DNA of 64,000 nucleotides, from contig CAWGYD010000001.1 of the NCBI GenBank assembly GCA_963826785.1, positions 128,001 through 192,000 on the forward strand, written 5' to 3'. Source of the stretch: an uncultured delta proteobacterium. Lineage in GTDB: Bacteria > Desulfobacterota > Desulfobacteria > Desulfobacterales > Desulfosalsimonadaceae. The notes under the pieces are model-generated. The model had not been told where the DNA came from. It saw nothing but the letters and a program-made list of their open reading frames with translations, and did no database searches. The position numbers and the translations under genes were made by a program. Below, one piece after another: positions 1 through 64,000 of this stretch; within the stretch, counting starts at the first letter, position 1; each line of letters begins with the position of its first letter.

Positions 1-640
1 CCAGGGGGGTCTGGGGGGACAGGTCTCCGTACCCGACGGTGGTGAGCGTGACAATGGACCAGTAAATGCTGGTGGGGATATCGGTAAATCCGTGGGTTTC
101 GCCTTCGATGACGTACATGACCGATCCGATGAGGATGGTGATGGTGAATACGGCAAACAGAAACACGCTGATCTTGCGGCGGCTGGCTTTGAGCGCACTG
201 GTGAGGACGTGTGCTTCCCCCAGGTAAGCCGAAAGTTTGAAAACCCTGAAGATGCGCAGGAGGCGGAGAATACGGATGGTGAGCAGGGTCTGGCTGCCGG
301 GGATGGCGATACTGATGTAGGTGGGGATGACGGCCAGCAGGTCGACGATCCCGAAAAAGGAAATTGCATAGGAAAGGGGCCGCGACACGCTGATCAGCCG
401 GAGCGCGTATTCCACGGTGAACAGGAGGGTGAAAAACCATTCAATCCCATAGAGGATGCGGCCGTAGGACCGGTGAATGCCGCCGACGCTGTCGAAGATG
501 ATGGTGGCCACGCTGATGACGATACTGGCAATCAGGATGACGTCAAACGCCTTGCCCGCCGGCGTGTCGGCCTCGAAAATGATTTCGTGCAGTTTGCGCC
601 GCCAGGGTGCGGTTAACCGGGCGGCGGGTCTGTCGCTCAT
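1..640 (-). CDS. Ion transporter / voltage-gated-type potassium channel (3' end runs off window)
   Basis: Manual translation from ATG at 640: MSDRPAARLTAPWRRKLHEIIFEADTPAGKAFD..., S4-like IRILRLLRIFRVFK, and K+ filter YWSIVTLTTVGYGD. Absent from the ORF track because it is truncated. Confidence 0.92.
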   Translation of the reverse strand, partial: MSDRPAARLTAPWRRKLHEIIFEADTPAGKAFDVILIASIVISVATIIFDSVGGIHRSYGRILYGIEWFFTLLFTVEYALRLISVSRPLSYAISFFGIVDLLAVIPTYISIAIPGSQTLLTIRILRLLRIFRVFKLSAYLGEAHVLTSALKASRRKISVFLFAVFTITILIGSVMYVIEGETHGFTDIPTSIYWSIVTLTTVGYGDLSPQTPL

Positions 641-667
641 TGTTTCCGCCTGCGCATCAAAAAGGGA

Positions 668-1006
668 TTAATGGTGATGGACACCCTCCGAGTGCCCGCC
701 GGCAATGATGTAAACCGCTTCATGAGACGAGGGGTTTTCCACGAAAACACTTTGCTCCCCGACAATATGAAAAACTTCTCCTTCGTGCAGGGTGCCCGTG
801 AATTCACCGGTGAGATGAAGGATCCCCTTTGCGGCCATCACCATTTCCTCGTGCCCTTTGCCGGGTTTGACCAGGCGCTGTTTCTCGCCGGGTTTAAGAT
901 ATCCGTAAATCATGTAGCAGGCATGGCTGCCGGTGTCCTGAAGGCCGAAAACGGACTCGCCTTCTTTTTCAGCCAGGGCCCGGCTTTTCAGATCGACTTT
1001 TTTCAT
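668..1006 (-). CDS. Small cupin-like beta-barrel protein with His-rich C-terminus
   Basis: ATG at 1006 with GGAG RBS; cupin-like GHEEMV...LHEGEVFHIVGEQSVFVENP; ends GGHSEGVHHH. Confidence 0.6.
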   Translation of the reverse strand: MKKVDLKSRALAEKEGESVFGLQDTGSHACYMIYGYLKPGEKQRLVKPGKGHEEMVMAAKGILHLTGEFTGTLHEGEVFHIVGEQSVFVENPSSHEAVYIIAGGHSEGVHHH

Positions 1007-1058
1007 GTTCAGCTCTCCTGTGGGCGGTTTGCTTTTGAGTTGGCTGTCTCTTTTACGT

Positions 1059-1981
1059 TCAAGGCGCGATGCATCGGGGATCCGGTGCAGCAAGGTCCCC
1101 GTAAAACTGATAGCTCATGGCCGGGCATCCGCCATGGCAGTGCGCGTGCAGGCTGCAGGTCGTGATCCGGGCACCGGTTTTTCTCAAAGGATTGGAAAAA
1201 CCCGAGGGCCGGGTGCCGCCGGATGTGATCGAAATTATCGGTCAGCAGGTTGCCCAGCCGAAATGCCGGGTACCGGAAGAACAGGTAGCATGGATATACA
1301 TCGCCGTTGGGCAGGACGGATAATTTGGTGGTGCCGGCCGGGCAGCGCCTGGATGCCAGGGAAGGGCAGGTTTGCACATCCGGGATGAACCCGGAGCAGA
1401 ACACGCCGTCAATTCCATTTCTGTTTTTTTTTAACTGCATCATGTGGTGAAAAAAAATGGGAAACGCCACACGGTCCGCAATGTCGGACCTGTCGGCCAG
1501 ATCCCGGTAAATCAGGTACCAGGTGATTCTGTCCATGCCGATGTAGGGGGCCGCCGCAGGCGGTATGGGCGCGTCCGGATAGAAGACGCTTTTCAGGATG
1601 GGCCGCTGATCGAGAATATAATCGTTTAGCGCCCGGCTGATTGGCGTGTCGTTGACGGAGATGCCGATGGTTACAGATGATGCGGGATAGGCGTCGGAAA
1701 GCGCCCTCAGGCGGTCCACCCGGGAGCCGTTTGAACTGACGGTGGTGCGCATGCCGCCGGTGTAAATCGTGTCCACCAGTTTTTCGATGTCCGGGTGCAG
1801 GGTGGGCTCTCCGCCCAGAAGATCGATATGGCCGACACCGGCCGATTTGAGAGAAGATGCCATCCGGGCAAACGCATCGGTTTTTACATCCGGCATACGG
1901 AAAAAGATGCCGGTTGAAGCAGAAATCGCAGGTAAGGTTGCACCGAAGGGTGGGATAGAACTGGATATAGGATAGCGTCAT
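1059..1981 (-). CDS. Radical SAM/SPASM protein (two +1 frameshifts as read, ~1903 and ~1168)
   Basis: MTLSYIQFYPTLRCNLTCDFC (CxxxCxxC) is in one frame; LLGGEPTLHP and CPAG...DVYPC in a second; CSLHAHCHGGCPA...DPRCIAP* in a third, with stop at 1059-1061. Confidence 0.85.
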
Positions 1982-2044
1982 TCGACTGACCTTACGGAAA
2001 AATAAGCGTGAAGACGCATCATGGCCAAGGCTCGATCGCAAATG

Positions 2045-3226
2045 TCAATCAGGCGATTTCAAGTGACTGTTCATCCCATAAACCGCGCACATGACCGGGT
2101 CTACGCCCAGGGGCGACTGGGCTCTGAAACGGCACCCGCCCCGGCATTCGTCTAAAACCGGACAATTGCGGCATTCCAGGCGATCCAGGGGGACATGTTC
2201 CAGGCGGTTCCAGCAGTCGGCCAGTCGGGCCCGGGCATCCCCCAGGGGTTCATCGCGGTAAAAACCGCATTTGACGGCATTGCCGTCGGGAAGGACGGTC
2301 ATCAGGTGGCGGCCGCAGGCATACCCCCCCGATGATCCGTGATAGCCGCCGCCGAAGGCATATGGGAACAGGCCGGCGGCCCGGTCATAGGGGACGGTCA
2401 GGTCCCGGTTAGACTCGAGTGAACCGGTGACCGACAGCACATCGATGCCCCATTCCACAGCCCCCACCTCTTCGATGAATGCCTGCATGGGATCAAATTC
2501 ATCCAGGTTGTCCCGGTGGATCATGGTGGATATGGAAACCGGGATGCCTGCTTTACGGGCGATGCGGATACCGTTTACCGTTCGTTCAAAGGTCCCGGCT
2601 CCCCGCAATGCCTCATGCCCCCGGGTCCATCCGTCCAGGCTGAACTGAATTTCATCGGCGTTTTGCAGCCATTTAGCGTTTTCTGCGGTGACCCGGGTCC
2701 CGTTGGTGAACAGCACCCGGCGGATGCCCAGGTTCCGGGTTTCTTCCAAAAAAAATTGCAGGTCCGGATGGAGCAGGGGTTCGCCGCCGGAGATGAGCAG
2801 CCGCAGCCCGCCCATCTCGGCAAATTGCCCCGTGATGCGCAATGCGTCATCGATGGGCAGCATCGCGGGCCGGGCCGGCCCCAGGTAGCAGTGCCGGCAT
2901 TTGAGATTGCACTGGTGCAGCAGGTGAAGCTCCAGGTACCGAAGCGATGGAATCGGACTCCGTGCGGCCGTTATGTTGATGGGTTCGGGGGCATTCAGCG
3001 CTTCTAAAATCCCTTCGGACAGTGCGTAACGGACGAATTCATCGTCATCCGTGAGTTCTTCCCCCGTGCGCCCGCCGGTGCAGCGCAACAGGAAATCGAG
3101 TGCGGATGAATCGATCTCATAGAGTTCGTCGCGCCCGATATGGTAGATAAAAGGCGTCTCCAGGACTTTGAGGGAGGCATCGGAAGACAGCCGCAGGTAG
3201 GAGCGGCGCCAGTCAGCTGGGATCAT
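2045..3226 (-). CDS. Radical SAM/SPASM protein with N-terminal RRE/PqqD-like extension
   Basis: CNLKCRHC, SGGEPLLH, SPASM cysteines CGRH...KCG...CRNCPVLDECRGGC...DPVMC. The ~90-aa N-terminal extension (FIYHIGRDELYEIDSSALDFLLRCTG) resembles an RRE. Confidence 0.9.
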   Translation of the reverse strand: MIPADWRRSYLRLSSDASLKVLETPFIYHIGRDELYEIDSSALDFLLRCTGGRTGEELTDDDEFVRYALSEGILEALNAPEPINITAARSPIPSLRYLELHLLHQCNLKCRHCYLGPARPAMLPIDDALRITGQFAEMGGLRLLISGGEPLLHPDLQFFLEETRNLGIRRVLFTNGTRVTAENAKWLQNADEIQFSLDGWTRGHEALRGAGTFERTVNGIRIARKAGIPVSISTMIHRDNLDEFDPMQAFIEEVGAVEWGIDVLSVTGSLESNRDLTVPYDRAAGLFPYAFGGGYHGSSGGYACGRHLMTVLPDGNAVKCGFYRDEPLGDARARLADCWNRLEHVPLDRLECRNCPVLDECRGGCRFRAQSPLGVDPVMCAVYGMNSHLKSPD

Positions 3227-3582
3227 TTTGAATCTTCCAGCATCTGCTTGTCCAAGAGGCCGTGTTTAAGGAGCAGATAAACGGCGATGTAGCCCCCGCA
3301 GGGTTCCGGATTTTCCGTTTCCGGGAGTTCGGATTGAAAATCGCAGTCTTTTTCCTTGAAATCGCAAAGGGCGCACACCTGTTCATCCAGCAGACCCCGA
3401 TGCCCTTCCCAGGTGTCGACGGTCTTGGGCAGATGCGCCACCGTCTCTTGCCGGATTTGGTATCTTTCCATGAGAGCCTGGGCCACCAGCGCCCCCCGGC
3501 AGGTCATTTCCTCTTTCTCTCCGGCTTTGAAATAGGTGCAGAAGGGGCGGCAGAGGTAATCGATATAATCTGTTTTGGGCAT
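3223..3582 (-). CDS. Cys-rich hypothetical protein (7 Cys, putative Fe-S/metal binding)
   Basis: LCRPFC, TCRG, VCALCDF, DCDF, PCGGY; 4-bp overlap with the downstream radical SAM gene. Confidence 0.75.
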   Translation of the reverse strand: MPKTDYIDYLCRPFCTYFKAGEKEEMTCRGALVAQALMERYQIRQETVAHLPKTVDTWEGHRGLLDEQVCALCDFKEKDCDFQSELPETENPEPCGGYIAVYLLLKHGLLDKQMLEDSK

Positions 3583-3608
3583 GAAATAACTTTGATTCCG
3601 TCAAAATA

Positions 3609-3642
3609 CGCAGCCCGCATGCGGAATGCATGACGGGCTGCG
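3609..3642 (-). terminator. Stem-loop after peptide gene (terminator/attenuator or mRNA stabiliser)
   Basis: CGCAGCCCG-CATGC / GCATG-A-CGGGCTGCG inverted repeat, followed by TATTTT on the minus strand. Confidence 0.7.
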
Positions 3643-3661
3643 GGGAATTGATTGATTCTGA

Positions 3662-3724
3662 TCAGCAGGAACGTTTACACTTGCAAAGACCGGTGGGTGC
3701 TTTTTTGACTTTTTTAATTTTCAT
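3662..3724 (-). CDS. Putative RiPP precursor peptide MKIKKVKKAPTGLCKCKRSC (20 aa)
   Basis: Strong RBS AAAGGAGAA 6 nt before the ATG; first ORF after a near-consensus promoter; CxCxxxC core; upstream of two SPASM enzymes. Confidence 0.75.
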   Translation of the reverse strand: MKIKKVKKAPTGLCKCKRSC

Positions 3725-3837
3725 GGCAGCTTCTCCTTTCTTCGTGAAAGTGTTGTGGAAAATCGACATGTCTGCTTATTTTGCATTTGGCGGAATTCTC
3801 CCGTCAAACGCTTTTCGTGTTCATCACGAATTAATAC

Positions 3838-3866
3838 ATTTTATCAGCTGAAAATGACTTTGTCAA
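3838..3866 (-). promoter_or_regulatory. Sigma70-type promoter of peptide/radical SAM operon
   Basis: TTGACA (3861-3866), 17-nt spacer, TAAAAT (3838-3843) on the minus strand. Confidence 0.7.
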
Positions 3867-4103
3867 TCATATAGCCGGAATTGTTCGACATCATCGTTTT
3901 GCGCCCTGTGCGTTTAAAAGCGCATGCAGTCTGTAAAAGAGGATAATACGATAATCATCAGCCGCGCGATTGCAAATCGGCTGCTTTCAATTTTTCGAAA
4001 GATATCTGGCCCCGCTGCAGGGAAAAGCGGCAACGGGCCCCCGTTTTGGAGGCTGCGGAGACGATGGAATACGGGGCCAGGCGGCATGCGCGAAAAGCGG
4101 TTT

Positions 4104-4643
4104 CTATAGTCTGATCATGGGCAGCGGCCGGAACGGGTCATGCATTGCCCACGAAAGCGCCAGTTCGGTCAGGCGCCGGTGAAACCCGGCCCGGGGAAAA
4201 GTGCAAAGCAGGTTCTTGAAGTACGAAGGCGGAAACCGGGAAGGAAATTGAAACAGGCAGACATCCAGCCAATCCGCACGGCGGAAGGCCTCCACCAGTT
4301 TGGGTCGGCGTCCCCGGTACGGGGTCAGTTTGTGGTGGTGCAGAATCATGCACCGGATTTCGTCTTTCCAGAACCCCCGGTGGGAGCGATCCAGAAATGC
4401 ACTGGCCCGGTTTACAGAAGGGTTAAGATAGTCGAAGGTCTGATCGGTCCAGATGCCGATATCGTGAAAAGCGGCGGCCACGGCGAGTTTTTCGATTTCG
4501 GTGGCATCTGCGCGGGCATATGCGACGGCGATGTTGAATACCCGGCAGGCGTGATTCTTATAAGCCGTAAAATCATTTTTCAAATCATCGTGCCACTGCT
4601 CAAACAGGTGATCGATGAGGCGATGGCCCTTGATGGTCTTCAT
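4104..4643 (-). CDS. HD-domain-like protein
   Basis: YKNHACRV...AAAFHDIGIW...HHHK...RRADWLD; GGAG RBS before ATG 4643. Confidence 0.7.
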   Translation of the reverse strand: MKTIKGHRLIDHLFEQWHDDLKNDFTAYKNHACRVFNIAVAYARADATEIEKLAVAAAFHDIGIWTDQTFDYLNPSVNRASAFLDRSHRGFWKDEIRCMILHHHKLTPYRGRRPKLVEAFRRADWLDVCLFQFPSRFPPSYFKNLLCTFPRAGFHRRLTELALSWAMHDPFRPLPMIRL

Positions 4644-4727
4644 ATTTGCTCCGTGCAAGCTGATCGGGTCTGCTCTGAATAAAGGATGCCGGGAGGATTT
4701 TTCAAGGCGATCCGCATTCCCAAATCT

Positions 4728-5657
4728 TCAGGGGACCACCCAGACCGCCGCATCAGATATTTTCTGGATCACGTAACTGGCGATCCCGCCGAGATGGGCG
4801 CTTTTTCCGGCGCCCATCTTACCGATGACAACGGTGCCATACGCGCCTTTTTTCATTTCCTGAATGATCGATTTGCCGGTAAACAGGCGCACGGTAACCG
4901 ACTTGAAATGAATCCGCTCCCGGTCGATCCCCGACTTGTTCAGCAGGCTGAGCGCCTGCGTGCTGAAATCTGCGATGCATTTTTCATCCCCGGCCCGTAT
5001 GGCCGCTTCCAGAACGCTTTCATCCCGGTCGAAATCCACTTCGCAGAATTCTTTGAGTGTCGGCCGGGCATGGAAGAAATCGAGATGAATCAAAGGGTTG
5101 TCACGAAAAATAAAAGCGACGTGATCCACCATGCGAAGAGAAGTCGGGGAGCCGTCCACCGCCACCATGACCTTTTGGGATGTGGCCCTGCCGTCCACCA
5201 CCCAGACGGGAATCACCCGGGAGGCGGTCAGCAGATTCGAGGTGACGCTTCCCATGAACATCTCCTGCAGAGAAGACAGGCCCCGCCGGCCGAGGAGGAT
5301 GGCATCGTATGAACCGGCTTCGGCCGCCTTCAGGAGATCGTCCGCAAGGCCGGTCTGCCGGGGAACGGTTTTGATCTCGATGCGTTTCGCATCGATTCCG
5401 CCCTTGATCATGGACTCCCTTGCGGTCTTCATCATTTGAAGGGCTGCGGCCTGGTTCCGGTCACAGACCTTCTGGAGTTCCGCCTGGGCTTTTGCCTGCT
5501 TTCTGGCTTCCTCCAGCAGGTACAAAGAAATCATCGGCTGGACGTGGTAGAGCATGAATTCGATTTCATGGATCACCCTTGCCATTTCAATGGCATATTG
5601 AACGGCATGCCTGGCGTGGGTGGATGAATCCAGCGCGATCATGATCTTTTTCAACAT
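4728..5657 (-). CDS. Universal stress protein, tandem Usp domains
   Basis: KKIMIALDSS...LGRRGLS...MGSVTSNL, then a second KVMVAVDGS...LGGIASYVIQK...VWVVP. Confidence 0.9.
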   Translation of the reverse strand: MLKKIMIALDSSTHARHAVQYAIEMARVIHEIEFMLYHVQPMISLYLLEEARKQAKAQAELQKVCDRNQAAALQMMKTARESMIKGGIDAKRIEIKTVPRQTGLADDLLKAAEAGSYDAILLGRRGLSSLQEMFMGSVTSNLLTASRVIPVWVVDGRATSQKVMVAVDGSPTSLRMVDHVAFIFRDNPLIHLDFFHARPTLKEFCEVDFDRDESVLEAAIRAGDEKCIADFSTQALSLLNKSGIDRERIHFKSVTVRLFTGKSIIQEMKKGAYGTVVIGKMGAGKSAHLGGIASYVIQKISDAAVWVVP

Positions 5658-5669
5658 CGGTTTATTCTC

Positions 5670-8303
5670 CTATATTTCAGCGGGCACAGTGACCCGTTTT
5701 CGCCGGGCGGGGGTGTCCAGCCTGAAATTGGTCAGGCGGATGGCCGAGGGGACGAGCAGGATCGAGCCGATGGTGGTGTTGAGCATGGTAAAGGCAATCA
5801 GGAAGCTGAACAGCACCACCGGCATGAACTTGGAGGTGGCCTGCGCGATGAACCCGAAGATCAGCGCCATGGAGGTGAACACGATGGCCTTTCCGGCGAC
5901 CAGGATGGTCTTTTCGATGCTTTCTGAAATCCCTTCGCCCCGGGACTGGTGAAGCCGATAGGTATTGAGAAAATGGATGGTATCGTCGATGCCGATCCCC
6001 ACGGTGATGGAGGCGATGATGGAGGTGACCATGTCCAGGTCGATGCCGAACCATCCCATGATGCCGAAATTGATCAGGATGGTCACGGTCATATCGATGA
6101 GGGCCAGCGGACCGGCGGAAAATTTGCGGAACAGGAAAATGATCACGGCCGCCACCATCAGCAGGGAAAGGGCCAGATTTTCCATCTGTCCCATCACCAC
6201 GTAGTGGGACAGCTGAACATTGATCAGCGGATAACCGGTCACGGCAAATGAATACGGGCCCGGCAGCGTCTGTTCGAGGTGCTTTTCGATCTTGTCGATG
6301 AGATGCTTGATTTCCGTAGTGCCCACCCGCAGGGCGGATTTCCGGGACAGCCGGACCAGGATGTTGTTTTTTTGAAAGTCATGATCCACATAGGGTTCAA
6401 AATCGTCCACCCGGCCATCTGAATTTTCATCTTCTCCTGAAAAGATTTCAAGGTAGTCGATGATATCCATCCGGTTTTCCGGCACCCGGAAATAGGCGGG
6501 ATCGTCATTGTTCATGGCCATGTGCATCCGCTTGATGAAATCGGGGAATGCATCGGTCCGGCCGACATTGAGATCCTCGTTTCCTTCCGCCGTCAGCCAT
6601 TTGCGGACCTCTTCGACGGTGTTGAGGAATTCGGGGGTTTTGGCGCCGCCGGGCGCCCCGGAGTCGAGGATTACGGAAAATCCCCATCCGCCGCCGAATT
6701 TTTCACCGGTCTCGATCACGTTGAGCCGGGCGGGGTCATCCGCCTTGAAGTAATGCAGAAATTCGGTGTCCACCTTAAGCCGCAGCGTTCCCGCAATGGA
6801 GAAGACCACTACCACAGCGGCCACCGCATAGACCTTTTTGGGATGGCGGGTCACTGCTGAAACGATATACGGCAGGAGCCATTCCACAAAGGTGGCCTTT
6901 GATTTTTGCTGCTTTCGGGTCAGGGCTGCGGGATAGGTGTGGGGGAGCAGGGCCAGGGCCGCCGGAATCAGGGTGATGGCGATGAGAACGGCAAAGGAGA
7001 TGCCGATGGCGGAAAATACGGCCCATTGCTGGATCGCCGATACCCGGTTGGTCACCAGGGTCATAAAGGAGCAGACCGTGGTGAATCCGGCCAAAAACAC
7101 GGTGATGGAGATGTGGGACATGGCCGCGGCAATGCCCTTCTTCTTGGTGGTCGCAGATATCCGGTCAAACTCGGTGTAGTACTGGTTTAGAATGTGGATG
7201 GCATATGAACTGCCCACCGCGATCAGCAGAGGCGGCATGGTGCCGCCCACGGAGGTGATCTTGTACCCCAGGTGGCCCATGAGCCCGATGGTCCAGATTT
7301 CAGCCATTCCCAGGGTGCACAGCGGCAGCAGCACCCCCCTGACGGATCTGAAGTTCAAGTAGAATACGATGGTCATCACCAGCAGGACCAGCGGGATGCT
7401 CCTGCTGATATCCATTTTGATGTAGTCGTTAAACTGTTTGTTGACATAGGGGACGCCGGAAATCCGGATATTCAGGTGTTTGTGCGCCGCGACGATATCC
7501 ATGAGTTCGCTGACAATGGCTTCCTGGTCCTGGGTGCCGACAAATTTGACGATCACCGCAAAATCGGTAATCTGGCCGGTGTCGGGGTCTACGGAGTAGA
7601 TGCCCTGTTTGAATGCAGGGTTTTTGGTCAGGCGCTGCTTGAAGGCGCGGATTTCATCTTCGGTCTGCGGAAGGATGCGCCGGCCGTTTCCATCCGTTTC
7701 CATCAGGTCACGGATTTCCAGTGTGTCCTCGGTGCCGGTGATGTCCCCGATGGTAAACGGGGAGATGATCCGGTCGATGATGCCGCACTTTTTCAGCTCC
7801 GTATCCGCTGCAATGGCCTGATCGAGGCGCCGGATGTCATGGTCCGAAAGCAGCGGCTTATTTTGGATGTTATCCGGCGTCTTTCGCTTCAGAAACCGGG
7901 TAAATTCCGGATCATTTGAAAATTCTTGTGCGATGGCCGCAAACGAGGTCGGGTTTTGGGTGACCTGATGAAACCGGGCCACGCGCTGTTCCTGATAATC
8001 CTTTCGAAAATCCTTGTACGCTTCGATATCCCGGATAAACGCATCGATGTCCGCAAAGGTCTTTGGACTCCACAGGGGATCACCGGTGACGCCCATGAGG
8101 ATGAACCGGTCATTGTCCCCGTAATAGGCTTTGGTGGCCGAATATTCGATGAACTCGGGATCCTGCCGGGGCATGAAGGATTCGATGGAACTGTCGAACT
8201 GAATGCGAAGGATTCCCAGTCCCAGCAAAACGGTGATCAGGGCCAGGGCGATGATGGGCAGAAGGGGCCGTTTCAGGACCAGTTTGAGGTAGCCGTCGAT
8301 CAT
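5670..8303 (-). CDS. MMPL/RND-family membrane transporter
   Basis: Two repeats of TM bundle plus large periplasmic loop; GIGIDDTIHF motif; ~877 aa from ATG 8303. Confidence 0.88.
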   Translation of the reverse strand: MIDGYLKLVLKRPLLPIIALALITVLLGLGILRIQFDSSIESFMPRQDPEFIEYSATKAYYGDNDRFILMGVTGDPLWSPKTFADIDAFIRDIEAYKDFRKDYQEQRVARFHQVTQNPTSFAAIAQEFSNDPEFTRFLKRKTPDNIQNKPLLSDHDIRRLDQAIAADTELKKCGIIDRIISPFTIGDITGTEDTLEIRDLMETDGNGRRILPQTEDEIRAFKQRLTKNPAFKQGIYSVDPDTGQITDFAVIVKFVGTQDQEAIVSELMDIVAAHKHLNIRISGVPYVNKQFNDYIKMDISRSIPLVLLVMTIVFYLNFRSVRGVLLPLCTLGMAEIWTIGLMGHLGYKITSVGGTMPPLLIAVGSSYAIHILNQYYTEFDRISATTKKKGIAAAMSHISITVFLAGFTTVCSFMTLVTNRVSAIQQWAVFSAIGISFAVLIAITLIPAALALLPHTYPAALTRKQQKSKATFVEWLLPYIVSAVTRHPKKVYAVAAVVVVFSIAGTLRLKVDTEFLHYFKADDPARLNVIETGEKFGGGWGFSVILDSGAPGGAKTPEFLNTVEEVRKWLTAEGNEDLNVGRTDAFPDFIKRMHMAMNNDDPAYFRVPENRMDIIDYLEIFSGEDENSDGRVDDFEPYVDHDFQKNNILVRLSRKSALRVGTTEIKHLIDKIEKHLEQTLPGPYSFAVTGYPLINVQLSHYVVMGQMENLALSLLMVAAVIIFLFRKFSAGPLALIDMTVTILINFGIMGWFGIDLDMVTSIIASITVGIGIDDTIHFLNTYRLHQSRGEGISESIEKTILVAGKAIVFTSMALIFGFIAQATSKFMPVVLFSFLIAFTMLNTTIGSILLVPSAIRLTNFRLDTPARRKRVTVPAEI

Positions 8304-8484
8304 TTTTAAAATGCCATGGAAGAGAGTAGATTGCCGTGTGCGCAAAACTATAGGACGGAGAAGATGATTTTACAAGAAAACAATGAGGTGGGCCCATCTC
8401 CTCTGACCCCGGTTTTGACATCTCCACCCGCGGAGGCCATATTTTACATGTATTTTAACTCCTTGGTTAAAGAGGGCAAAACCG

Positions 8485-9291
8485 GTGGCGCAGATAAGCA
8501 GATCCAACCCGTTGAACATACTGCGGCTGATCGGAATGATTGCCGTCGATGGGCTCCGCCGCCTGGGGAGGTCTGCCCTTTTCTTCTGTCATGCATTCAT
8601 CTGCATGTTTCTTCCGAAACAGCCGTTCCGGATACTCGAGCAGGTCTATCACATCGGGGCCGCATCCACGGGAATCGTTGTGGTGGTGGGCCTGTTCACC
8701 GGCATGGTGTTCGGGCTCCAGCTCCATTACACCCTGATCAAATTCGGCGCGGAAAGCGGGATCGGGGCAGCCATCTCGCTTTCCATCATCCGGGAGCTGG
8801 GGCCTGTTTTGACCGCGATCATGATCACCGCCCGGGCGGGTTCCGCCATGGCGGCCGAAATCGGCATCCAGCGCATCTCGGAACAGATCGACGCCCTGTT
8901 CACCATGGAGATCGACCCGGTGAGATACCTGGTCAGCCCGCGGATGGCGGCATCCCTGATCAGCTTTCCCATCCTGACCACCTTTTTCGACCTGGTGGGC
9001 ATCATGGGGGGGTGGATCACGTCTGTGCTTCTCCTGGGGGGCAACCAGGGGGCCTATTTTTATCGCGCCCGTTCAGTGGTGGAACTCATCGATATAAAGG
9101 GCGGATTCATCAAGGCAATCGTTTTTGCCCTCATCGTATCGAGCATCTGCTGCTACCAGGGATATTTTACGCACCTGCACAGGGAAAGTCATGGTTCCAG
9201 AAGCGTGAGCGTCTCGACCACCTGGGCGGTGGTGCTGTCATGCGTCATGATCCTCGTGTCGGATTACGTGGTCACATCGTTTCTCATGTAG
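8485..9291 (+). CDS. mlaE: MlaE-family ABC permease
   Basis: IRELGPVLTAIMITARAGSAMAAEIG...EQIDAL...DPVRYLVSPR. Confidence 0.93.
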   Translation: MAQISRSNPLNILRLIGMIAVDGLRRLGRSALFFCHAFICMFLPKQPFRILEQVYHIGAASTGIVVVVGLFTGMVFGLQLHYTLIKFGAESGIGAAISLSIIRELGPVLTAIMITARAGSAMAAEIGIQRISEQIDALFTMEIDPVRYLVSPRMAASLISFPILTTFFDLVGIMGGWITSVLLLGGNQGAYFYRARSVVELIDIKGGFIKAIVFALIVSSICCYQGYFTHLHRESHGSRSVSVSTTWAVVLSCVMILVSDYVVTSFLM

Positions 9292-9305
9292 GAGGCAAGG
9301 CCGGC

Positions 9306-10550
9306 GTGGAAACCCCGCTCATCGAATTCCGCAACGTCACGAAACGCTTCGACGGGGTCGTCGTCCTCGATGGCGTGGATGCATCGATGTATGAGAACCA
9401 GATCACCACGATCATCGGTAAAAGCGGAACCGGAAAAAGCGTGCTGCTCAAGCACTGTGTCGGACTGATGCACCCGGATGAGGGGGACATCCTGATGGAA
9501 GGGATACCGGTGAGGGTGATGAAAAAGACCGGCAAATGGCATCAGTATAAACGATGCATCAGCTATATGTTCCAGGACAACGCCCTTTTCGATTCCATGA
9601 CCATATTCGAAAACGTGGCCCTGCCATTGCGGCAGACCACGCGGCTCAAATCAAGCCGGATCAGGGAAAAGGTCATGGCGCGCATCGAGCAGACCGAACT
9701 CGGCCCCGCGGTCAACAAGTATCCCGCCGAGCTTTCAGCCGGAATGCAAAAAAGGGTGGCCCTGGCGCGGGCGCTGGTGACGGATCCGAAAGTGGTGCTG
9801 TTCGACGAACCCACCACCGGACAGGACCTGGTGCGCCGGAACAGCATCCTGAGCATGATCGCCGATTCCAAAAAACGGTTCGGGTTCACCGCCATCCTGA
9901 TCAGCCATGACATCCCGGACATTTTTTTCATCTCAGACCGGATCCTGATGCTCTGGGAGAAAAAGATCATTTTCCAGGGGACTTATGAGGAGGCCATCCG
10001 GCTTGAACATCCGATGATCATCGAACTGCTGCAAAGTCTTTCGGAATTGGAGAACGAAGTGACCCGGAGCCGCTACAGGCAGATGTTCAAATCCCGATAT
10101 GCCACGATATTCGGCCCCCGGCCGGCGGACCCAACCGGCGTGGCGGTCGCATACGGCATCGATTATGATGTTCCGGGCGGTTTTCGACAGGCGGCGACAA
10201 TGGCAGGAATAAAGTCGATCGAGGCGTTTATGGGCAACTACATGAAAGAAGTCGGCGGTATGACGGTGAGGCAGGATACGGGGCGGATGGTCACCTTGAT
10301 TCCCCATATCGATATTGAGGAAGCACGGAAAATCGTCGCGGAATTCGGAAATGTTCTGGAAGCGCAAACCCTGCCCGGGGCGGCGCACCATTTCAAGGCG
10401 GAAACGGGTGCTGCGGTGCCCGACATCATGATTTCCGCCGGCATTTCGGACATAACGCCTGGCGCTGAACTGGAGCAGATTTTGAAAAAAGCCGGGGCGG
10501 TCCGGCAGCCGATCGCCCATTATGACGCCGGCGGGGGAGATATATCATGA
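9306..10550 (+). CDS. mlaF: MlaF-family ABC ATPase with C-terminal GGDEF-like extension
   Basis: GTG at 9306 after GGAGG; Walker A GKSGTGKS, FQDNALFDS, LSAGMQKRVALAR, LFDEPTTG, SHD; ~165 extra C-terminal residues. Confidence 0.88.
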   Translation: METPLIEFRNVTKRFDGVVVLDGVDASMYENQITTIIGKSGTGKSVLLKHCVGLMHPDEGDILMEGIPVRVMKKTGKWHQYKRCISYMFQDNALFDSMTIFENVALPLRQTTRLKSSRIREKVMARIEQTELGPAVNKYPAELSAGMQKRVALARALVTDPKVVLFDEPTTGQDLVRRNSILSMIADSKKRFGFTAILISHDIPDIFFISDRILMLWEKKIIFQGTYEEAIRLEHPMIIELLQSLSELENEVTRSRYRQMFKSRYATIFGPRPADPTGVAVAYGIDYDVPGGFRQAATMAGIKSIEAFMGNYMKEVGGMTVRQDTGRMVTLIPHIDIEEARKIVAEFGNVLEAQTLPGAAHHFKAETGAAVPDIMISAGISDITPGAELEQILKKAGAVRQPIAHYDAGGGDIS

Positions 10551-11026
10551 AAAGAAGCACACTGGACATATGGGTGGGAATTTTCGTCGTGATCGGAATC
10601 GCCTGCATCGGCTACCTGACCACCGTTTTCGGAAAAGTGCAGTATTTCGGGTCGCCCAGCTATCCGCTCTATGCGCGTTTTACTTCGGCTTCCGGACTCA
10701 GAGCGGGCAGCCCCATTGATATTTACGGCATCGAGGTGGGAACTGTGGGCAGCCTTTCCATCGACCAGGAACGGGCGATGGCCGTGGTCGAACTAAATGT
10801 CCGAAAGGGATTGAAAGTCTATGATGATGCAAATGCCGCCATCAAAACCGCGGGTCTGATCGGGGACCGGTACGTGAGCATCGACCCCGGTGGGGCCGGA
10901 GAATTGCTCCGGCCCGGCGGATGGATTCCCCAGACATCTGCTCCCATCGATATCGAGGACCTGATCGGCAAATTTGCATTCGGCAACATATCCGGTCCGT
11001 CCGGTTCAAACGAAGGCATAAAGTGA
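10547..11026 (+). CDS. mlaD: MlaD/MCE substrate-binding protein
   Basis: N-terminal TM; GLRAGSPIDIYGIEVGTV; IKTAGLIGDRYVSIDPG. Confidence 0.93.
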   Translation: MKRSTLDIWVGIFVVIGIACIGYLTTVFGKVQYFGSPSYPLYARFTSASGLRAGSPIDIYGIEVGTVGSLSIDQERAMAVVELNVRKGLKVYDDANAAIKTAGLIGDRYVSIDPGGAGELLRPGGWIPQTSAPIDIEDLIGKFAFGNISGPSGSNEGIK

Positions 11027-11046
11027 CATGCATACAAGGAGGCAAA

Positions 11047-11625
11047 ATGAAACGGATGATGATACTGTGCATTCTTCTGCTCTGGCCAGCCGCTTTTGCA
11101 GTCGCGGCCGAGGGGCCGCGGGCGATGGTGAAAACTCATGTGGACGAAGTGGTCCGAGTCTTGAACGATCCGGCGCTTGAGGGGAAACCCCAGGCCAAGC
11201 TTGAAAAAATCAAAGACATTTCCAAAACCTTTTTTGACTACGAAGAGCTTTCGAAGCGGTCTTTAGGCGCTAATTGGCGCCGTTTTACCCCCGAGCAGCA
11301 GAAAACCTTCGTGTCCCTGTATCAGAAGCTTTTGGAGAAGGCCTATGGGGACCGGATCCTTGAATACAGCAACGAGAAAATCGATATCGGAAAAGAAAGA
11401 CCGCTTTCCCCCACAACGGTGGTGGTGCCGACCACGGTGGTGAGACAGGGCGGCAATATCTCCATCGACTACCGGCTGACACAAGAGAACGGGAAATGGC
11501 TGGTGTACGACGTCGTCATCGAGGGGGTCAGCCTGGTGAGCAACTACCGGGCGCAGTTCCGTGATATTCTGGCGAACAGCTCACCGGATGAGCTGATTGA
11601 AAAGCTCAGGAAAAAGGTGAGTTGA
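11047..11625 (+). CDS. mlaC: MlaC/Ttg2D periplasmic lipid shuttle
   Basis: Signal peptide; SLGANWRRFTPEQQ; WLVYDVVIEGVSLVSNYRAQF. Confidence 0.92.
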   Translation: MKRMMILCILLLWPAAFAVAAEGPRAMVKTHVDEVVRVLNDPALEGKPQAKLEKIKDISKTFFDYEELSKRSLGANWRRFTPEQQKTFVSLYQKLLEKAYGDRILEYSNEKIDIGKERPLSPTTVVVPTTVVRQGGNISIDYRLTQENGKWLVYDVVIEGVSLVSNYRAQFRDILANSSPDELIEKLRKKVS

Positions 11626-11636
11626 TTCGGGTAGGC

Positions 11637-14600
11637 ATGGCCAGGAAAATATTAAAGATTTTAGGCATAGGGGCAGGCGTTCTTCTTCTGCTGATCGCCT
11701 TTGTGATCATCGGGGTCGACCTCTACCTGAGAACGCCCCAGGCCGGGAACCTGATCCGGGAGAAGCTCAACGGAGCCATTCCCGGAAGGGTCGCCTGGGA
11801 TGCGGCGGACATCTCCCTTTTCCAGGGGCGGATTCATCTGAAGGATGCCGTGATCTACGGTCCGGACGGACAAAAGATCATCACCGCCGATGCCATGACG
11901 GTCAATATCGGACTTGCCGGACTGCTGCACGGAACGATAGTGCTCGAAAACGCCCAGTTTTTAAAGCCCCGGCTCTACCTGGCAACCGACAAAAATGGAA
12001 CCCTCAATCTCTCCAAAGCCTTTTCAGCGCCGCTCCCCCCGGGGCAGCCGCCGCCTCCGAAGACCCCTTTTCCTTTCGGCATCCGGATCGATCATCTCCA
12101 GGTCATCGACGGGATGCTGCAATACGAGAGGGCGCCTTCATCGCCCAAGTCGCCTCCCGGGTCGGTCATGCTCAGAAACATCGCCATTACCCTGGATGAG
12201 GCGGACCTGGCCGGCAGGTCGGGACGCCTGGATCTTTCGGCGGGCAGTGGAAAAATCGACATGGGCGGGATCAACACGGCCGTTGAAGAGATATTTGTGC
12301 ATGGCGCCCTTGAAAACGGGGATCTAAACCCGCTCAAGGCACGCATCATCACCACCGGGCCGCATATCGCCCTGACCGGATCAATCGCCGACCTCTTTGA
12401 CCGGCCGGATGTGGATCTAAACCTAAGCCTTGAAGGCAACCTGTCGTTTGTCCGAAAAATGTTTGCGCTTACCATGCCCATGTCCGGACCCATTGAAATC
12501 AAAGCCGGTGTTTCCGGCCGGATGGACAACCCCGCCATCACCCTCGATGCCGCCTACGGGGGCGGCGCCCTTCCCGGGATCAGCGTCAATGCCATCGATC
12601 TGGCCGCACAATTGAAGGATCAGCGGCTGCGGATACAAAAACTGGCCATCGATGCGGCGCCGGGAAGCCTGACCGGTGAAGGGGTCATCCACCTGGCGGA
12701 TGCCTTCGGGAAGGGGGGGCTGTTCGGGGGAAATTTTGATGTAAACGCGCTTTCCTATGATTTGAGCGTTCAGACCGCGGACCTGGCCCTTTCCAAACTT
12801 CCCTGGACCAGCGGCCTGCTGGCCGGACACGTCAACGGAACCATTGGGCTTTCCGGAACCGGGGTGAGGCCCAAAACCCTGAAGGCCGATGCGAAGCTCG
12901 ATCTTTCCAGCCGGAGGTTTTCCGTTTCAAATGCCATCCCCCCGGTGCCCGTGGCCCTTTCCGGAGAGGCGCATATGGATGGCGGAAACATCAATGTCCA
13001 TCCGCTGTCATTGAAAACCGGGGGGGCACAACTCGATGTGACCGGCGATTACCATATCTACGGCAACACCATGGACATATCCGCCGATCTTGACACCCCG
13101 ACCCTGGCTCCCCTGGCCGGCCCTCTCGATCTGCCGGTGCAGTCCGGGCCGGCCCGCCTGAGCGCAAAGATTGCCGGCCCGGTGATGCAGCCGGTGGTCA
13201 ATGCAGTGCTCAAAATGCAGGATGGCAGATACCGGTCAATCGCCATCGGTGACCTTTCAATGGAAGCCATGCTGGAAAAATCCGGCAGGCTGGTCGTCAA
13301 AGAACTCAAAATCGACAACAAGGGATCAAAGATCCGGGCCGAAGGGCGTATCGACCTGTTTGACGGCGGGTTTTCCCATTTCAATTCAAATCTTCCCGCA
13401 AATCTGACCACCACCTTCAAGGATGTACAACCCGGCCGCTTCATTTCCGGTCTTCCCGCATCCGGAACCATAAACGGCCGCATCCACCTGGCCGACAGCA
13501 TCATGTCTCCCATGGCGGAGCTGTCGCTTTCCGGTTCCGGGCTTGCCTATCAGGATATGCGCATCGGTACCCTGGAGTCCAAGATGTCGCTGGACAAGGG
13601 GATTCTGGCATTCCGGCAGGTTTCGCTGCAAAACCAAAAATCCCGCGTAAACATCACCGGGACCATTGATATCCTGAAACCCGGGAGCCTGTCCATGGCT
13701 GAAAATCCCGGAATCAACCTGAAGTTTGGCAATACGGTGATCTATGCCGGAGATTTTTCGGACCTTATGTCCGGCAGGCTGGCGGTCTCCGGAAGCGTTG
13801 AGGGCCGTCTGCGCGATATCTCCGCAAACCTTGCCATCGACGGGCAAAATCTGGCCGCAAAAAACCAGTCCATCGGAAACCTCACGGCCGATGCCACCCT
13901 GTCCGGCGGCAGGGTCCGGGTACAAACCCTGACCATTCAAAACGGGAAATCGAAACTGACCCTGACCGGTACAGCCGACCTGTTTGCGCAAAACACCCTG
14001 ACCCTGCTGGATTCCCCCCCCGTCGATCTGAAACTGACCGGACAGCCCATCCGGTTGTCTGATTTTGACCCATCGCTTTCCGGAGAGATATCCATCGAGG
14101 CGGCCATCGACGGCACTTTAAAATCCCCCCGGGGTGAAATTTCCCTGAAAGGCAGCGGCCTCGATCTGGGGGTTCAGAAGATCGAGGGCATCGAAATGGA
14201 TTCGCGCCTGGAAGACGGGCGGATTTATCTTAAACCGGCCGTCATCACGATCGCTGCCGGATCACAGGTCCGGGCAAGCGGCTGGGTGTCGATGCAAAAA
14301 GCCTATAACCTTCAAATCGCCTCCGACGGCATCGCCCTGTCCAGCATCGGCGCGCTTCAGAAAACCGGATTGACCGGCGGAGAAATCAAGCTTGATCTTT
14401 CCGGCGACGGCAGCCTGGCCAAACCGGAGTTGACGGGCTCGGTCCGGGTGTCCGGCCTGAGCGCAAACGGCAAAACGCTCCCTGCGCTCGATGTGAAGAT
14501 GGCCGTGCAAGAACAGAGAGCCCAAATCAACGGAAACCTGGGGTTTCCGCTCAATGCGCAATACAACCTGAACACCCGCGATTTTTCCATGAATGCGAAG

Positions 14601-16358
14601 TTTTCCGAAACCGATCTGGATCTGTACTTTGAGCTTGCCGGCATGCAGGGGCTTTCCGGTCAGATCACCGGCAGCATGTCGGCCTCGGGAAATGCATCCG
14701 ATTATAAAAGTGCCCGGGCGCACCTGGAAATCGCCGGTCTGACCATTGAGCAGAATCAACATCAACTGGTTCATGCCGCAGACGTGAAGGCCGATTTTGA
14801 AAACGGGCAATATTTCATCGCAGAAAACCGCATCACCCTTCTTCGGGACGGATACATCGATGTGGGCGGCAGCGGAAGCATATCAGGAAACATCGATATC
14901 CGCCTGGACGGGAACATCCCCATGAAGGTGGTGACGGCTTTTGCGCCGGGCATTCAAAACACGGCCGGCAATATTGCCATGCGAGCCGGTGTTGCCGGAA
15001 CGGTAAACGATCCGAGCATCGATGGGGAAATCAATTTTGAAACGGTGGGAATGACGATGCCCATGCTCAACCAGAAACTCCACGACCTGACCGGCCGGAT
15101 ACGGATCACCCAAGACGCGGTGAACCTTCAAAACATCACCGGTGGGCTGGATACGGGAACGTTCAGCATGGACGGCGGGATCGATCTTAAAAATCTGCAG
15201 CCGGAGCGGGCCGACATTACACTGACCGCCCACACGCTCCCCATACAAATTCCGGACATGCTCAATCTGGAAATCGATGCCGACCTGACCCTGCAGGGAA
15301 CACCGGCCGATTCGACGATGTCGGGGACGGTCACCGTGCTGGACGGACTCTACTACAAGGATATCAATTTAAATGTCATCCAGAAAGTGGGTGAAATCGG
15401 CCAGCGCACACGGGAAGTCTCGCCCCCGTCTCAGATGCCGTCCATCAACGCCCCGTTTGCGAAAAATCTGCATTTCGATGTGGCCATCACCTATCGCAAT
15501 CCGCTGGTGGTGAACAACAACCTGGCCCTGCTCCAGGTCAAGCCCGAACTGCGCTTTAAAGGGACCCTCAGCCAGCCGGACCTGACCGGCCGTGCGGAAG
15601 TTTCCCAGGGGACCATCACCTATCGGAACACCCAGTTCGACGTCCAGAAGGGCGTGGTCGATTTCATCAATCCCTACCGGATCGAGCCGACCATCGATAT
15701 CGAAGCCCGATCACAGGTGCGCCAGTGGACCATCATCCTTTCCATAACGGGGACGCCCGAAAACCTGAAATTCGAACTCCGCTCAAACCCGCAGGAATCG
15801 GATGCCGATATCCTTTCCCTGCTCCTTCTGGGAAAAACCACCGCCGAACTCAACCAGGGCGGGGGGGCGGGTGCGGCCCAGGCCCCCGAGCAGATGCTGG
15901 CCCAGGTCCTGGCCGGGAAAGTCGCCAAAGACATCCAGTCGACCACCGGCCTGGATGTCCAGATCAAATACAACACCGAACAGGGTGGCGGGGCAACGGG
16001 AATCACACCGGAAAGCGGGGCGGAAACGGGCCCCGGCACCCAGACCGGCATGGTTCCCGGGGCGACTCCCGGGACCACCGCCCCGGGCCAGGAAACCGGA
16101 CCGGGAGCCCTTGCGGCCGGGCAGGCCGCCGGTGGTCCGGAAAGCGCGGCAGCCCCTTCCGGGACGGTCATGGTCACCGTGGGCAAGGAACTTTCCCGGC
16201 GGTTGTCCGTGCAGTACGGGGTGGGACGCAGGAGCGGCCAGATCGTCCAGCAGAATACCGCCATCTACAAGCTTTTGGAAGACCTGTCGGTGGACGCCTA
16301 CCAGGATACCAGCGGGACCTTCGGGGGCGAACTGCGCTACAAGGTCCAATTCAGGTAA
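11637..16358 (+). CDS. tamB: TamB/AsmA-like bridge protein (DUF490-type C-terminus)
   Basis: N-terminal TM anchor; ~1570 aa of repeated beta-taco-like segments; C-terminal LRSNPQESDADILSLLLLG...VGKELSRRLSVQY...ELRYKVQFR. Confidence 0.88.
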   Translation: MARKILKILGIGAGVLLLLIAFVIIGVDLYLRTPQAGNLIREKLNGAIPGRVAWDAADISLFQGRIHLKDAVIYGPDGQKIITADAMTVNIGLAGLLHGTIVLENAQFLKPRLYLATDKNGTLNLSKAFSAPLPPGQPPPPKTPFPFGIRIDHLQVIDGMLQYERAPSSPKSPPGSVMLRNIAITLDEADLAGRSGRLDLSAGSGKIDMGGINTAVEEIFVHGALENGDLNPLKARIITTGPHIALTGSIADLFDRPDVDLNLSLEGNLSFVRKMFALTMPMSGPIEIKAGVSGRMDNPAITLDAAYGGGALPGISVNAIDLAAQLKDQRLRIQKLAIDAAPGSLTGEGVIHLADAFGKGGLFGGNFDVNALSYDLSVQTADLALSKLPWTSGLLAGHVNGTIGLSGTGVRPKTLKADAKLDLSSRRFSVSNAIPPVPVALSGEAHMDGGNINVHPLSLKTGGAQLDVTGDYHIYGNTMDISADLDTPTLAPLAGPLDLPVQSGPARLSAKIAGPVMQPVVNAVLKMQDGRYRSIAIGDLSMEAMLEKSGRLVVKELKIDNKGSKIRAEGRIDLFDGGFSHFNSNLPANLTTTFKDVQPGRFISGLPASGTINGRIHLADSIMSPMAELSLSGSGLAYQDMRIGTLESKMSLDKGILAFRQVSLQNQKSRVNITGTIDILKPGSLSMAENPGINLKFGNTVIYAGDFSDLMSGRLAVSGSVEGRLRDISANLAIDGQNLAAKNQSIGNLTADATLSGGRVRVQTLTIQNGKSKLTLTGTADLFAQNTLTLLDSPPVDLKLTGQPIRLSDFDPSLSGEISIEAAIDGTLKSPRGEISLKGSGLDLGVQKIEGIEMDSRLEDGRIYLKPAVITIAAGSQVRASGWVSMQKAYNLQIASDGIALSSIGALQKTGLTGGEIKLDLSGDGSLAKPELTGSVRVSGLSANGKTLPALDVKMAVQEQRAQINGNLGFPLNAQYNLNTRDFSMNAKFSETDLDLYFELAGMQGLSGQITGSMSASGNASDYKSARAHLEIAGLTIEQNQHQLVHAADVKADFENGQYFIAENRITLLRDGYIDVGGSGSISGNIDIRLDGNIPMKVVTAFAPGIQNTAGNIAMRAGVAGTVNDPSIDGEINFETVGMTMPMLNQKLHDLTGRIRITQDAVNLQNITGGLDTGTFSMDGGIDLKNLQPERADITLTAHTLPIQIPDMLNLEIDADLTLQGTPADSTMSGTVTVLDGLYYKDINLNVIQKVGEIGQRTREVSPPSQMPSINAPFAKNLHFDVAITYRNPLVVNNNLALLQVKPELRFKGTLSQPDLTGRAEVSQGTITYRNTQFDVQKGVVDFINPYRIEPTIDIEARSQVRQWTIILSITGTPENLKFELRSNPQESDADILSLLLLGKTTAELNQGGGAGAAQAPEQMLAQVLAGKVAKDIQSTTGLDVQIKYNTEQGGGATGITPESGAETGPGTQTGMVPGATPGTTAPGQETGPGALAAGQAAGGPESAAAPSGTVMVTVGKELSRRLSVQYGVGRRSGQIVQQNTAIYKLLEDLSVDAYQDTSGTFGGELRYKVQFR

Positions 16359-16368
16359 AGGAGTGGAT

Positions 16369-19179
16369 ATGCGGCTGAAGGTATACGGGCGGTTCGGATG
16401 GATTTTAGGGGTGCTGCTGTTCACTGTGGTGCCCGGCAGAATTCTTTTCGCCCAGACCCCGCCCCATCCCGTCGTATCGAATATTAAGGTTCACATCATG
16501 AACCCGCCGGGGTATGGCAAGGACTGGGAGGCGATCGCCCGGAGCCTGATTTTCCTGGAAGAAGGAAAACCCTTTTCGGACAAGGACTTCAGCCAGTCCA
16601 TCCAGGCGCTGAGAAATTCCAAGCTGTTTAAAAAAATCGATGTCCCCGATCCGGATTGGGCACGCCCGCCGGTAACCCTGGTGTTTAATCTGGTTCCCTT
16701 TGCGCGGATTGAAAACATCCTCATTACCGGCGGGTTCCCGATTCTTGAAAGCGAGATGCGCAGCGTGATGACCATCGCCGCTGGAGATCCCTATATCCCG
16801 GAGGTGCTTCCCGATCAGCTCCGGTTTTTGGAAAAGCTTTTCCGCAGTCAGGGATTCATCAACCCCAAGGTGACCATCCATTCGGACCAGGTTCCCGAAA
16901 CCGGCAATTACGTCATCGTGATCGATGTCGACCGGGGCGATTTTTACCGGATCGAGGCGATCACGCTTGAGGGCAATGATTCCATTTCCGGGTTCTGGAT
17001 CAAGCCCCGGCTGACCACCTGGCAGTCCTCCTTTCTGTACGGCGGGCCGTCGCGGCTGGTGGATGAGGACGTTAAAAAGGACACCCAGAAAATTCTCGAT
17101 TATTACCGGAGCGAACATTATGCCGATGCGAAGGTCACCGCCACCATCGATCGGAACCGGGAGGCGCGCACCGCGGCCGTTACCTTCAATATCCGCGAAG
17201 GGCCCCTCTATGAGGTTGAGTTTGAAGGAAACCAGGCATTCTGGGATTACACCCTGAAAAAGGACCTGGTGATTTACCAGGAGGGAAACCAGAGCGATTT
17301 CGGCCTGCTCAAGAGTATCCGCAACATCAATGAGCGTTACCGGAAAGCCGGCTATCTCGATGCCAAAATCGAAAAACAGAGCAAGCGGATCGAAGAAGGA
17401 GGGCATCCCGTCCGGCAAGTCAAGCTGAACATCACCGAAGGTCCCCGCTACATCGTCAACAGCGTCTTTATCGAGGGAAACCGGTTTTTTTCAAGTGACA
17501 AGATCAAAAAGCAGATGCTGACCGCTCCCCCGGGATTTTTTTCTTCCGGTGCGTACGTCCCCGCCACCCTGGAGGAGGACGTCCGGGCGATTAAAACGCT
17601 TTACAGCCAAAACGGTTTTCAAAACACCGGCATGAACAGCCGGATAGAGGATCACCCGTGCAAAACGGATCCGGGTATCATGATGGTGGATGTGCGCCTC
17701 AAGATCGCCGAAGGCCCGCAGACCATCGTTTCCAATTCGACGGTGAAGGGAAAGGTGCCGCTGGATGAAGCGGCGGTTCAAAATGTGATTAAACAGGAGC
17801 CGGGAACCCCGTATCAGCCTTCGGTGGTGGAAAATACCAAAACCAATCTCGCCGCCAGGGTTTCGGAGAAAGGGTATCCTCGAGTAGCCGTCAATCCCGA
17901 GGTCGCCATCAGCAAGGACCAGACAAAAGCCGATATTGTCTACCAGGTGGATGCCGGACCTTACGTGGAGATGGGGCGCACCTCTTTTGTCGGCAATTTT
18001 CTGACCCGGAGAAGCGTTCTGATGCAGGAGATGGAACTCGAGGCCGGAGACCCCTTTTCTTTGAAGGAGCTGCTTTCCTCCCAGCGCAGCATCCGGGACA
18101 TCAATGCCCTGGAGTCGGTGCAGTTCGAGACCTTCGGCCTGGAGGAAAACGAGTCCCCGGTGGCCATGCTGGCCCAGGTGCATGAACGAAAGCCGTATTA
18201 CGCGCAGTTTGCCGCCGGGTATGACACCTGGCGCAATTTTTACGTGGACACGGCGGTGGGGACCATCAATTTTCTGGGCTTGAACCAGGAGATCCGGGCG
18301 GAGCTGCAGTGGAGCCAGATCGGTTACCTGGGGCAGCTCGGCATCACCGACCCGCACATTTTCGGATCCCGCATCGTGGCAAACGGCGTCGTCTACAGGG
18401 AACAGCTGGAGGAATTCAACCAGAATTTCGGCACAACCACCACCGGCGCCGGAATCGGCCTGACCCGGCAGTTCTCGAAATATTACACGGCCACCTTGAA
18501 CACCCGCTATGAACTCAGGGATCAGTACCGGACCGGCGGCACACCCATCCCGCCCGAAGAAGCCTCCCAGTACCAGTCCCGCTCCGTGGTGGTCACCACG
18601 CCGGGCATGATCTACAACAGCGTCGATTCATTCATCAAGCCCACCGAAGGCATCAATTCCCAGTTCACCGTGGACATTTCCCGGGGGCTTCAGAATTCAC
18701 TGGACAATTTTCTCAAATACCGCCTGGATACCCGGTATTACCTGACCCCGTTTGCACCGGTGACATTCGCCTTCCATGCGCTGTACGGCTACATCAGCCC
18801 CTCCAATGCCGCCAGCACCGTCCCCCAGGATCAGCTCTTTTACCTGGGGGGCGCCACCGATGTCCGGGGGTTCGGGGAAAACGAACTGCGAACCGATGCA
18901 CAAGGCGATCCGGTGGGAGGGGAAACCGCCATACTGGGAAGTGTGGAGCTGCGCTACAACATCGGGAAGAATCTCCAGCCGGTCACGTTTTATGACACGG
19001 GCGCCATCCGCCGGCCGCTGGTAAATGCCGGATCGGGCAGTTTCCGGTCTTCGGTGGGCGGCGGCTTACGCTATATCACCCCGGTGGGCCCCATCGGCAT
19101 CCTGTACGGCCATAAACTCAACCGCCGGCCCGGGGAAAGTTCCGGGGCGTTTAGTTTTACCATCGGGTATTCTTTCTGA
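16369..19179 (+). CDS. Omp85 (BamA/TamA-family) outer membrane protein with multiple POTRA domains
   Basis: ATG 16369 after AAGGAG; repeated POTRA-like segments (EGPLYEV, EGPRYIV, EGPQTIV); DVRGF motif; GLRYITPVGPI; C-terminal FSFTIGYSF. Confidence 0.9.
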   Translation: MRLKVYGRFGWILGVLLFTVVPGRILFAQTPPHPVVSNIKVHIMNPPGYGKDWEAIARSLIFLEEGKPFSDKDFSQSIQALRNSKLFKKIDVPDPDWARPPVTLVFNLVPFARIENILITGGFPILESEMRSVMTIAAGDPYIPEVLPDQLRFLEKLFRSQGFINPKVTIHSDQVPETGNYVIVIDVDRGDFYRIEAITLEGNDSISGFWIKPRLTTWQSSFLYGGPSRLVDEDVKKDTQKILDYYRSEHYADAKVTATIDRNREARTAAVTFNIREGPLYEVEFEGNQAFWDYTLKKDLVIYQEGNQSDFGLLKSIRNINERYRKAGYLDAKIEKQSKRIEEGGHPVRQVKLNITEGPRYIVNSVFIEGNRFFSSDKIKKQMLTAPPGFFSSGAYVPATLEEDVRAIKTLYSQNGFQNTGMNSRIEDHPCKTDPGIMMVDVRLKIAEGPQTIVSNSTVKGKVPLDEAAVQNVIKQEPGTPYQPSVVENTKTNLAARVSEKGYPRVAVNPEVAISKDQTKADIVYQVDAGPYVEMGRTSFVGNFLTRRSVLMQEMELEAGDPFSLKELLSSQRSIRDINALESVQFETFGLEENESPVAMLAQVHERKPYYAQFAAGYDTWRNFYVDTAVGTINFLGLNQEIRAELQWSQIGYLGQLGITDPHIFGSRIVANGVVYREQLEEFNQNFGTTTTGAGIGLTRQFSKYYTATLNTRYELRDQYRTGGTPIPPEEASQYQSRSVVVTTPGMIYNSVDSFIKPTEGINSQFTVDISRGLQNSLDNFLKYRLDTRYYLTPFAPVTFAFHALYGYISPSNAASTVPQDQLFYLGGATDVRGFGENELRTDAQGDPVGGETAILGSVELRYNIGKNLQPVTFYDTGAIRRPLVNAGSGSFRSSVGGGLRYITPVGPIGILYGHKLNRRPGESSGAFSFTIGYSF

Positions 19180-19244
19180 GAAGGCCGGCGCTTTGATCCA
19201 GATCCGCAGGACGCGGCATACGGTTTGATTTTTGTGCAAAAAAA

Positions 19245-19706
19245 TCAGGCGCAGTCGCTTTTGAGGACTTTGACCAGGTGCCGGATATAGCGGATGCTGG
19301 AGAGGATCAGGGCGGTTCCGATGGCCGCATAAACCGGTGCCAGAATGATTTTAGGGATGGCCGAGTGGCGAAGGAAAATGCCCATGCCCATCATGATCGC
19401 AATCAGCAGGTAGCTTTTTGCCGGTATGAATGAAAAAACGCACCGGGGGCCTTCCATGGGAAGAATCCGGCGGATGTTCCGGTCCACGATTTTTAAAAAC
19501 CCGAAATGATGGATGGCCAGCGCCCCGGCAAAACCGATGGCAAAAACGATCAGGATTCCGGCGGCAGTCTGATGTTTCAGCCAGGTATAGGAGATCGCAT
19601 CGAGCATGACCCCGATGCCGATCCACATGATTCCGGCAATGAGAAGCAGCGCGGCCCGGGGCACCCCGGGCTTGAATTTTTCCATATGATGCATGGTCTT
19701 TTTCAT
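19245..19706 (-). CDS. Hypothetical membrane protein (~4 TM)
   Basis: Four hydrophobic segments; fills the gap between flanking genes. Confidence 0.7.
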   Translation of the reverse strand: MKKTMHHMEKFKPGVPRAALLLIAGIMWIGIGVMLDAISYTWLKHQTAAGILIVFAIGFAGALAIHHFGFLKIVDRNIRRILPMEGPRCVFSFIPAKSYLLIAIMMGMGIFLRHSAIPKIILAPVYAAIGTALILSSIRYIRHLVKVLKSDCA

Positions 19707-19907
19707 TCCATGGGCCGAAGGAGTGTCAACAGGTCAGAGGCGATACCCTCCGCACAGATTCACATTTCAAAAAATAATGATGATTTTCCATCTGTGCATA
19801 TCCGGTTATGCACGCCCGCTTTTCGAACGGGGGATCCGCCCCATCTGAAGAACGGCTATATTATTTAAATATAATTCAGATCAGCGCAATTGAAAGGATG
19901 AACGGTC

Positions 19908-20612
19908 ATGACAGCAAAAAAAGATGCAGACGGCCCCCGGGTTTTGTTTTTTGATGTCAATGAAACCCTGACCGATCTGTCCGGCGTCAGGGAATCGGTG
20001 GCAAAGGCCCTCGGCGATAAAATCGAACTGGCGAAACTCTGGTTTGAGACCCTGCTCCATTATTCACTGGTTGTTACGGTTTCGGGAAAATTTCTGCCCT
20101 TTGACCAGATCGGGGCGGCCGCCCTGATGCTGGTGGCACGACAAAACGACATCACGATGACGCAGAATCGGGCCAGTGAGGCCATCCAGGGAATTTTGTC
20201 CGCCCCTTCGCATCCGGATGTCTCCCCGGCGCTGTTTGCTTTGAAATCCGAAGGGTTTGCCATGGCCGCACTGACCAATTCGGCCCGGGCCGCGATGGAA
20301 CGCCAGCTGGATCACGCCGGGCTTTCCCATTTTTTCGATCAGATGCTCAGTGTCGAAGAGATCGGTATCTACAAACCCCACCGGGAAGTATATCACTGGG
20401 CCGCAAAACGGATGGGAATCGCGCCGGACCAGTCGATGATGATCGCCGCCCACGGCTGGGATACGGCCGGCGCGCTGTGGGCCGGCATGCGGGCGGCCTT
20501 CGTGGCCCGGCCCGGCCGGTCGCTCTACCCGCTTTCCCCGGCACCGGAAATGGCCGAGCCGGACCTGGAAAAGATCGCAAACCGGCTGATCCGGCCGGCA
20601 GGGCGGGGATAA
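19908..20612 (+). CDS. Haloacid dehalogenase type II-like HAD hydrolase
   Basis: FFDVNETL, LTNS, YKPHREVY, AAHGWD motifs. Confidence 0.88.
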   Translation: MTAKKDADGPRVLFFDVNETLTDLSGVRESVAKALGDKIELAKLWFETLLHYSLVVTVSGKFLPFDQIGAAALMLVARQNDITMTQNRASEAIQGILSAPSHPDVSPALFALKSEGFAMAALTNSARAAMERQLDHAGLSHFFDQMLSVEEIGIYKPHREVYHWAAKRMGIAPDQSMMIAAHGWDTAGALWAGMRAAFVARPGRSLYPLSPAPEMAEPDLEKIANRLIRPAGRG

Positions 20613-20641
20613 CGGTAAAACGCGCACTCTGCAAGCCGGAT

Positions 20642-22328
20642 TTAATCCCGGGTGAGCTGCCGGTACTTGATCCGGTGGGGGGTTTCGGCTTCGGCCCCCA
20701 GGCGCCGTTTCCGGTCGGCTTCGTAATCCGAGTAGTTCCCCTCGAACCACACCACTGCGCTTTCTCCCTCGAATGCCAGGATATGGGTGGCGATCCGGTC
20801 CAGAAACCACCGGTCATGGCTGATGACCACCGCGCAGCCGCCAAAGTTCTCCAGGGCCTCTTCCAGTGCCCGCATGGTGTTGACGTCCAGGTCGTTGGTG
20901 GGCTCATCCAGCAGGATGACATTGGCGCCCTGCTTGAGCATGCAGGCCAGGTGAACCCGGTTTCGCTCCCCGCCCGACAGCATCCCCACCTTTTTCTGCT
21001 GGTCGGACCCGGTAAAAGCGAAGCGGGAGACATAGGCCCGGGATTTGACCGACACATCTCCCAGCTGGAGCACGTCATTGCCGCCGGAAATGGCTTCCCA
21101 GATGGATTTGTTCGGATCCAGGCTATCCCGGCTCTGGTCCACGTAAGCCAGGCGGACTGTGTCGCCGATGCGCAGCGTTCCGCTGTCCGGCGCATCCTGT
21201 CCGGTGATCATGCGAAACAGGGTGGTTTTACCCGCCCCGTTGGGGCCGATCACGCCGACCAGACCGCCCGGCGGAAGCGAGAAAGAGAGGTTTTCCATCA
21301 ACAGCCGGTCGCCATATGCCTTGGACACATTCTGCGCTTCCACCACCACCTTGCCCAGGCGGGGCCCCGGCGGGATGTAGATTTCGAGATTGCGGTTCTG
21401 CTCCGCGGTTTCCTTCGACAGCAGCTTTTCATAGGCGCTGATGCGGGCCTTGGATTTGGCCTGCCGGGCCCGGGGGGACATGCTGATCCACTCCAGTTCG
21501 CGTTCCAAGTGTTTTCTGACGGTGGCTTTCGGCCTTTTCCTCCCGCCGGAGGCGTTCCTGTTTCTGGCTCAGCCAGGAGGAATAATTGCCTTTCCAGGGA
21601 ATTCCCCGGCCCCGGTCGAGTTCCAGGATCCATCCGGCCACATTGTCTAAAAAATACCGGTCATGGGTGACGGCGATGATGGTCCCCTCGTACTGCTGCA
21701 GGTGCCGTTCCAGCCAGGCCACGGTCTCGGCGTCCAGGTGGTTGGTGGGTTCGTCCAGCAGAAGGATGTCGGGCTTCTGCAAAAGCAGCCGGCAAAGGGC
21801 CACCCGCCTCTTTTCACCGCCGGACAGCACCTTCACCGGTGTATCGCCTTCCGGGCAGCGCAGGGCGTCCATGGCCATTTCCAGGCGTGAATCGAGATCC
21901 CACGCATCGGCGGCATCCAGTTTTTCCTGGACCTCTCCCTGGCGCTCGATCAGCTTGTCCATTTCAGCATCGGACATGGGTTCGGCAAAGGCTTCGTTGA
22001 TGCGGTCGTACTCGTTTTTCAGATCGACGATCTCCTGCAGGCCTTCTTCAACGGTTTCCCGGACGGTCTTGGCCTCGTCGAGCCTGGGTTCCTGCTCCAG
22101 AAAACCGACGCTGTAGCCGGGTGCGAGGATCATCTCTCCGTTGAATTCCGTGTCCCGGCCGGCCATGATCCGCAGCAGCGAGCTTTTTCCCGCGCCGTTC
22201 AATCCCAGTACACCGATTTTCGCCCCGTAAAAATAGGAGAGGGAAATGTCTTCGAGCACCGGTTTCTTGTCATAGTATTTGCTCAATCGGACCATCGAGC
22301 AGATGATCTTGTCGGGTTGTTGACCCAT
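20642..22328 (-). CDS. ettA: Energy-dependent translational throttle ABC-F protein EttA (+1 frameshift at ~21507 as read)
   Basis: [22 protein letters not shown]...RQKTL in one frame continues as [21 protein letters not shown]...PHRIKYRQL in another. Confidence 0.92.
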
Positions 22329-22563
22329 GGTGTTTCCTTTCTTTACGCTAATCGGGGGTTTGCCCTTCAGTATATTCTGATGCATTTCAATCCGGCGATG
22401 TGGATCATCCCGCAATGACGGGCCGGAAAAGCAATCTTTGCAAAAATCATTGATGCCTGTTTTTAAATTTTTCGGGTAAGGGCTTTTTTAAAAACAGGAT
22501 ATCCATACCCGATTCGGCATTTTACCGCAAATCGATTTTTTGTGGCAGGATTTTGCAGGTTGT

Positions 22564-22606
22564 AAAAAAAAGCGAAGGCCGGAATGCAGCGGCATCCGGC
22601 CTTCGC
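22564..22606 (-). terminator. Intrinsic terminator of the atp (Fo) operon
   Basis: GCGAAGGCCGGA / TCCGGCCTTCGC stem followed by T8 on the minus strand. Confidence 0.8.
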
Positions 22607-22631
22607 GAATAAAACAGCGGGGGAATTCGAA

Positions 22632-23237
22632 TCAGGCGGTCTTTTTCCCCATCGCGGCAAGACCGTTCATGAACTGCTCGGTCAGCCGCTGATGGTCCTC
22701 ATTCCGGATCACGGCGGGCATCCGGTTCATGGCCGCTGCAACCGCCGCATCCACCAGTTCAGCCATAAACTGGTTTTTGGCGGCAATAATCTGGTTGTCG
22801 GCTTTTTGTTTTTCAATCTCTATGATATTCTGACTCTGCATTTTCGCATCTTCAATGATCTGCTTTTTCCTGCGCTCGCCATCCTTGATGATCCGTTCTT
22901 TCAGCGTCTTGAACCGCTGGCTGCTTTCCTCGATCGCCTGACGGGTTTTCTGGATCTGCGCATCCATCTGATTTTTCTGCTTCTGCAGGCGGGTGAGTTC
23001 ATCTGCGACTTCCTCCTGCTGCCCTTTCAGGTAATTCATGAAGGGCTGACGGCCATACTTGACCAGCACGAAAACCAGGATGAAGAAATTGATCCACAGC
23101 ATGACGGAGTCATAGAGGGGCCGCCAGCCCGGCCCCGCGGCCAGGGCGTCCGTCACGGTCAGACCGATGCATCCCCAGGCAAGCACGGCGATACCGCAAA
23201 ACCGGTGCAGCCGCCTGATGAAAATGTTTTGTTTCAT
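22632..23237 (-). CDS. atpF: ATP synthase Fo subunit b
   Basis: WINFFILVFVLVKYGRQP followed by a long coiled coil; N-terminal extension. Confidence 0.88.
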   Translation of the reverse strand: MKQNIFIRRLHRFCGIAVLAWGCIGLTVTDALAAGPGWRPLYDSVMLWINFFILVFVLVKYGRQPFMNYLKGQQEEVADELTRLQKQKNQMDAQIQKTRQAIEESSQRFKTLKERIIKDGERRKKQIIEDAKMQSQNIIEIEKQKADNQIIAAKNQFMAELVDAAVAAAMNRMPAVIRNEDHQRLTEQFMNGLAAMGKKTA

Positions 23238-23689
23238 TTCGTCAGCCTCCGGTCCAGAATTTTTTCCATGATCTGCTCCGCAAGCGTTTGCGATTCCTGC
23301 TGCAGGGTCTGCCGGGCCCGGGAAATCTGCGCGTCGATATAGCGCTGTTTTTCATTCTTGAGGGCCAGTATTTCCTTTCGGGAGACCTCCATGATCTCTT
23401 TGGCTTCCCGATCCCCGTCTTCTTCCAGGTTGTTTTTGTGGCGATGGGCCTCATCGACCGCCTGGCGCTCTTCATCCCGGAGTGCGGTGTTGAGGTCCTT
23501 GATCTGCTGCTCGGACGTCTGGATCCCCTGGTTGAGATCGAGGATATGCCGGTCCCGCTCTCCAATGGTTTCCTTCAGGGGGCGGAACATGATCCGGTTG
23601 ATCAGAAACAGGAAAATCAGAAATGAAACCAGCTGGATGATCAGCGTCTCATTGATGGATATAAGCGCAACGTTGCGTACGATCTCCAT
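23234..23689 (-). CDS. atpF: ATP synthase Fo subunit b'
   Basis: INETLIIQLVSFLIFLFLINRIMFRPL followed by a coiled coil. Confidence 0.88.
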   Translation of the reverse strand: MEIVRNVALISINETLIIQLVSFLIFLFLINRIMFRPLKETIGERDRHILDLNQGIQTSEQQIKDLNTALRDEERQAVDEAHRHKNNLEEDGDREAKEIMEVSRKEILALKNEKQRYIDAQISRARQTLQQESQTLAEQIMEKILDRRLTK

Positions 23690-23719
23690 CTCCGGCCTTT
23701 CTTTTCCTATCTATTATTA

Positions 23720-23983
<264 letters not shown>

Positions 23984-24013
23984 TTATTGGTGGTTTAGAT
24001 GGTGATTATGCAA

Positions 24014-24745
24014 TTACACATTTAATGTCAACAGCAGCGCCACGACCAGCGCGTAAATACCGGTGGATTCGGAAACGGCCTGGCCCACCAGCATGCTCCG
24101 GGTCATCAGGCCGAGGGTCCGTGGATTCCGGGCCACGGCCAGAACCGCGTTTTCCGCGGCAAATCCTTCGCCGACGCCGGGTCCGATGCCGCCGAATCCC
24201 ATGCAGAGTCCGGCCCCCAGCATGCTGCAGGCCGGTATCAATGCCATTTCCGGCGGCACCGATTTGTACAGCAGCAAAAGGGAGATCAGAAAACCGTAAA
24301 TGGCGGTAGACTGGGCAACTCCGGCGCCAATCAGCATCAGTGTATTGAGTTGGCTGGCCACCTTGGGCTGCCGCCCGATGCCTGTGCAGGCACCGCCGGC
24401 GGGAAGTCCGGCACCGACACCGCATCCGATGGCGGAAAGTCCCATGGAAAAACCCGCCCCCAGATAGGCCCATGCCGTCAGGAGCGGTTTGCCTTCCATC
24501 GGTGAAAACAGCAGCAGCATGGCAATCACCAGGCCGAAAATACCGGCGGTTTCCGCCACGGCCTGTCCCACCAGCATGGTCCGGAGCACTTCACCCACCA
24601 GGTTGGGGCGAAAAGACAAGGTTTCATTTGCTTTGCCGGCGGTATACCCTTCGCCGATGGCGGCCCCGATGGCGGCGAATCCGACCGAAATTCCCGCCCC
24701 TACAAAGGAAGCGGCCTTGATCCATTCGATGGTTTCAAAAGTCAT
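24014..24745 (-). CDS. atpE: ATP synthase subunit c, triplicated (three hairpins)
   Basis: Three c repeats ending [20 protein letters not shown] and [10 protein letters not shown]. Confidence 0.92.
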
Positions 24746-24746
24746 G

Positions 24747-25421
24747 TCAATTTACCTGCACAGAGATATAGACCAGAGTTAGCATCGTGAAGACAAATGC
24801 CTGTATGGCGCCGACGAATAATCCGAAAAAAGCCATGAGAAACGGTGGAAGCACCAGGTTCCAGACCAGATAGCTGACCACCAGGATAATGATGGAGCCG
24901 CCCATGATATTGCCGAAAAGACGGAAAGAGATGGATACCACCTTGGACAGTTCGCCGATCAGGTTCAGGGGGAGCATGAAAAAGATCGGGTCGACGTAGG
25001 CCTTCGCATACGCCTTGAACCCTTTTTTACGGATGCCGGCGTAATGGGCGATGATAAAGCCCAGGATGCCCAGGGAAAGCGGGGTGTTGAGGTCCCGGGT
25101 GGGCTCCTCCATGTGGGGAAAGATGCCCAGCCAGTTGCTGCTGACCAGGAAAAGAAAGAGCGCGGTGATCAGCGGCGCATAGGTTTTGGCCATTTCCTTG
25201 CCCAGTGCGTCCTCGGTGAGGCCATGGAAGGTTTTGACAAAGAGTTCTCCGACGACCTGCACCGGTCCGGGGACCAGCCGCCTGTTACGGGTGGCTAAAT
25301 ATCCGAAGATCAGCAGGGCAAAGATAATGATCCAGGTCATGGCAATGACATTGAGATTAAACGTGACCTGATGCCCGGACACGGGAACAATCAATTGATA
25401 GATTACGCCTAAGTCTTCCAT
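24747..25421 (-). CDS. atpB: ATP synthase Fo subunit a
   Basis: [39 protein letters not shown]. Confidence 0.95.
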
Positions 25422-25429
25422 GGCTTGAG

Positions 25430-25822
25430 TTAAAAATCCGGTCTTTTGTGGGTTGATGAAAAAGAGGTGCGCACCAGTTGTTCACACAGAATCAGAATTT
25501 GAACCATAAACAGGCCGCAGACAGTGGCAGCCATGTTGAATACTTCCATTTTAATGGCCATTCCCAGGGGCAGGGCGATCAGTGCATACCGCACCAGGAT
25601 GGAGATGCCGGAAATTGCCGTGGCCCGGTTTCTGGAGGTGCCGAGCCGCATGGGCAGGGTTTCGCCCATCAGGACGAAATTGATGACGGAAAAGAGGGTG
25701 CCCAGGATAAAGCCCTTGCCCACCGGCTTCATGGACAACAGGATGAATGCAAGGCCGATGACGATGCCGGCGGTCAGCGCAAGTGAACAGTATTTTTTTT
25801 CCGTTTCTCTAATCGGATCCAC
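25430..25822 (-). CDS. atpI: ATP synthase protein I (UncI-like)
   Basis: 4-TM protein directly upstream of atpB; start uncertain (GTG 25822 chosen). Confidence 0.75.
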   Translation of the reverse strand: MDPIRETEKKYCSLALTAGIVIGLAFILLSMKPVGKGFILGTLFSVINFVLMGETLPMRLGTSRNRATAISGISILVRYALIALPLGMAIKMEVFNMAATVCGLFMVQILILCEQLVRTSFSSTHKRPDF

Positions 25823-26081
25823 GGTCGTTTTTATCTTCTTCGTTCTGATCAAAGATTTCCATGATCTGGCGGTACACCACAATGCCGCCGCCGATGATTC
25901 CCAGGATCATAAACAGGGTGACGAACACCCCCTTGAAACCCAGCCATTTGTCCAGATAGAGCCCGACAAAAAAACAGAACAGAATGCTGCCCGCCATGGT
26001 GAGCCCCAGCTGCATGACCACCTGCATGTTTTCCATCCAGGGCCGGTTCTCTTTGTAGCTGAACTTACGTTTCTCACCCAT
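25809..26081 (-). CDS. AtpZ/AtpQ-family 2-TM protein
   Basis: LGLTMAGSILFCFFVGLYLDKWLG...LGIIGG; first gene of the atp cluster. Confidence 0.82.
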   Translation of the reverse strand: MGEKRKFSYKENRPWMENMQVVMQLGLTMAGSILFCFFVGLYLDKWLGFKGVFVTLFMILGIIGGGIVVYRQIMEIFDQNEEDKNDRGSD

Positions 26082-26270
26082 CGGGCAAAAGGCCTCTAAT
26101 TTTGAATCTGTTTTGATAGCAATTCTGCCCCATGACGTCAAGCGAAACTTTTTTTTGATTATATGTATTTAAATCGAAAACTTGCATGCAATATGGAGCG
26201 GAATGCGGATTTTGCAGGGGGGAATGAGGCCAGGGGAAGAAACCGGGGGAGAATCCTTCGCGGCAGGCGA

Positions 26271-27413
26271 TCAGGCGGAAAGGATCTGGGGGACGAGCTT
26301 TTCGATCTGAACCTGGATAAAATAGCCGTTTCCTTCCGGGGACAGGAGTGTGACGAAACGAAAATTCCCATGCTTCAGGGCATCGGATGCCTTGATCAGG
26401 ATGATGCCCTGCCGAGTGTGCACAGTCATGCCGGTGCACAGATCAAACCCTTTTTGTGCGGTCATGGCGCTGCAGCGGGAGAGCAAATTGTTAAATTCCA
26501 GTGAAAACTGGTTGAAATCGATTGTCTCATCCACCATGTCCGTCGCCAGCACCTTTCCTTCGGAGTTGAGCACGGCCATGCCGCGATACCCCTTGGCAGT
26601 CCGCAGGATGCCCGCATGCCGGCTGAGCGCCGCCTGGAGTCTGGACTGGCCGGCCGGTGCCGGGCCTGCGCCGGGCCTTTTGGCCGCATCAGCGGCACTG
26701 CGGCCGGGGGCGGCCGCATCCGGGGCGTCTGCCGGTTTTTTCACGGTTTTTTTCCAGGTCGCGCCGGCCAGTTCCATCAGTTTGGCATGAATCCGGCGCT
26801 CTTTATTTTCATCGGGCAGACGGGATAAAGAGATACTCACCTCATTCCAGCGGGACATGGCCAGTGCGGCCGGATCCCCGGTCATTTCATCCTGGCGGGC
26901 ATCCATTAGATGTCCTTTTTTGAAAAACATTTCGCCTTTGCGTTTCGCGCCGCTGGTCACTTCCATACGGCAGGTTCTCTGGCTGAGTTCCATCAGGGGA
27001 AGAAAGTTCTTAAGCGTCATTCCTTTGAGCGAAAGGCCCTCATCCTTGAGGTTTAAACCGACAAAGATGATGTTGGCCAGCGCCCCGAATTCGAATGGCT
27101 TCTCCAGGTAGTAAAGGACATCCTCATGGCCGGTGCGGTCCATGAACCAGGGTTTGGGTTTGCCTTCTTCGATGAGGGCGATGCACGGTGTGGTGCGGTG
27201 GTTCCGGGTCATGTAGGCCAGAAGTTCAACCCCGTCCACATTGGGCAGCCGGATATTGGTCACAAAAACACTGATTTTGATTTTTTTCAAGATTTCAATG
27301 GCCCCTTCGGCATCAGAGGCGGTCAGCAGTTCGAAATGGTGAAGCTCTTTAAATCCCTGCTGAATTTTCTGGAGATTTTCCCGGTCATTTTCGACAATCA
27401 GGACCTTATCCAT
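26271..27413 (-). CDS. Atypical response regulator: receiver + DUF4388/PatA-like domain + roadblock-like C-terminus
   Basis: KVLIVEND...VFVTNIRLP...YLEKPF; LKNFLPLMELSQRTCRMEV...GEMFFKKGHLMDA; Ala/Pro linker; GYRGMAVLNSEGKVLA. Confidence 0.75.
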   Translation of the reverse strand: MDKVLIVENDRENLQKIQQGFKELHHFELLTASDAEGAIEILKKIKISVFVTNIRLPNVDGVELLAYMTRNHRTTPCIALIEEGKPKPWFMDRTGHEDVLYYLEKPFEFGALANIIFVGLNLKDEGLSLKGMTLKNFLPLMELSQRTCRMEVTSGAKRKGEMFFKKGHLMDARQDEMTGDPAALAMSRWNEVSISLSRLPDENKERRIHAKLMELAGATWKKTVKKPADAPDAAAPGRSAADAAKRPGAGPAPAGQSRLQAALSRHAGILRTAKGYRGMAVLNSEGKVLATDMVDETIDFNQFSLEFNNLLSRCSAMTAQKGFDLCTGMTVHTRQGIILIKASDALKHGNFRFVTLLSPEGNGYFIQVQIEKLVPQILSA

Positions 27414-27807
27414 CTCTTTATTCCTCTTGGTGCGCAAAGCGGCATCGGCAGGGTTTGACCGCCCGGGTCGGGCATCAAACGGGCAGAGGCCATGGGTTTC
27501 TTTTGGCTTGAATTATAACTATTTTGATTAACGAGGTATTTACAGGATGTCAATACTAATCTGTACTAAATGAGGTGTAAATTGAAAAAGAGGCTGCCGA
27601 AAAAATCGAGAATTCCTTCCATTCAAGGAAGAATTTGGCTTTCAACCGCACTTATTTACAAGGATTTTTAGTTCTGTGGAACCCGCATTGACCGGGGATT
27701 GTTTTTTGTCTATAAGAGATTAAAGACCTGTTGAACTCACAGTTCTTATCTCTCCAAAACGCGGATTTGCCGGATAATCGGCTATATTTCAGACAGCAGG
27801 CATATCT

Positions 27808-29430
27808 ATGGCTCGGATATTCAACACGCGGATAGGCAGGACGATCATTTGCCTGTCCATCTTCTTTGTATGGGCAATATCGGCGGTGCCCGCAGAAAGC
27901 CGGGAATTTACGCTGGCCACCTACAATGTGGAAAACCTGTTTGACCTTCACCGGGACCAGACTGAGTATGACGACTATATCCCCGGGGGCTCCGCCGGGT
28001 GGAACCAGGAGATGCTGTCGGCCAAACTTGAGCATACCGCGACTGTTTTATCGGACTTGGCCGCCGATGTCGCAGCCCTTCAGGAAATCGAATCTCCGGC
28101 CGCCCTTTCGCTGCTGGTGCAGGCCTTGAAACAAAAAGGCGCGGATTATCCGTATGCCGCCATATCCGGGCAGCGGGACGCATCGGTCAGGTGCGCCCTT
28201 CTTTCCATTTTCCCCATCACATCCGTTACGGAAATTGCGGTACCCGGCCGGGGGACACGCAACATTTTAAAGGCAGCCATCGACATCGACGGCCGTCAGC
28301 TGATCATTTATGTCAATCACTGGAAATCCAAAACCGGTCCGGAAAGCAGACGTCTGGTCTATGCGAGCGCCCTGTTGGCCGATATGAAAAGCCTGCCCGT
28401 ATCCGCCGATGTGGTGCTGGCCGGTGATTTCAATTCGGATTACAATGAATTCGAAACGTTTGCCCGAATCAAACGATTGAACGACACAAACGGGATCACC
28501 GGCATCAACCATATTCTGGGCACCCTCAAAAATTCCCGGATGGTTGAAGAAGCGCAGATGTTCATAAGGCCGGAAGACCGGGCAGTGTATAATCTCTGGC
28601 TGGAACTGCCCCCGCACCAGCGATGGTCCGTGGATTTTTACGGCCGGAAAAACAGTCCGGACAGCATCATCGTTTCAAAAGGGCTCTATGATGGAAGCGG
28701 CATCGCCTATGTCGATAATTCCTTCGACAAGTTCGATCCCCAGTACCTGTTTCAGGATGACCGGATCTACCGGTGGCAGCGGGCCGATAAAGGGAAGGGG
28801 CGTCATCTGGGAAAAGGGTATTCGGACCATCTGCCGGTATTCGCCCGATTTACCACCCAAGCCTACAAGAAAACCGCCCCCGGTGCGTTGCTTCAAAATA
28901 ATCCGGAAGAGGCAGCCATCGCCGATCTGTATCAAATGAATCCCGGCAGCTGCAGCTGCCGGCTGCGGGAATGCCGGGTGATTTATCGCTCGGGGGATCA
29001 TGCGGTGATCAAGCAGGAACAGGGACGTGCCATTTATATCTATGGGAGTGCCGGGAAATTGCAGATCAGGGGGATCTATGACCTGACGGTGGTTCAGCTG
29101 GCCCGCTATCACGGCAACATGGAAATCCATGCCGTCACGGACGTGCGGAAAACGGGCAGCTTCAACTCTCTGGATGAATACTGCATTGATCCGGGTGAAA
29201 TCGATCTTTCCGATCCGGGCCTCAGAAATGAAATCGTTTGCCGCGTGGAAGGAGAATATAAAAATGGATGGTTATATTATTCTCCGGGCCGAAAAATCCG
29301 GATTTACTTTTCGGATCCGGCCCTTGCGCCCAAGGAGCCGGGAAAATTGTGCATCACCAGCGCCCGGATCAATTATCACGACCATCCCGAACTCCTCGTG
29401 GAGCACGAGGAACAGCTGAGTGCACCATAA
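27808..29430 (+). CDS. Secreted endonuclease/exonuclease/phosphatase-family protein
   Basis: Signal peptide; ATYNVENLFD, LQEIE, NHWKSK, AGDFN, YSDHLPV motifs. Confidence 0.9.
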   Translation: MARIFNTRIGRTIICLSIFFVWAISAVPAESREFTLATYNVENLFDLHRDQTEYDDYIPGGSAGWNQEMLSAKLEHTATVLSDLAADVAALQEIESPAALSLLVQALKQKGADYPYAAISGQRDASVRCALLSIFPITSVTEIAVPGRGTRNILKAAIDIDGRQLIIYVNHWKSKTGPESRRLVYASALLADMKSLPVSADVVLAGDFNSDYNEFETFARIKRLNDTNGITGINHILGTLKNSRMVEEAQMFIRPEDRAVYNLWLELPPHQRWSVDFYGRKNSPDSIIVSKGLYDGSGIAYVDNSFDKFDPQYLFQDDRIYRWQRADKGKGRHLGKGYSDHLPVFARFTTQAYKKTAPGALLQNNPEEAAIADLYQMNPGSCSCRLRECRVIYRSGDHAVIKQEQGRAIYIYGSAGKLQIRGIYDLTVVQLARYHGNMEIHAVTDVRKTGSFNSLDEYCIDPGEIDLSDPGLRNEIVCRVEGEYKNGWLYYSPGRKIRIYFSDPALAPKEPGKLCITSARINYHDHPELLVEHEEQLSAP

Positions 29431-29524
29431 GCGGGACCCGGGGAATCGGCATTAATCCATTGCCCCCGGGACAGGTTCAATGCTATGGGTTCATCATTTT
29501 TAAAAACCAATTGCAGGGCAGAAA

Positions 29525-30193
29525 ATGCAGTCAGACCGATTCCCGCTGAGCGAACGCCAGCGGCTGTTTATTCTTATTCCGTTTTTAATCCTGATCATCG
29601 GCGGCCTCGTATTCGCCCAGTTCGAGTATGGGCTGTTCCAGAGGATCATGACGCTGATCGACGAGAACACCCCGACCGGCCTGTTTATCGCCTTGATGCT
29701 GGTGCTCCCGGTTGCCGGAGTGCCCATCAGTCTTTTTCTGCTGGTTCTGGGCATCAAGTTCGGCCTGATCTACGGCATCGCACTCATGGAGATGACCATG
29801 CCGTTTCACATCCTCCTGTCCTACGGGCTTGCCCGCACCATCCGGCGGCCCGTCGAGTATCTTCTGGTAAATCGATACGGCTATCGCATCCCCCAGGTCT
29901 CGCCGGACAAAGCCCTGATGTTCAGCGTGGTATTCCTTGTGTTTCCGGGACTGCCCTATGCGGCCAAGAATTTCGTCCTCCCCCTGTCCGGCGTACCTTT
30001 CCGGTATTGTTTCTGGCTCAACTGGGCGGTCCAGGGGGTGCTGGTGATTCCCTTCATCATACTGGGAAAATCCGCGGCGGATATGGATGCCGTTTTGTTT
30101 GCGGTGACCATATTATTATTCGTCATCCTGTTTTTTCTCCTCCGGTGGGCCCAGAAACGGTACCGCGGGCTTCAGCAGGAAGACACCCCTTAA
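29525..30193 (+). CDS. DedA/VTT (TVP38/TMEM64-like) membrane protein
   Basis: Multi-TM; FPGLPYAAKNFVLPLSGVPFRY motif. Confidence 0.8.
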   Translation: MQSDRFPLSERQRLFILIPFLILIIGGLVFAQFEYGLFQRIMTLIDENTPTGLFIALMLVLPVAGVPISLFLLVLGIKFGLIYGIALMEMTMPFHILLSYGLARTIRRPVEYLLVNRYGYRIPQVSPDKALMFSVVFLVFPGLPYAAKNFVLPLSGVPFRYCFWLNWAVQGVLVIPFIILGKSAADMDAVLFAVTILLFVILFFLLRWAQKRYRGLQQEDTP

Positions 30194-30202
30194 GGAGAAC
30201 TT

Positions 30203-32146
30203 ATGAATACATACGAGGTTTACTTTATTCCCCATGATAAAAAAATCCGGGTGGATGAAGGGCAATTCCTGATCCGTGCGGCCATGGATGCGGGCGTTCA
30301 CGTGAATGCCTCCTGCGGCGGGGAGGGGGTATGCGGCAAGTGCCGGGTGCTGATCGAAAAGGGCGAAGTCGAAGGCGGCGTCTCTGAAAAACTCAGCCGC
30401 AGGGATATCGAGGAAGGATACCGGCTGGCCTGCCGGTCGAAGGTCAAAAGCGATCTGGTGGTCCGGATACCCGTGGAATCCAGCATTGATGCCGGTGTGC
30501 TGAACCGGATGTCCACCCCCCGACGGATGGCCCGCATCAAGGAAGTCAACCTGGATGACTTAAAGGAACAAGGGCTCTTCATACCGCCGGTGGAGAAAAA
30601 GTATTTGGAACTGCCGGAACCGACCCACCAGGACAATGCCGCCGACGTGACCCGGATCGTCCAGTCCCTGAGAACCCAGCATGGCGAGCACCGGCTGGAG
30701 TTGGACCTGTCGGTGATCCGGAAAATACCGGATGTGCTGCGCCAGTCCGATTTTAAAGTCACCGTCAATATCGCCCGGCCGGTGCGCAACGAAGGCAAAA
30801 ACCGGATCATCAATATCCAGAAGGGAGACGCCACCGGCCGCAATTTCGCCATTGCCGTGGACATCGGCACCACCACGATTTATGCGCAAATCATCGATCT
30901 GATTTCCGGAAATGTCATGTCCCAGTACGGGGATTTCAATTCCCAGATCAGCTATGGAGAAGACGTCATCAGCCGCATCGTGTTTGCGGAAAAACCCGGC
31001 GGCCTGGACAAGCTCAATGAAAAGGTGCTGGAAACCATCAATTCGGTGATCGAAAAAACCATCGCCAAGTCATCGGTGGATCCGGACGAGATTTCCACCA
31101 TCACTCTTGCGGGCAACACCACCATGACCCAGCTGTTTTTGAAGATCAATCCCCGATATATCCGGCGCGCCCCCTATGTGCCGGCGGCTGCTTTCTATCC
31201 GCCGGTCAAGGCATCGGATATCGGACTGAAGCTGCCGGAGCACGTCACCGCCCTGGTCTTTCCCCAGGTGTCGAGCTACGTGGGCGGCGATATCGTGGCC
31301 GGGGTCATGGGCTCGGGAATGGCCCATGACGAGCGGCTCACGCTTTACATGGATATCGGCACCAATGCCGAAATCGTCATCGGAAATCGTGACTGGCTGG
31401 TGTGCGCCGCCTGTTCGGCGGGCCCGGCCTTCGAGGGCGGCGGGATCAAACTGGGAATGAGGGCCGCCAAGGGCGCCATAGAGGACTTTTCCATCGATCC
31501 CGTTACCTTGGAGCCCATGAATATCACCATTGGCAACACGCGCCCCAAGGGGATCTGCGGCACCGGGCTGATCACCATGGTGGCCAGCATGTTCGAGATG
31601 GGGCTCATCGACAACCGGGGCAAATTCAACCGGGACCTGAAAACCCCCCGGCTGCGCGAGGTCGACGGGGTCTATGAGTTCGTGCTGGCCTGGAATGACG
31701 TGACCGGCATCGATCGGGATGTGGTCCTCACTGAAATCGATATGGATAACCTGATCCGCGCGAAGGGGGCCATGTACAGCGGATGCATGACTCTGCTCAA
31801 AGAAGTGGGCCTTGGCATCAAGGACCTCGACCGGATCATCATGGCCGGCGGGTTCGGCTCCTATGTGGATCTGGAAAAATGCATGGCCATCGGGCTGCTC
31901 CCGGAAATCGACCCGGAAAAGGTGACCTTTATCGGAAACGGTTCCCTTCTGGGCGCCCGCATGAGTTCGCTCACCAACCGGATCAGGCGGGATGTGGGCG
32001 ACACCCTGTCCCGGATGACCAATTTCGAATTGTCTGAAACAACCTCCTATATGGACAATTACATCGCCGCACTTTTCCTTCCGCACACCGACCTGGAATT
32101 GTTCCCGAAATTAAAAACCCGCCTGGAGGCGCGGAAAAAAATGTAA
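30203..32146 (+). CDS. acsV: Reductive activator of corrinoid protein (RACo/AcsV; 2Fe-2S + ASKHA domain)
   Basis: CGGEGVCGKC...RLAC ferredoxin; VDIGTTT; VGGDIVAG; DIGTNAE; AGPAFEG; upstream of the acs operon. Confidence 0.9.
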   Translation: MNTYEVYFIPHDKKIRVDEGQFLIRAAMDAGVHVNASCGGEGVCGKCRVLIEKGEVEGGVSEKLSRRDIEEGYRLACRSKVKSDLVVRIPVESSIDAGVLNRMSTPRRMARIKEVNLDDLKEQGLFIPPVEKKYLELPEPTHQDNAADVTRIVQSLRTQHGEHRLELDLSVIRKIPDVLRQSDFKVTVNIARPVRNEGKNRIINIQKGDATGRNFAIAVDIGTTTIYAQIIDLISGNVMSQYGDFNSQISYGEDVISRIVFAEKPGGLDKLNEKVLETINSVIEKTIAKSSVDPDEISTITLAGNTTMTQLFLKINPRYIRRAPYVPAAAFYPPVKASDIGLKLPEHVTALVFPQVSSYVGGDIVAGVMGSGMAHDERLTLYMDIGTNAEIVIGNRDWLVCAACSAGPAFEGGGIKLGMRAAKGAIEDFSIDPVTLEPMNITIGNTRPKGICGTGLITMVASMFEMGLIDNRGKFNRDLKTPRLREVDGVYEFVLAWNDVTGIDRDVVLTEIDMDNLIRAKGAMYSGCMTLLKEVGLGIKDLDRIIMAGGFGSYVDLEKCMAIGLLPEIDPEKVTFIGNGSLLGARMSSLTNRIRRDVGDTLSRMTNFELSETTSYMDNYIAALFLPHTDLELFPKLKTRLEARKKM

Positions 32147-32150
32147 TCCC

Positions 32151-32198
32151 GATGGGGGGATGGCCGGGACGGATATTCCGCCCGCCCATCCCCCCATC
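32151..32198 (+). terminator. Stem-loop after acsV
   Basis: GATGGGGGGATGG ... CCATCCCCCCATC inverted repeat. Confidence 0.65.
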
Positions 32199-32250
32199 GT
32201 GACGCTCCCCGCTTTTTTGACCCTGAGCAACAAAAAAAAATCACATATTA

Positions 32251-32280
32251 TTGACAAACATTATTTTTTCATATTAAATA
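32251..32280 (+). promoter_or_regulatory. Possible sigma70 promoter of acs operon
   Basis: TTGACA at 32251 in an AT-rich tract; -10 box ambiguous (TTAAAT or TAAATA). Confidence 0.4.
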
Positions 32281-32511
32281 ACTATCTTTTGTGGCAGCGT
32301 ATCTAATTTGTTCAAATATTAATAAATATTAATCAGTTCAATAGAAGCGGACCGTCCGTTTTCTGCGGGATGCGGGCCCCGTCCGCCATATATACCCGGC
32401 CTCCGGGACAAAGGAGCCGGACGAAGAAATGAGAAGGGCCGGATGGACCAGGAAGATCCATTCACAAGGTTTTAAGTACATTTAACCCTTTGTTAATAGG
32501 AGGAGGCAACT

Positions 32512-34071
32512 TTGGGCTTCGAAATCGTTAAAGAAAATTATGCAGGCAGCATAAAACCGATTGTGCTGGGCAAGGGCAAGAAGGCGGTGACAGTCGGCGG
32601 GGAAAAATGCTATCCGTTCTATCTGTTTGAAGGCGACATGCCCAATAAACCCAAAATCGCCATGGAAATCTGGGACATGGAGCCGACGGACTGGCCGGAG
32701 ACCGCAAAAGCGCATTTTGCAGATGTGCTCTCCGACCCGGCGGCCTGGGCCAAGAAATGCGTGGAAGAGTTCGGTGCCGACATGATCGTTCTGCAGCTCA
32801 AGAGCACCGATCCCAACGACAAGAACGCGAGCCCCGAGGACGCGGCCAAAACCGTGGGGAAGGTATTGAAATCCATCAGCGTGCCGCTGATCGTCTGGGG
32901 AACGGCCAACAGCGTAAAGGACGAAGCGGTCTTAAAGAAGATTTCCGAGTCTTTTGACGGCGAAAATCTGGTCCTGGGACCGGTGGAAGAAAAGAACCAC
33001 AAGGGGATCGGCGCCAGCGCCATGGGATACGGCCACACCCTGATCTCTTCTTCCCCCATCGACGTCAACCTGGCCAAGCAGGTCAACATTCTGCTGGAAA
33101 ACCTGGGCATGCCCATGGACCGGATGATCATCGATCCCACCACCGGCGGTCTGGGGTATGGGATGGAGTACTCCTACTCGGTTATGGAACGGCTGAAGAT
33201 GGCGGCCATGGCCCAGGGGGATGACAAGCTCCAACTGCCCATCATCAACAACCTGGCCAATGAAGTGTGGCGTTCCAAGGAAGCCAAGGAAACCGTGGAA
33301 GACGCTCCGGAATTGGGTGATCCGGAAAAACGCGCCGCCATGATGGAAGCCGTGGGTGCGATCAGCTACCTGATGGCGGGATCCGATATCCTGATCATGC
33401 GGCATCCCGAGGCGATCCGCCTGGTCCGGTCCTTCATCGATCTGATTTCCGACGGCGGCAGCGCCCAGGATGTCAAACCGATGGTCAAAAAGCTGGCGGA
33501 CGTCAATATCGATTTTGCCAAGATGGCACCGGCTCCCGATCTGAAGATCGAAGAAGAAAAAGCAAAGCCGGCTCCGGTGAAGAAGGAAGCGCCCAAGAAG
33601 GAAGCGCCCGCCGCAGCCAAACCGGCGGCAGCCGCCGCCCCCGCAGCCGCACCCGCGGCCGAAAAGAAGGAAGCGCCCAAAGCCGAAGCCAAACCGGCTG
33701 TAGATGATGCCGCCGCCAGGGCCAAAGCCGAAGAAGAGGCCAAAGCCGCTGCCGCCGCCGATGCCAAGGCTAAAGTGGAAGCCGACGCCAAGGCCAAGGC
33801 CGCCGCCGAGGCAAAGGCAAAAGCGGATGCCGAAGCCAAAGTCAAGGCGGAAGAAGAGGCCAAAAAGAAGGCCGAAGCCGACGCCAAGGCCAAGATTGAG
33901 GCCGAGGAGCAGGCGCTGAGAGATCAGCGGGCCAAAGAGCGTGAAGAACTGAAGGCCAGACGCGGCGAAAAGAAAGAAGCCGCCGTTTCCATGACCGCAG
34001 CCGCGGATCAGAAATCCGAGTTGGACAAGATCATCGACCGGCTGGATCTAATTCACAAGAGAGTCGCATAA
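32512..34071 (+). CDS. acsD: Corrinoid Fe-S protein small (delta) subunit with long Ala/Lys/Glu-rich C-terminal tail
   Basis: TTG start after GGAGGAGG; SSPIDVNLAKQ, IDPTTGGLGYGMEYSYSVMER, MRHP. Confidence 0.92.
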   Translation: MGFEIVKENYAGSIKPIVLGKGKKAVTVGGEKCYPFYLFEGDMPNKPKIAMEIWDMEPTDWPETAKAHFADVLSDPAAWAKKCVEEFGADMIVLQLKSTDPNDKNASPEDAAKTVGKVLKSISVPLIVWGTANSVKDEAVLKKISESFDGENLVLGPVEEKNHKGIGASAMGYGHTLISSSPIDVNLAKQVNILLENLGMPMDRMIIDPTTGGLGYGMEYSYSVMERLKMAAMAQGDDKLQLPIINNLANEVWRSKEAKETVEDAPELGDPEKRAAMMEAVGAISYLMAGSDILIMRHPEAIRLVRSFIDLISDGGSAQDVKPMVKKLADVNIDFAKMAPAPDLKIEEEKAKPAPVKKEAPKKEAPAAAKPAAAAAPAAAPAAEKKEAPKAEAKPAVDDAAARAKAEEEAKAAAAADAKAKVEADAKAKAAAEAKAKADAEAKVKAEEEAKKKAEADAKAKIEAEEQALRDQRAKEREELKARRGEKKEAAVSMTAAADQKSELDKIIDRLDLIHKRVA

Positions 34072-34150
34072 CAGACAATAATCATAAATTAGGGGAAGGG
34101 CGGTGCAAACAGCCTTTTCCCGATTCACAAAATATGAGGAGGAACCTCGA

Positions 34151-36175
34151 ATGGCAGAAGAAAAAGAAAAACCGACCAAGGCCGCCAAAGTGGCGGATCC
34201 GGTTGCCGCAACCATAGATGTCGCCTCACAGCAGCTGATCCGGCGTGCCCAGCAGCTGGGCATCGACACGGTATTCGACCGTGCCGAATCCATGAAGCCC
34301 TGCAACATCGGCACCCAGGGAACCTGCTGCAAGAACTGCGCAATGGGCCCCTGCCGGCTGCCCCTGCCCAAGAGCGGCATCGAAGGCGGAGACGACCGCA
34401 AGGGACTTTGCGGCGCAACCGCCAATACCATTGCGGCCAGAAACTTCATCCGCATGATCGCCGGCGGCGCCGCCGCCCACTCCGACCACGGCCGATGCGT
34501 GGCCGAAGTTTTCATGTCGGTTGCACGGAAGGAAACCCAGGACTACAAGATCAAAGATCCGGTCAAACTGGTTGCAGTGGCTGAAGCCATGGGGGTTGCC
34601 ACAAAAGTCGACGTGGATGGCGAATCCAAAGACCGGGATATGGATGAAATCGCTCTGGAGCTTGCAGAAGTGGCCCTGGCCGAATGGGGCAAGCCCGATG
34701 GCGAACTGGTCGGCCTGAAACGAGCGCCTGCGCCGCTGTATGAAAAATGGAAGAAGGCCGGCGTGCTTCCGAGAAACATCGACCGTGAAATCGTTGAAAT
34801 CATGCACCGGACCCACATGGGCGTGGATCAGGATTACAAGAACCTGATGAAGCAGGGGACCCGGGCGGCGCTGGCCGACGGCTGGGGCGGTTCCATGATC
34901 GCCACCGACCTTCAGGACATCGTGTTCGGCACGCCCTATCCGCTGCAGTCGGAAGCCAACCTGGGCATCATGAAGGAAGACCATGTCAACATCATCGTGC
35001 ACGGCCATGAACCGGTCCTGTCCGAGATGATCGTGGCGGCATGCCAGTCCAAGGAAATGCTCGATTATGCAAAGGAAAAAGGCGCCAAGGGGATCCAGCT
35101 GGGCGGCATCTGCTGCACGGCCAATGAAATTCTGCAGCGTCACGGCATTCCGCCGGCAGGAACCTTCCTGCAGCAGGAACTGGCCATCATCACCGGCGCC
35201 TGCGACGCCATGGTGGTCGACATCCAGTGCGTGTTCCAGAACCTGGCCAACGTGGCCAAGTGTTTCCATACCAAGCTGATCACCACCCATCCCATTGCCC
35301 GGATGGAGCAGGACAATGTGCTGCACATCGAATTTGATGAGCACCACGCCATGGATGATGCCAAGCGCATCGTCAAGATGGCCATCGACAATTTCAAGAA
35401 CCGCGGATCGGAGATCATGATCCCGAAGCAGAAGGCGACCCAGATCGCCGGTTTCGGCGTGGAATCCATCCAGTACCACCTGGGCGGAACCTTCCGCGGC
35501 AACTACTACACCTTGAATGACAACATCATCAACGGCCGCATCCGCGGCATCGCCGGCGTGGTGGGCTGCAACAACGCCCGTACCCGCCACAACGAAGGTC
35601 ATATCGCCATCGTCAAGGAGCTGATCAAGAATGACGTCATCGTCCTGACCACGGGATGCAACGGCATCGCCTGCGCCATGGAAGGGCTGCTGACCCCCGA
35701 GTCCGCCGCCGTCTATTGCGGTCCGGGACTGGCCGAAGTCTGTGAAACCGTCGGTATCCCGCCGGTCCTGCACATGGGCTCCTGCGTGGACAACAGCCGC
35801 ATCCTGCTGGCGGCCACCGAGGTGGTCAAGGCCGGCGGACTGGGCAATGACATCAGCGATCTGCCCGCAGCCGGAAGCGCCCCCGAGTGGATGAGTGAAA
35901 AGGCCATCTCCATCGGCCAGTACTTTGTGGCCTCCGGTGTCTACACCGTGTTCGGCACCACGTTCCCCACCACCGGCGCACCGGTATTCCAGGACCATCT
36001 GTTCAAGGATATGGAAAAGATCTACGGCGGCAAATGGGACTTCGAAGCCGATCCCATCCTGCATGCCCGCAAGATGATCGCCCATATCGACGCCAAGAGA
36101 AAAGCCCTGGGCATCGACAAGGCCAGAGAGCGCGTCCTGATGGATATGGCCGATCGCCAGGCACTGGATGCTTAA
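34151..36175 (+). CDS. cooS: Anaerobic Ni-CO dehydrogenase catalytic subunit (CooS/AcsA)
   Basis: CCKNCAMGPC, GLCGA, HGHEP, GICCTANE, VGCNN, TGCN, HMGSCVDNSR, PEWMSEKA. Confidence 0.96.
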   Translation: MAEEKEKPTKAAKVADPVAATIDVASQQLIRRAQQLGIDTVFDRAESMKPCNIGTQGTCCKNCAMGPCRLPLPKSGIEGGDDRKGLCGATANTIAARNFIRMIAGGAAAHSDHGRCVAEVFMSVARKETQDYKIKDPVKLVAVAEAMGVATKVDVDGESKDRDMDEIALELAEVALAEWGKPDGELVGLKRAPAPLYEKWKKAGVLPRNIDREIVEIMHRTHMGVDQDYKNLMKQGTRAALADGWGGSMIATDLQDIVFGTPYPLQSEANLGIMKEDHVNIIVHGHEPVLSEMIVAACQSKEMLDYAKEKGAKGIQLGGICCTANEILQRHGIPPAGTFLQQELAIITGACDAMVVDIQCVFQNLANVAKCFHTKLITTHPIARMEQDNVLHIEFDEHHAMDDAKRIVKMAIDNFKNRGSEIMIPKQKATQIAGFGVESIQYHLGGTFRGNYYTLNDNIINGRIRGIAGVVGCNNARTRHNEGHIAIVKELIKNDVIVLTTGCNGIACAMEGLLTPESAAVYCGPGLAEVCETVGIPPVLHMGSCVDNSRILLAATEVVKAGGLGNDISDLPAAGSAPEWMSEKAISIGQYFVASGVYTVFGTTFPTTGAPVFQDHLFKDMEKIYGGKWDFEADPILHARKMIAHIDAKRKALGIDKARERVLMDMADRQALDA

Positions 36176-36236
36176 TGCTGCGGATGATCATTGATAAATA
36201 TATTACCGTTATAAATCCTCAACGAAGGAGGAACGC

Positions 36237-38471
36237 ATGTCCAAATTAGTTGCATTTGCCGCGATACAGGGCGGCTACAAAGTCGTCTCAACGGTCGAAG
36301 GCGAGTATCAGAATGCATTGAACAGCTTCAATGCGGATACCAAGGTTGAATTTCCCAACACGGGGTATTACCTGCCGGTGATCTATTCCCTTCTCGGGCT
36401 GAAAGTGGAAACGCTGGAAGATCTCAAAGCGCCCCTGCAGTTCGCCCGGAAGCTGCTTCCCCCCCATATCAAAAGCAAACACCACCTGCCGTACCTGGGA
36501 CCCCTCCTGGACGCCGGCATGGCGGCCATTATCGCCTTTGAGATCCAGGAAGCGCTCCGCATCGTGCGGGAGCCGGATTTCTACTTTGCCGAAGAAGACC
36601 CGGATCTGGAAAACGGCAAGAAATGGGTGGGCCCGGCCAACGACATCATCCTGCGGAAACGCGGCGTGGAATTCGTGGACGGATCGGCCCCCGGTTTTGC
36701 CGCCATCGTCGGCGCCGCGCCGAGCCCGGAAATCGCAAAGATGATCGTGGAAGATTACCAGAAACGGAACCTCTATATCTTCTGCGCGGCCCGTCACCAG
36801 GGGACATCGGTCATCGATCAGCTGATCGAAGCCGGCGTCCAGATCGGCTGGAACACCCGTATCGTGCCCTTCGGTCCGGACATCTCCTCGGCCGTGTTCG
36901 CCCTGGGATTCGCCAACCGCGCCGCCATGGCGTTCGGCGGCGTTCAGCCCGGCGATTACAAGAAAATTCTCAAATACAACAAAGACCGGATCTTCGCCTT
37001 CGTCAACGCACTGGGCGACATCGGCACCGAATGGGGTGTGGCGGCGGCCGGCTGCGTCAACTGGGGTTTCCCGACGCTGGCCGACACCGACATTCCGGAA
37101 ATTCTGCCCACCGGTATCTGCACCTATGAGCACGTGGTGGCCAATGTCCCCCATGATGAAATCGTGCAGAAATCGGTTGAAGTCCGGGGCCTCAAGGTCA
37201 CGGTTTCCCAGATCGAAATCCCCTGCGCGTTCGGTCCGGCCTACGAGGGAGAGCGCGTCCGCGGAAAAGACCTGTTCGCCCAGATGGGCGGCGGCAAGAC
37301 CCAGTGCACCGAGCTGGTGAAAATGGCGGACATGAAGGAGATCGAGGACGGCAAGGTCGAAGTGGTGGGAAAAGATATCCCCGACCTGAAGGAAAACGAG
37401 ACCCTGCCGCTGGGCATTTACGTCCAGATCGCCGGCCGCGAATTCCAGGCCGATTTCGAGCCGATCCTGGAACGCCAGATCCACCATCTGGTCAACTACA
37501 TCCAGGGCGTCATGCACATCGGACAGCGGGACATCTCCTGGGTCCGGGTGAGCAAGGCGGCTGTTGAAAAAGGGTTTACCTTGAAAGATATCGGTGTGGT
37601 GCTTCATGCCAAGATGCACCAGGATTTCGGCAAGGTCCTGGACAAGGTCCAGGTGACCCTGTTTACGGACAAGAAGGCGGTGGATGACCTGACCAAGCGG
37701 GCACGGGCCGAGTACAAAGCACGCGACGAGCGGGTGGAGAACATGCGGGACGAAGATGTGGAAACCTACTACTCCTGCACCCTGTGCCAGAGTTTCGCCC
37801 CCAACCATGTCTGCTCGGTTACCCCCGAGCGGACCGGCCTTTGCGGCGCCTACAACTGGATGGACTGCAAGGCGAGCTTTGAGATCAATCCCACCGGCCC
37901 CAACCAGCCCATTCAGAAGGGCGAATGCTTGAATACCCGGCTGGGCCAGTGGAAGGGCGTCAATGAATTCGTGCAGAAAGCCTCCCGCGGCGCGGTGACC
38001 CACTACAACTTCTACTCCATCGTGCATGATCCCATGACCACCTGCGGCTGCTGCGAGTGCATCGCGGCCATGCTGCCGAGTGTAAACGGCGTCATGAGCG
38101 TCAACCGGGATTACACCGGCGAGACACCGTCCGGGATGAAGTTCACCACGCTTGCCGGCGTCATGGGCGGCGGGGCCACCTCCCCGGGTTTTGTGGGCCA
38201 TTCCAAGTTCAACATCACCCAGCGCAAGTTCCTGCGCGGCGACGGTCCCAAGGATAAGGAAGAAGGCGGACTGCTGCGCATCGTCTGGATGCCCAAGATG
38301 CTCAAAGAAGAGCTGAAGGAGCGGATCGACAAGCGGGGCGCAGAACTCGGATATCCCGATTTCTACAGCATGATCGCCGATGAGACCGTGGGTACCACGG
38401 AAGAGGAGATCATGCCGTTCCTGCAGGAAAAAGGACATCCGGCCCTTGCCATGGATCCGATTGTCGGGTGA
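36237..38471 (+). CDS. acsB: Acetyl-CoA synthase (bacterial-type)
   Basis: YSCTLCQSFAPNHVC, GLCGAYNWMDC, PMTTCGCCEC. Confidence 0.96.
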   Translation: MSKLVAFAAIQGGYKVVSTVEGEYQNALNSFNADTKVEFPNTGYYLPVIYSLLGLKVETLEDLKAPLQFARKLLPPHIKSKHHLPYLGPLLDAGMAAIIAFEIQEALRIVREPDFYFAEEDPDLENGKKWVGPANDIILRKRGVEFVDGSAPGFAAIVGAAPSPEIAKMIVEDYQKRNLYIFCAARHQGTSVIDQLIEAGVQIGWNTRIVPFGPDISSAVFALGFANRAAMAFGGVQPGDYKKILKYNKDRIFAFVNALGDIGTEWGVAAAGCVNWGFPTLADTDIPEILPTGICTYEHVVANVPHDEIVQKSVEVRGLKVTVSQIEIPCAFGPAYEGERVRGKDLFAQMGGGKTQCTELVKMADMKEIEDGKVEVVGKDIPDLKENETLPLGIYVQIAGREFQADFEPILERQIHHLVNYIQGVMHIGQRDISWVRVSKAAVEKGFTLKDIGVVLHAKMHQDFGKVLDKVQVTLFTDKKAVDDLTKRARAEYKARDERVENMRDEDVETYYSCTLCQSFAPNHVCSVTPERTGLCGAYNWMDCKASFEINPTGPNQPIQKGECLNTRLGQWKGVNEFVQKASRGAVTHYNFYSIVHDPMTTCGCCECIAAMLPSVNGVMSVNRDYTGETPSGMKFTTLAGVMGGGATSPGFVGHSKFNITQRKFLRGDGPKDKEEGGLLRIVWMPKMLKEELKERIDKRGAELGYPDFYSMIADETVGTTEEEIMPFLQEKGHPALAMDPIVG

Positions 38472-38489
38472 TCGAATCGGTATTGATTT

Positions 38490-38513
38490 GCGGGACGGCT
38501 CAGGCCGTCCCGC
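38490..38513 (+). other. Intergenic hairpin between acsB and acsC
   Basis: GCGGGACGGC-TCAG-GCCGTCCCGC perfect stem with no adjacent U-tract. Confidence 0.55.
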
Positions 38514-38574
38514 TCATCCATATGATTTTACATTTTTGGTATGGATTTTTTGACGAATTGATAAGGAGACGAAA

Positions 38575-39916
38575 ATGGCATTAACCGGTATTCAGATATT
38601 CAAGCTCCTTCCCCAGACCAACTGCAAAGAATGCGGGGTTCCCACGTGCCTTGCTTTTGCCATGAACCTGGCATCCGGCAAGGCGGAACTCGACAGTTGT
38701 CCCTATGTTTCGGATGAAGCGAGGGAAAAGCTGGCGGAAGCTTCTGCACCGCCCATCCTCCCGGTGGAGATCGGAAAAGGCGTGCGCAAGCGGACCGTCG
38801 GCGGGGAGACGGTACTATACAGACACGAAAAGACGTTCTACAATCCCTGCGCCATCGGGGTGAAGGTCGCATCCGACATTAGCGATGCGGACCTGAAGGC
38901 CAAGCTGACCACCTGGAACGCCTTCCAGTATGAGCGGGTGGGATTCAACCTGCGCCCGGAACTCATCGCGCTGGCCGACGTCAACGGCGATGCCGCGGCC
39001 TTTGCCAAGGCCGCCAAAACCATCGCGGAAACATCCGAGTTCAACCTGGTGCTCATGTCGGACAAAGCTGGACGTCATGAAGGCGGGGGTGGAAGCGAGC
39101 AAGTTCAAGAAGCCCCTGATGTATGCGGCCACCGAAGCCACCGCGGATGAATATGCCGCCATCGCCAAGGAAAACGACCTGCCGCTGGCGGTCAAGGCCG
39201 ATTCCGTTGACGGCATCACCAAGCTGACCGATAAGCTGACCGGCATGGGATTGAAACGGCTGGTGATCGATCCGGGTTCCCGGGAGATCAAGCAGGCTTT
39301 CCAGGATCAGGTAAACATCCGGCGTTCTGCCCTGAAGAAAGGCAACCGTTCCGTTGGCTTTCCCTCCATCACCTTCCCGTGTGAAATGGCCTCCAACCTG
39401 GACATGGAAACCCTGATCGCGTCCATGTTTATCGCCAAGTACGGCGCCATCACCATCCTGTCTGATTTTACCACGGAATCGCTGTTCCCGCTGCTGCTGG
39501 AAAGATTGAACATCTATACCGATCCGCAGCGGCCCATGACCGTAACCGAAGGCATTTACGAAGTCGGCACCCCGGATGAAAATTCACCGGTGCTGGTCAC
39601 CACCAACTTCGCCCTGACCTACTTCATCGTATCCGGTGAAATCGAAGGAAGCAAGGTCCCGGCCTGGCTGCTGGTAAAAGATACGGAAGGCTTGTCGGTT
39701 CTTACCGCGTGGGCCGCCGGAAAGTTCGCCGGCGACGATGTGGGCGCATTCGTCAAAAAATGCGGCATTGCCGACAAGGTGAAAAAGAAAGAATTGATCA
39801 TCCCCGGTTATGCTGCGGCCATCGTGGGTGAAATCGAAGAGGAACTGCCGGACTGGAACATTGTCGTAGGGCCGAGAGAGGCACCGCATATTCCGGCCTT
39901 TTTGAAATCCAGATAA
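38575..39916 (+). CDS. acsC: Corrinoid Fe-S protein large (gamma) subunit (+1 frameshift at ~39065 as read)
   Basis: LPQTNCKECGVPTCLAFA...LVLMSDK in one frame continues as LDVMKAG...IYTDPQRP...TTNFALTY...LSVLTAWAAGKF...GPREA in another. Confidence 0.93.
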
Positions 39917-40002
39917 ACCAACTAACTGCTGGATGAGGCGGGTTTTTGCGATTGGTTCAATCTCATGATCGGCGTCAATCCAGGTGATGGAGGAAAAAGC
40001 CC

Positions 40003-40893
40003 ATGTTGTGTATTGGTGAGAGTTTAAACGTCATGTCCAAGAAGATCGGGACCGCTTTCAAAGAGCGCGACCCGAAGCCGATCCAGGAAGAGGCGTTGTT
40101 TCAGAAGGAAAAGGGGATGGACTACATCGACATCAATCTCGGCCCGGCCAAAAAGGACGGGGTGGAACTGATGCCGTGGGTCATCCAGACGGTTCAGGAA
40201 GTGGTCGGTGACATTCCCCTGGCCCTGGATACATCCAATATCGATGCCATTGAAGCCGGGTTGAAGGTGTACAAACCCACCTCGAAACCGGTGCTGATCA
40301 ATTCCATTATGTGCCGCCCGGAGCGCTACGAAAAGATGATTCCGATTGCCGCCAAGTACAATGCGGATTTCATCGCGCTGATGTGGGGGCCGGAAGGATT
40401 GCCCAGAGACGAGAACGAACGCGCCGCCCTGTGCGTGGAACTGCTGTATGCGGCCAATGAAGCCGGCATCGAAAACGAGCGGATCTGGGTAGACGGCATC
40501 GTCACTCCGGTCAACATTCAGCAGCCCCAGGCCATCAGCCTGATGGAGTTCCAGAAGATGCTGCCGGACATCGCCCCGGGCGCAAAAAGCACCTGCGGTC
40601 TGTCCAACATCTCCAATGGCCCTCCGACCCACCTGCGGCCCATTCTGAACCAGACCTACATGATCATGCTGGAGCGCTACGGCATGTTTTCCGTGATCTC
40701 CGACCCGCTGGACGAGAAGCTGACGGAAATCGCCAAAGGCAAGCGTAACGACATCGTGGAGATGGTTCACAAGTCAATGGATGGCGAAGCGCCGGCCGCG
40801 GCCGACCTGCCCAAGGAAATGGCCGACTACGTCAAGACCGTGGATGTCATCCTGGGCCGGTCCCTGTATTCAGACTCCTGGCTGGAACTGTAG
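40003..40893 (+). CDS. acsE: Methyl-THF:corrinoid Fe-S protein methyltransferase (pterin-binding family)
   Basis: IGESLN, YIDINLG, LALDTSN, INS, CGLSNISNG; last gene of the acs operon. Confidence 0.88.
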   Translation: MLCIGESLNVMSKKIGTAFKERDPKPIQEEALFQKEKGMDYIDINLGPAKKDGVELMPWVIQTVQEVVGDIPLALDTSNIDAIEAGLKVYKPTSKPVLINSIMCRPERYEKMIPIAAKYNADFIALMWGPEGLPRDENERAALCVELLYAANEAGIENERIWVDGIVTPVNIQQPQAISLMEFQKMLPDIAPGAKSTCGLSNISNGPPTHLRPILNQTYMIMLERYGMFSVISDPLDEKLTEIAKGKRNDIVEMVHKSMDGEAPAAADLPKEMADYVKTVDVILGRSLYSDSWLEL

Positions 40894-40923
40894 TCAAACA
40901 GAAGGTCGCTGTGTACCTTCTTC

Positions 40924-40969
40924 ACATCAAGCGCCCCGTCGCGATCAGCGTCGGGGCGCTTGATGTTTT
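40924..40969 (+). terminator. Intrinsic terminator of acs operon
   Basis: ACATCAAGCGCCCC ... GGGGCGCTTGATGT followed by TTT. Confidence 0.75.
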
Positions 40970-41312
40970 ATCCCTTTTCTTACATAAAGCGCTCCCATTT
41001 TTCATCTCAACTGCCCCCGCCGCTTTTTGTCAAACATAATCCCAAAATTGTAAATGTGGGCACGGTGCCCATCCCATTGGAAACGATCGCTTTTTCAGGG
41101 GTGTCAGTATAAATGTAACTTTTCTGCAGCCATGTGTATCCTTTCGCCTGAATATCTTCTTTTTTTACATTTCAGATTTTTCCGTGTGAACACCTGCCGG
41201 TTCTATATCCTGTCGTTTAGATCTGCAGTATTTCAGTGATGACCGCCCCCCCGTCATGCTCACCTTCCGCCGGGTGCGGTTTAAACCCCGCATTAGTTAA
41301 TGTTGAATCGAT

Positions 41313-41328
41313 CGGCATGTTTATTGCT
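41313..41328 (+). promoter_or_regulatory. Possible sigma54 (-24/-12) promoter of protease gene
   Basis: CGGCATGTTTATTGCT = GG-N10-GC, ~70 nt before the ATG. Confidence 0.5.
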
Positions 41329-41396
41329 ATGTTTTTTGAATAGATATAAATTTTTTCATCTCATCAACTGATACTTAAACTCCAGGAGGCCGATTC

Positions 41397-44159
41397 ATGT
41401 CTGATAAGAGCAGGCGCATGCGTTTATGGGCGGGGTGTCTGGCGGCAATTTTATTCATTGCGTTTGGATATGTGGATGCCGGTCATGGTAAGACCGGTGA
41501 CGATCCCTATGTGACCGGTCTGCCGGAACTCACTCCCCAGGAACTGGAGTGGCAGAATCAGCATATGGTGCGGGTGAAGAAAGTCCGGCTCAACCCGATT
41601 GGCCTGGAGCGGGTGAATAAGGCGCGCAGGGGGAAGGGGATGGCGCCGCTCTCTTCGATAACCGCCGGTATGGTGGAGAAGGGAAAGGAAATCGATGGCG
41701 TGATCGGCGCCCCTGCAGCAGGAGAAAACATTTCGGCGGCTGACCCGGCGCTGCAGGTGATGCCCGCCTATATCGACAACAGCGCCCTGAAGTATTTTCC
41801 ACCCATCCGCTCCCAGGGATCACTGAATTCCTGCGGGTGTTTTTCCGGCACCTATTATGCCATGACCTATATGAATGCCATGGCCAATGATCTGGATGCC
41901 AAGGGGGGCGGGGAGGGTCTTCGCTTGAGCCCCAGGTGGACCTACAACATGGTCAATGGCGGGGAGAATGCGGGAAGCTGGTATTACTGGGCGTATGAGA
42001 TCGGCCAGAAGCACGGCTGCGCCACCTGGGCGCAATTCCCCTATGTCGGATCCACCGCGAGCGCCTCGTATTACCGGGACTGGAGCGTGAATCCTGAGGT
42101 ATGGCGAGATTCCATCAATCGCCGGTTCGACCAGTACGGATATGTCTCCAACACTAATCTCGATTCCGGGATCGAACAGGTCAAGCAGCTTCTGGTGAAC
42201 GGCTATATTCTCAATTTCCCGACCTACATCAATTCCTGGAACTGGAAGGCCATTTCAAATGACCCCGCCACAGATGCCGACGATTCCTTTGCGGGGAAAA
42301 ACTGCGCCTATTGGGTCAACGGCTATCAAGGGTATCACGGCATGACCGTGGTCGGCTACAATGACGACATCTGGGTGGATATAAATTCCAATGGATTTGT
42401 GGACCCCGGTGAGAAAGGCGCCTTCCGCATTGCCAACTCCTGGGGGACCGGCTGGGGCGAGGGCGGCTTCTGCTGGATGTCCTATGATGCCCTTAAGAAT
42501 CCATCGGCAGTTTCCGGAGGGCCCGGCGCCAATAGAACCTATGGATGGGAGCCGGCCCGGGCCCACTGGGTAACCGCCAGGACCGGATACCGGCCCGCCA
42601 TGGTGGCCGAGTTTACCGTAAATCATCTCAAGCGCAATCAGCTGCGCATTCACCTGGGGGTATCCGATACCTCCCGGATGTCGCCGACCACCACATGGTA
42701 CCCCGAAATGATCAATTTTCAGGGTGGGCCCTATGCCTTTGACGGGTCAACCACTGCGATGGACGGCACCTTCGTCTTTGACCTCACGGATATCGCCCCT
42801 TCAAACGGCGGCGAGAACAGGTATTATTTAGGCGTCTATGACAGCGCATCCGGCGACCCGGCCACCTTGACCGCATATCGACTCATCGATGCGGCAAACG
42901 GCGGGATCGAGACGCTGTCCTACGATGTTCCCCAGGCTGCGGACGCAAGCCAGGCCTATGCGTACACGGATTATTATTTCAATGACGGCAACGAATTGCC
43001 GGTGGCGGCCGCTTCGGCGGATACCACCTCCGGCCCGGCGCCTCTTACGGTGAATTTTGAGGGCGGTTTCTCCTATGATCCGGACGGCACCCTTTCTCTG
43101 TATGCCTGGGATTTCGGGGATGGCGGTTCTGCAAATGGAGAGAGCGCCATCCACACCTATAATTCAGCCGGAACGTATACGGCAGTGCTTACCGTGACGG
43201 ACAACCAGGGGGCAAAAAGCACCGATTCCCTGACCATCGCAGTAATGCCGGCACCCCCTGAAAACATGTATGTGGCCGCCATCGACATGGATCTGTCCAT
43301 CCGCGGGAAAAACAGCGCGGGCATGGCCCGGGTGACCCTGCAGGATGAAAATCACAATGCGGTGGCCAATGCAGCGGTCACCGGGAAGTGGAGCGGAACG
43401 GCCACCAACCCGGCATCGGGAATCACCGGTGCGGACGGAAGCGTCTGGTTGTCTTCAGACAACATCAAAGGTACGGGGGTGTTTACCTTCACCGTCACCC
43501 AGGTGTCTGCTTCCGGATATGTTTATGAATCCTCCTTAAATGTTGAAACCTCCGATTCCATTTCCACGGGCGGATCGGTCAACCAGAAGCCGGTGGCGAA
43601 CGCGGGTGCGGATCAGACCGTTACCATGGGGGAGGCGGTCAGTTTCTCCGGCGCGGCCTCCTCTGACCCGGACGGCAGCATCAATTCATACAACTGGAAT
43701 TTTGGGGATGGGGCCACCGCTGGCGGCGTGACGGCAAGCCATGTCTATGGCTCGGCAGGCACATACACGGCAACCCTGACGGTGGTGGATAATGCCGGGG
43801 CCACGGATTCCGACGCCATCATCATAACCGTCTTGAGCGGTACGGTGACGGACATGTATATTTCCGATATTTCGCTCTATCCGGCATACAAAGGGAAGAA
43901 CTGCAATATCACCGTGCAGGTGGTCGTCATGGATGCAAATGGCCACCCGGTGGCCAATGCTTCCGTTTCCGGTCGATGGGGCGGATTGTTCAACGGACAG
44001 GTCTCAGCGGTTACTGCAGCAGACGGAATGGCGACATTTCTATCCGCCAATACAAAAGTTTCCGGCGAGGTGATTTTTACCGTAACCGATGTTGCGGCGG
44101 CCGGATACGCTTACAATCCGAATATGGATAATGAAACCACCGATTCCCTGAACCTGTAA
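41397..44159 (+). CDS. Secreted papain-like (C1) cysteine peptidase with two PKD + Ig-like repeats
   Basis: Signal peptide; QGSLNSCGCF (Cys), YHGMTVVGY (His), IANSWGTGWGEGG (Asn); WDFGDG and WNFGDG PKD motifs. Confidence 0.9.
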   Translation: MSDKSRRMRLWAGCLAAILFIAFGYVDAGHGKTGDDPYVTGLPELTPQELEWQNQHMVRVKKVRLNPIGLERVNKARRGKGMAPLSSITAGMVEKGKEIDGVIGAPAAGENISAADPALQVMPAYIDNSALKYFPPIRSQGSLNSCGCFSGTYYAMTYMNAMANDLDAKGGGEGLRLSPRWTYNMVNGGENAGSWYYWAYEIGQKHGCATWAQFPYVGSTASASYYRDWSVNPEVWRDSINRRFDQYGYVSNTNLDSGIEQVKQLLVNGYILNFPTYINSWNWKAISNDPATDADDSFAGKNCAYWVNGYQGYHGMTVVGYNDDIWVDINSNGFVDPGEKGAFRIANSWGTGWGEGGFCWMSYDALKNPSAVSGGPGANRTYGWEPARAHWVTARTGYRPAMVAEFTVNHLKRNQLRIHLGVSDTSRMSPTTTWYPEMINFQGGPYAFDGSTTAMDGTFVFDLTDIAPSNGGENRYYLGVYDSASGDPATLTAYRLIDAANGGIETLSYDVPQAADASQAYAYTDYYFNDGNELPVAAASADTTSGPAPLTVNFEGGFSYDPDGTLSLYAWDFGDGGSANGESAIHTYNSAGTYTAVLTVTDNQGAKSTDSLTIAVMPAPPENMYVAAIDMDLSIRGKNSAGMARVTLQDENHNAVANAAVTGKWSGTATNPASGITGADGSVWLSSDNIKGTGVFTFTVTQVSASGYVYESSLNVETSDSISTGGSVNQKPVANAGADQTVTMGEAVSFSGAASSDPDGSINSYNWNFGDGATAGGVTASHVYGSAGTYTATLTVVDNAGATDSDAIIITVLSGTVTDMYISDISLYPAYKGKNCNITVQVVVMDANGHPVANASVSGRWGGLFNGQVSAVTAADGMATFLSANTKVSGEVIFTVTDVAAAGYAYNPNMDNETTDSLNL

Positions 44160-44174
44160 GGATCAGTCATTCAG

Positions 44175-44222
44175 AAAAAGGCGGCATGCAGCAGATGTTC
44201 ATAGTTGTATGCCGCCTTTTTT
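44175..44222. terminator. Bidirectional-type intrinsic terminator
   Basis: AAAAAGGCGGCAT ... ATGCCGCCTTTTTT between convergent genes. Confidence 0.75.
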
Positions 44223-44356
44223 GGGCGCATGGGAAGAAACGGGTCAATCCTCTTTAAAGGTTTTTTTCAGGGTGCGGGTAAAGTCAACATTTCCGTTGAT
44301 GTTCTTGACATGCGATATTCCCAATACTTTGCTTTAACGGACAACACAAAGAGAAT

Positions 44357-45484
44357 TTAGGGGCCGGACGGATATCGCCTCATGAATTTTCGATCAAGAT
44401 AATCCTTGATGAGAAAAGCCGTGCGCCCTTCGAAGCTGATCCCCCCCTTGTGGAAAATTCCCGTCTTGTCGCCCATGTTGAAAATCAGAAGGTAGCCCCC
44501 GCCTGGATTGAAAGCCCGCAGGGGATTTTTCCCCAGCGCCGCTATCAAGTTGTGAAAAAGCACGGAATTTTCCCTGACAGCATAAACGCCGACCTTGTCC
44601 AGCGGCAAATCTTCGAAATAAATGCAGTCTCCCCCGCCGAAAAGGTTGGGAAAAGCGGAACTCTGAAGAAACCGGTTGACCCTCAGCCCGCCTTCGGGGC
44701 CGGAAGGGATGCCCGATTGGGTGAAAACAGGGGTGGGTTTTACCCCGACTGCGACAAAGATGATATCATATTCATGTATTTCACCGCTTCTATCGATGAC
44801 CGCCCCGGATTGGATCTTATCTATTTCACATCCTTCAATTAATGCTATGCCCCGTCGCTTCAGAGCGGATCGCGCCCGGCTGCGCACCCCCAGGGGAAAA
44901 CCGTCCAGGAGGGCTTGTTTTGACAGGATCGCAATACGTAAGGGGCGCACGTCCTCTATGTGACAGAGCCGGTCCAGGTTGCCCGCGATTTCCACTGCCG
45001 ACGGACCACCCCCGATAATGCCGACGGTAATCGGTTTTCGGGCGCCGAGTTCCAATATTCGCTCCCTGGCTTTAACGAGCCCCTCGATGGGCTTTACCGG
45101 GAAGACGTCGTCCATGGAGCCCTGGATCAGATCCCTTGGCACCTGGCTGCCCAGGTTGCAGGACAGCACATCATAGGTGATCTCGTCACCGGATTCCAGC
45201 CGGACAAGCCGATTCTGCGCATCAATGGCCGACACCCGTCCGCATATGAATGTGCCGCCGCGGTTTTCCACCATCTGCTTGACATTAAACCGGATCTCAT
45301 CGGGTCGATAGAATCCCCCCAACATGCCCGGCCCCATTCCGGAGTAGTAATGATATGCAGATGGTCCGATCACCGCAGCCCGATAGCCGAGATCGGAAAA
45401 TGCATCCAGGTGGACCAGGGTTTCCATGTGGGCATGCCCGGCACCGGCCAGCAGCAGGTTGGTTCTCATTCTCGCCTCTTTCAT
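44357..45484 (-). CDS. FAD-dependent pyridine nucleotide-disulfide oxidoreductase (resembles the N-terminal domain of SelD fusions)
   Basis: LAGAGHAH, YYSGMGPG, IIGGGPSAVE, FGGGDC, KVGVYAVRE. Confidence 0.85.
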   Translation of the reverse strand: MKEARMRTNLLLAGAGHAHMETLVHLDAFSDLGYRAAVIGPSAYHYYSGMGPGMLGGFYRPDEIRFNVKQMVENRGGTFICGRVSAIDAQNRLVRLESGDEITYDVLSCNLGSQVPRDLIQGSMDDVFPVKPIEGLVKARERILELGARKPITVGIIGGGPSAVEIAGNLDRLCHIEDVRPLRIAILSKQALLDGFPLGVRSRARSALKRRGIALIEGCEIDKIQSGAVIDRSGEIHEYDIIFVAVGVKPTPVFTQSGIPSGPEGGLRVNRFLQSSAFPNLFGGGDCIYFEDLPLDKVGVYAVRENSVLFHNLIAALGKNPLRAFNPGGGYLLIFNMGDKTGIFHKGGISFEGRTAFLIKDYLDRKFMRRYPSGP

Positions 45485-45801
45485 ATTATCAATTGAAATT
45501 TAGAACAGCATACCGGGCAACAGAATATAGTGAAATGCCCAAAAATACCAGAATCATCATACCCCGTGCCTTTTCATAAGGCTAAAGCGCTAAAAAAAAG
45601 AATGAATTTGCATTCGCTTTCGTGCGGTGAAGGCTTATAGGTTTTATCCGACGAACATCCGCATTTCGCAGAATGCGGCCGCATCTCATCGGCGAAAAAG
45701 AAACCCAGGGCGTTAAAGTTCAGATGCGTAAAAAGAAAGTACTGCAAAGTAAAAATTGAGCAAGATCCAGTGGCAAAACCCGTCAATAGCGTAATCTGAA
45801 G

Positions 45802-46353
45802 ATGAATCGAAAAAATTTGATTCCCGTCTTTTCTCTCTTTCTGGCGGCCCTTTGCATGCCGGTGCATGCGGATGGCCCCGAATATCGCGATAAGGCCGAA
45901 AAACTGCTCAATTTCGCCCTTTTCATCGAATGGCCGAAGAGCGCCTTTGAAACGCACTCCAGTCCTTTTCGCGTCGGAATACTGGGGAAGAATCCATTTG
46001 GGCGACAGCTTGAGCGTACATTTGATGAGCGTCTCATCGGCGGTCATCCGGTCGAAATTGTCCACATGGAGGATGCGCCGGCCAAACCGGGGACGTTTCA
46101 TTTGGTTTTCATCAGCCGGTCCGAAAGTCGTTATCTGAACCGGGTAATTGCCCAGTTGCGTCAGACGAATGCGTTGATTGTATACGACGGTGAGTGCAAT
46201 GATTTTTGCCGTCAAGGCGGTATGGTTTGCTTTTTTGATCACGATGATGAGGTGCGCTTTCATTTGAATGCGGATGCCATCAAAAAAGCCGGATTGGAAA
46301 TCGACTCAAAACTGATGCGGATGGCCGCATCTGTCAATTGCGGGGATGAATGA
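45802..46353 (+). CDS. YfiR-family (DUF4154) periplasmic protein
   Basis: Signal peptide; KAEKLLNFALFIEWP; GILGKNPFG; VRFHLNADAIKKAGLEIDSKLMRMA. Confidence 0.88.
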   Translation: MNRKNLIPVFSLFLAALCMPVHADGPEYRDKAEKLLNFALFIEWPKSAFETHSSPFRVGILGKNPFGRQLERTFDERLIGGHPVEIVHMEDAPAKPGTFHLVFISRSESRYLNRVIAQLRQTNALIVYDGECNDFCRQGGMVCFFDHDDEVRFHLNADAIKKAGLEIDSKLMRMAASVNCGDE

Positions 46354-47845
46354 GGGCTCGACTATGGTGAAAAGTCCTCAAAACTGGTCCATCCGGCACA
46401 AGCTTCTGGCCATTATTCTCACCTTCTTATCCGCCTACCTCTGTTTTTTAGTGGGGGGAATCGTGATATATGAAATCGCCACTTACTTTTCCCGGATGAA
46501 GGCGGAAGTAAATGATCTGGGCTGGTTCATTGCTGTCAACAGCGCCCCGTCTCTGGCTTTTAATGATCCGCAGACGGCCCGGGAGATTTTAAATACGCTG
46601 GCCTCGCAACCGGAAATCGAGGCGGCGGCATTATATAGACCCAACGGCGCGTTGTTTGCCGCCTATGTCCGGAAAAACGAAAAAGACATCGTGCTGCCGT
46701 CCTCCCCCGGTCCGGAAGGGATACGGCGCGATGGAATGTCCATGGATATGGTAAAAAAGATCCGGCAGAAGGGGCAGGACTTGGGAACCCTTTACATCCA
46801 TTCGGATATTGCCCTGCTGCATTCGCGGCTGAAGGGGTATATGGGCTTTTTGGGGGTAATGGTGCTGGCAACGGTCGGGGGGGCCTTTTTGCTCCAGTGG
46901 CTTTTGCGCAAAATGATATCCGAGCCGCTGCTGAGTCTTGCGCGCTCTGCAAAGCGCATTGCAGCAGGCGATCTTGATCATCGGGTCGAGGAAGGCTCCG
47001 GCGATGAATTCGGCCAACTGGCGCACGCATTCAATCAGATGACGTCGGACCTGCAGTACTATTACGCCGTTCTGGAAGATTCCCGCAACAAACTCAAAAT
47101 TCGCGTAGCAGAGCGAACGGCCGAAGTCGAAGAGCGATCCCGCCAGCTCCAGCAGCTTGCATTGAGGCTTTCCGAAGCGGAAGACCGGGAACGCCGGCAG
47201 ATCGCCCTGATTCTTCATGACGATCTTCAACAATATCTTGCCGCCGTGCGCTTCCATCTTCAACGTTTGATCCCGCCGGAAATGGATTTAAACGGGATCG
47301 AGGCGCATGCGCGCAAGCTTATCGGGCTTATCGACGAGAGCATCCAGAAATGCCGATCCCTGTCTCACGACCTGAGCCCTCCCGTTCTGCACCAGAACGG
47401 ATTGTTTGCTGCGCTGGAATGGTTGGCGCGTGACATGCAGGAGAAGCACGGCCAGAAAGTGTACCTCCAACTCCAGCAGGAAGCTGAACCAGAAGATCCG
47501 GCACTGGCGGTCATGCTGTATCATTCCATCAAGGAACTGGTATTTAATTCCGCAAAACATTCCGGCGTGGATTCGGTTCGGGTGGAGGCGGAGAAAAGAA
47601 ACGGATTTTACCGTATCCGCGTGAGTGATCGGGGAAAAGGGTATGATTCGAACCACCGATCTTTAAAAGATCAGGGCGCCGGTTTCGGTCTGTTCACGAT
47701 TGAGGAAAGGATAACGTACATGGGCGGCCGCTTTGATATTGACTGCGCGCAAGGAAAGGGATTTTGCGTAATGCTGGAGATTCCGGAACAAGGGAAAAGC
47801 GTGGTGGAAAAAATTGAAAATCAGCCTCCCGGCGCACCTTCATGA
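46346..47845 (+). CDS. Sensor histidine kinase (YfiN-like periplasmic domain, HAMP, HisKA_3, HATPase)
   Basis: Two TMs; APSLAFNDPQTAREIL; HAMP DEFGQLAHAFNQM; H-box LHDDLQQYL; NSAKHS, DRGKG, GFGLF. Confidence 0.88.
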   Translation: MNEGSTMVKSPQNWSIRHKLLAIILTFLSAYLCFLVGGIVIYEIATYFSRMKAEVNDLGWFIAVNSAPSLAFNDPQTAREILNTLASQPEIEAAALYRPNGALFAAYVRKNEKDIVLPSSPGPEGIRRDGMSMDMVKKIRQKGQDLGTLYIHSDIALLHSRLKGYMGFLGVMVLATVGGAFLLQWLLRKMISEPLLSLARSAKRIAAGDLDHRVEEGSGDEFGQLAHAFNQMTSDLQYYYAVLEDSRNKLKIRVAERTAEVEERSRQLQQLALRLSEAEDRERRQIALILHDDLQQYLAAVRFHLQRLIPPEMDLNGIEAHARKLIGLIDESIQKCRSLSHDLSPPVLHQNGLFAALEWLARDMQEKHGQKVYLQLQQEAEPEDPALAVMLYHSIKELVFNSAKHSGVDSVRVEAEKRNGFYRIRVSDRGKGYDSNHRSLKDQGAGFGLFTIEERITYMGGRFDIDCAQGKGFCVMLEIPEQGKSVVEKIENQPPGAPS

Positions 47846-47888
47846 GCTTTTTTCGGCATTTCGAAAAGCTCGATTGCCCCAAGCCAAT

Positions 47889-48050
47889 TCATGATGTTTC
47901 CGATGAGCCTGCCTGATCTTCATTTTGGTTTTCTGGGGCTTCCGATTCATCTTCTTTCAGTTCGGATTTGCGCTGCCGCTTCAATTCCTGTTTTTCCTTT
48001 TTAGCTAATTCTTTTTGGCGTTTTTTAAATTGATAGTTTGGTTTTGCCAA
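47889..48050 (-). CDS. Small charged protein (53 aa) downstream of csp
   Basis: AAAGGAG RBS, TTG start; MAKPNYQFKKRQKELAKKEKQELKRQRKSELKEDESEAPENQNEDQAGSSETS. Confidence 0.7.
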   Translation of the reverse strand: MAKPNYQFKKRQKELAKKEKQELKRQRKSELKEDESEAPENQNEDQAGSSETS

Positions 48051-48133
48051 ATGGGATCTCCTTTAAATTATATATAGATCATTTTTTTATGAGCTGGCAG
48101 GCGGCGGTGTCGAATGACCTCTGGTGCTCAAAT

Positions 48134-48171
48134 AAAAAGGGCACTCCTTCTTTTGGAAGGAATGCCCTTTT
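48134..48171 (-). terminator. Terminator after cold-shock gene
   Basis: AAAAAGGGCACTCCTTC ... GAAGGAATGCCCTTTT stem with T-tract. Confidence 0.75.
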
Positions 48172-48184
48172 GTACATCAGAAAA

Positions 48185-48385
48185 TTAGTTGGCGGTCACA
48201 TTTTTCGCCGAGGGGCCTTTTTGACCTTGCTCGATGTCAAAAGTTACGCTGTCGCCTTCTTTAAGGCTTTTAAAACCGCTTGCGTTTATTGCTGAATGAT
48301 GAACAAACACATCCGGCCCATTTTCCTGTTCGATAAACCCGAACCCTTTTTGGTCGTTAAACCATTTCACAGTTCCATTTGCCAT
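48185..48385 (-). CDS. Cold-shock protein (CspA family)
   Basis: [15 protein letters not shown]...DVFVHHSAI...GFKSL. Confidence 0.97.
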
Positions 48386-48767
48386 GATAACATCCTCCTT
48401 TCATAAAATTCTCAAAATCTTCTACTGGAGGATGTTGCATGTTCCTTCAGAAAAAAATCGCCCTGACAGTCAAAGGCAGAGCCATGTTGATTGAAAGAAT
48501 ATTAACACTCTTTATATCAAAAGCAAGTGAATTGTTCGAAAAAAAGTTAAAAGCAACAAAGCCGATCCATTAAAAAAGAGGCGGATTGGGTTTTCTGACT
48601 TTTGGGTTTTATGCTATTTATTTGATATGATGTATAAAATCGATGATCAATAACCATTTCGGCGCAGTCTTAACAATGAGATTTGAGACCAAAAAATAAT
48701 TTTTTAATTATCATGTGCTGATATATAAATTATACGCGCGGCCTTTTTTCCGACCGATAGCCGCTTC

Positions 48768-48806
48768 AAATAAAAAAGGCGGCCATTTAAGCCGCCTTTT
48801 TTATTT
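48768..48806 (-). terminator. Terminator after tRNA-Arg
   Basis: AAATAAAAAAGGCGGC ... GCCGCCTTTTTTATTT. Confidence 0.8.
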
Positions 48807-48810
48807 GCTG

Positions 48811-48886
48811 TGGTGCCCCCGGCAGGAATCGGACCTGCGGCACATGGATTAGGAATCCATTGCTCTATCCACTGAGCTACGGGGGC
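48811..48886 (-). tRNA. tRNA-Arg(CCT)
   Basis: GCCCCCGTAGCTCAGTGGATAGAGCA-ATGGA-TTCCTAA-TCCAT...GGGGGCACCA cloverleaf. Confidence 0.93.
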
Positions 48887-48900
48887 GTATGACGTTTTAT

Positions 48901-50727
48901 TTACTGCAACCGGAGTTCCTGTCCCGGATAAATGGTGCTTTTAAGGTTCATGTTATTGAGCCGAAGCAGTTGGTTGACGCTCATGTTGTACCGTTTGGCG
49001 ATATCCGAGGGGGTGTCCCCCTGGCGGACGGAATATACGGATGCAGTGACCTGGCCGTGACCCGGCCCCGCCGGAATCACCAGCTTCTGGCCGATATACA
49101 GGTTGACGGTTTTCAGGGTATTGAGTTCCTGTATTTTCTTGGTGGTGGTATCATAGCGCTTGGCCAGAATCCACAACGAATCGCCCTGGCGGACGGTGTA
49201 AGACACCACCGGGGCATTTTCCTCTTCCCCGGAAACGCAGGACTGTGGAATTTTGAGGATTTTTCCGGAAACAATATAATTTTTCTTGTAGATGTTATTG
49301 TAGCGGGCGATCTGATTGACACTGGTTCCGTACCGGCAGGCTATGGTGGAGAGGGTTTCACCGGGGCGCACCCGATGATACACGACCCCAGGCCGTTTGG
49401 GGGCGGGGGTATATTCGGAAATTTTGTCCAGGCTGGCGAACAGCAGCTCCTTTCGGTCAGCCGGAACTTTGAGCTCATATTCTTCAGGCGGCAGCAGCTT
49501 GTAGCGGAGTTCCGGGTTGATATCGGTCAACCGCTCCTCCGGCAGATGGATGATTTCGGCGATATCCTTCAGGTAGGCCTGCTTGGATACGGTCAGCGTA
49601 TCGAATTCCATGGGTGGATCCAACTGGAGATCCTTCATTCCGTATTCATCCATGTTGTTCAGGATGTGAACGGCGGCCATGAATTTGGGAACGTACCGGG
49701 CCGTTTCCCCGGGAAGCCGCTGGTAGAGATCCCAGAAATCGTCCAGGTAATTGACATTCTGATTTCGGATGGTCCGCAATACGCGGCCTTCTCCACAGTT
49801 GTAAGCGGCCAGGACGGTCTGCCAGTCGCCGAATATTTCATGAAGCTCCTTGAGGTATTCGATGGCGGCATGGGTCGACTTGTAGGGATCCAGGCGTTCA
49901 TCGATATACAGGTTGCGTTTCAGACCGAATTTATAGCCGGTGGAAGGGATGAACTGCCAGAGCCCCAGCGCCCGGGCACTGGATAGCGCCCTGACCTTGA
50001 AGCCGCTTTCAATCAGGGGAAGCCAGGAGAGTTCAGAGGGGATGCCGGCTTCAGTGAGTTCCTTGACGATATGATCCCGGTACCTGCCGGACCGCTTATA
50101 TGAACTGATGAAAAAATCGCGTCCCTGTCCCTTGGTAAAATAATCGATTTCCTTTTGCACATGTTCATTGATCACGATGGGAATGGCGTTATGATTTCCT
50201 TTGACGGTCGCATGCCGGGAGGCATAAATCTCCAGTATCCGCTTGGAGATCATGAACCGGAGGTCATCCTTCTGCTGGTTCAGCTTGGGCAGGTCATACG
50301 GATCCACTTCCGTGATCAGCGAATATGCCTGATCGAGGGCATGAAGCGCATTGTCAAGCTCACCCTGCTGCCAGAAGTCCTGGCCGGCCTGATAAAAATC
50401 AAGTGCTTCGTCCAGCTTGGACTGGATATTCTGGCTGAGAATTTCCTCATCGGGGGCAAGCGTTTCCGTGCCTTCCTCCATGTCGCCTTCCATCGGAATC
50501 ATCGGGACATACTCGATTTCGGATTCTTCGGATGACAGGATATCCTCTGAATCAAGGGCTCCATAAGTCTTGCACTGGATCGAATTGTCGGCCAGCGGGA
50601 CTTTGCCGGCGCCTGCCGGCTGATTCTTGGAAAATGCGGAACATCCGATCATAACCGCAGGGATGATACCGAAGACGATGAGCAGGCGGAGAATCGATTT
50701 CAATGGGAACTTGCGTTTTTGCGTCAT
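48901..50727 (-). CDS. LysM-repeat lytic murein transglycosylase (MltD-like lipoprotein)
   Basis: Lipobox-like MIGC; LIESGF, ALGLWQFI, LAAYNCGEG, ETARYVPKF; three C-terminal LysM repeats. Confidence 0.92.
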   Translation of the reverse strand: MTQKRKFPLKSILRLLIVFGIIPAVMIGCSAFSKNQPAGAGKVPLADNSIQCKTYGALDSEDILSSEESEIEYVPMIPMEGDMEEGTETLAPDEEILSQNIQSKLDEALDFYQAGQDFWQQGELDNALHALDQAYSLITEVDPYDLPKLNQQKDDLRFMISKRILEIYASRHATVKGNHNAIPIVINEHVQKEIDYFTKGQGRDFFISSYKRSGRYRDHIVKELTEAGIPSELSWLPLIESGFKVRALSSARALGLWQFIPSTGYKFGLKRNLYIDERLDPYKSTHAAIEYLKELHEIFGDWQTVLAAYNCGEGRVLRTIRNQNVNYLDDFWDLYQRLPGETARYVPKFMAAVHILNNMDEYGMKDLQLDPPMEFDTLTVSKQAYLKDIAEIIHLPEERLTDINPELRYKLLPPEEYELKVPADRKELLFASLDKISEYTPAPKRPGVVYHRVRPGETLSTIACRYGTSVNQIARYNNIYKKNYIVSGKILKIPQSCVSGEEENAPVVSYTVRQGDSLWILAKRYDTTTKKIQELNTLKTVNLYIGQKLVIPAGPGHGQVTASVYSVRQGDTPSDIAKRYNMSVNQLLRLNNMNLKSTIYPGQELRLQ

Positions 50728-51188
50728 GACTGGGTTGCACCTATAATTTATGGATATTATGATTTGGCGTGTTGGTACTCACCGCGGCGGCTGCATTAAT
50801 AATTTGAATCCCTTTTAAAAGATGATGATCGGGCGCCCGAAAAGGTGTCATGCCGCCGATCTTCACCAAAATACATCAAACCGTGTCTCAATGAGCGCGT
50901 ATTTTTTGCTTGCGTATTTTCAAAATATGTGGCATACGGGACAGAATTTTTTCCGATGCAATACAAAAGTGCCGTATATTATTGAAGATATATAATTAAA
51001 ACGGCGCAATAGCGCTCTTTTGATAAATTTGTAAAATAAGTACAGGATAAGATGGTCACTGTCAAGAATTTATGCCCGGGTGGAACGCATGATGGCTGAA
51101 AGCGTCGGACTTTTCGAGGAGTTGGCGGGACAAAGTCATGGCAGTTGGGTTGAAGTGGAAAAAAAGACAAAAAATCTGAAAATAAAAA

Positions 51189-51218
51189 TTGACAATTAAA
51201 ATTTTAAATTGGTATAAA
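51189..51218 (+). promoter_or_regulatory. Sigma70 promoter of tRNA-tuf operon
   Basis: TTGACA, 18-nt spacer, TATAAA, with an A-rich UP-like tract upstream. Confidence 0.6.
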
Positions 51219-51320
51219 TAGTGGTTTAAAATTTCTTTAATTTTTTAGCCGGAAATTTTAAACCATAATACAGCTGAATTGCCAGTCAGCTGAGGGCATC
51301 ACCCGGCTTCTAAAAGATTT

Positions 51321-51396
51321 GCCAGCGTAGCTCAGTTGGTAGAGCTACTGATTTGTAATCAGTGGGTCGGGGGTTCGAGTCCCTTCGCTGGCTCCA
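51321..51396 (+). tRNA. tRNA-Thr(TGT)
   Basis: Cloverleaf; anticodon loop TTTGTAA; CCA end. Confidence 0.96.
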
Positions 51397-51403
51397 GTTT
51401 CGA

Positions 51404-51488
51404 GGTGGGGTTCCCGAGTGGCCAAAGGGAACAGACTGTAAATCTGTCGGCTCAGCCTTCGGAGGTTCAAATCCTCCCCCCACCACCA
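51404..51488 (+). tRNA. tRNA-Tyr(GTA)
   Basis: Anticodon loop CTGTAAA; long variable arm; CCA end. Confidence 0.96.
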
Positions 51489-51629
51489 GCCCTTAAAAAG
51501 GTTTTATGTAGGAGATTTCGATCATTCGGAATCATGGACTACATGGCTGATTCAATCAGAGAAAACGCAAGGAGACGGTCTGTTGCCTTCTCCTTGTTCA
51601 GCGCATATGTAATGATGGTGTCCGGGTGC

Positions 51630-51704
51630 GCGGGAGTAGCTCAACGGTAGAGCTTCAGCCTTCCAAGCTGGATGTTGCGAGTTCGAATCTCGTCTCCCGC
51701 TCCA
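51630..51704 (+). tRNA. tRNA-Gly(TCC)
   Basis: Anticodon loop CTTCCAA; CCA end. Confidence 0.96.
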
Positions 51705-51726
51705 GTATGGCCGGACAACAGAAAAT

Positions 51727-51803
51727 GCCCACGTAGCTCAGTAGGTAGAGCGCTTCCTTGGTAAGGAAGAGGTTCACCGGTTCGATTCCGGTCGTGGGCT
51801 CCA
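51727..51803 (+). tRNA. tRNA-Thr(GGT)
   Basis: Anticodon loop TTGGTAA; CCA end. Confidence 0.96.
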
Positions 51804-51891
51804 TTGTTTTATTTCTCTGATGGATGGACAAGGGATTCAGGCGATACAATAATAAAAAGACGGGCCATGAAAACACCGGGAGGAGCAGAAA

Positions 51892-53085
<1,194 letters not shown>

Positions 53086-53110
53086 CTGGGATTTGTCCAA
53101 GGGGTGATAT

Positions 53111-53260
53111 GTGAAAGTCAAGGTGACCCTCGCGTGCACAGAGTGCAAGAGAAGAAATTATTCAACGACCAAGAACAAGCGGACCAAACCGGAAAAAATG
53201 GAATTCAAAAAATATTGCAGATTTTGCAAGGTGCATACGCTGCATAGAGAAACCAAATAG
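53111..53260 (+). CDS. rpmG: 50S ribosomal protein L33 (Zn-ribbon form)
   Basis: GTG start; [49 protein letters not shown]. Confidence 0.96.
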
Positions 53261-53320
53261 CCCGGTGTTTCTGATTTCCGTCAAATAACCCGGAAAAAGG
53301 GTTATTCAGCTTTCAGGTAC

Positions 53321-53396
53321 AGGCCAGTAGCTCTAACGGCAGAGCGTCGGACTCCAAATCCGGTGGTTGGGGGTTCAAATCCCTCCTGGCCTGCCA
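53321..53396 (+). tRNA. tRNA-Trp(CCA)
   Basis: Anticodon loop CTCCAAA; CCA end; canonical position before secE. Confidence 0.95.
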
Positions 53397-53488
53397 AAAA
53401 TAAATGGATGGAAAGCTCAAAGATTGAAATTCAAGACCGTGATAAATTGATTTTTCATCTTTGAGCTTTCAATTTTTTGGGAGTCTAA

Positions 53489-53893
53489 ATGGCACGGATC
53501 CAAAAGAAGAAAGCCTCAGATATCAAAAGAAAGAAAACCGGCGAGGAGGGCGCCTCTCAGCCGGTGTCCGGCCGGGATGAATCCGCCCGGGCCGATTCGG
53601 CTCCGGAAACGGTTGCTTCGGCAGACGCGGAGCGGAAACGGAAGAAGCTCTATGCCCCCCCGAAGCGATTCGGGCAGGAACAGACCGCTATGGCGCGTCT
53701 GGTGGATCGCTATTTCGGCTCTTGGATCCAGTTTCTCCGGGAAGTCAAGATCGAGCTGAGCAAGGTGGCATGGCCGTCGCGGAAGCAAACCATCGCCTCG
53801 ACTGCCATCGTGATCGTATTCGTGTTCCTGATCGCGCTGTTTCTGGGGGTCGTGGACGTCACTTTATCGAGCCTGATCCGCTTGGTCATATAG
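53489..53893 (+). CDS. secE: Preprotein translocase SecE with long N-terminal extension
   Basis: [20 protein letters not shown] followed by a single TM. Confidence 0.93.
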
Positions 53894-53909
53894 AACCGGG
53901 GAAGTCGTC

Positions 53910-54440
53910 ATGGCGCTCAAATGGTATATTTTACACGTTTATTCGGGTTTTGAAGCCCGGGTGAAAACCAATCTGGAAGAACGGATCGCCACCTCGGGCC
54001 TTTCCGATAAATTCGGGGAGGTGGTGGTTCCCACTGAGCAGGTGGTGGAACTGGTCAAGGGAAAACGCAAGACTTCCAGCCGCAAGTTCTACCCGGGTTA
54101 TATCCTGATCCGGATGGATCTGAATGAAGATACATGGCACCTGGTCAATTCGACGGCTAAAGTCACCGGTTTTCTGGGGGGAAGAGACAAGCCCGTGGCC
54201 ATCGGCGACGAGGAAGCCGACCAGATATTGAACCGGATGGAAGCGGGCAAATTGAAGCCCCAGCCGAAATTTTATTTCGAGGTGGGAGATGAAATCCGCG
54301 TCGTTGACGGACCCTTTACCAATTTCAACGGTACGGTGGAGGATGTGAATCCGGAGAAGGGGAAGCTCAAGGTCCTCGTGAGCATTTTCGGGCGGTCAAC
54401 TCCGGTGGAACTGGATTTCGTACAGGTGTCCAAAAGTTAA
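53910..54440 (+). CDS. nusG: Transcription factor NusG
   Basis: [21 protein letters not shown] motif DGPFTNFNG. Confidence 0.98.
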
Positions 54441-54524
54441 GGCGCCTCAGCAGGTCCCCGGTTGCTGCGAATAAAAGCGCGCATGCGGCTTTTTACGATA
54501 TTTTAAAATTCAGGAGTGTATGGC

Positions 54525-54947
54525 ATGGCAAAGAAAGTGATCGCACAGGTGAAGCTGCAGGTAAAGGCCGGAAAGGCCAATCCTTCGCCGCCCATCGGCC
54601 CGGCCCTGGGTCAGCATGGCGTGAATATCATGGATTTCTGTAAGGCATTCAACGCCCGAACCGCAAACGAAGAAGGCATGATCATTCCGGTCGTGTTGAC
54701 CGTATACCAGGACAAGACCTTCACGTTTATCACCAAGACCCCGCCCGCGTCGGTCCTGTTGAAAAAAGCCGCCGGGATCGCCAAGGGATCCGGTGAACCC
54801 AAATCGACCAAGGTGGGCAAAGTTACACGGGCCCAGGTGGAAGAGATTGCGAAATTGAAAATGGCGGATTTGAATGCCGCCGATCCGGAAGGTGCTTTCA
54901 GGATCATTGCGGGAACGGCCAGAAGCATGGGGCTTGAAGTCGTTTAA
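54525..54947 (+). CDS. rplK: 50S ribosomal protein L11
   Basis: [26 protein letters not shown]. Confidence 0.98.
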
Positions 54948-54970
54948 GAAGAAAGGGAGTAATTCAACCA

Positions 54971-55675
54971 ATGCCGAAACATGGAAAAAAATACAGAGAA
55001 GTTCGCTCCAAATCCGATCCGCAAAAGCGGTACACATTTGAAGAAGCGGTGGAAGGGGCAATCGGTTCTTCCTTTGCGAAATTCGATGAAACTGTTGATT
55101 TTGCGGTAAAACTGGGCGTTGACCCCCGCCATGCGGACCAGATGGTTCGCGGATCCATCGTTCTGCCCAATGGCATCGGCAAGGACGTGAAGGTGCTGGT
55201 ATTCGCAAAAGGCGAAAAAGTCAAGGAAGCCGAAGATGCCGGAGCCGATTTTGTGGGCAATGAGGATCTGATCGAAAAGATCAAAGGGGGATGGTTCGGG
55301 TTTGACAAAGCCGTGGCCACGCCGGATGTGATGGGTACGGTGGGGAAGATCGGGAAAATCCTCGGGCCCCGGGGACTGATGCCCAATGCCAAGACCGGCA
55401 CGGTCACCTTTGATGTGACAAAAGCCATCGGTGAACTCAAGGCCGGCCGTATCGATTTCCGGGTGGAAAAAGCCGGAATTATTCATGTCCCCATGGGAAA
55501 GGTTTCCTTCGGTCCCCAGAAGGTCCTGGAAAATATGGCCGCCTTCATGGAACTGGTGGTCAAGATCAAACCGTCTTCCAGCAAGGGAACTTACATCAAG
55601 AGCATCGCCGTGTCTTCCACCATGGGGCCCGGCTTTAAAATTGATCCCGTATACGTCAAGGATCTGTTCAAATAG
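54971..55675 (+). CDS. rplA: 50S ribosomal protein L1
   Basis: KFDETV...[14 protein letters not shown]...LGPRGLMPN. Confidence 0.98.
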
Positions 55676-55694
55676 CAGGTTCAAATCATTTTCT

Positions 55695-55797
55695 GTCAAA
55701 GACCGTAGGTCCGCCCCGGCTCGAGGGGCGGTATAATCGGAGTATCCGGCCTACCGAGGCAGTCTTTCTGATACTGTGTCCTCCCTCCGGTTTTTTA
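55695..55797 (+). promoter_or_regulatory. L10 leader (rplJL autoregulatory RNA)
   Basis: AAGACCGTAGG ... TAAT ... CCTACCGAGG pattern upstream of rplJ. Confidence 0.75.
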
Positions 55798-55822
55798 CAG
55801 ATTCAGAAAGGAGGTGTAAAAT

Positions 55823-56347
55823 TTGTTAAAAATAGCTGAAAAACAACAGCTTGTTGACGAACTTCACGAGAAATTCCTCAAATCCAAAATCGTCATTGTA
55901 ACGGATTACAAGGGACTCAACGTCACCAAGATCAATGAACTGCGAAAGAAGCTCCGAGAAGCCGATCTCGAGTTCAAAGTGGTGAAAAATACCCTGTTGA
56001 TCCGCGCTGCCGATGAAACCGATGTGGCCGTGGTAAAGGATCATTTTCAGGGGCCGAGCGCAATCGTGATGAGCTATGGCGACCCGGTGAATCCGGCCAA
56101 GATCCTGTTTGATTTTGCAAAAGACAACGACAAACTGCAGATCAAAGCCGGTGCCATGGGCGGAAAACTGCTGGATATGGCGGCCATCAAGAGCCTTTCC
56201 ACGCTGCCGTCCCGCGAAGTATTGCTGAGTCAGGTTTTGCGGACAATGAATGCAGTTCCGACATCGCTGGTTCGTGCATTGAGCAATGTGCCGGAGCGTT
56301 TTCTGTATGCGCTTCAGGCCATCCGGGACCAGAAGGAAGCGGCTTAG
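55823..56347 (+). CDS. rplJ: 50S ribosomal protein L10
   Basis: DYKGLNV...LRKKLR...VVKNTL...LPSREVL. Confidence 0.97.
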   Translation: MLKIAEKQQLVDELHEKFLKSKIVIVTDYKGLNVTKINELRKKLREADLEFKVVKNTLLIRAADETDVAVVKDHFQGPSAIVMSYGDPVNPAKILFDFAKDNDKLQIKAGAMGGKLLDMAAIKSLSTLPSREVLLSQVLRTMNAVPTSLVRALSNVPERFLYALQAIRDQKEAA

Positions 56348-56430
56348 GCAAGGCAGTTTTCATAAAAATCCATTTACGCAAATTTGAAATTTAAATTTTT
56401 TAGATTAGACATAAAAGAGAGGTTTTAGCC

Positions 56431-56814
56431 ATGGCTGATATCACTAAAAATGATGTAATCGATTTTATCGCCAACATGTCCGTTCTTGAACTTTCCGAAC
56501 TGGTCAAGGAGCTTGAAGAAAAATTCGGTGTTTCCGCTGCAGCGCCGGTAGCGTTTGCGGGCGCCCCCATGGCCGGCGAAGCGGCTGCTCCGGCCGAAGA
56601 GAAAACGGAATTTGACGTCGTTCTCATCGGTTTTGGAGACAAAAAGATCCAGGTGATCAAGGAGATCCGCGCCATTACCGGATTGGGTTTGAAGGAAGCC
56701 AAAGCGCTGGTGGAGGAAGCCCCCAAGCCGGTCAAGGAAGGCATCGTTAAAGAAGATGCTGAAAAGATCAAAGAGCAGCTCGAAAGCGCAGGAGCCACTG
56801 TGGAAATCAAGTAA
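56431..56814 (+). CDS. rplL: 50S ribosomal protein L7/L12
   Basis: [11 protein letters not shown]...EEKTEFDV...[12 protein letters not shown]. Confidence 0.98.
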
Positions 56815-56879
56815 TTGTTTCATGCAAACATTTGACATTGCATGAAATGACCTTACAATTGGGGATTTGTAAAATACGG

Positions 56880-56908
56880 CGCCCGGATTATTCCGGGCGA
56901 CTGTTTTT
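56880..56908 (+). terminator. Attenuator-like hairpin between rplL and rpoB
   Basis: CGCCCGGA-TTAT-TCCGGGCG followed by CTGTTTTT. Confidence 0.6.
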
Positions 56909-56939
56909 AATTGTTTTTTAACCCCTATCTGGAGACGCC

Positions 56940-59900
56940 ATGACAGTTAATCCCCCGAAATATAAACGGATCAGGAAAAATTTCGGTCGCATCAAATCGA
57001 TTGTCGATATACCGGATCTTATCGGGATGCAGCGGGAATCGTATGAACGGTTTCTGCAGATGGAAGTTCCGCCTGAAAAAAGAGAAGATATCGGGCTCCA
57101 GTCCGTGTTTAATTCGGTTTATCCTATCAAGGATTTTACGGGAACCGCATCCCTGGAATTTGTATCCTATCATTTCGGTGAAGTGAAACATTCGGTCGGT
57201 GAATGCATCAACCGGGGCATGACACACGAGATTTCGCTGCGCATCCGCGTCCGCCTGGTGGTCTATGACACGGACAAGGAAACCGGAGTGTCCAATATCC
57301 GGGACATCAAAGAGCAGGAAATCTATTTCGGCACCATCCCCCTGATGACGGAAAAAGGGACCTTTATCATCAACGGCACGGAACGCGCCGTGGTCAGCCA
57401 GCTGCACCGCTCCTCCGGCGTCTTCTTCGACCATGACAAGGGAAAGACCCATTCTTCCGGCAAGATCATCTACACGGCCCGGATCATCCCGGTGCGCGGG
57501 TCCTGGATCGATATGGAAATCGATCCCAAGGATATCGTCTACATCCGGATCGACAGACGGCGCAAGTTCCCGGTCACCCTGCTGTTCAAGGCGTTCGGCT
57601 ACACCGATGACGATATTCTGTCTTATTTTTATTATAAAGAAGCGATTTACATTAAAAAAAGTCAGTTTTTCCGGGATCTGAACCCCGAATTTCTCAAGGG
57701 GCAGCGGCCGGGCAAGGACATTGTCCATCCCGAAACCGGTGAAGTGCTGATCAAAAAAGGCCGCGTTTTCTCCAAAAAAGCGATGCGGGACCTTCAACAG
57801 GCCGGCATCGATCAGATTTCGCTGGCCAAAGATGAAATCATCGGGCGGGTCGTCGCCAACGATGTGCTCCACCCCGAGTCCGGCGAAGTGCTGGCCAAGA
57901 GCAACGAAACCCTTGACAAGGACGTGCTCAAGACCATTATGGACGCCGGGATATCCCGATTCGAGCTGCTGGTCATGGAGGGCCCCTATGCCAGCAACGC
58001 CATCCAGAAAACCCTGCTCATGGACAAGGTGGCCACCAAGGAAGACGCCCTGATCGACATCTATCGGCGGCTTCGGCCCGGAAACCCCGCCACGCCGGAA
58101 GTGGCCCAGGATTTCGTGGATCACCTGTTTTTCAAAAACGCCTATTATGATCTGTCGGGCGTGGGCCGGCTAAAAATCAATCACCGCCTCGGCATCGCCA
58201 CGCCAATCGATGTGCGGATTTTGCGGAAGGAAGACATCCTGCTCACCGCCAAAACGCTGGTGGAACTGCGGGACAACCAGGGTCCGGTGGATGATATCGA
58301 TCACCTGGGCAACCGCCGGGTCCGGGCCGTGGGTGAACTGCTGGAAAATCAGTACCGCATCGGCCTGGTGCGCATGGAGCGGGCCATTAAAGAGCGGATG
58401 AGTATGCAGGAAGTCGATGCCCTCATGCCCAACGACCTGGTCAATCCCAAGCCGGTGTCTGCGGTGGTGAAGGAATTTTTCGGCACCAGCCAGCTTTCCC
58501 AGTTTCTGGACCAGACCAACCCTTTGTCTGAAACCACCCATAAACGGCGCTTGAGCGCCCTGGGGCCCGGGGGTCTGACCCGGGACCGGGCCGGCTTTGA
58601 GGTCCGCGACGTGCATCCCTCCCATTACGGACGGATATGTCCCATCGAGACGCCTGAAGGGCCCAATATCGGTTTGATCGTATCCTTGTGCACTTATGCC
58701 CGCGTGAACAAATTCGGGTTCATCGAAACCCCCTACCGGGTGGTGACCGATTCCACGGTCTCCACAGACATCCGGATGCTCAGCGCGTTTGAGGAAAAGG
58801 AGCACCCCATCGCCCAGGCCAACGCGCCGGTAAATGAAAAAAACACGTATGTCAATCCGGTGGTCATTTCCCGGGTGGACGGCGAGTTCATGCGCATCCC
58901 CAGAGAAGAGATCGAATTGATGGACATCTCTCCCAACCAGCTGGTGAGCGTCTCGGCTTCCCTGATCCCTTTTCTGGAAAATGACGACGCCAACCGCGCC
59001 CTGATGGGATCGAACATGATGCGCCAGGCGGTTCCGCTGCTGGACAGCAAAGCGCCCCTGGTGGGCACCGGCATCGAAGGGGTGGTGGCCCGGGATTCCG
59101 GGGTGACCATCGTGGCCAAGCGCCCGGGACAGGTAATGGACGTGGACGCTTCCCGAATCGTGCTGAAGCACGAGCCCACCGGGGCTGCGTCGGAAAAGGA
59201 TGTCACCATATACAATCTGTCCAAATTTATCCGGTCCAACCAGAATACCTGCTTCAATCATCGGCCCATCGTCCGGAAGGGCGACTGGGTGGAAGCCGGC
59301 GATATTATCGCCGATGGTCCGGCCACGGAAAAGGGGGAGCTGGCGCTGGGCAAAAATGTCACCGTGGCCTTCATGCCCTGGGGCGGGTACAACTTCGAAG
59401 ATTCCATTCTCGTCTCCGACCGGCTGGTCAGAGACGGTGTATTTACTTCCATCCATATCGAGGAATTTGAGGTCCTGGCCCGGGATACCAAGCTGGGCAA
59501 GGAAGAAATCACCCGGGATATTCCCAATGTGGGCGAAGAGGCCTTAAAGGACCTGGATGAATGCGGCATCATCCGCCTGGGCGCCGAAGTGGGTCCCGGC
59601 GATATTCTGGTGGGCAAGGTCACCCCCAAGGGGGAAACACAGCTGTCCCCGGAAGAGAAGCTGCTGCGGGCGATTTTCGGTGAAAAGGCCGGTGAGGTGA
59701 AGGATACCTCATTGCGGGTTCCGCCCGGCGTCAATGGAATCGTCATCGATGCCAAGGTGTTTTCCCGCCGGGGCGTGCAGAAGGACGATCGCACCCAGTC
59801 CATCGAGGACGAGGAAATTTCCCAGTTGGAAAAAGACCGGGATGATGAAATCAAGATCATCGAGGAAATGGCCCGAAATGAAATCGGTTCCCTGATCGCG

Positions 59901-61031
59901 GGCAAGCAGACGGCAGAAGATCTCTCAGACGGCAAAAAGGTGCTGATTCCCAAGGATACCCGGCTGGATCATAAGAAAATCGCCAAGATCCCGCTGGTCA
60001 AGCTTGAAGCCCTCGCCTTGAAAGACGCTAAAATTTCGGACAAGCTGCAGGAACTGCTGGGCCGGTTCCGTGAACAGGCGGACCTGGCGCGGCGGGCATT
60101 TGATGAGCAGATCCGGGCGTATGAGCGGGGCGATGACCTGCCCCCCGGCGTTATCAAGATGATCAAAATTTATGTGGCCATGAAGCGGACACTGTCCGTG
60201 GGCGATAAAATGGCCGGCCGGCACGGTAACAAGGGCGTGGTCTCGCGGGTTTTGCCGGAAGAGGATCTGCCCTATTTCGAAGACGGCCGGTGTGTCGATA
60301 TGGTGCTCAACCCCCTGGGGGTTCCCTCCCGGATGAATGTCGGCCAGATTCTGGAAATTCATCTGGGCCGGGCCGCGAAAGGACTGGGCGACCAGATTAA
60401 TACGCTGCTGGAATTGCACAAGAAAAAGGAACTCAAGGCCAAGCTGAAAGCGATATTTTCGGGATCCCCGGAAGAGCCGATGTTCGATAAAATGTCCGAA
60501 GACGAGGCGGCGGAATTCGCAAAAGAATACATGGACGGTGTTCATATGATGACGCCGGTTTTTGACGGCGCCAAGGAAGACGAAATCAAGAACCTTCTGA
60601 CAGAAGCGAATTTCAGCCGAACGGGGCAGGCCATCCTGTTTGACGGCCGCACCGGCGAACCGTTTGACGGAAGGATCACCGTGGGGACCATGTACATGCT
60701 CAAGCTTCACCACCTGGTGGATGACAAACTCCACGCCCGGTCCATTGGCCCCTATTCGCTGGTAACCCAGCAGCCGCTGGGCGGCAAGGCCCAGTTTGGC
60801 GGCCAGCGCCTGGGAGAAATGGAGGTCTGGGCCATGGAAGCTTACGGTGCGGCCTATGCCCTTCAGGAATTTCTGACCGTCAAGTCCGACGATATGGCCG
60901 GGAGAACCCGGATGTATGAGAAAATCGTCAAGGGACAAAATGTATTCGAACCAGGCCTGCCGGAATCATTCCGGGTGCTCACAAAAGAATTGCAGAGCCT
61001 GGGTATCGATATCAACCTGATCGAAGAGTAG
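56940..61031 (+). CDS. rpoB: RNA polymerase beta subunit
   Basis: [34 protein letters not shown]. Confidence 0.99.
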
Positions 61032-61165
61032 ACTGTTTTGAATTCAATGATACCCTGCGGCAAGTATCATAACGCCGGCTGACAGAGCGTGAGTTGAAAA
61101 ACCGGCGACGCGGGCAGCACCGGTAGCGATTGAATGCGAAATGAAAAAAATAAAAGGAGAAATCT

Positions 61166-64000
61166 TTGGAAACATTATATGATTTCTTTATAAAACCGAA
61201 AAACCCACGGTGTTATAAGGGCGTCCAAATTGCGCTGTCGTCTCCGGAAATGATTCGGAGCTGGTCACATGGTGAGATCAAGAAACCTGAGACCATTAAT
61301 TACCGCACCTTTAAACCCGAACGGGACGGCCTGTTCTGCGCCAAGATTTTCGGGCCCACCAAGGATTACGAGTGCAACTGCGGCAAGTACAAACGGATGA
61401 AGCATCGGGGCGTCATCTGCGAAAAATGCGGTGTGGAGGTGATCCAGTCCAAAGTCCGGCGGGAGCGCATGGCCCATATCGATCTGGCCTGCCCGGTATC
61501 TCATATCTGGTTTTTGAAAAGCCTGCCCAGCAAGATCGGAAACCTTTTGGACTTGACCCTGAAGTCCCTTGAAAAGGTGATTTATTTCGACAATTACATC
61601 GTCATCGATCCCAAGGAGACGGGGCTTTCGCCCATGCAGCTGCTGTCCGAGGAAAAATATCGGGAGGCGCGGGAACTCTATGGCGCGAAATTCGAGGCCG
61701 GCATCGGAGCGGAAGCCATCCGCACCCTGATGGAGCGGATCGATATCGAAAAACTCTACAATGAACTGCGGACGGGCATCCAGGAAACCGGATCCGACGC
61801 CAAGCGCAAGAAACTGGCCAAGCGGCTCAAGGTGGTGGATGCATTCCGGCAGTCGGGGTTGAATCCCGTATGGATGGTCCTCGAAGCCATACCGGTGCTC
61901 CCGCCCGAACTGCGGCCGCTGGTGCCGCTGGAAGGCGGCCGGTTCGCGACTTCCGACTTAAACGATCTGTACCGGCGCGTGATCAACCGGAACAACCGGT
62001 TAAAGCGCCTGATGGACCTGAAAGCCCCCGATATCATCGTGCGCAATGAAAAACGGATGCTCCAGGAAGCCGTGGATGTCCTCATCGACAACGGCCGCCA
62101 GGGGCGGGTGGTGACCGGGACCAACAAGCGCCCCCTGAAATCGCTCAGCGAAACCCTGAAAGGCAAGCAGGGACGGTTTCGGCAGAACCTGCTGGGAAAG
62201 CGCGTCGACTACTCCGGACGAAGCGTTATCACCATCGGCCCCAACCTGCGGCTGCATCAATGCGGATTGCCCAAGCAGATGGCCCTTGAGCTGTTCAAAC
62301 CGTTTATTTATCACCGTCTGGAAAAAAAGGGGATCGTCACCAACGTCAAGAGCGCCAAGAAATGGGCCGAGCGCAAGAGTCCCGAGGTCTGGGATACGTT
62401 AGACGAGGTGGTCAAGGAATACCCCATCATGCTCAACCGCGCCCCCACCCTGCACCGGCTGGGTATCCAGGCATTCGAACCGGTGCTGATCGAGGGCAAG
62501 GCCATCCAGCTGCATCCCCTGGTCTGTACGGCATTCAACGCGGACTTCGACGGCGACCAGATGGCGGTGCACATTCCACTGTCTCTGGAAGCCCAGATCG
62601 AGGCCCGGGTGCTCATGCTGGCCTCAAACAACATTCTGTCCCCGGCCAACGGCAGCCCCATTATCGTCCCCACCCAGGACATCGTTCTCGGGCTCTACTA
62701 CATGACCCTGGGGCTGCAGAATGCCCGGGGGGACGGAATGGAATTTTCCGGCCCTGGCGAAGTGCGCTGCGCTTTTGATTCCGGTGCGGTGGATCTCCAT
62801 GCGAAAATCAAAGTCCGCATGGACGGCACCCGGTACGATACCACGGTGGGTCGCATTCTGCTGTGGGAGCTGATTCCCAAAGGCGAAAGCTATATCCTGC
62901 GCCACATCATGGTGCCCGATGAAGAAAAGGCGCATGCGGTGCTCGAAGAGATCGCCGGCGGCGCCTCATTTCGAGACATGGTGCACAAATACTCGGAGGC
63001 GTTTGATAAAACATATACCGGAAACATCGGGCTGCTTGAAAAGGGGGAATTCAAGGAAATATTTCAGCTCAAGGACGCCGAAGCCGGCAAGGTGTTTTCG
63101 CTCAAGCAGGATGAGATCAGCCATATTGTCCGTTCGGGCGGAAAATATCATCTTTTCAAGGTCATCGAGATCCGCAGGGAAATCCCCTTTGTGATGATCA
63201 ACAAGGTGCTCAACAAGAAAGGCCTGAGGGAACTGGTGGACTTCACCTACCGGCACAAGGGCCCCAAGGCCACGGTGGTGCTCTCCGACCAGCTCAAGGA
63301 TATCGGATACCGCCAGTCTACCGCCGGCGGGCTTTCCATCTCCATCGACGCCATGATCATCCCGGAAAGTAAAACGAGCATCTTGACCAAGGCCGAAAAG
63401 GAAGTGTCCGATATCACCAAGCAGTACACGGAAGGTCTCATCACCCAGGGGGAAAAATACAACAAGGTTGTCGACATCTGGGCCAAAGCCACCGATGACA
63501 TCGCCGATGCCATGATGGACGCCATGGAAAAACCCTATGAGGGCGTCCTGGAGAAACTGGCCCCCAGCGAAGACAACCGACTGGTCAAATCGAACGGGGG
63601 CGGGGATATGATCAACCCCATCTTCATGATGGCCGATTCCGGCGCCCGTGGAAGCAAGGACCAGATGCGTCAGCTGGCCGGTATGCGGGGGCTCATGGCC
63701 AAGCCTTCCGGAGAAATCATCGAAACGCCCATCACCGCCAATTTCCGTGAAGGTCTGTCGGTGCTCCAGTACTTCATCTCCACCCACGGGGCCCGCAAGG
63801 GTCTGGCGGATACCGCGCTGAAGACGGCCAACTCCGGGTACCTGACCCGGCGGCTGGCTGACGTGGCACAGGACTGCACGGTCATCGAAGATGACTGCGG
63901 CGTGCGCATGGGACTGGAGATCGAGGCCCTTCTGGAAGGCGGGGAAGTGATTCAGCCGCTGTCCGAGCGCGTACTCGGCCGGGTGGCCCTGGAAAATGTA
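61166..64000 (+). CDS. rpoC: RNA polymerase beta' subunit (partial, runs off window) with inserted parvulin-like domain
   Basis: TTG 61166 after [46 protein letters not shown] in one open frame. Confidence 0.98.
62885..63181 (+). other. In-frame 99-aa parvulin/PpiC-type rotamase domain inside RpoC
   Basis: [30 protein letters not shown]...GNIG...[23 protein letters not shown], located between IPKG and IPFVMINK. Confidence 0.88.

What the first reader, a model, noticed from the sequence alone, without database searches (positions are those of the whole stretch)
668..3866. Candidate new RiPP system: 20-aa CxCxxxC peptide, 7-Cys protein, two radical SAM/SPASM enzymes and a cupin-like protein
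Seen on the minus strand, in order: promoter TTGACA-17-TAAAAT; RBS AAAGGAG; MKIKKVKKAPTGLCKCKRSC* (3662-3724, below the ORF-track cutoff); a strong hairpin; a 119-aa Cys-rich gene overlapping an rSAM/SPASM gene with an RRE-like N-terminus; a second rSAM/SPASM; a cupin-like protein with a His tail. Known: rSAM/SPASM enzymes with PqqD/RRE domains modify short peptides (sactipeptides, ranthipeptides, PQQ, mycofactocin). The peptide does not match the SCIFF, mycofactocin or PqqA precursors as I recall them. No peptidase or exporter is in the cluster. Inference: an intracellular thioether-crosslinked or cofactor/metal-binding product.
Basis: partly seen in the sequence, partly recalled or inferred. 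Interest (0 to 1): 0.86.

Follow-up and report, generated by a model that had tools for sequence, protein, structure and literature searches.

The report
Tiny peptide with radical-SAM maturase
A 20-amino-acid gene too short for gene callers, an enzyme built to modify it and a small cysteine-rich partner travel together through oxygen-avoiding bacteria and archaea, often with a small RNA hairpin in front of the gene, which points to an undescribed peptide-modification system of unknown product.

Summary
Real; the scan found this system before on other DNA (four notes). The 20-codon ORF is a gene: a near-invariant peptide (M-x-I-[KR]-K-x8-C-K-C-x-x-S-C) occurs in 44 of 45 genomes carrying the first radical SAM/SPASM enzyme in a 401-genome sample, in 40 of 40 GTDB family genomes across several phyla and archaea, and in 0 of 40 loci of other radical SAM enzymes. 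The enzyme has an RRE fold and a 7-Cys SPASM domain and reaches no curated family cut-off. Corrections: the second radical SAM gene is broken here by two frameshifts and is a rare accessory (3 of 381 genomes); the cupin's His tail is not conserved; the hairpin after the peptide looks like a terminator, not a SECIS. Added here: the 7-Cys protein is a tandem duplication of a 3-Cys unit with no fold match, and the peptide's 5' leader carries a covarying hairpin with an A(U/C/A)GAA loop, often overlapping the ribosome-binding site (27 of 67 leaders against 27 of 2,500 controls; 16 of 78 in new data). Most likely the enzyme crosslinks the C-terminal cysteines and the product stays in the cell. Chemistry and function are inferred, not shown.

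The parts
3838..3866 (-). Sigma-70-type promoter (TTGACA-17-TAAAAT) of the peptide gene
   Evidence: 11 of 12 consensus matches; CTTGACA is the commonest 7-mer upstream of homologous peptide genes, in 20 of 67
3814..3830 (-). Leader hairpin 1: 6-bp stem, AUGAA loop, right after the predicted transcription start
   Evidence: Pair probabilities 0.73-0.99; same loop with different stems at -87 to -100 in L003, L039, L126, L229
3736..3750 (-). Leader hairpin 2: 5-bp stem, ACGAA loop, 3' arm overlaps the ribosome-binding site
   Evidence: Pair probabilities 0.3-0.48; with hairpin 1 it forms the only tandem pair of such hairpins in the 4.43-Mb genome
3733..3739 (-). Ribosome-binding site AAAGGAG
   Evidence: Sequence; 77 of 78 new metagenome copies have an SD-like word at -18 to -3
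3662..3724 (-). 20-aa precursor peptide MKIKKVKKAPTGLCKCKRSC; Lys-rich leader, C-terminal CKCxxSC core
   Evidence: Profile score 61 against 5 for the next of 170 candidates in the genome; pN/pS 0.17 in the core, 0.32 in the leader; co-occurrence
3603..3642 (-). Terminator-like hairpin with T-rich tail after the peptide; probably keeps peptide mRNA in excess over enzyme mRNA (inference)
   Evidence: z -4.3; z below -2 after 49 of 67 homologous peptide genes, most with T runs. The simple terminator scan did not list it
3223..3582 (-). 119-aa Cys protein: two tandem copies of a helical unit with 3 (first) and 4 (second) Cys; likely binds a metal or Fe-S cluster (inference)
   Evidence: 7 invariant Cys in 44 homologs; HHalign half against half 96%, single-unit homologs against halves 98%; fused to the enzyme in 10 of 60 hits; no family or fold match
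2045..3226 (-). Radical SAM/SPASM maturase with N-terminal RRE (393 aa); core enzyme
   Evidence: CX3CX2C at 106/110/113, seven conserved SPASM Cys; AF2 pLDDT 93; top structural matches SkfB Z 27.7 (rmsd 4.7, 327 aligned) and SuiB Z 25.0; below all NCBIfam cut-offs shown
1059..1981 (-). Second radical SAM/SPASM gene without RRE; frameshifted twice here (probable pseudogene); rare accessory
   Evidence: Three-frame match to intact L040; 3 of 381 genomes, each time next to the core enzyme; 0 of 54 other orthologs in this assembly frameshifted
668..1006 (-). Small cupin (112 aa), accessory; conserved THACY, GHEE, AGGH
   Evidence: Atlas neighbours at 0.96-0.97 carry cupin Pfam families; 25 of 26 genomes with a hit at E<=1e-20 also have the core enzyme

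Best explanation
A minimal intracellular RiPP system of anaerobes. Shown (by sequence): the 20-aa peptide is a conserved gene with its own promoter, ribosome-binding site and terminator, tied to one discrete family of RRE-radical SAM/SPASM enzymes and to a small Cys domain. Inferred: the Lys-rich N-terminus docks as a beta-strand on the acidic RRE; the fixed 13-residue spacing places CKCxxSC in the active site; a peptide Cys binds the open iron of auxiliary cluster I while the deoxyadenosyl radical removes an H from a nearby residue, giving one or two small sulfur-to-alpha-carbon thioether rings (for example C14 to residue 17 and C16 to S19). The product stays in the cell, perhaps uncleaved, and serves metal, Fe-S or redox handling. 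The Cys domain is a metal/cluster-binding partner; cupin and second enzyme are optional tailoring steps. In many lineages the leader hairpin controls translation of the peptide. Odds: peptide is the enzyme's substrate about 0.85; alpha-thioether chemistry about 0.45.
For: Co-occurrence 44 of 45, 40 of 40 genomes and 0 of 40 control loci. RRE fold; RRE residues 10-80 net negative in 62 of 66 sequences, mean -7.4, peptide carries 8 Lys/Arg. Seven conserved SPASM Cys; the candidate eighth, C338, is in only 35 of 66, which would leave one open site as in CteB (PMC6231123, passages). Catalytic-site-proximity residues as defined in PMC10288494 (sections 7 and 9), mapped by motif: Y114, S146, L/F173, S196, G321, F/L322; close to the sactisynthases StsB (Y,T,I,S,K,L) and SkfB (Y,T,F,S at the first four), unlike the ranthisynthase CteB (F,F,T,S,H,Q). 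Residue 17 varies (K,G,A,N,H,R,S), as an alpha-carbon acceptor may. Best structural match is SkfB.
Against: No modification is demonstrated. Position 5 is Gly where StsB needs Lys (K338A inactive); the first four positions are common among SPASM enzymes and the paper's full residue table could not be read. Sequence identity to SkfB is only 17-18%. Lys15 is invariant in 44 of 44 distinct peptides, though the seed pattern required it, which alpha chemistry does not explain. The metal/redox role rests on scattered neighbours (rubrerythrin, superoxide dismutase, ferredoxin in Nitrospirota; ArsP permease, heavy-metal ATPase, DUF364 in single lineages) that differ between lineages.
Confidence: 0.45

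Rival explanations
1. Same substrate, SbtM-like chemistry: the enzyme oxidises Cys at the beta-carbon and closes thiooxazole rings, giving an oxygen-independent metal-binding peptide for anaerobes.
For: SbtM is a SPASM enzyme of Geobacter-type anaerobes that does this on a Gly-Cys motif (PMC9204691, passages); an open auxiliary site fits it equally; three invariant Cys and no exporter; metal-related neighbours in some lineages.
Against: Only the core matches TIGR04082 (70.7 bits against cut-off 350); no GG(C/U)G motif; residues before the Cys are L/T, K and S; no TGA at any Cys in 67 genes, stops are TAA 26, TGA 22, TAG 19.
Confidence: 0.2
2. Same substrate, but the radical forms on the side chain of the invariant Lys15 (or Ser19) and a Cys closes a non-alpha thioether: a ranthipeptide-like or new Cys-Lys link.
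For: K15 and S19 are as fixed as the Cys; SuiB, which activates a Lys side chain, is the second structural match.
Against: Proximity residues differ from CteB at five of six positions; my patterns required K15, so variants lacking it would be missed; no Trp or acidic acceptor.
Confidence: 0.15
3. The peptide is not covalently modified but acts as a three-Cys ligand or carrier for a metal or Fe-S cluster, or as a regulatory subunit of the enzyme, which acts on another substrate.
For: CxCxxxC could ligate a cluster; no peptidase; peptide genes can sit far from the enzyme (9 genomes) and have their own promoter, terminator and leader hairpin; the partner protein has 3-Cys units.
Against: An RRE-bearing SPASM enzyme beside a short conserved peptide is the standard maturase layout; fixed leader length suits RRE-to-active-site positioning; no other conserved substrate gene nearby.
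Confidence: 0.15
4. The enzyme is a non-peptide SPASM protein (Ahb/NirJ type) and the ORF is incidental.
For: Best NCBIfam scores are to AhbD, ScmE, NirJ2 (84-91 bits); CGFY resembles the NirJ-type motif (recalled).
Against: Scores are a fifth of the cut-offs and cover only the core; the ORF is under purifying selection and tracks the enzyme almost one to one.
Confidence: 0.02

Closest known systems
Sactisynthases SkfB (PDB 6EFN) and StsB (NF045574)
   Same: RRE + radical SAM + auxiliary cluster; RRE placed as in SkfB/SuiB (model range 15-373 aligned); similar proximity residues at positions 1-4 and 6
   Different: 17-18% identity; 86 bits against cut-off 625 for StsB; full SPASM rather than Twitch; precursor only 20 aa with all Cys in the last 7; no peptidase or exporter; Gly at position 5
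SCIFF ranthipeptides with CteB/Tte1186 (TIGR03974)
   Same: Widespread anaerobe system of a conserved Cys peptide and a 7-Cys SPASM maturase, function unknown
   Different: Three Cys in 20 residues; TIGR03974 not among the best 25 families; proximity residues differ; extra Cys-domain partner; different phyla
SbtM/SbtA thio(seleno)oxazole system (TIGR04082/TIGR04081)
   Same: SPASM enzyme plus short Cys peptide in deltaproteobacterial anaerobes
   Different: Below cut-off; no GG(C/U)G motif and no selenocysteine codon
Mycofactocin, PQQ, SynChlorMet and GeoRSP cassettes
   Same: Intracellular peptide systems without exporter, some with a second SPASM protein or a cupin (composition recalled; GeoRSP cupin from scan notes)
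   Different: All below cut-off; RRE fused rather than a free PqqD; no conserved client enzyme found
ANTAR-target hairpins (and CsrA sites, recalled)
   Same: Short tandem hairpins with a fixed loop in a 5' leader, one overlapping a regulatory element
   Different: ANTAR sites are hexaloops with A1 and G4 (PMC8934654, passages); these are pentaloops A-H-G-A-A; CsrA sites need GGA (recalled)

Membership tests
RRE-dependent radical SAM/SPASM RiPP maturase | CX3CX2C radical SAM core | tested here: met
   C106, C110, C113 in 66 of 66 sequences; PF04055 at 86.7 bits
RRE-dependent radical SAM/SPASM RiPP maturase | SPASM domain with auxiliary-cluster Cys | tested here: met
   C304, C320, C352, C355, C361, C365, C380 in 63-66 of 66; Pfam SPASM model itself gave no hit
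RRE-dependent radical SAM/SPASM RiPP maturase | RRE fold (three strands, three helices) | tested here: met
   AF2 secondary structure, pLDDT 93-98 over residues 11-80; alignment to SkfB and SuiB includes it. No Pfam PqqD hit in 22 members; the domain was not folded and searched alone
RRE-dependent radical SAM/SPASM RiPP maturase | Conserved co-occurring precursor peptide | tested here: met
   44 of 45; 40 of 40; 0 of 40 controls
RRE-dependent radical SAM/SPASM RiPP maturase | SAM-dependent modification of the peptide | not testable with these tools
   Needs biochemistry
Sactipeptides | S-to-alpha-carbon thioether | not testable with these tools
   Needs MS/NMR
Sactipeptides | Sactisynthase-like catalytic-site-proximity residues | tested here: inconclusive
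   Five of six alike StsB, position 5 differs; reference table in an unreadable PDF
SCIFF/CteB ranthipeptides | Six Cys in about 45 residues; TIGR03974 above 425 bits | tested here: not met
   Three Cys in 20 residues; no family scored above 91 bits
SbtM/SbtA | TIGR04082 above 350 bits | tested here: not met
   70.7 bits; no match over cut-off in the genome
SbtM/SbtA | GG(C/U)G motif with Sec codon and SECIS | tested here: not met
   Motif absent; Cys codons are TGC/TGT in 67 of 67; all three stop codons used. TIGR04081 search found nothing but its control was silent too
Ahb/NirJ heme enzymes | TIGR04545/04055/04051/04546 above cut-off | tested here: not met
   80-91 bits against 500-650
GeoRSP, SynChlorMet, mycofactocin, PQQ maturases | Equivalog score above cut-off | tested here: not met
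   66-85 bits against 265-400 for the first enzyme; at most 89 bits for three intact second-enzyme orthologs
ANTAR-target RNA | Hexaloop with A1 and G4 | tested here: not met
   Enriched loops are 5 nt (AUGAA 18, ACGAA 7, AAGAA 6 of 67); no hexaloop above 4. The genome does encode one ANTAR protein
Known RNA families (Rfam) | Covariance-model match | tested here: inconclusive
   No match at E<=1 in 500-4300; 15-17-nt hairpins may be too short to score

The most novel reading that the evidence does not exclude
Anaerobic bacteria and archaea make the smallest known uncleaved RiPP, a metal- or Fe-S-binding peptide built without oxygen by a new Cys-centred radical reaction, and its translation is switched by a dedicated AHGAA-loop hairpin read by the duplicated Cys3-unit protein, which would be a new metal-sensing RNA-binding fold. 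Hairpins occur only with the two-unit form (30 of 44 against 0 of 21), and orphan copies of the domain sit beside an RNA pseudouridine synthase gene, but the one-unit/two-unit split changes only twice on the tree, so the link is not statistically supported.
Probability: 0.12. Interest if true: 0.88.

Novelty: new variant of a known kind. Interest (0 to 1): 0.68.

Why it matters
About one in nine sampled genomes of this phylum (45 of 401), plus Nitrospirota, Actinomycetota, Chloroflexota, Rokubacteria and archaea, carry an almost invariant peptide that annotation misses. A 20-mer is cheap to synthesise and the enzyme is a single 393-aa protein, so its chemistry can be read out in one experiment; radical SAM maturases of new families have repeatedly given new crosslinks. 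The conservation, the lack of export genes and a dedicated RNA control element suggest a housekeeping role in anaerobic physiology rather than an antibiotic. The partner domain has no known family or fold.

Tried and rejected
Selenopeptide read-through of the TGA into the hairpin: rejected, homologs end in all three stops. A second copy of the hairpin inside codons 3-6 of the peptide: 17 of 67 observed against 17.9 expected from synonymous shuffles, so it follows from the amino acids. A DNA operator upstream: no spaced palindrome convincingly above shuffles (best 7 of 67 against shuffle maxima 3-5). Link of hairpin to the two-unit Cys protein: one or two independent contrasts only, sign test p 1. 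Fold of the Cys protein: no Foldseek match at E<=0.001; best VIA Z 4.5 to the XpsE N-domain, rmsd 2.5 over 55 residues, within background; this does not show a new fold. Complex prediction of enzyme with Cys protein: no verdict. The 20-aa peptide was not folded with the enzyme, so leader binding is untested. Sequencing runs: none was listed, so expression and the two frameshifts could not be checked in reads. Source names for family proteins could not be looked up. Viral contigs: 0 matches to the peptide pattern. BLASTP of the two halves of the Cys protein found nothing; only profiles did. Literature: ten searches of the held library listed no paper on this system; the spreadsheet of PMC10288494 (14,550 enzymes, 3,422 precursors) holds none of six search terms including CKCKSSC, GLCKCK, TCKCK, though its enzyme sheet lists only accession numbers, so family members may be in it unnamed; its PDF supplement was unreadable. 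The Haft and Basu 2011 paper is not held; other subscription atlases of radical SAM RiPPs (recalled) were not seen.
Full report
1. Observation. The minus strand carries, in order, a promoter-like site at 3866-3838 (11 of 12), AAAGGAG at 3739-3733, a 20-codon ORF at 3724-3662, a hairpin at 3642-3609 (z -4.3), a 119-aa Cys protein, a 393-aa radical SAM protein overlapping it by 4 nt, a second radical SAM gene and a 112-aa protein. The second radical SAM gene is not intact: against the 328-aa ortholog in L040 it matches in three successive frames, with one extra base near 1899-1905 and one near 1158-1160. In the same assembly 0 of 54 proteins of a relative at 50% identity or more showed a frame change (22,060 aa). 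A looser repeat (82 ORFs, some of them shadow frames; 16 had a stop in the alignment) showed a colinear frame change only for this gene. A true pseudogene is therefore likelier than an assembly error, but no reads were listed to check.

2. The peptide is a gene. Of 30 loci fetched through the Cys protein, 26 hold the first enzyme and all 26 hold the peptide; the other 4 hold neither. A peptide profile found it in 30 of the 40 family loci and 0 of the 40 others; one more locus has a 19-residue version (L060); the remaining 9 genomes carry it elsewhere. Two of these 40 repeat genomes of the first set. In 401 genomes of the window's phylum, 45 have the enzyme at E<=1e-60 and 51 match a DNA pattern for the peptide; 44 have both. 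The miss (G223) has the enzyme at a contig end. The 7 pattern hits without the enzyme lack the leader; six did not fit the peptide expression and the seventh scored -28. Kin are not independent, so these counts carry no p-value. A metagenome scan with a pattern that did not include the start codon listed 80 of 121 hits; of 78 new distinct ones, 77 have ATG or GTG exactly at position 1 and 77 an SD-like word. Synonymous change outruns amino-acid change (pN/pS 0.17 core, 0.32 leader). Consensus: M-[KTS]-I-[KR]-K-[VI]-x-[KR]-x4-[LT]-C-K-C-x-x-S-C-stop. My patterns required CKC, so variants there would be missed. Hosts named: Desulfobacterota, Nitrospirota, Actinomycetota, Dehalococcoidia, Rokubacteria, Archaeoglobus, Geoglobus, Methanobacteriota. 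The closest enzyme matches with the same gene order are Desulfobacterales (L039, L040).

3. The enzyme. It forms a discrete family: 62 representatives at 50% clustering score 250 bits or more, then scores fall to about 200; none of 34 representatives scanned, mostly from the next tier, reaches an NCBIfam cut-off among the families shown. The window protein and three homologs score at most 91 bits against cut-offs of 180-725. The AF2 model (pLDDT 93) has three strands and three helices at residues 17-70, the RRE layout described in PMC6231123 (passages). Foldseek ranks SkfB, SuiB and CteB first; VIA aligns residues 15-373 to SkfB (Z 27.7) and 11-387 to SuiB (Z 25.0), that is including the RRE. 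The RRE is acidic in 62 of 66 sequences. Seven SPASM Cys are conserved and C338 is not (35 of 66), which suggests an open site on auxiliary cluster I (inference from CteB).

4. Partners. The Cys protein has 7 invariant Cys and is a tandem duplication (HHalign 96-98%); single-unit forms of about 57 aa occur in archaea, Actinomycetota and two deltaproteobacterial families. It is fused to the enzyme in 10 of 60 profile hits. It was found in 43 of the 45 enzyme genomes (31, 12 more; the two misses are at contig ends) and in 29 of 40 GTDB loci, with two dispersed cases checked and found. Seven genomes have a hit without the enzyme; one is a decayed fusion (L029), one lies between a methyltransferase and a pseudouridine synthase (L018). 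No Pfam, NCBIfam, Atlas or fold assignment. The cupin at E<=1e-20 is in 26 of 401 genomes, 25 of them with the enzyme; 8 weaker hits are in genomes without it. The second enzyme is in 3 of 381 genomes, always next to the first, with more distant versions near it in three or four Nitrospirota loci. Among 83 neighbours scanned, chosen from 135 candidates plus 4 others, no peptidase or exporter recurs (one M24 peptidase, two ArsP permeases); rubrerythrin, superoxide dismutase, ferredoxin and oxoacid oxidoreductase genes recur within Nitrospirota only.

5. RNA signals. A terminator-like hairpin follows 49 of 67 peptide genes. In the 120 nt before the start, a hairpin with loop A-N-G-A-A and a stem of 4 or more pairs occurs in 27 of 67 leaders, against 27 of 2,500 leaders of the window's genome and at most 3 in 200 shuffles. 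Chosen by loop sequence alone, 37 of 75 instances pair against 28 of 1,179 controls; stem positions 1-5 pair beyond partner shuffles with five or six pair types each, and sliding the register drops pairing from 0.70 to 0.37-0.49. The motif was noticed in this set, so new data matter: 16 of 78 new metagenome leaders carry it (shuffles mean 1.0, maximum 4), mostly at -38/-37 and -19/-18, and 6 of 22 further genomic copies, all six in one family. It is thus lineage-restricted. The copy at about -19 uses the SD as its 3' arm, which could bias it, but upstream copies have unrelated stems. The window's two hairpins are the only tandem pair in 4.43 Mb. Not an ANTAR hexaloop, no Rfam match. What binds it is unknown.

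6. Mechanism. Shown: gene, co-occurrence, domain anatomy, RNA hairpins. Inferred: leader docking on the RRE; Cys-centred radical chemistry; retention in the cell. Among chemistries I put alpha-thioethers first (0.45) because five of six proximity residues resemble StsB and four of four resemble SkfB, while CteB differs at five. Against: Gly replaces a Lys that StsB needs, and these positions are not very specific. Thiooxazole formation as in SbtM (0.2; PMC9204691 and PMC11002830, passages), a link to Lys15 (0.15) and an unmodified cluster-carrier peptide (0.15) remain open.

7. Known or new. It works like RRE-dependent SPASM maturases and fails membership of SCIFF, SbtM, Ahb/NirJ, GeoRSP, SynChlorMet, mycofactocin and PQQ by score and precursor. 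Ten library searches and one supplement search found no description; subscription papers and the PDF supplement of PMC10288494 were not seen and may list the family. Papers seen: PMC9204691, PMC8934654, PMC6231123, PMC10114670, PMC11002830 (passages); PMC10288494 (abstract, sections 7 and 9, spreadsheet searched, first of 61 parts read); others only as search listings. Four earlier notes of this scan describe the same system on other DNA; they are not independent support. A word search for the leader hairpin in the scan's notes returned nothing.

8. Verdict. Real, conserved, undescribed as far as I could search; a new variant of a known kind. Interest 0.68: easy to test and likely to give new chemistry or physiology, but the reaction and role are inferred, and this particular copy has lost its second enzyme.

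Noticed in passing
window 30203-40890 (+): Wood-Ljungdahl cluster: corrinoid activator (RACo), CODH, acetyl-CoA synthase, CdhD-family subunits, pterin-binding methyltransferase; marks the host as a strict anaerobe.
   Followed up: no
window 24017-24745 (-): ATP synthase c subunit with three matched c-domains (243 aa), next to subunit a; a triplicated c ring subunit.
   Followed up: no
window 8316-10547 (+): 744-aa ORF whose first half overlaps the MlaE-like ORF 8485-9291 in another frame; the real ABC ATPase probably starts near 9290 and has a C-terminal extension.
   Followed up: no
window 4104-4658 and 4728-5657 (-): HD-domain protein and tandem Usp protein upstream of the promoter; not seen as recurring neighbours of the system.
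   Followed up: partly
L018 1219-1866; also L021, L027: Orphan two-unit Cys domain between a methyltransferase and a pseudouridine synthase gene, in genomes without the enzyme or peptide.
   Followed up: partly
L029 1330-1713: Decayed cassette: Cys domain fused to the first residues of the enzyme, then interrupted.
   Followed up: partly
L067 3367-4791 (-): Cys domain in one frame with a receiver-PAS-histidine-kinase fragment; real fusion or assembly join not checked.
   Followed up: no
L167 1615-1840; L119, L124, L120, L125, L129, L130, L168: Genomes with two peptide copies, the second often with His at position 17 (CKCHSSC); second copies sit beside HypE-like, FeoB/MerR-like, nitroreductase-like or cupin genes (labels recalled from sequence).
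   Followed up: no
L009, L013/L051: Frameshifts in the first enzyme in two few-contig assemblies of one genus; probably long-read errors.
   Followed up: no
G000 C1 near 821607 (-): A 7-bp AUGAA hairpin 27 nt before a 730-aa secreted-looking protein; could be chance at the 1% background.
   Followed up: no
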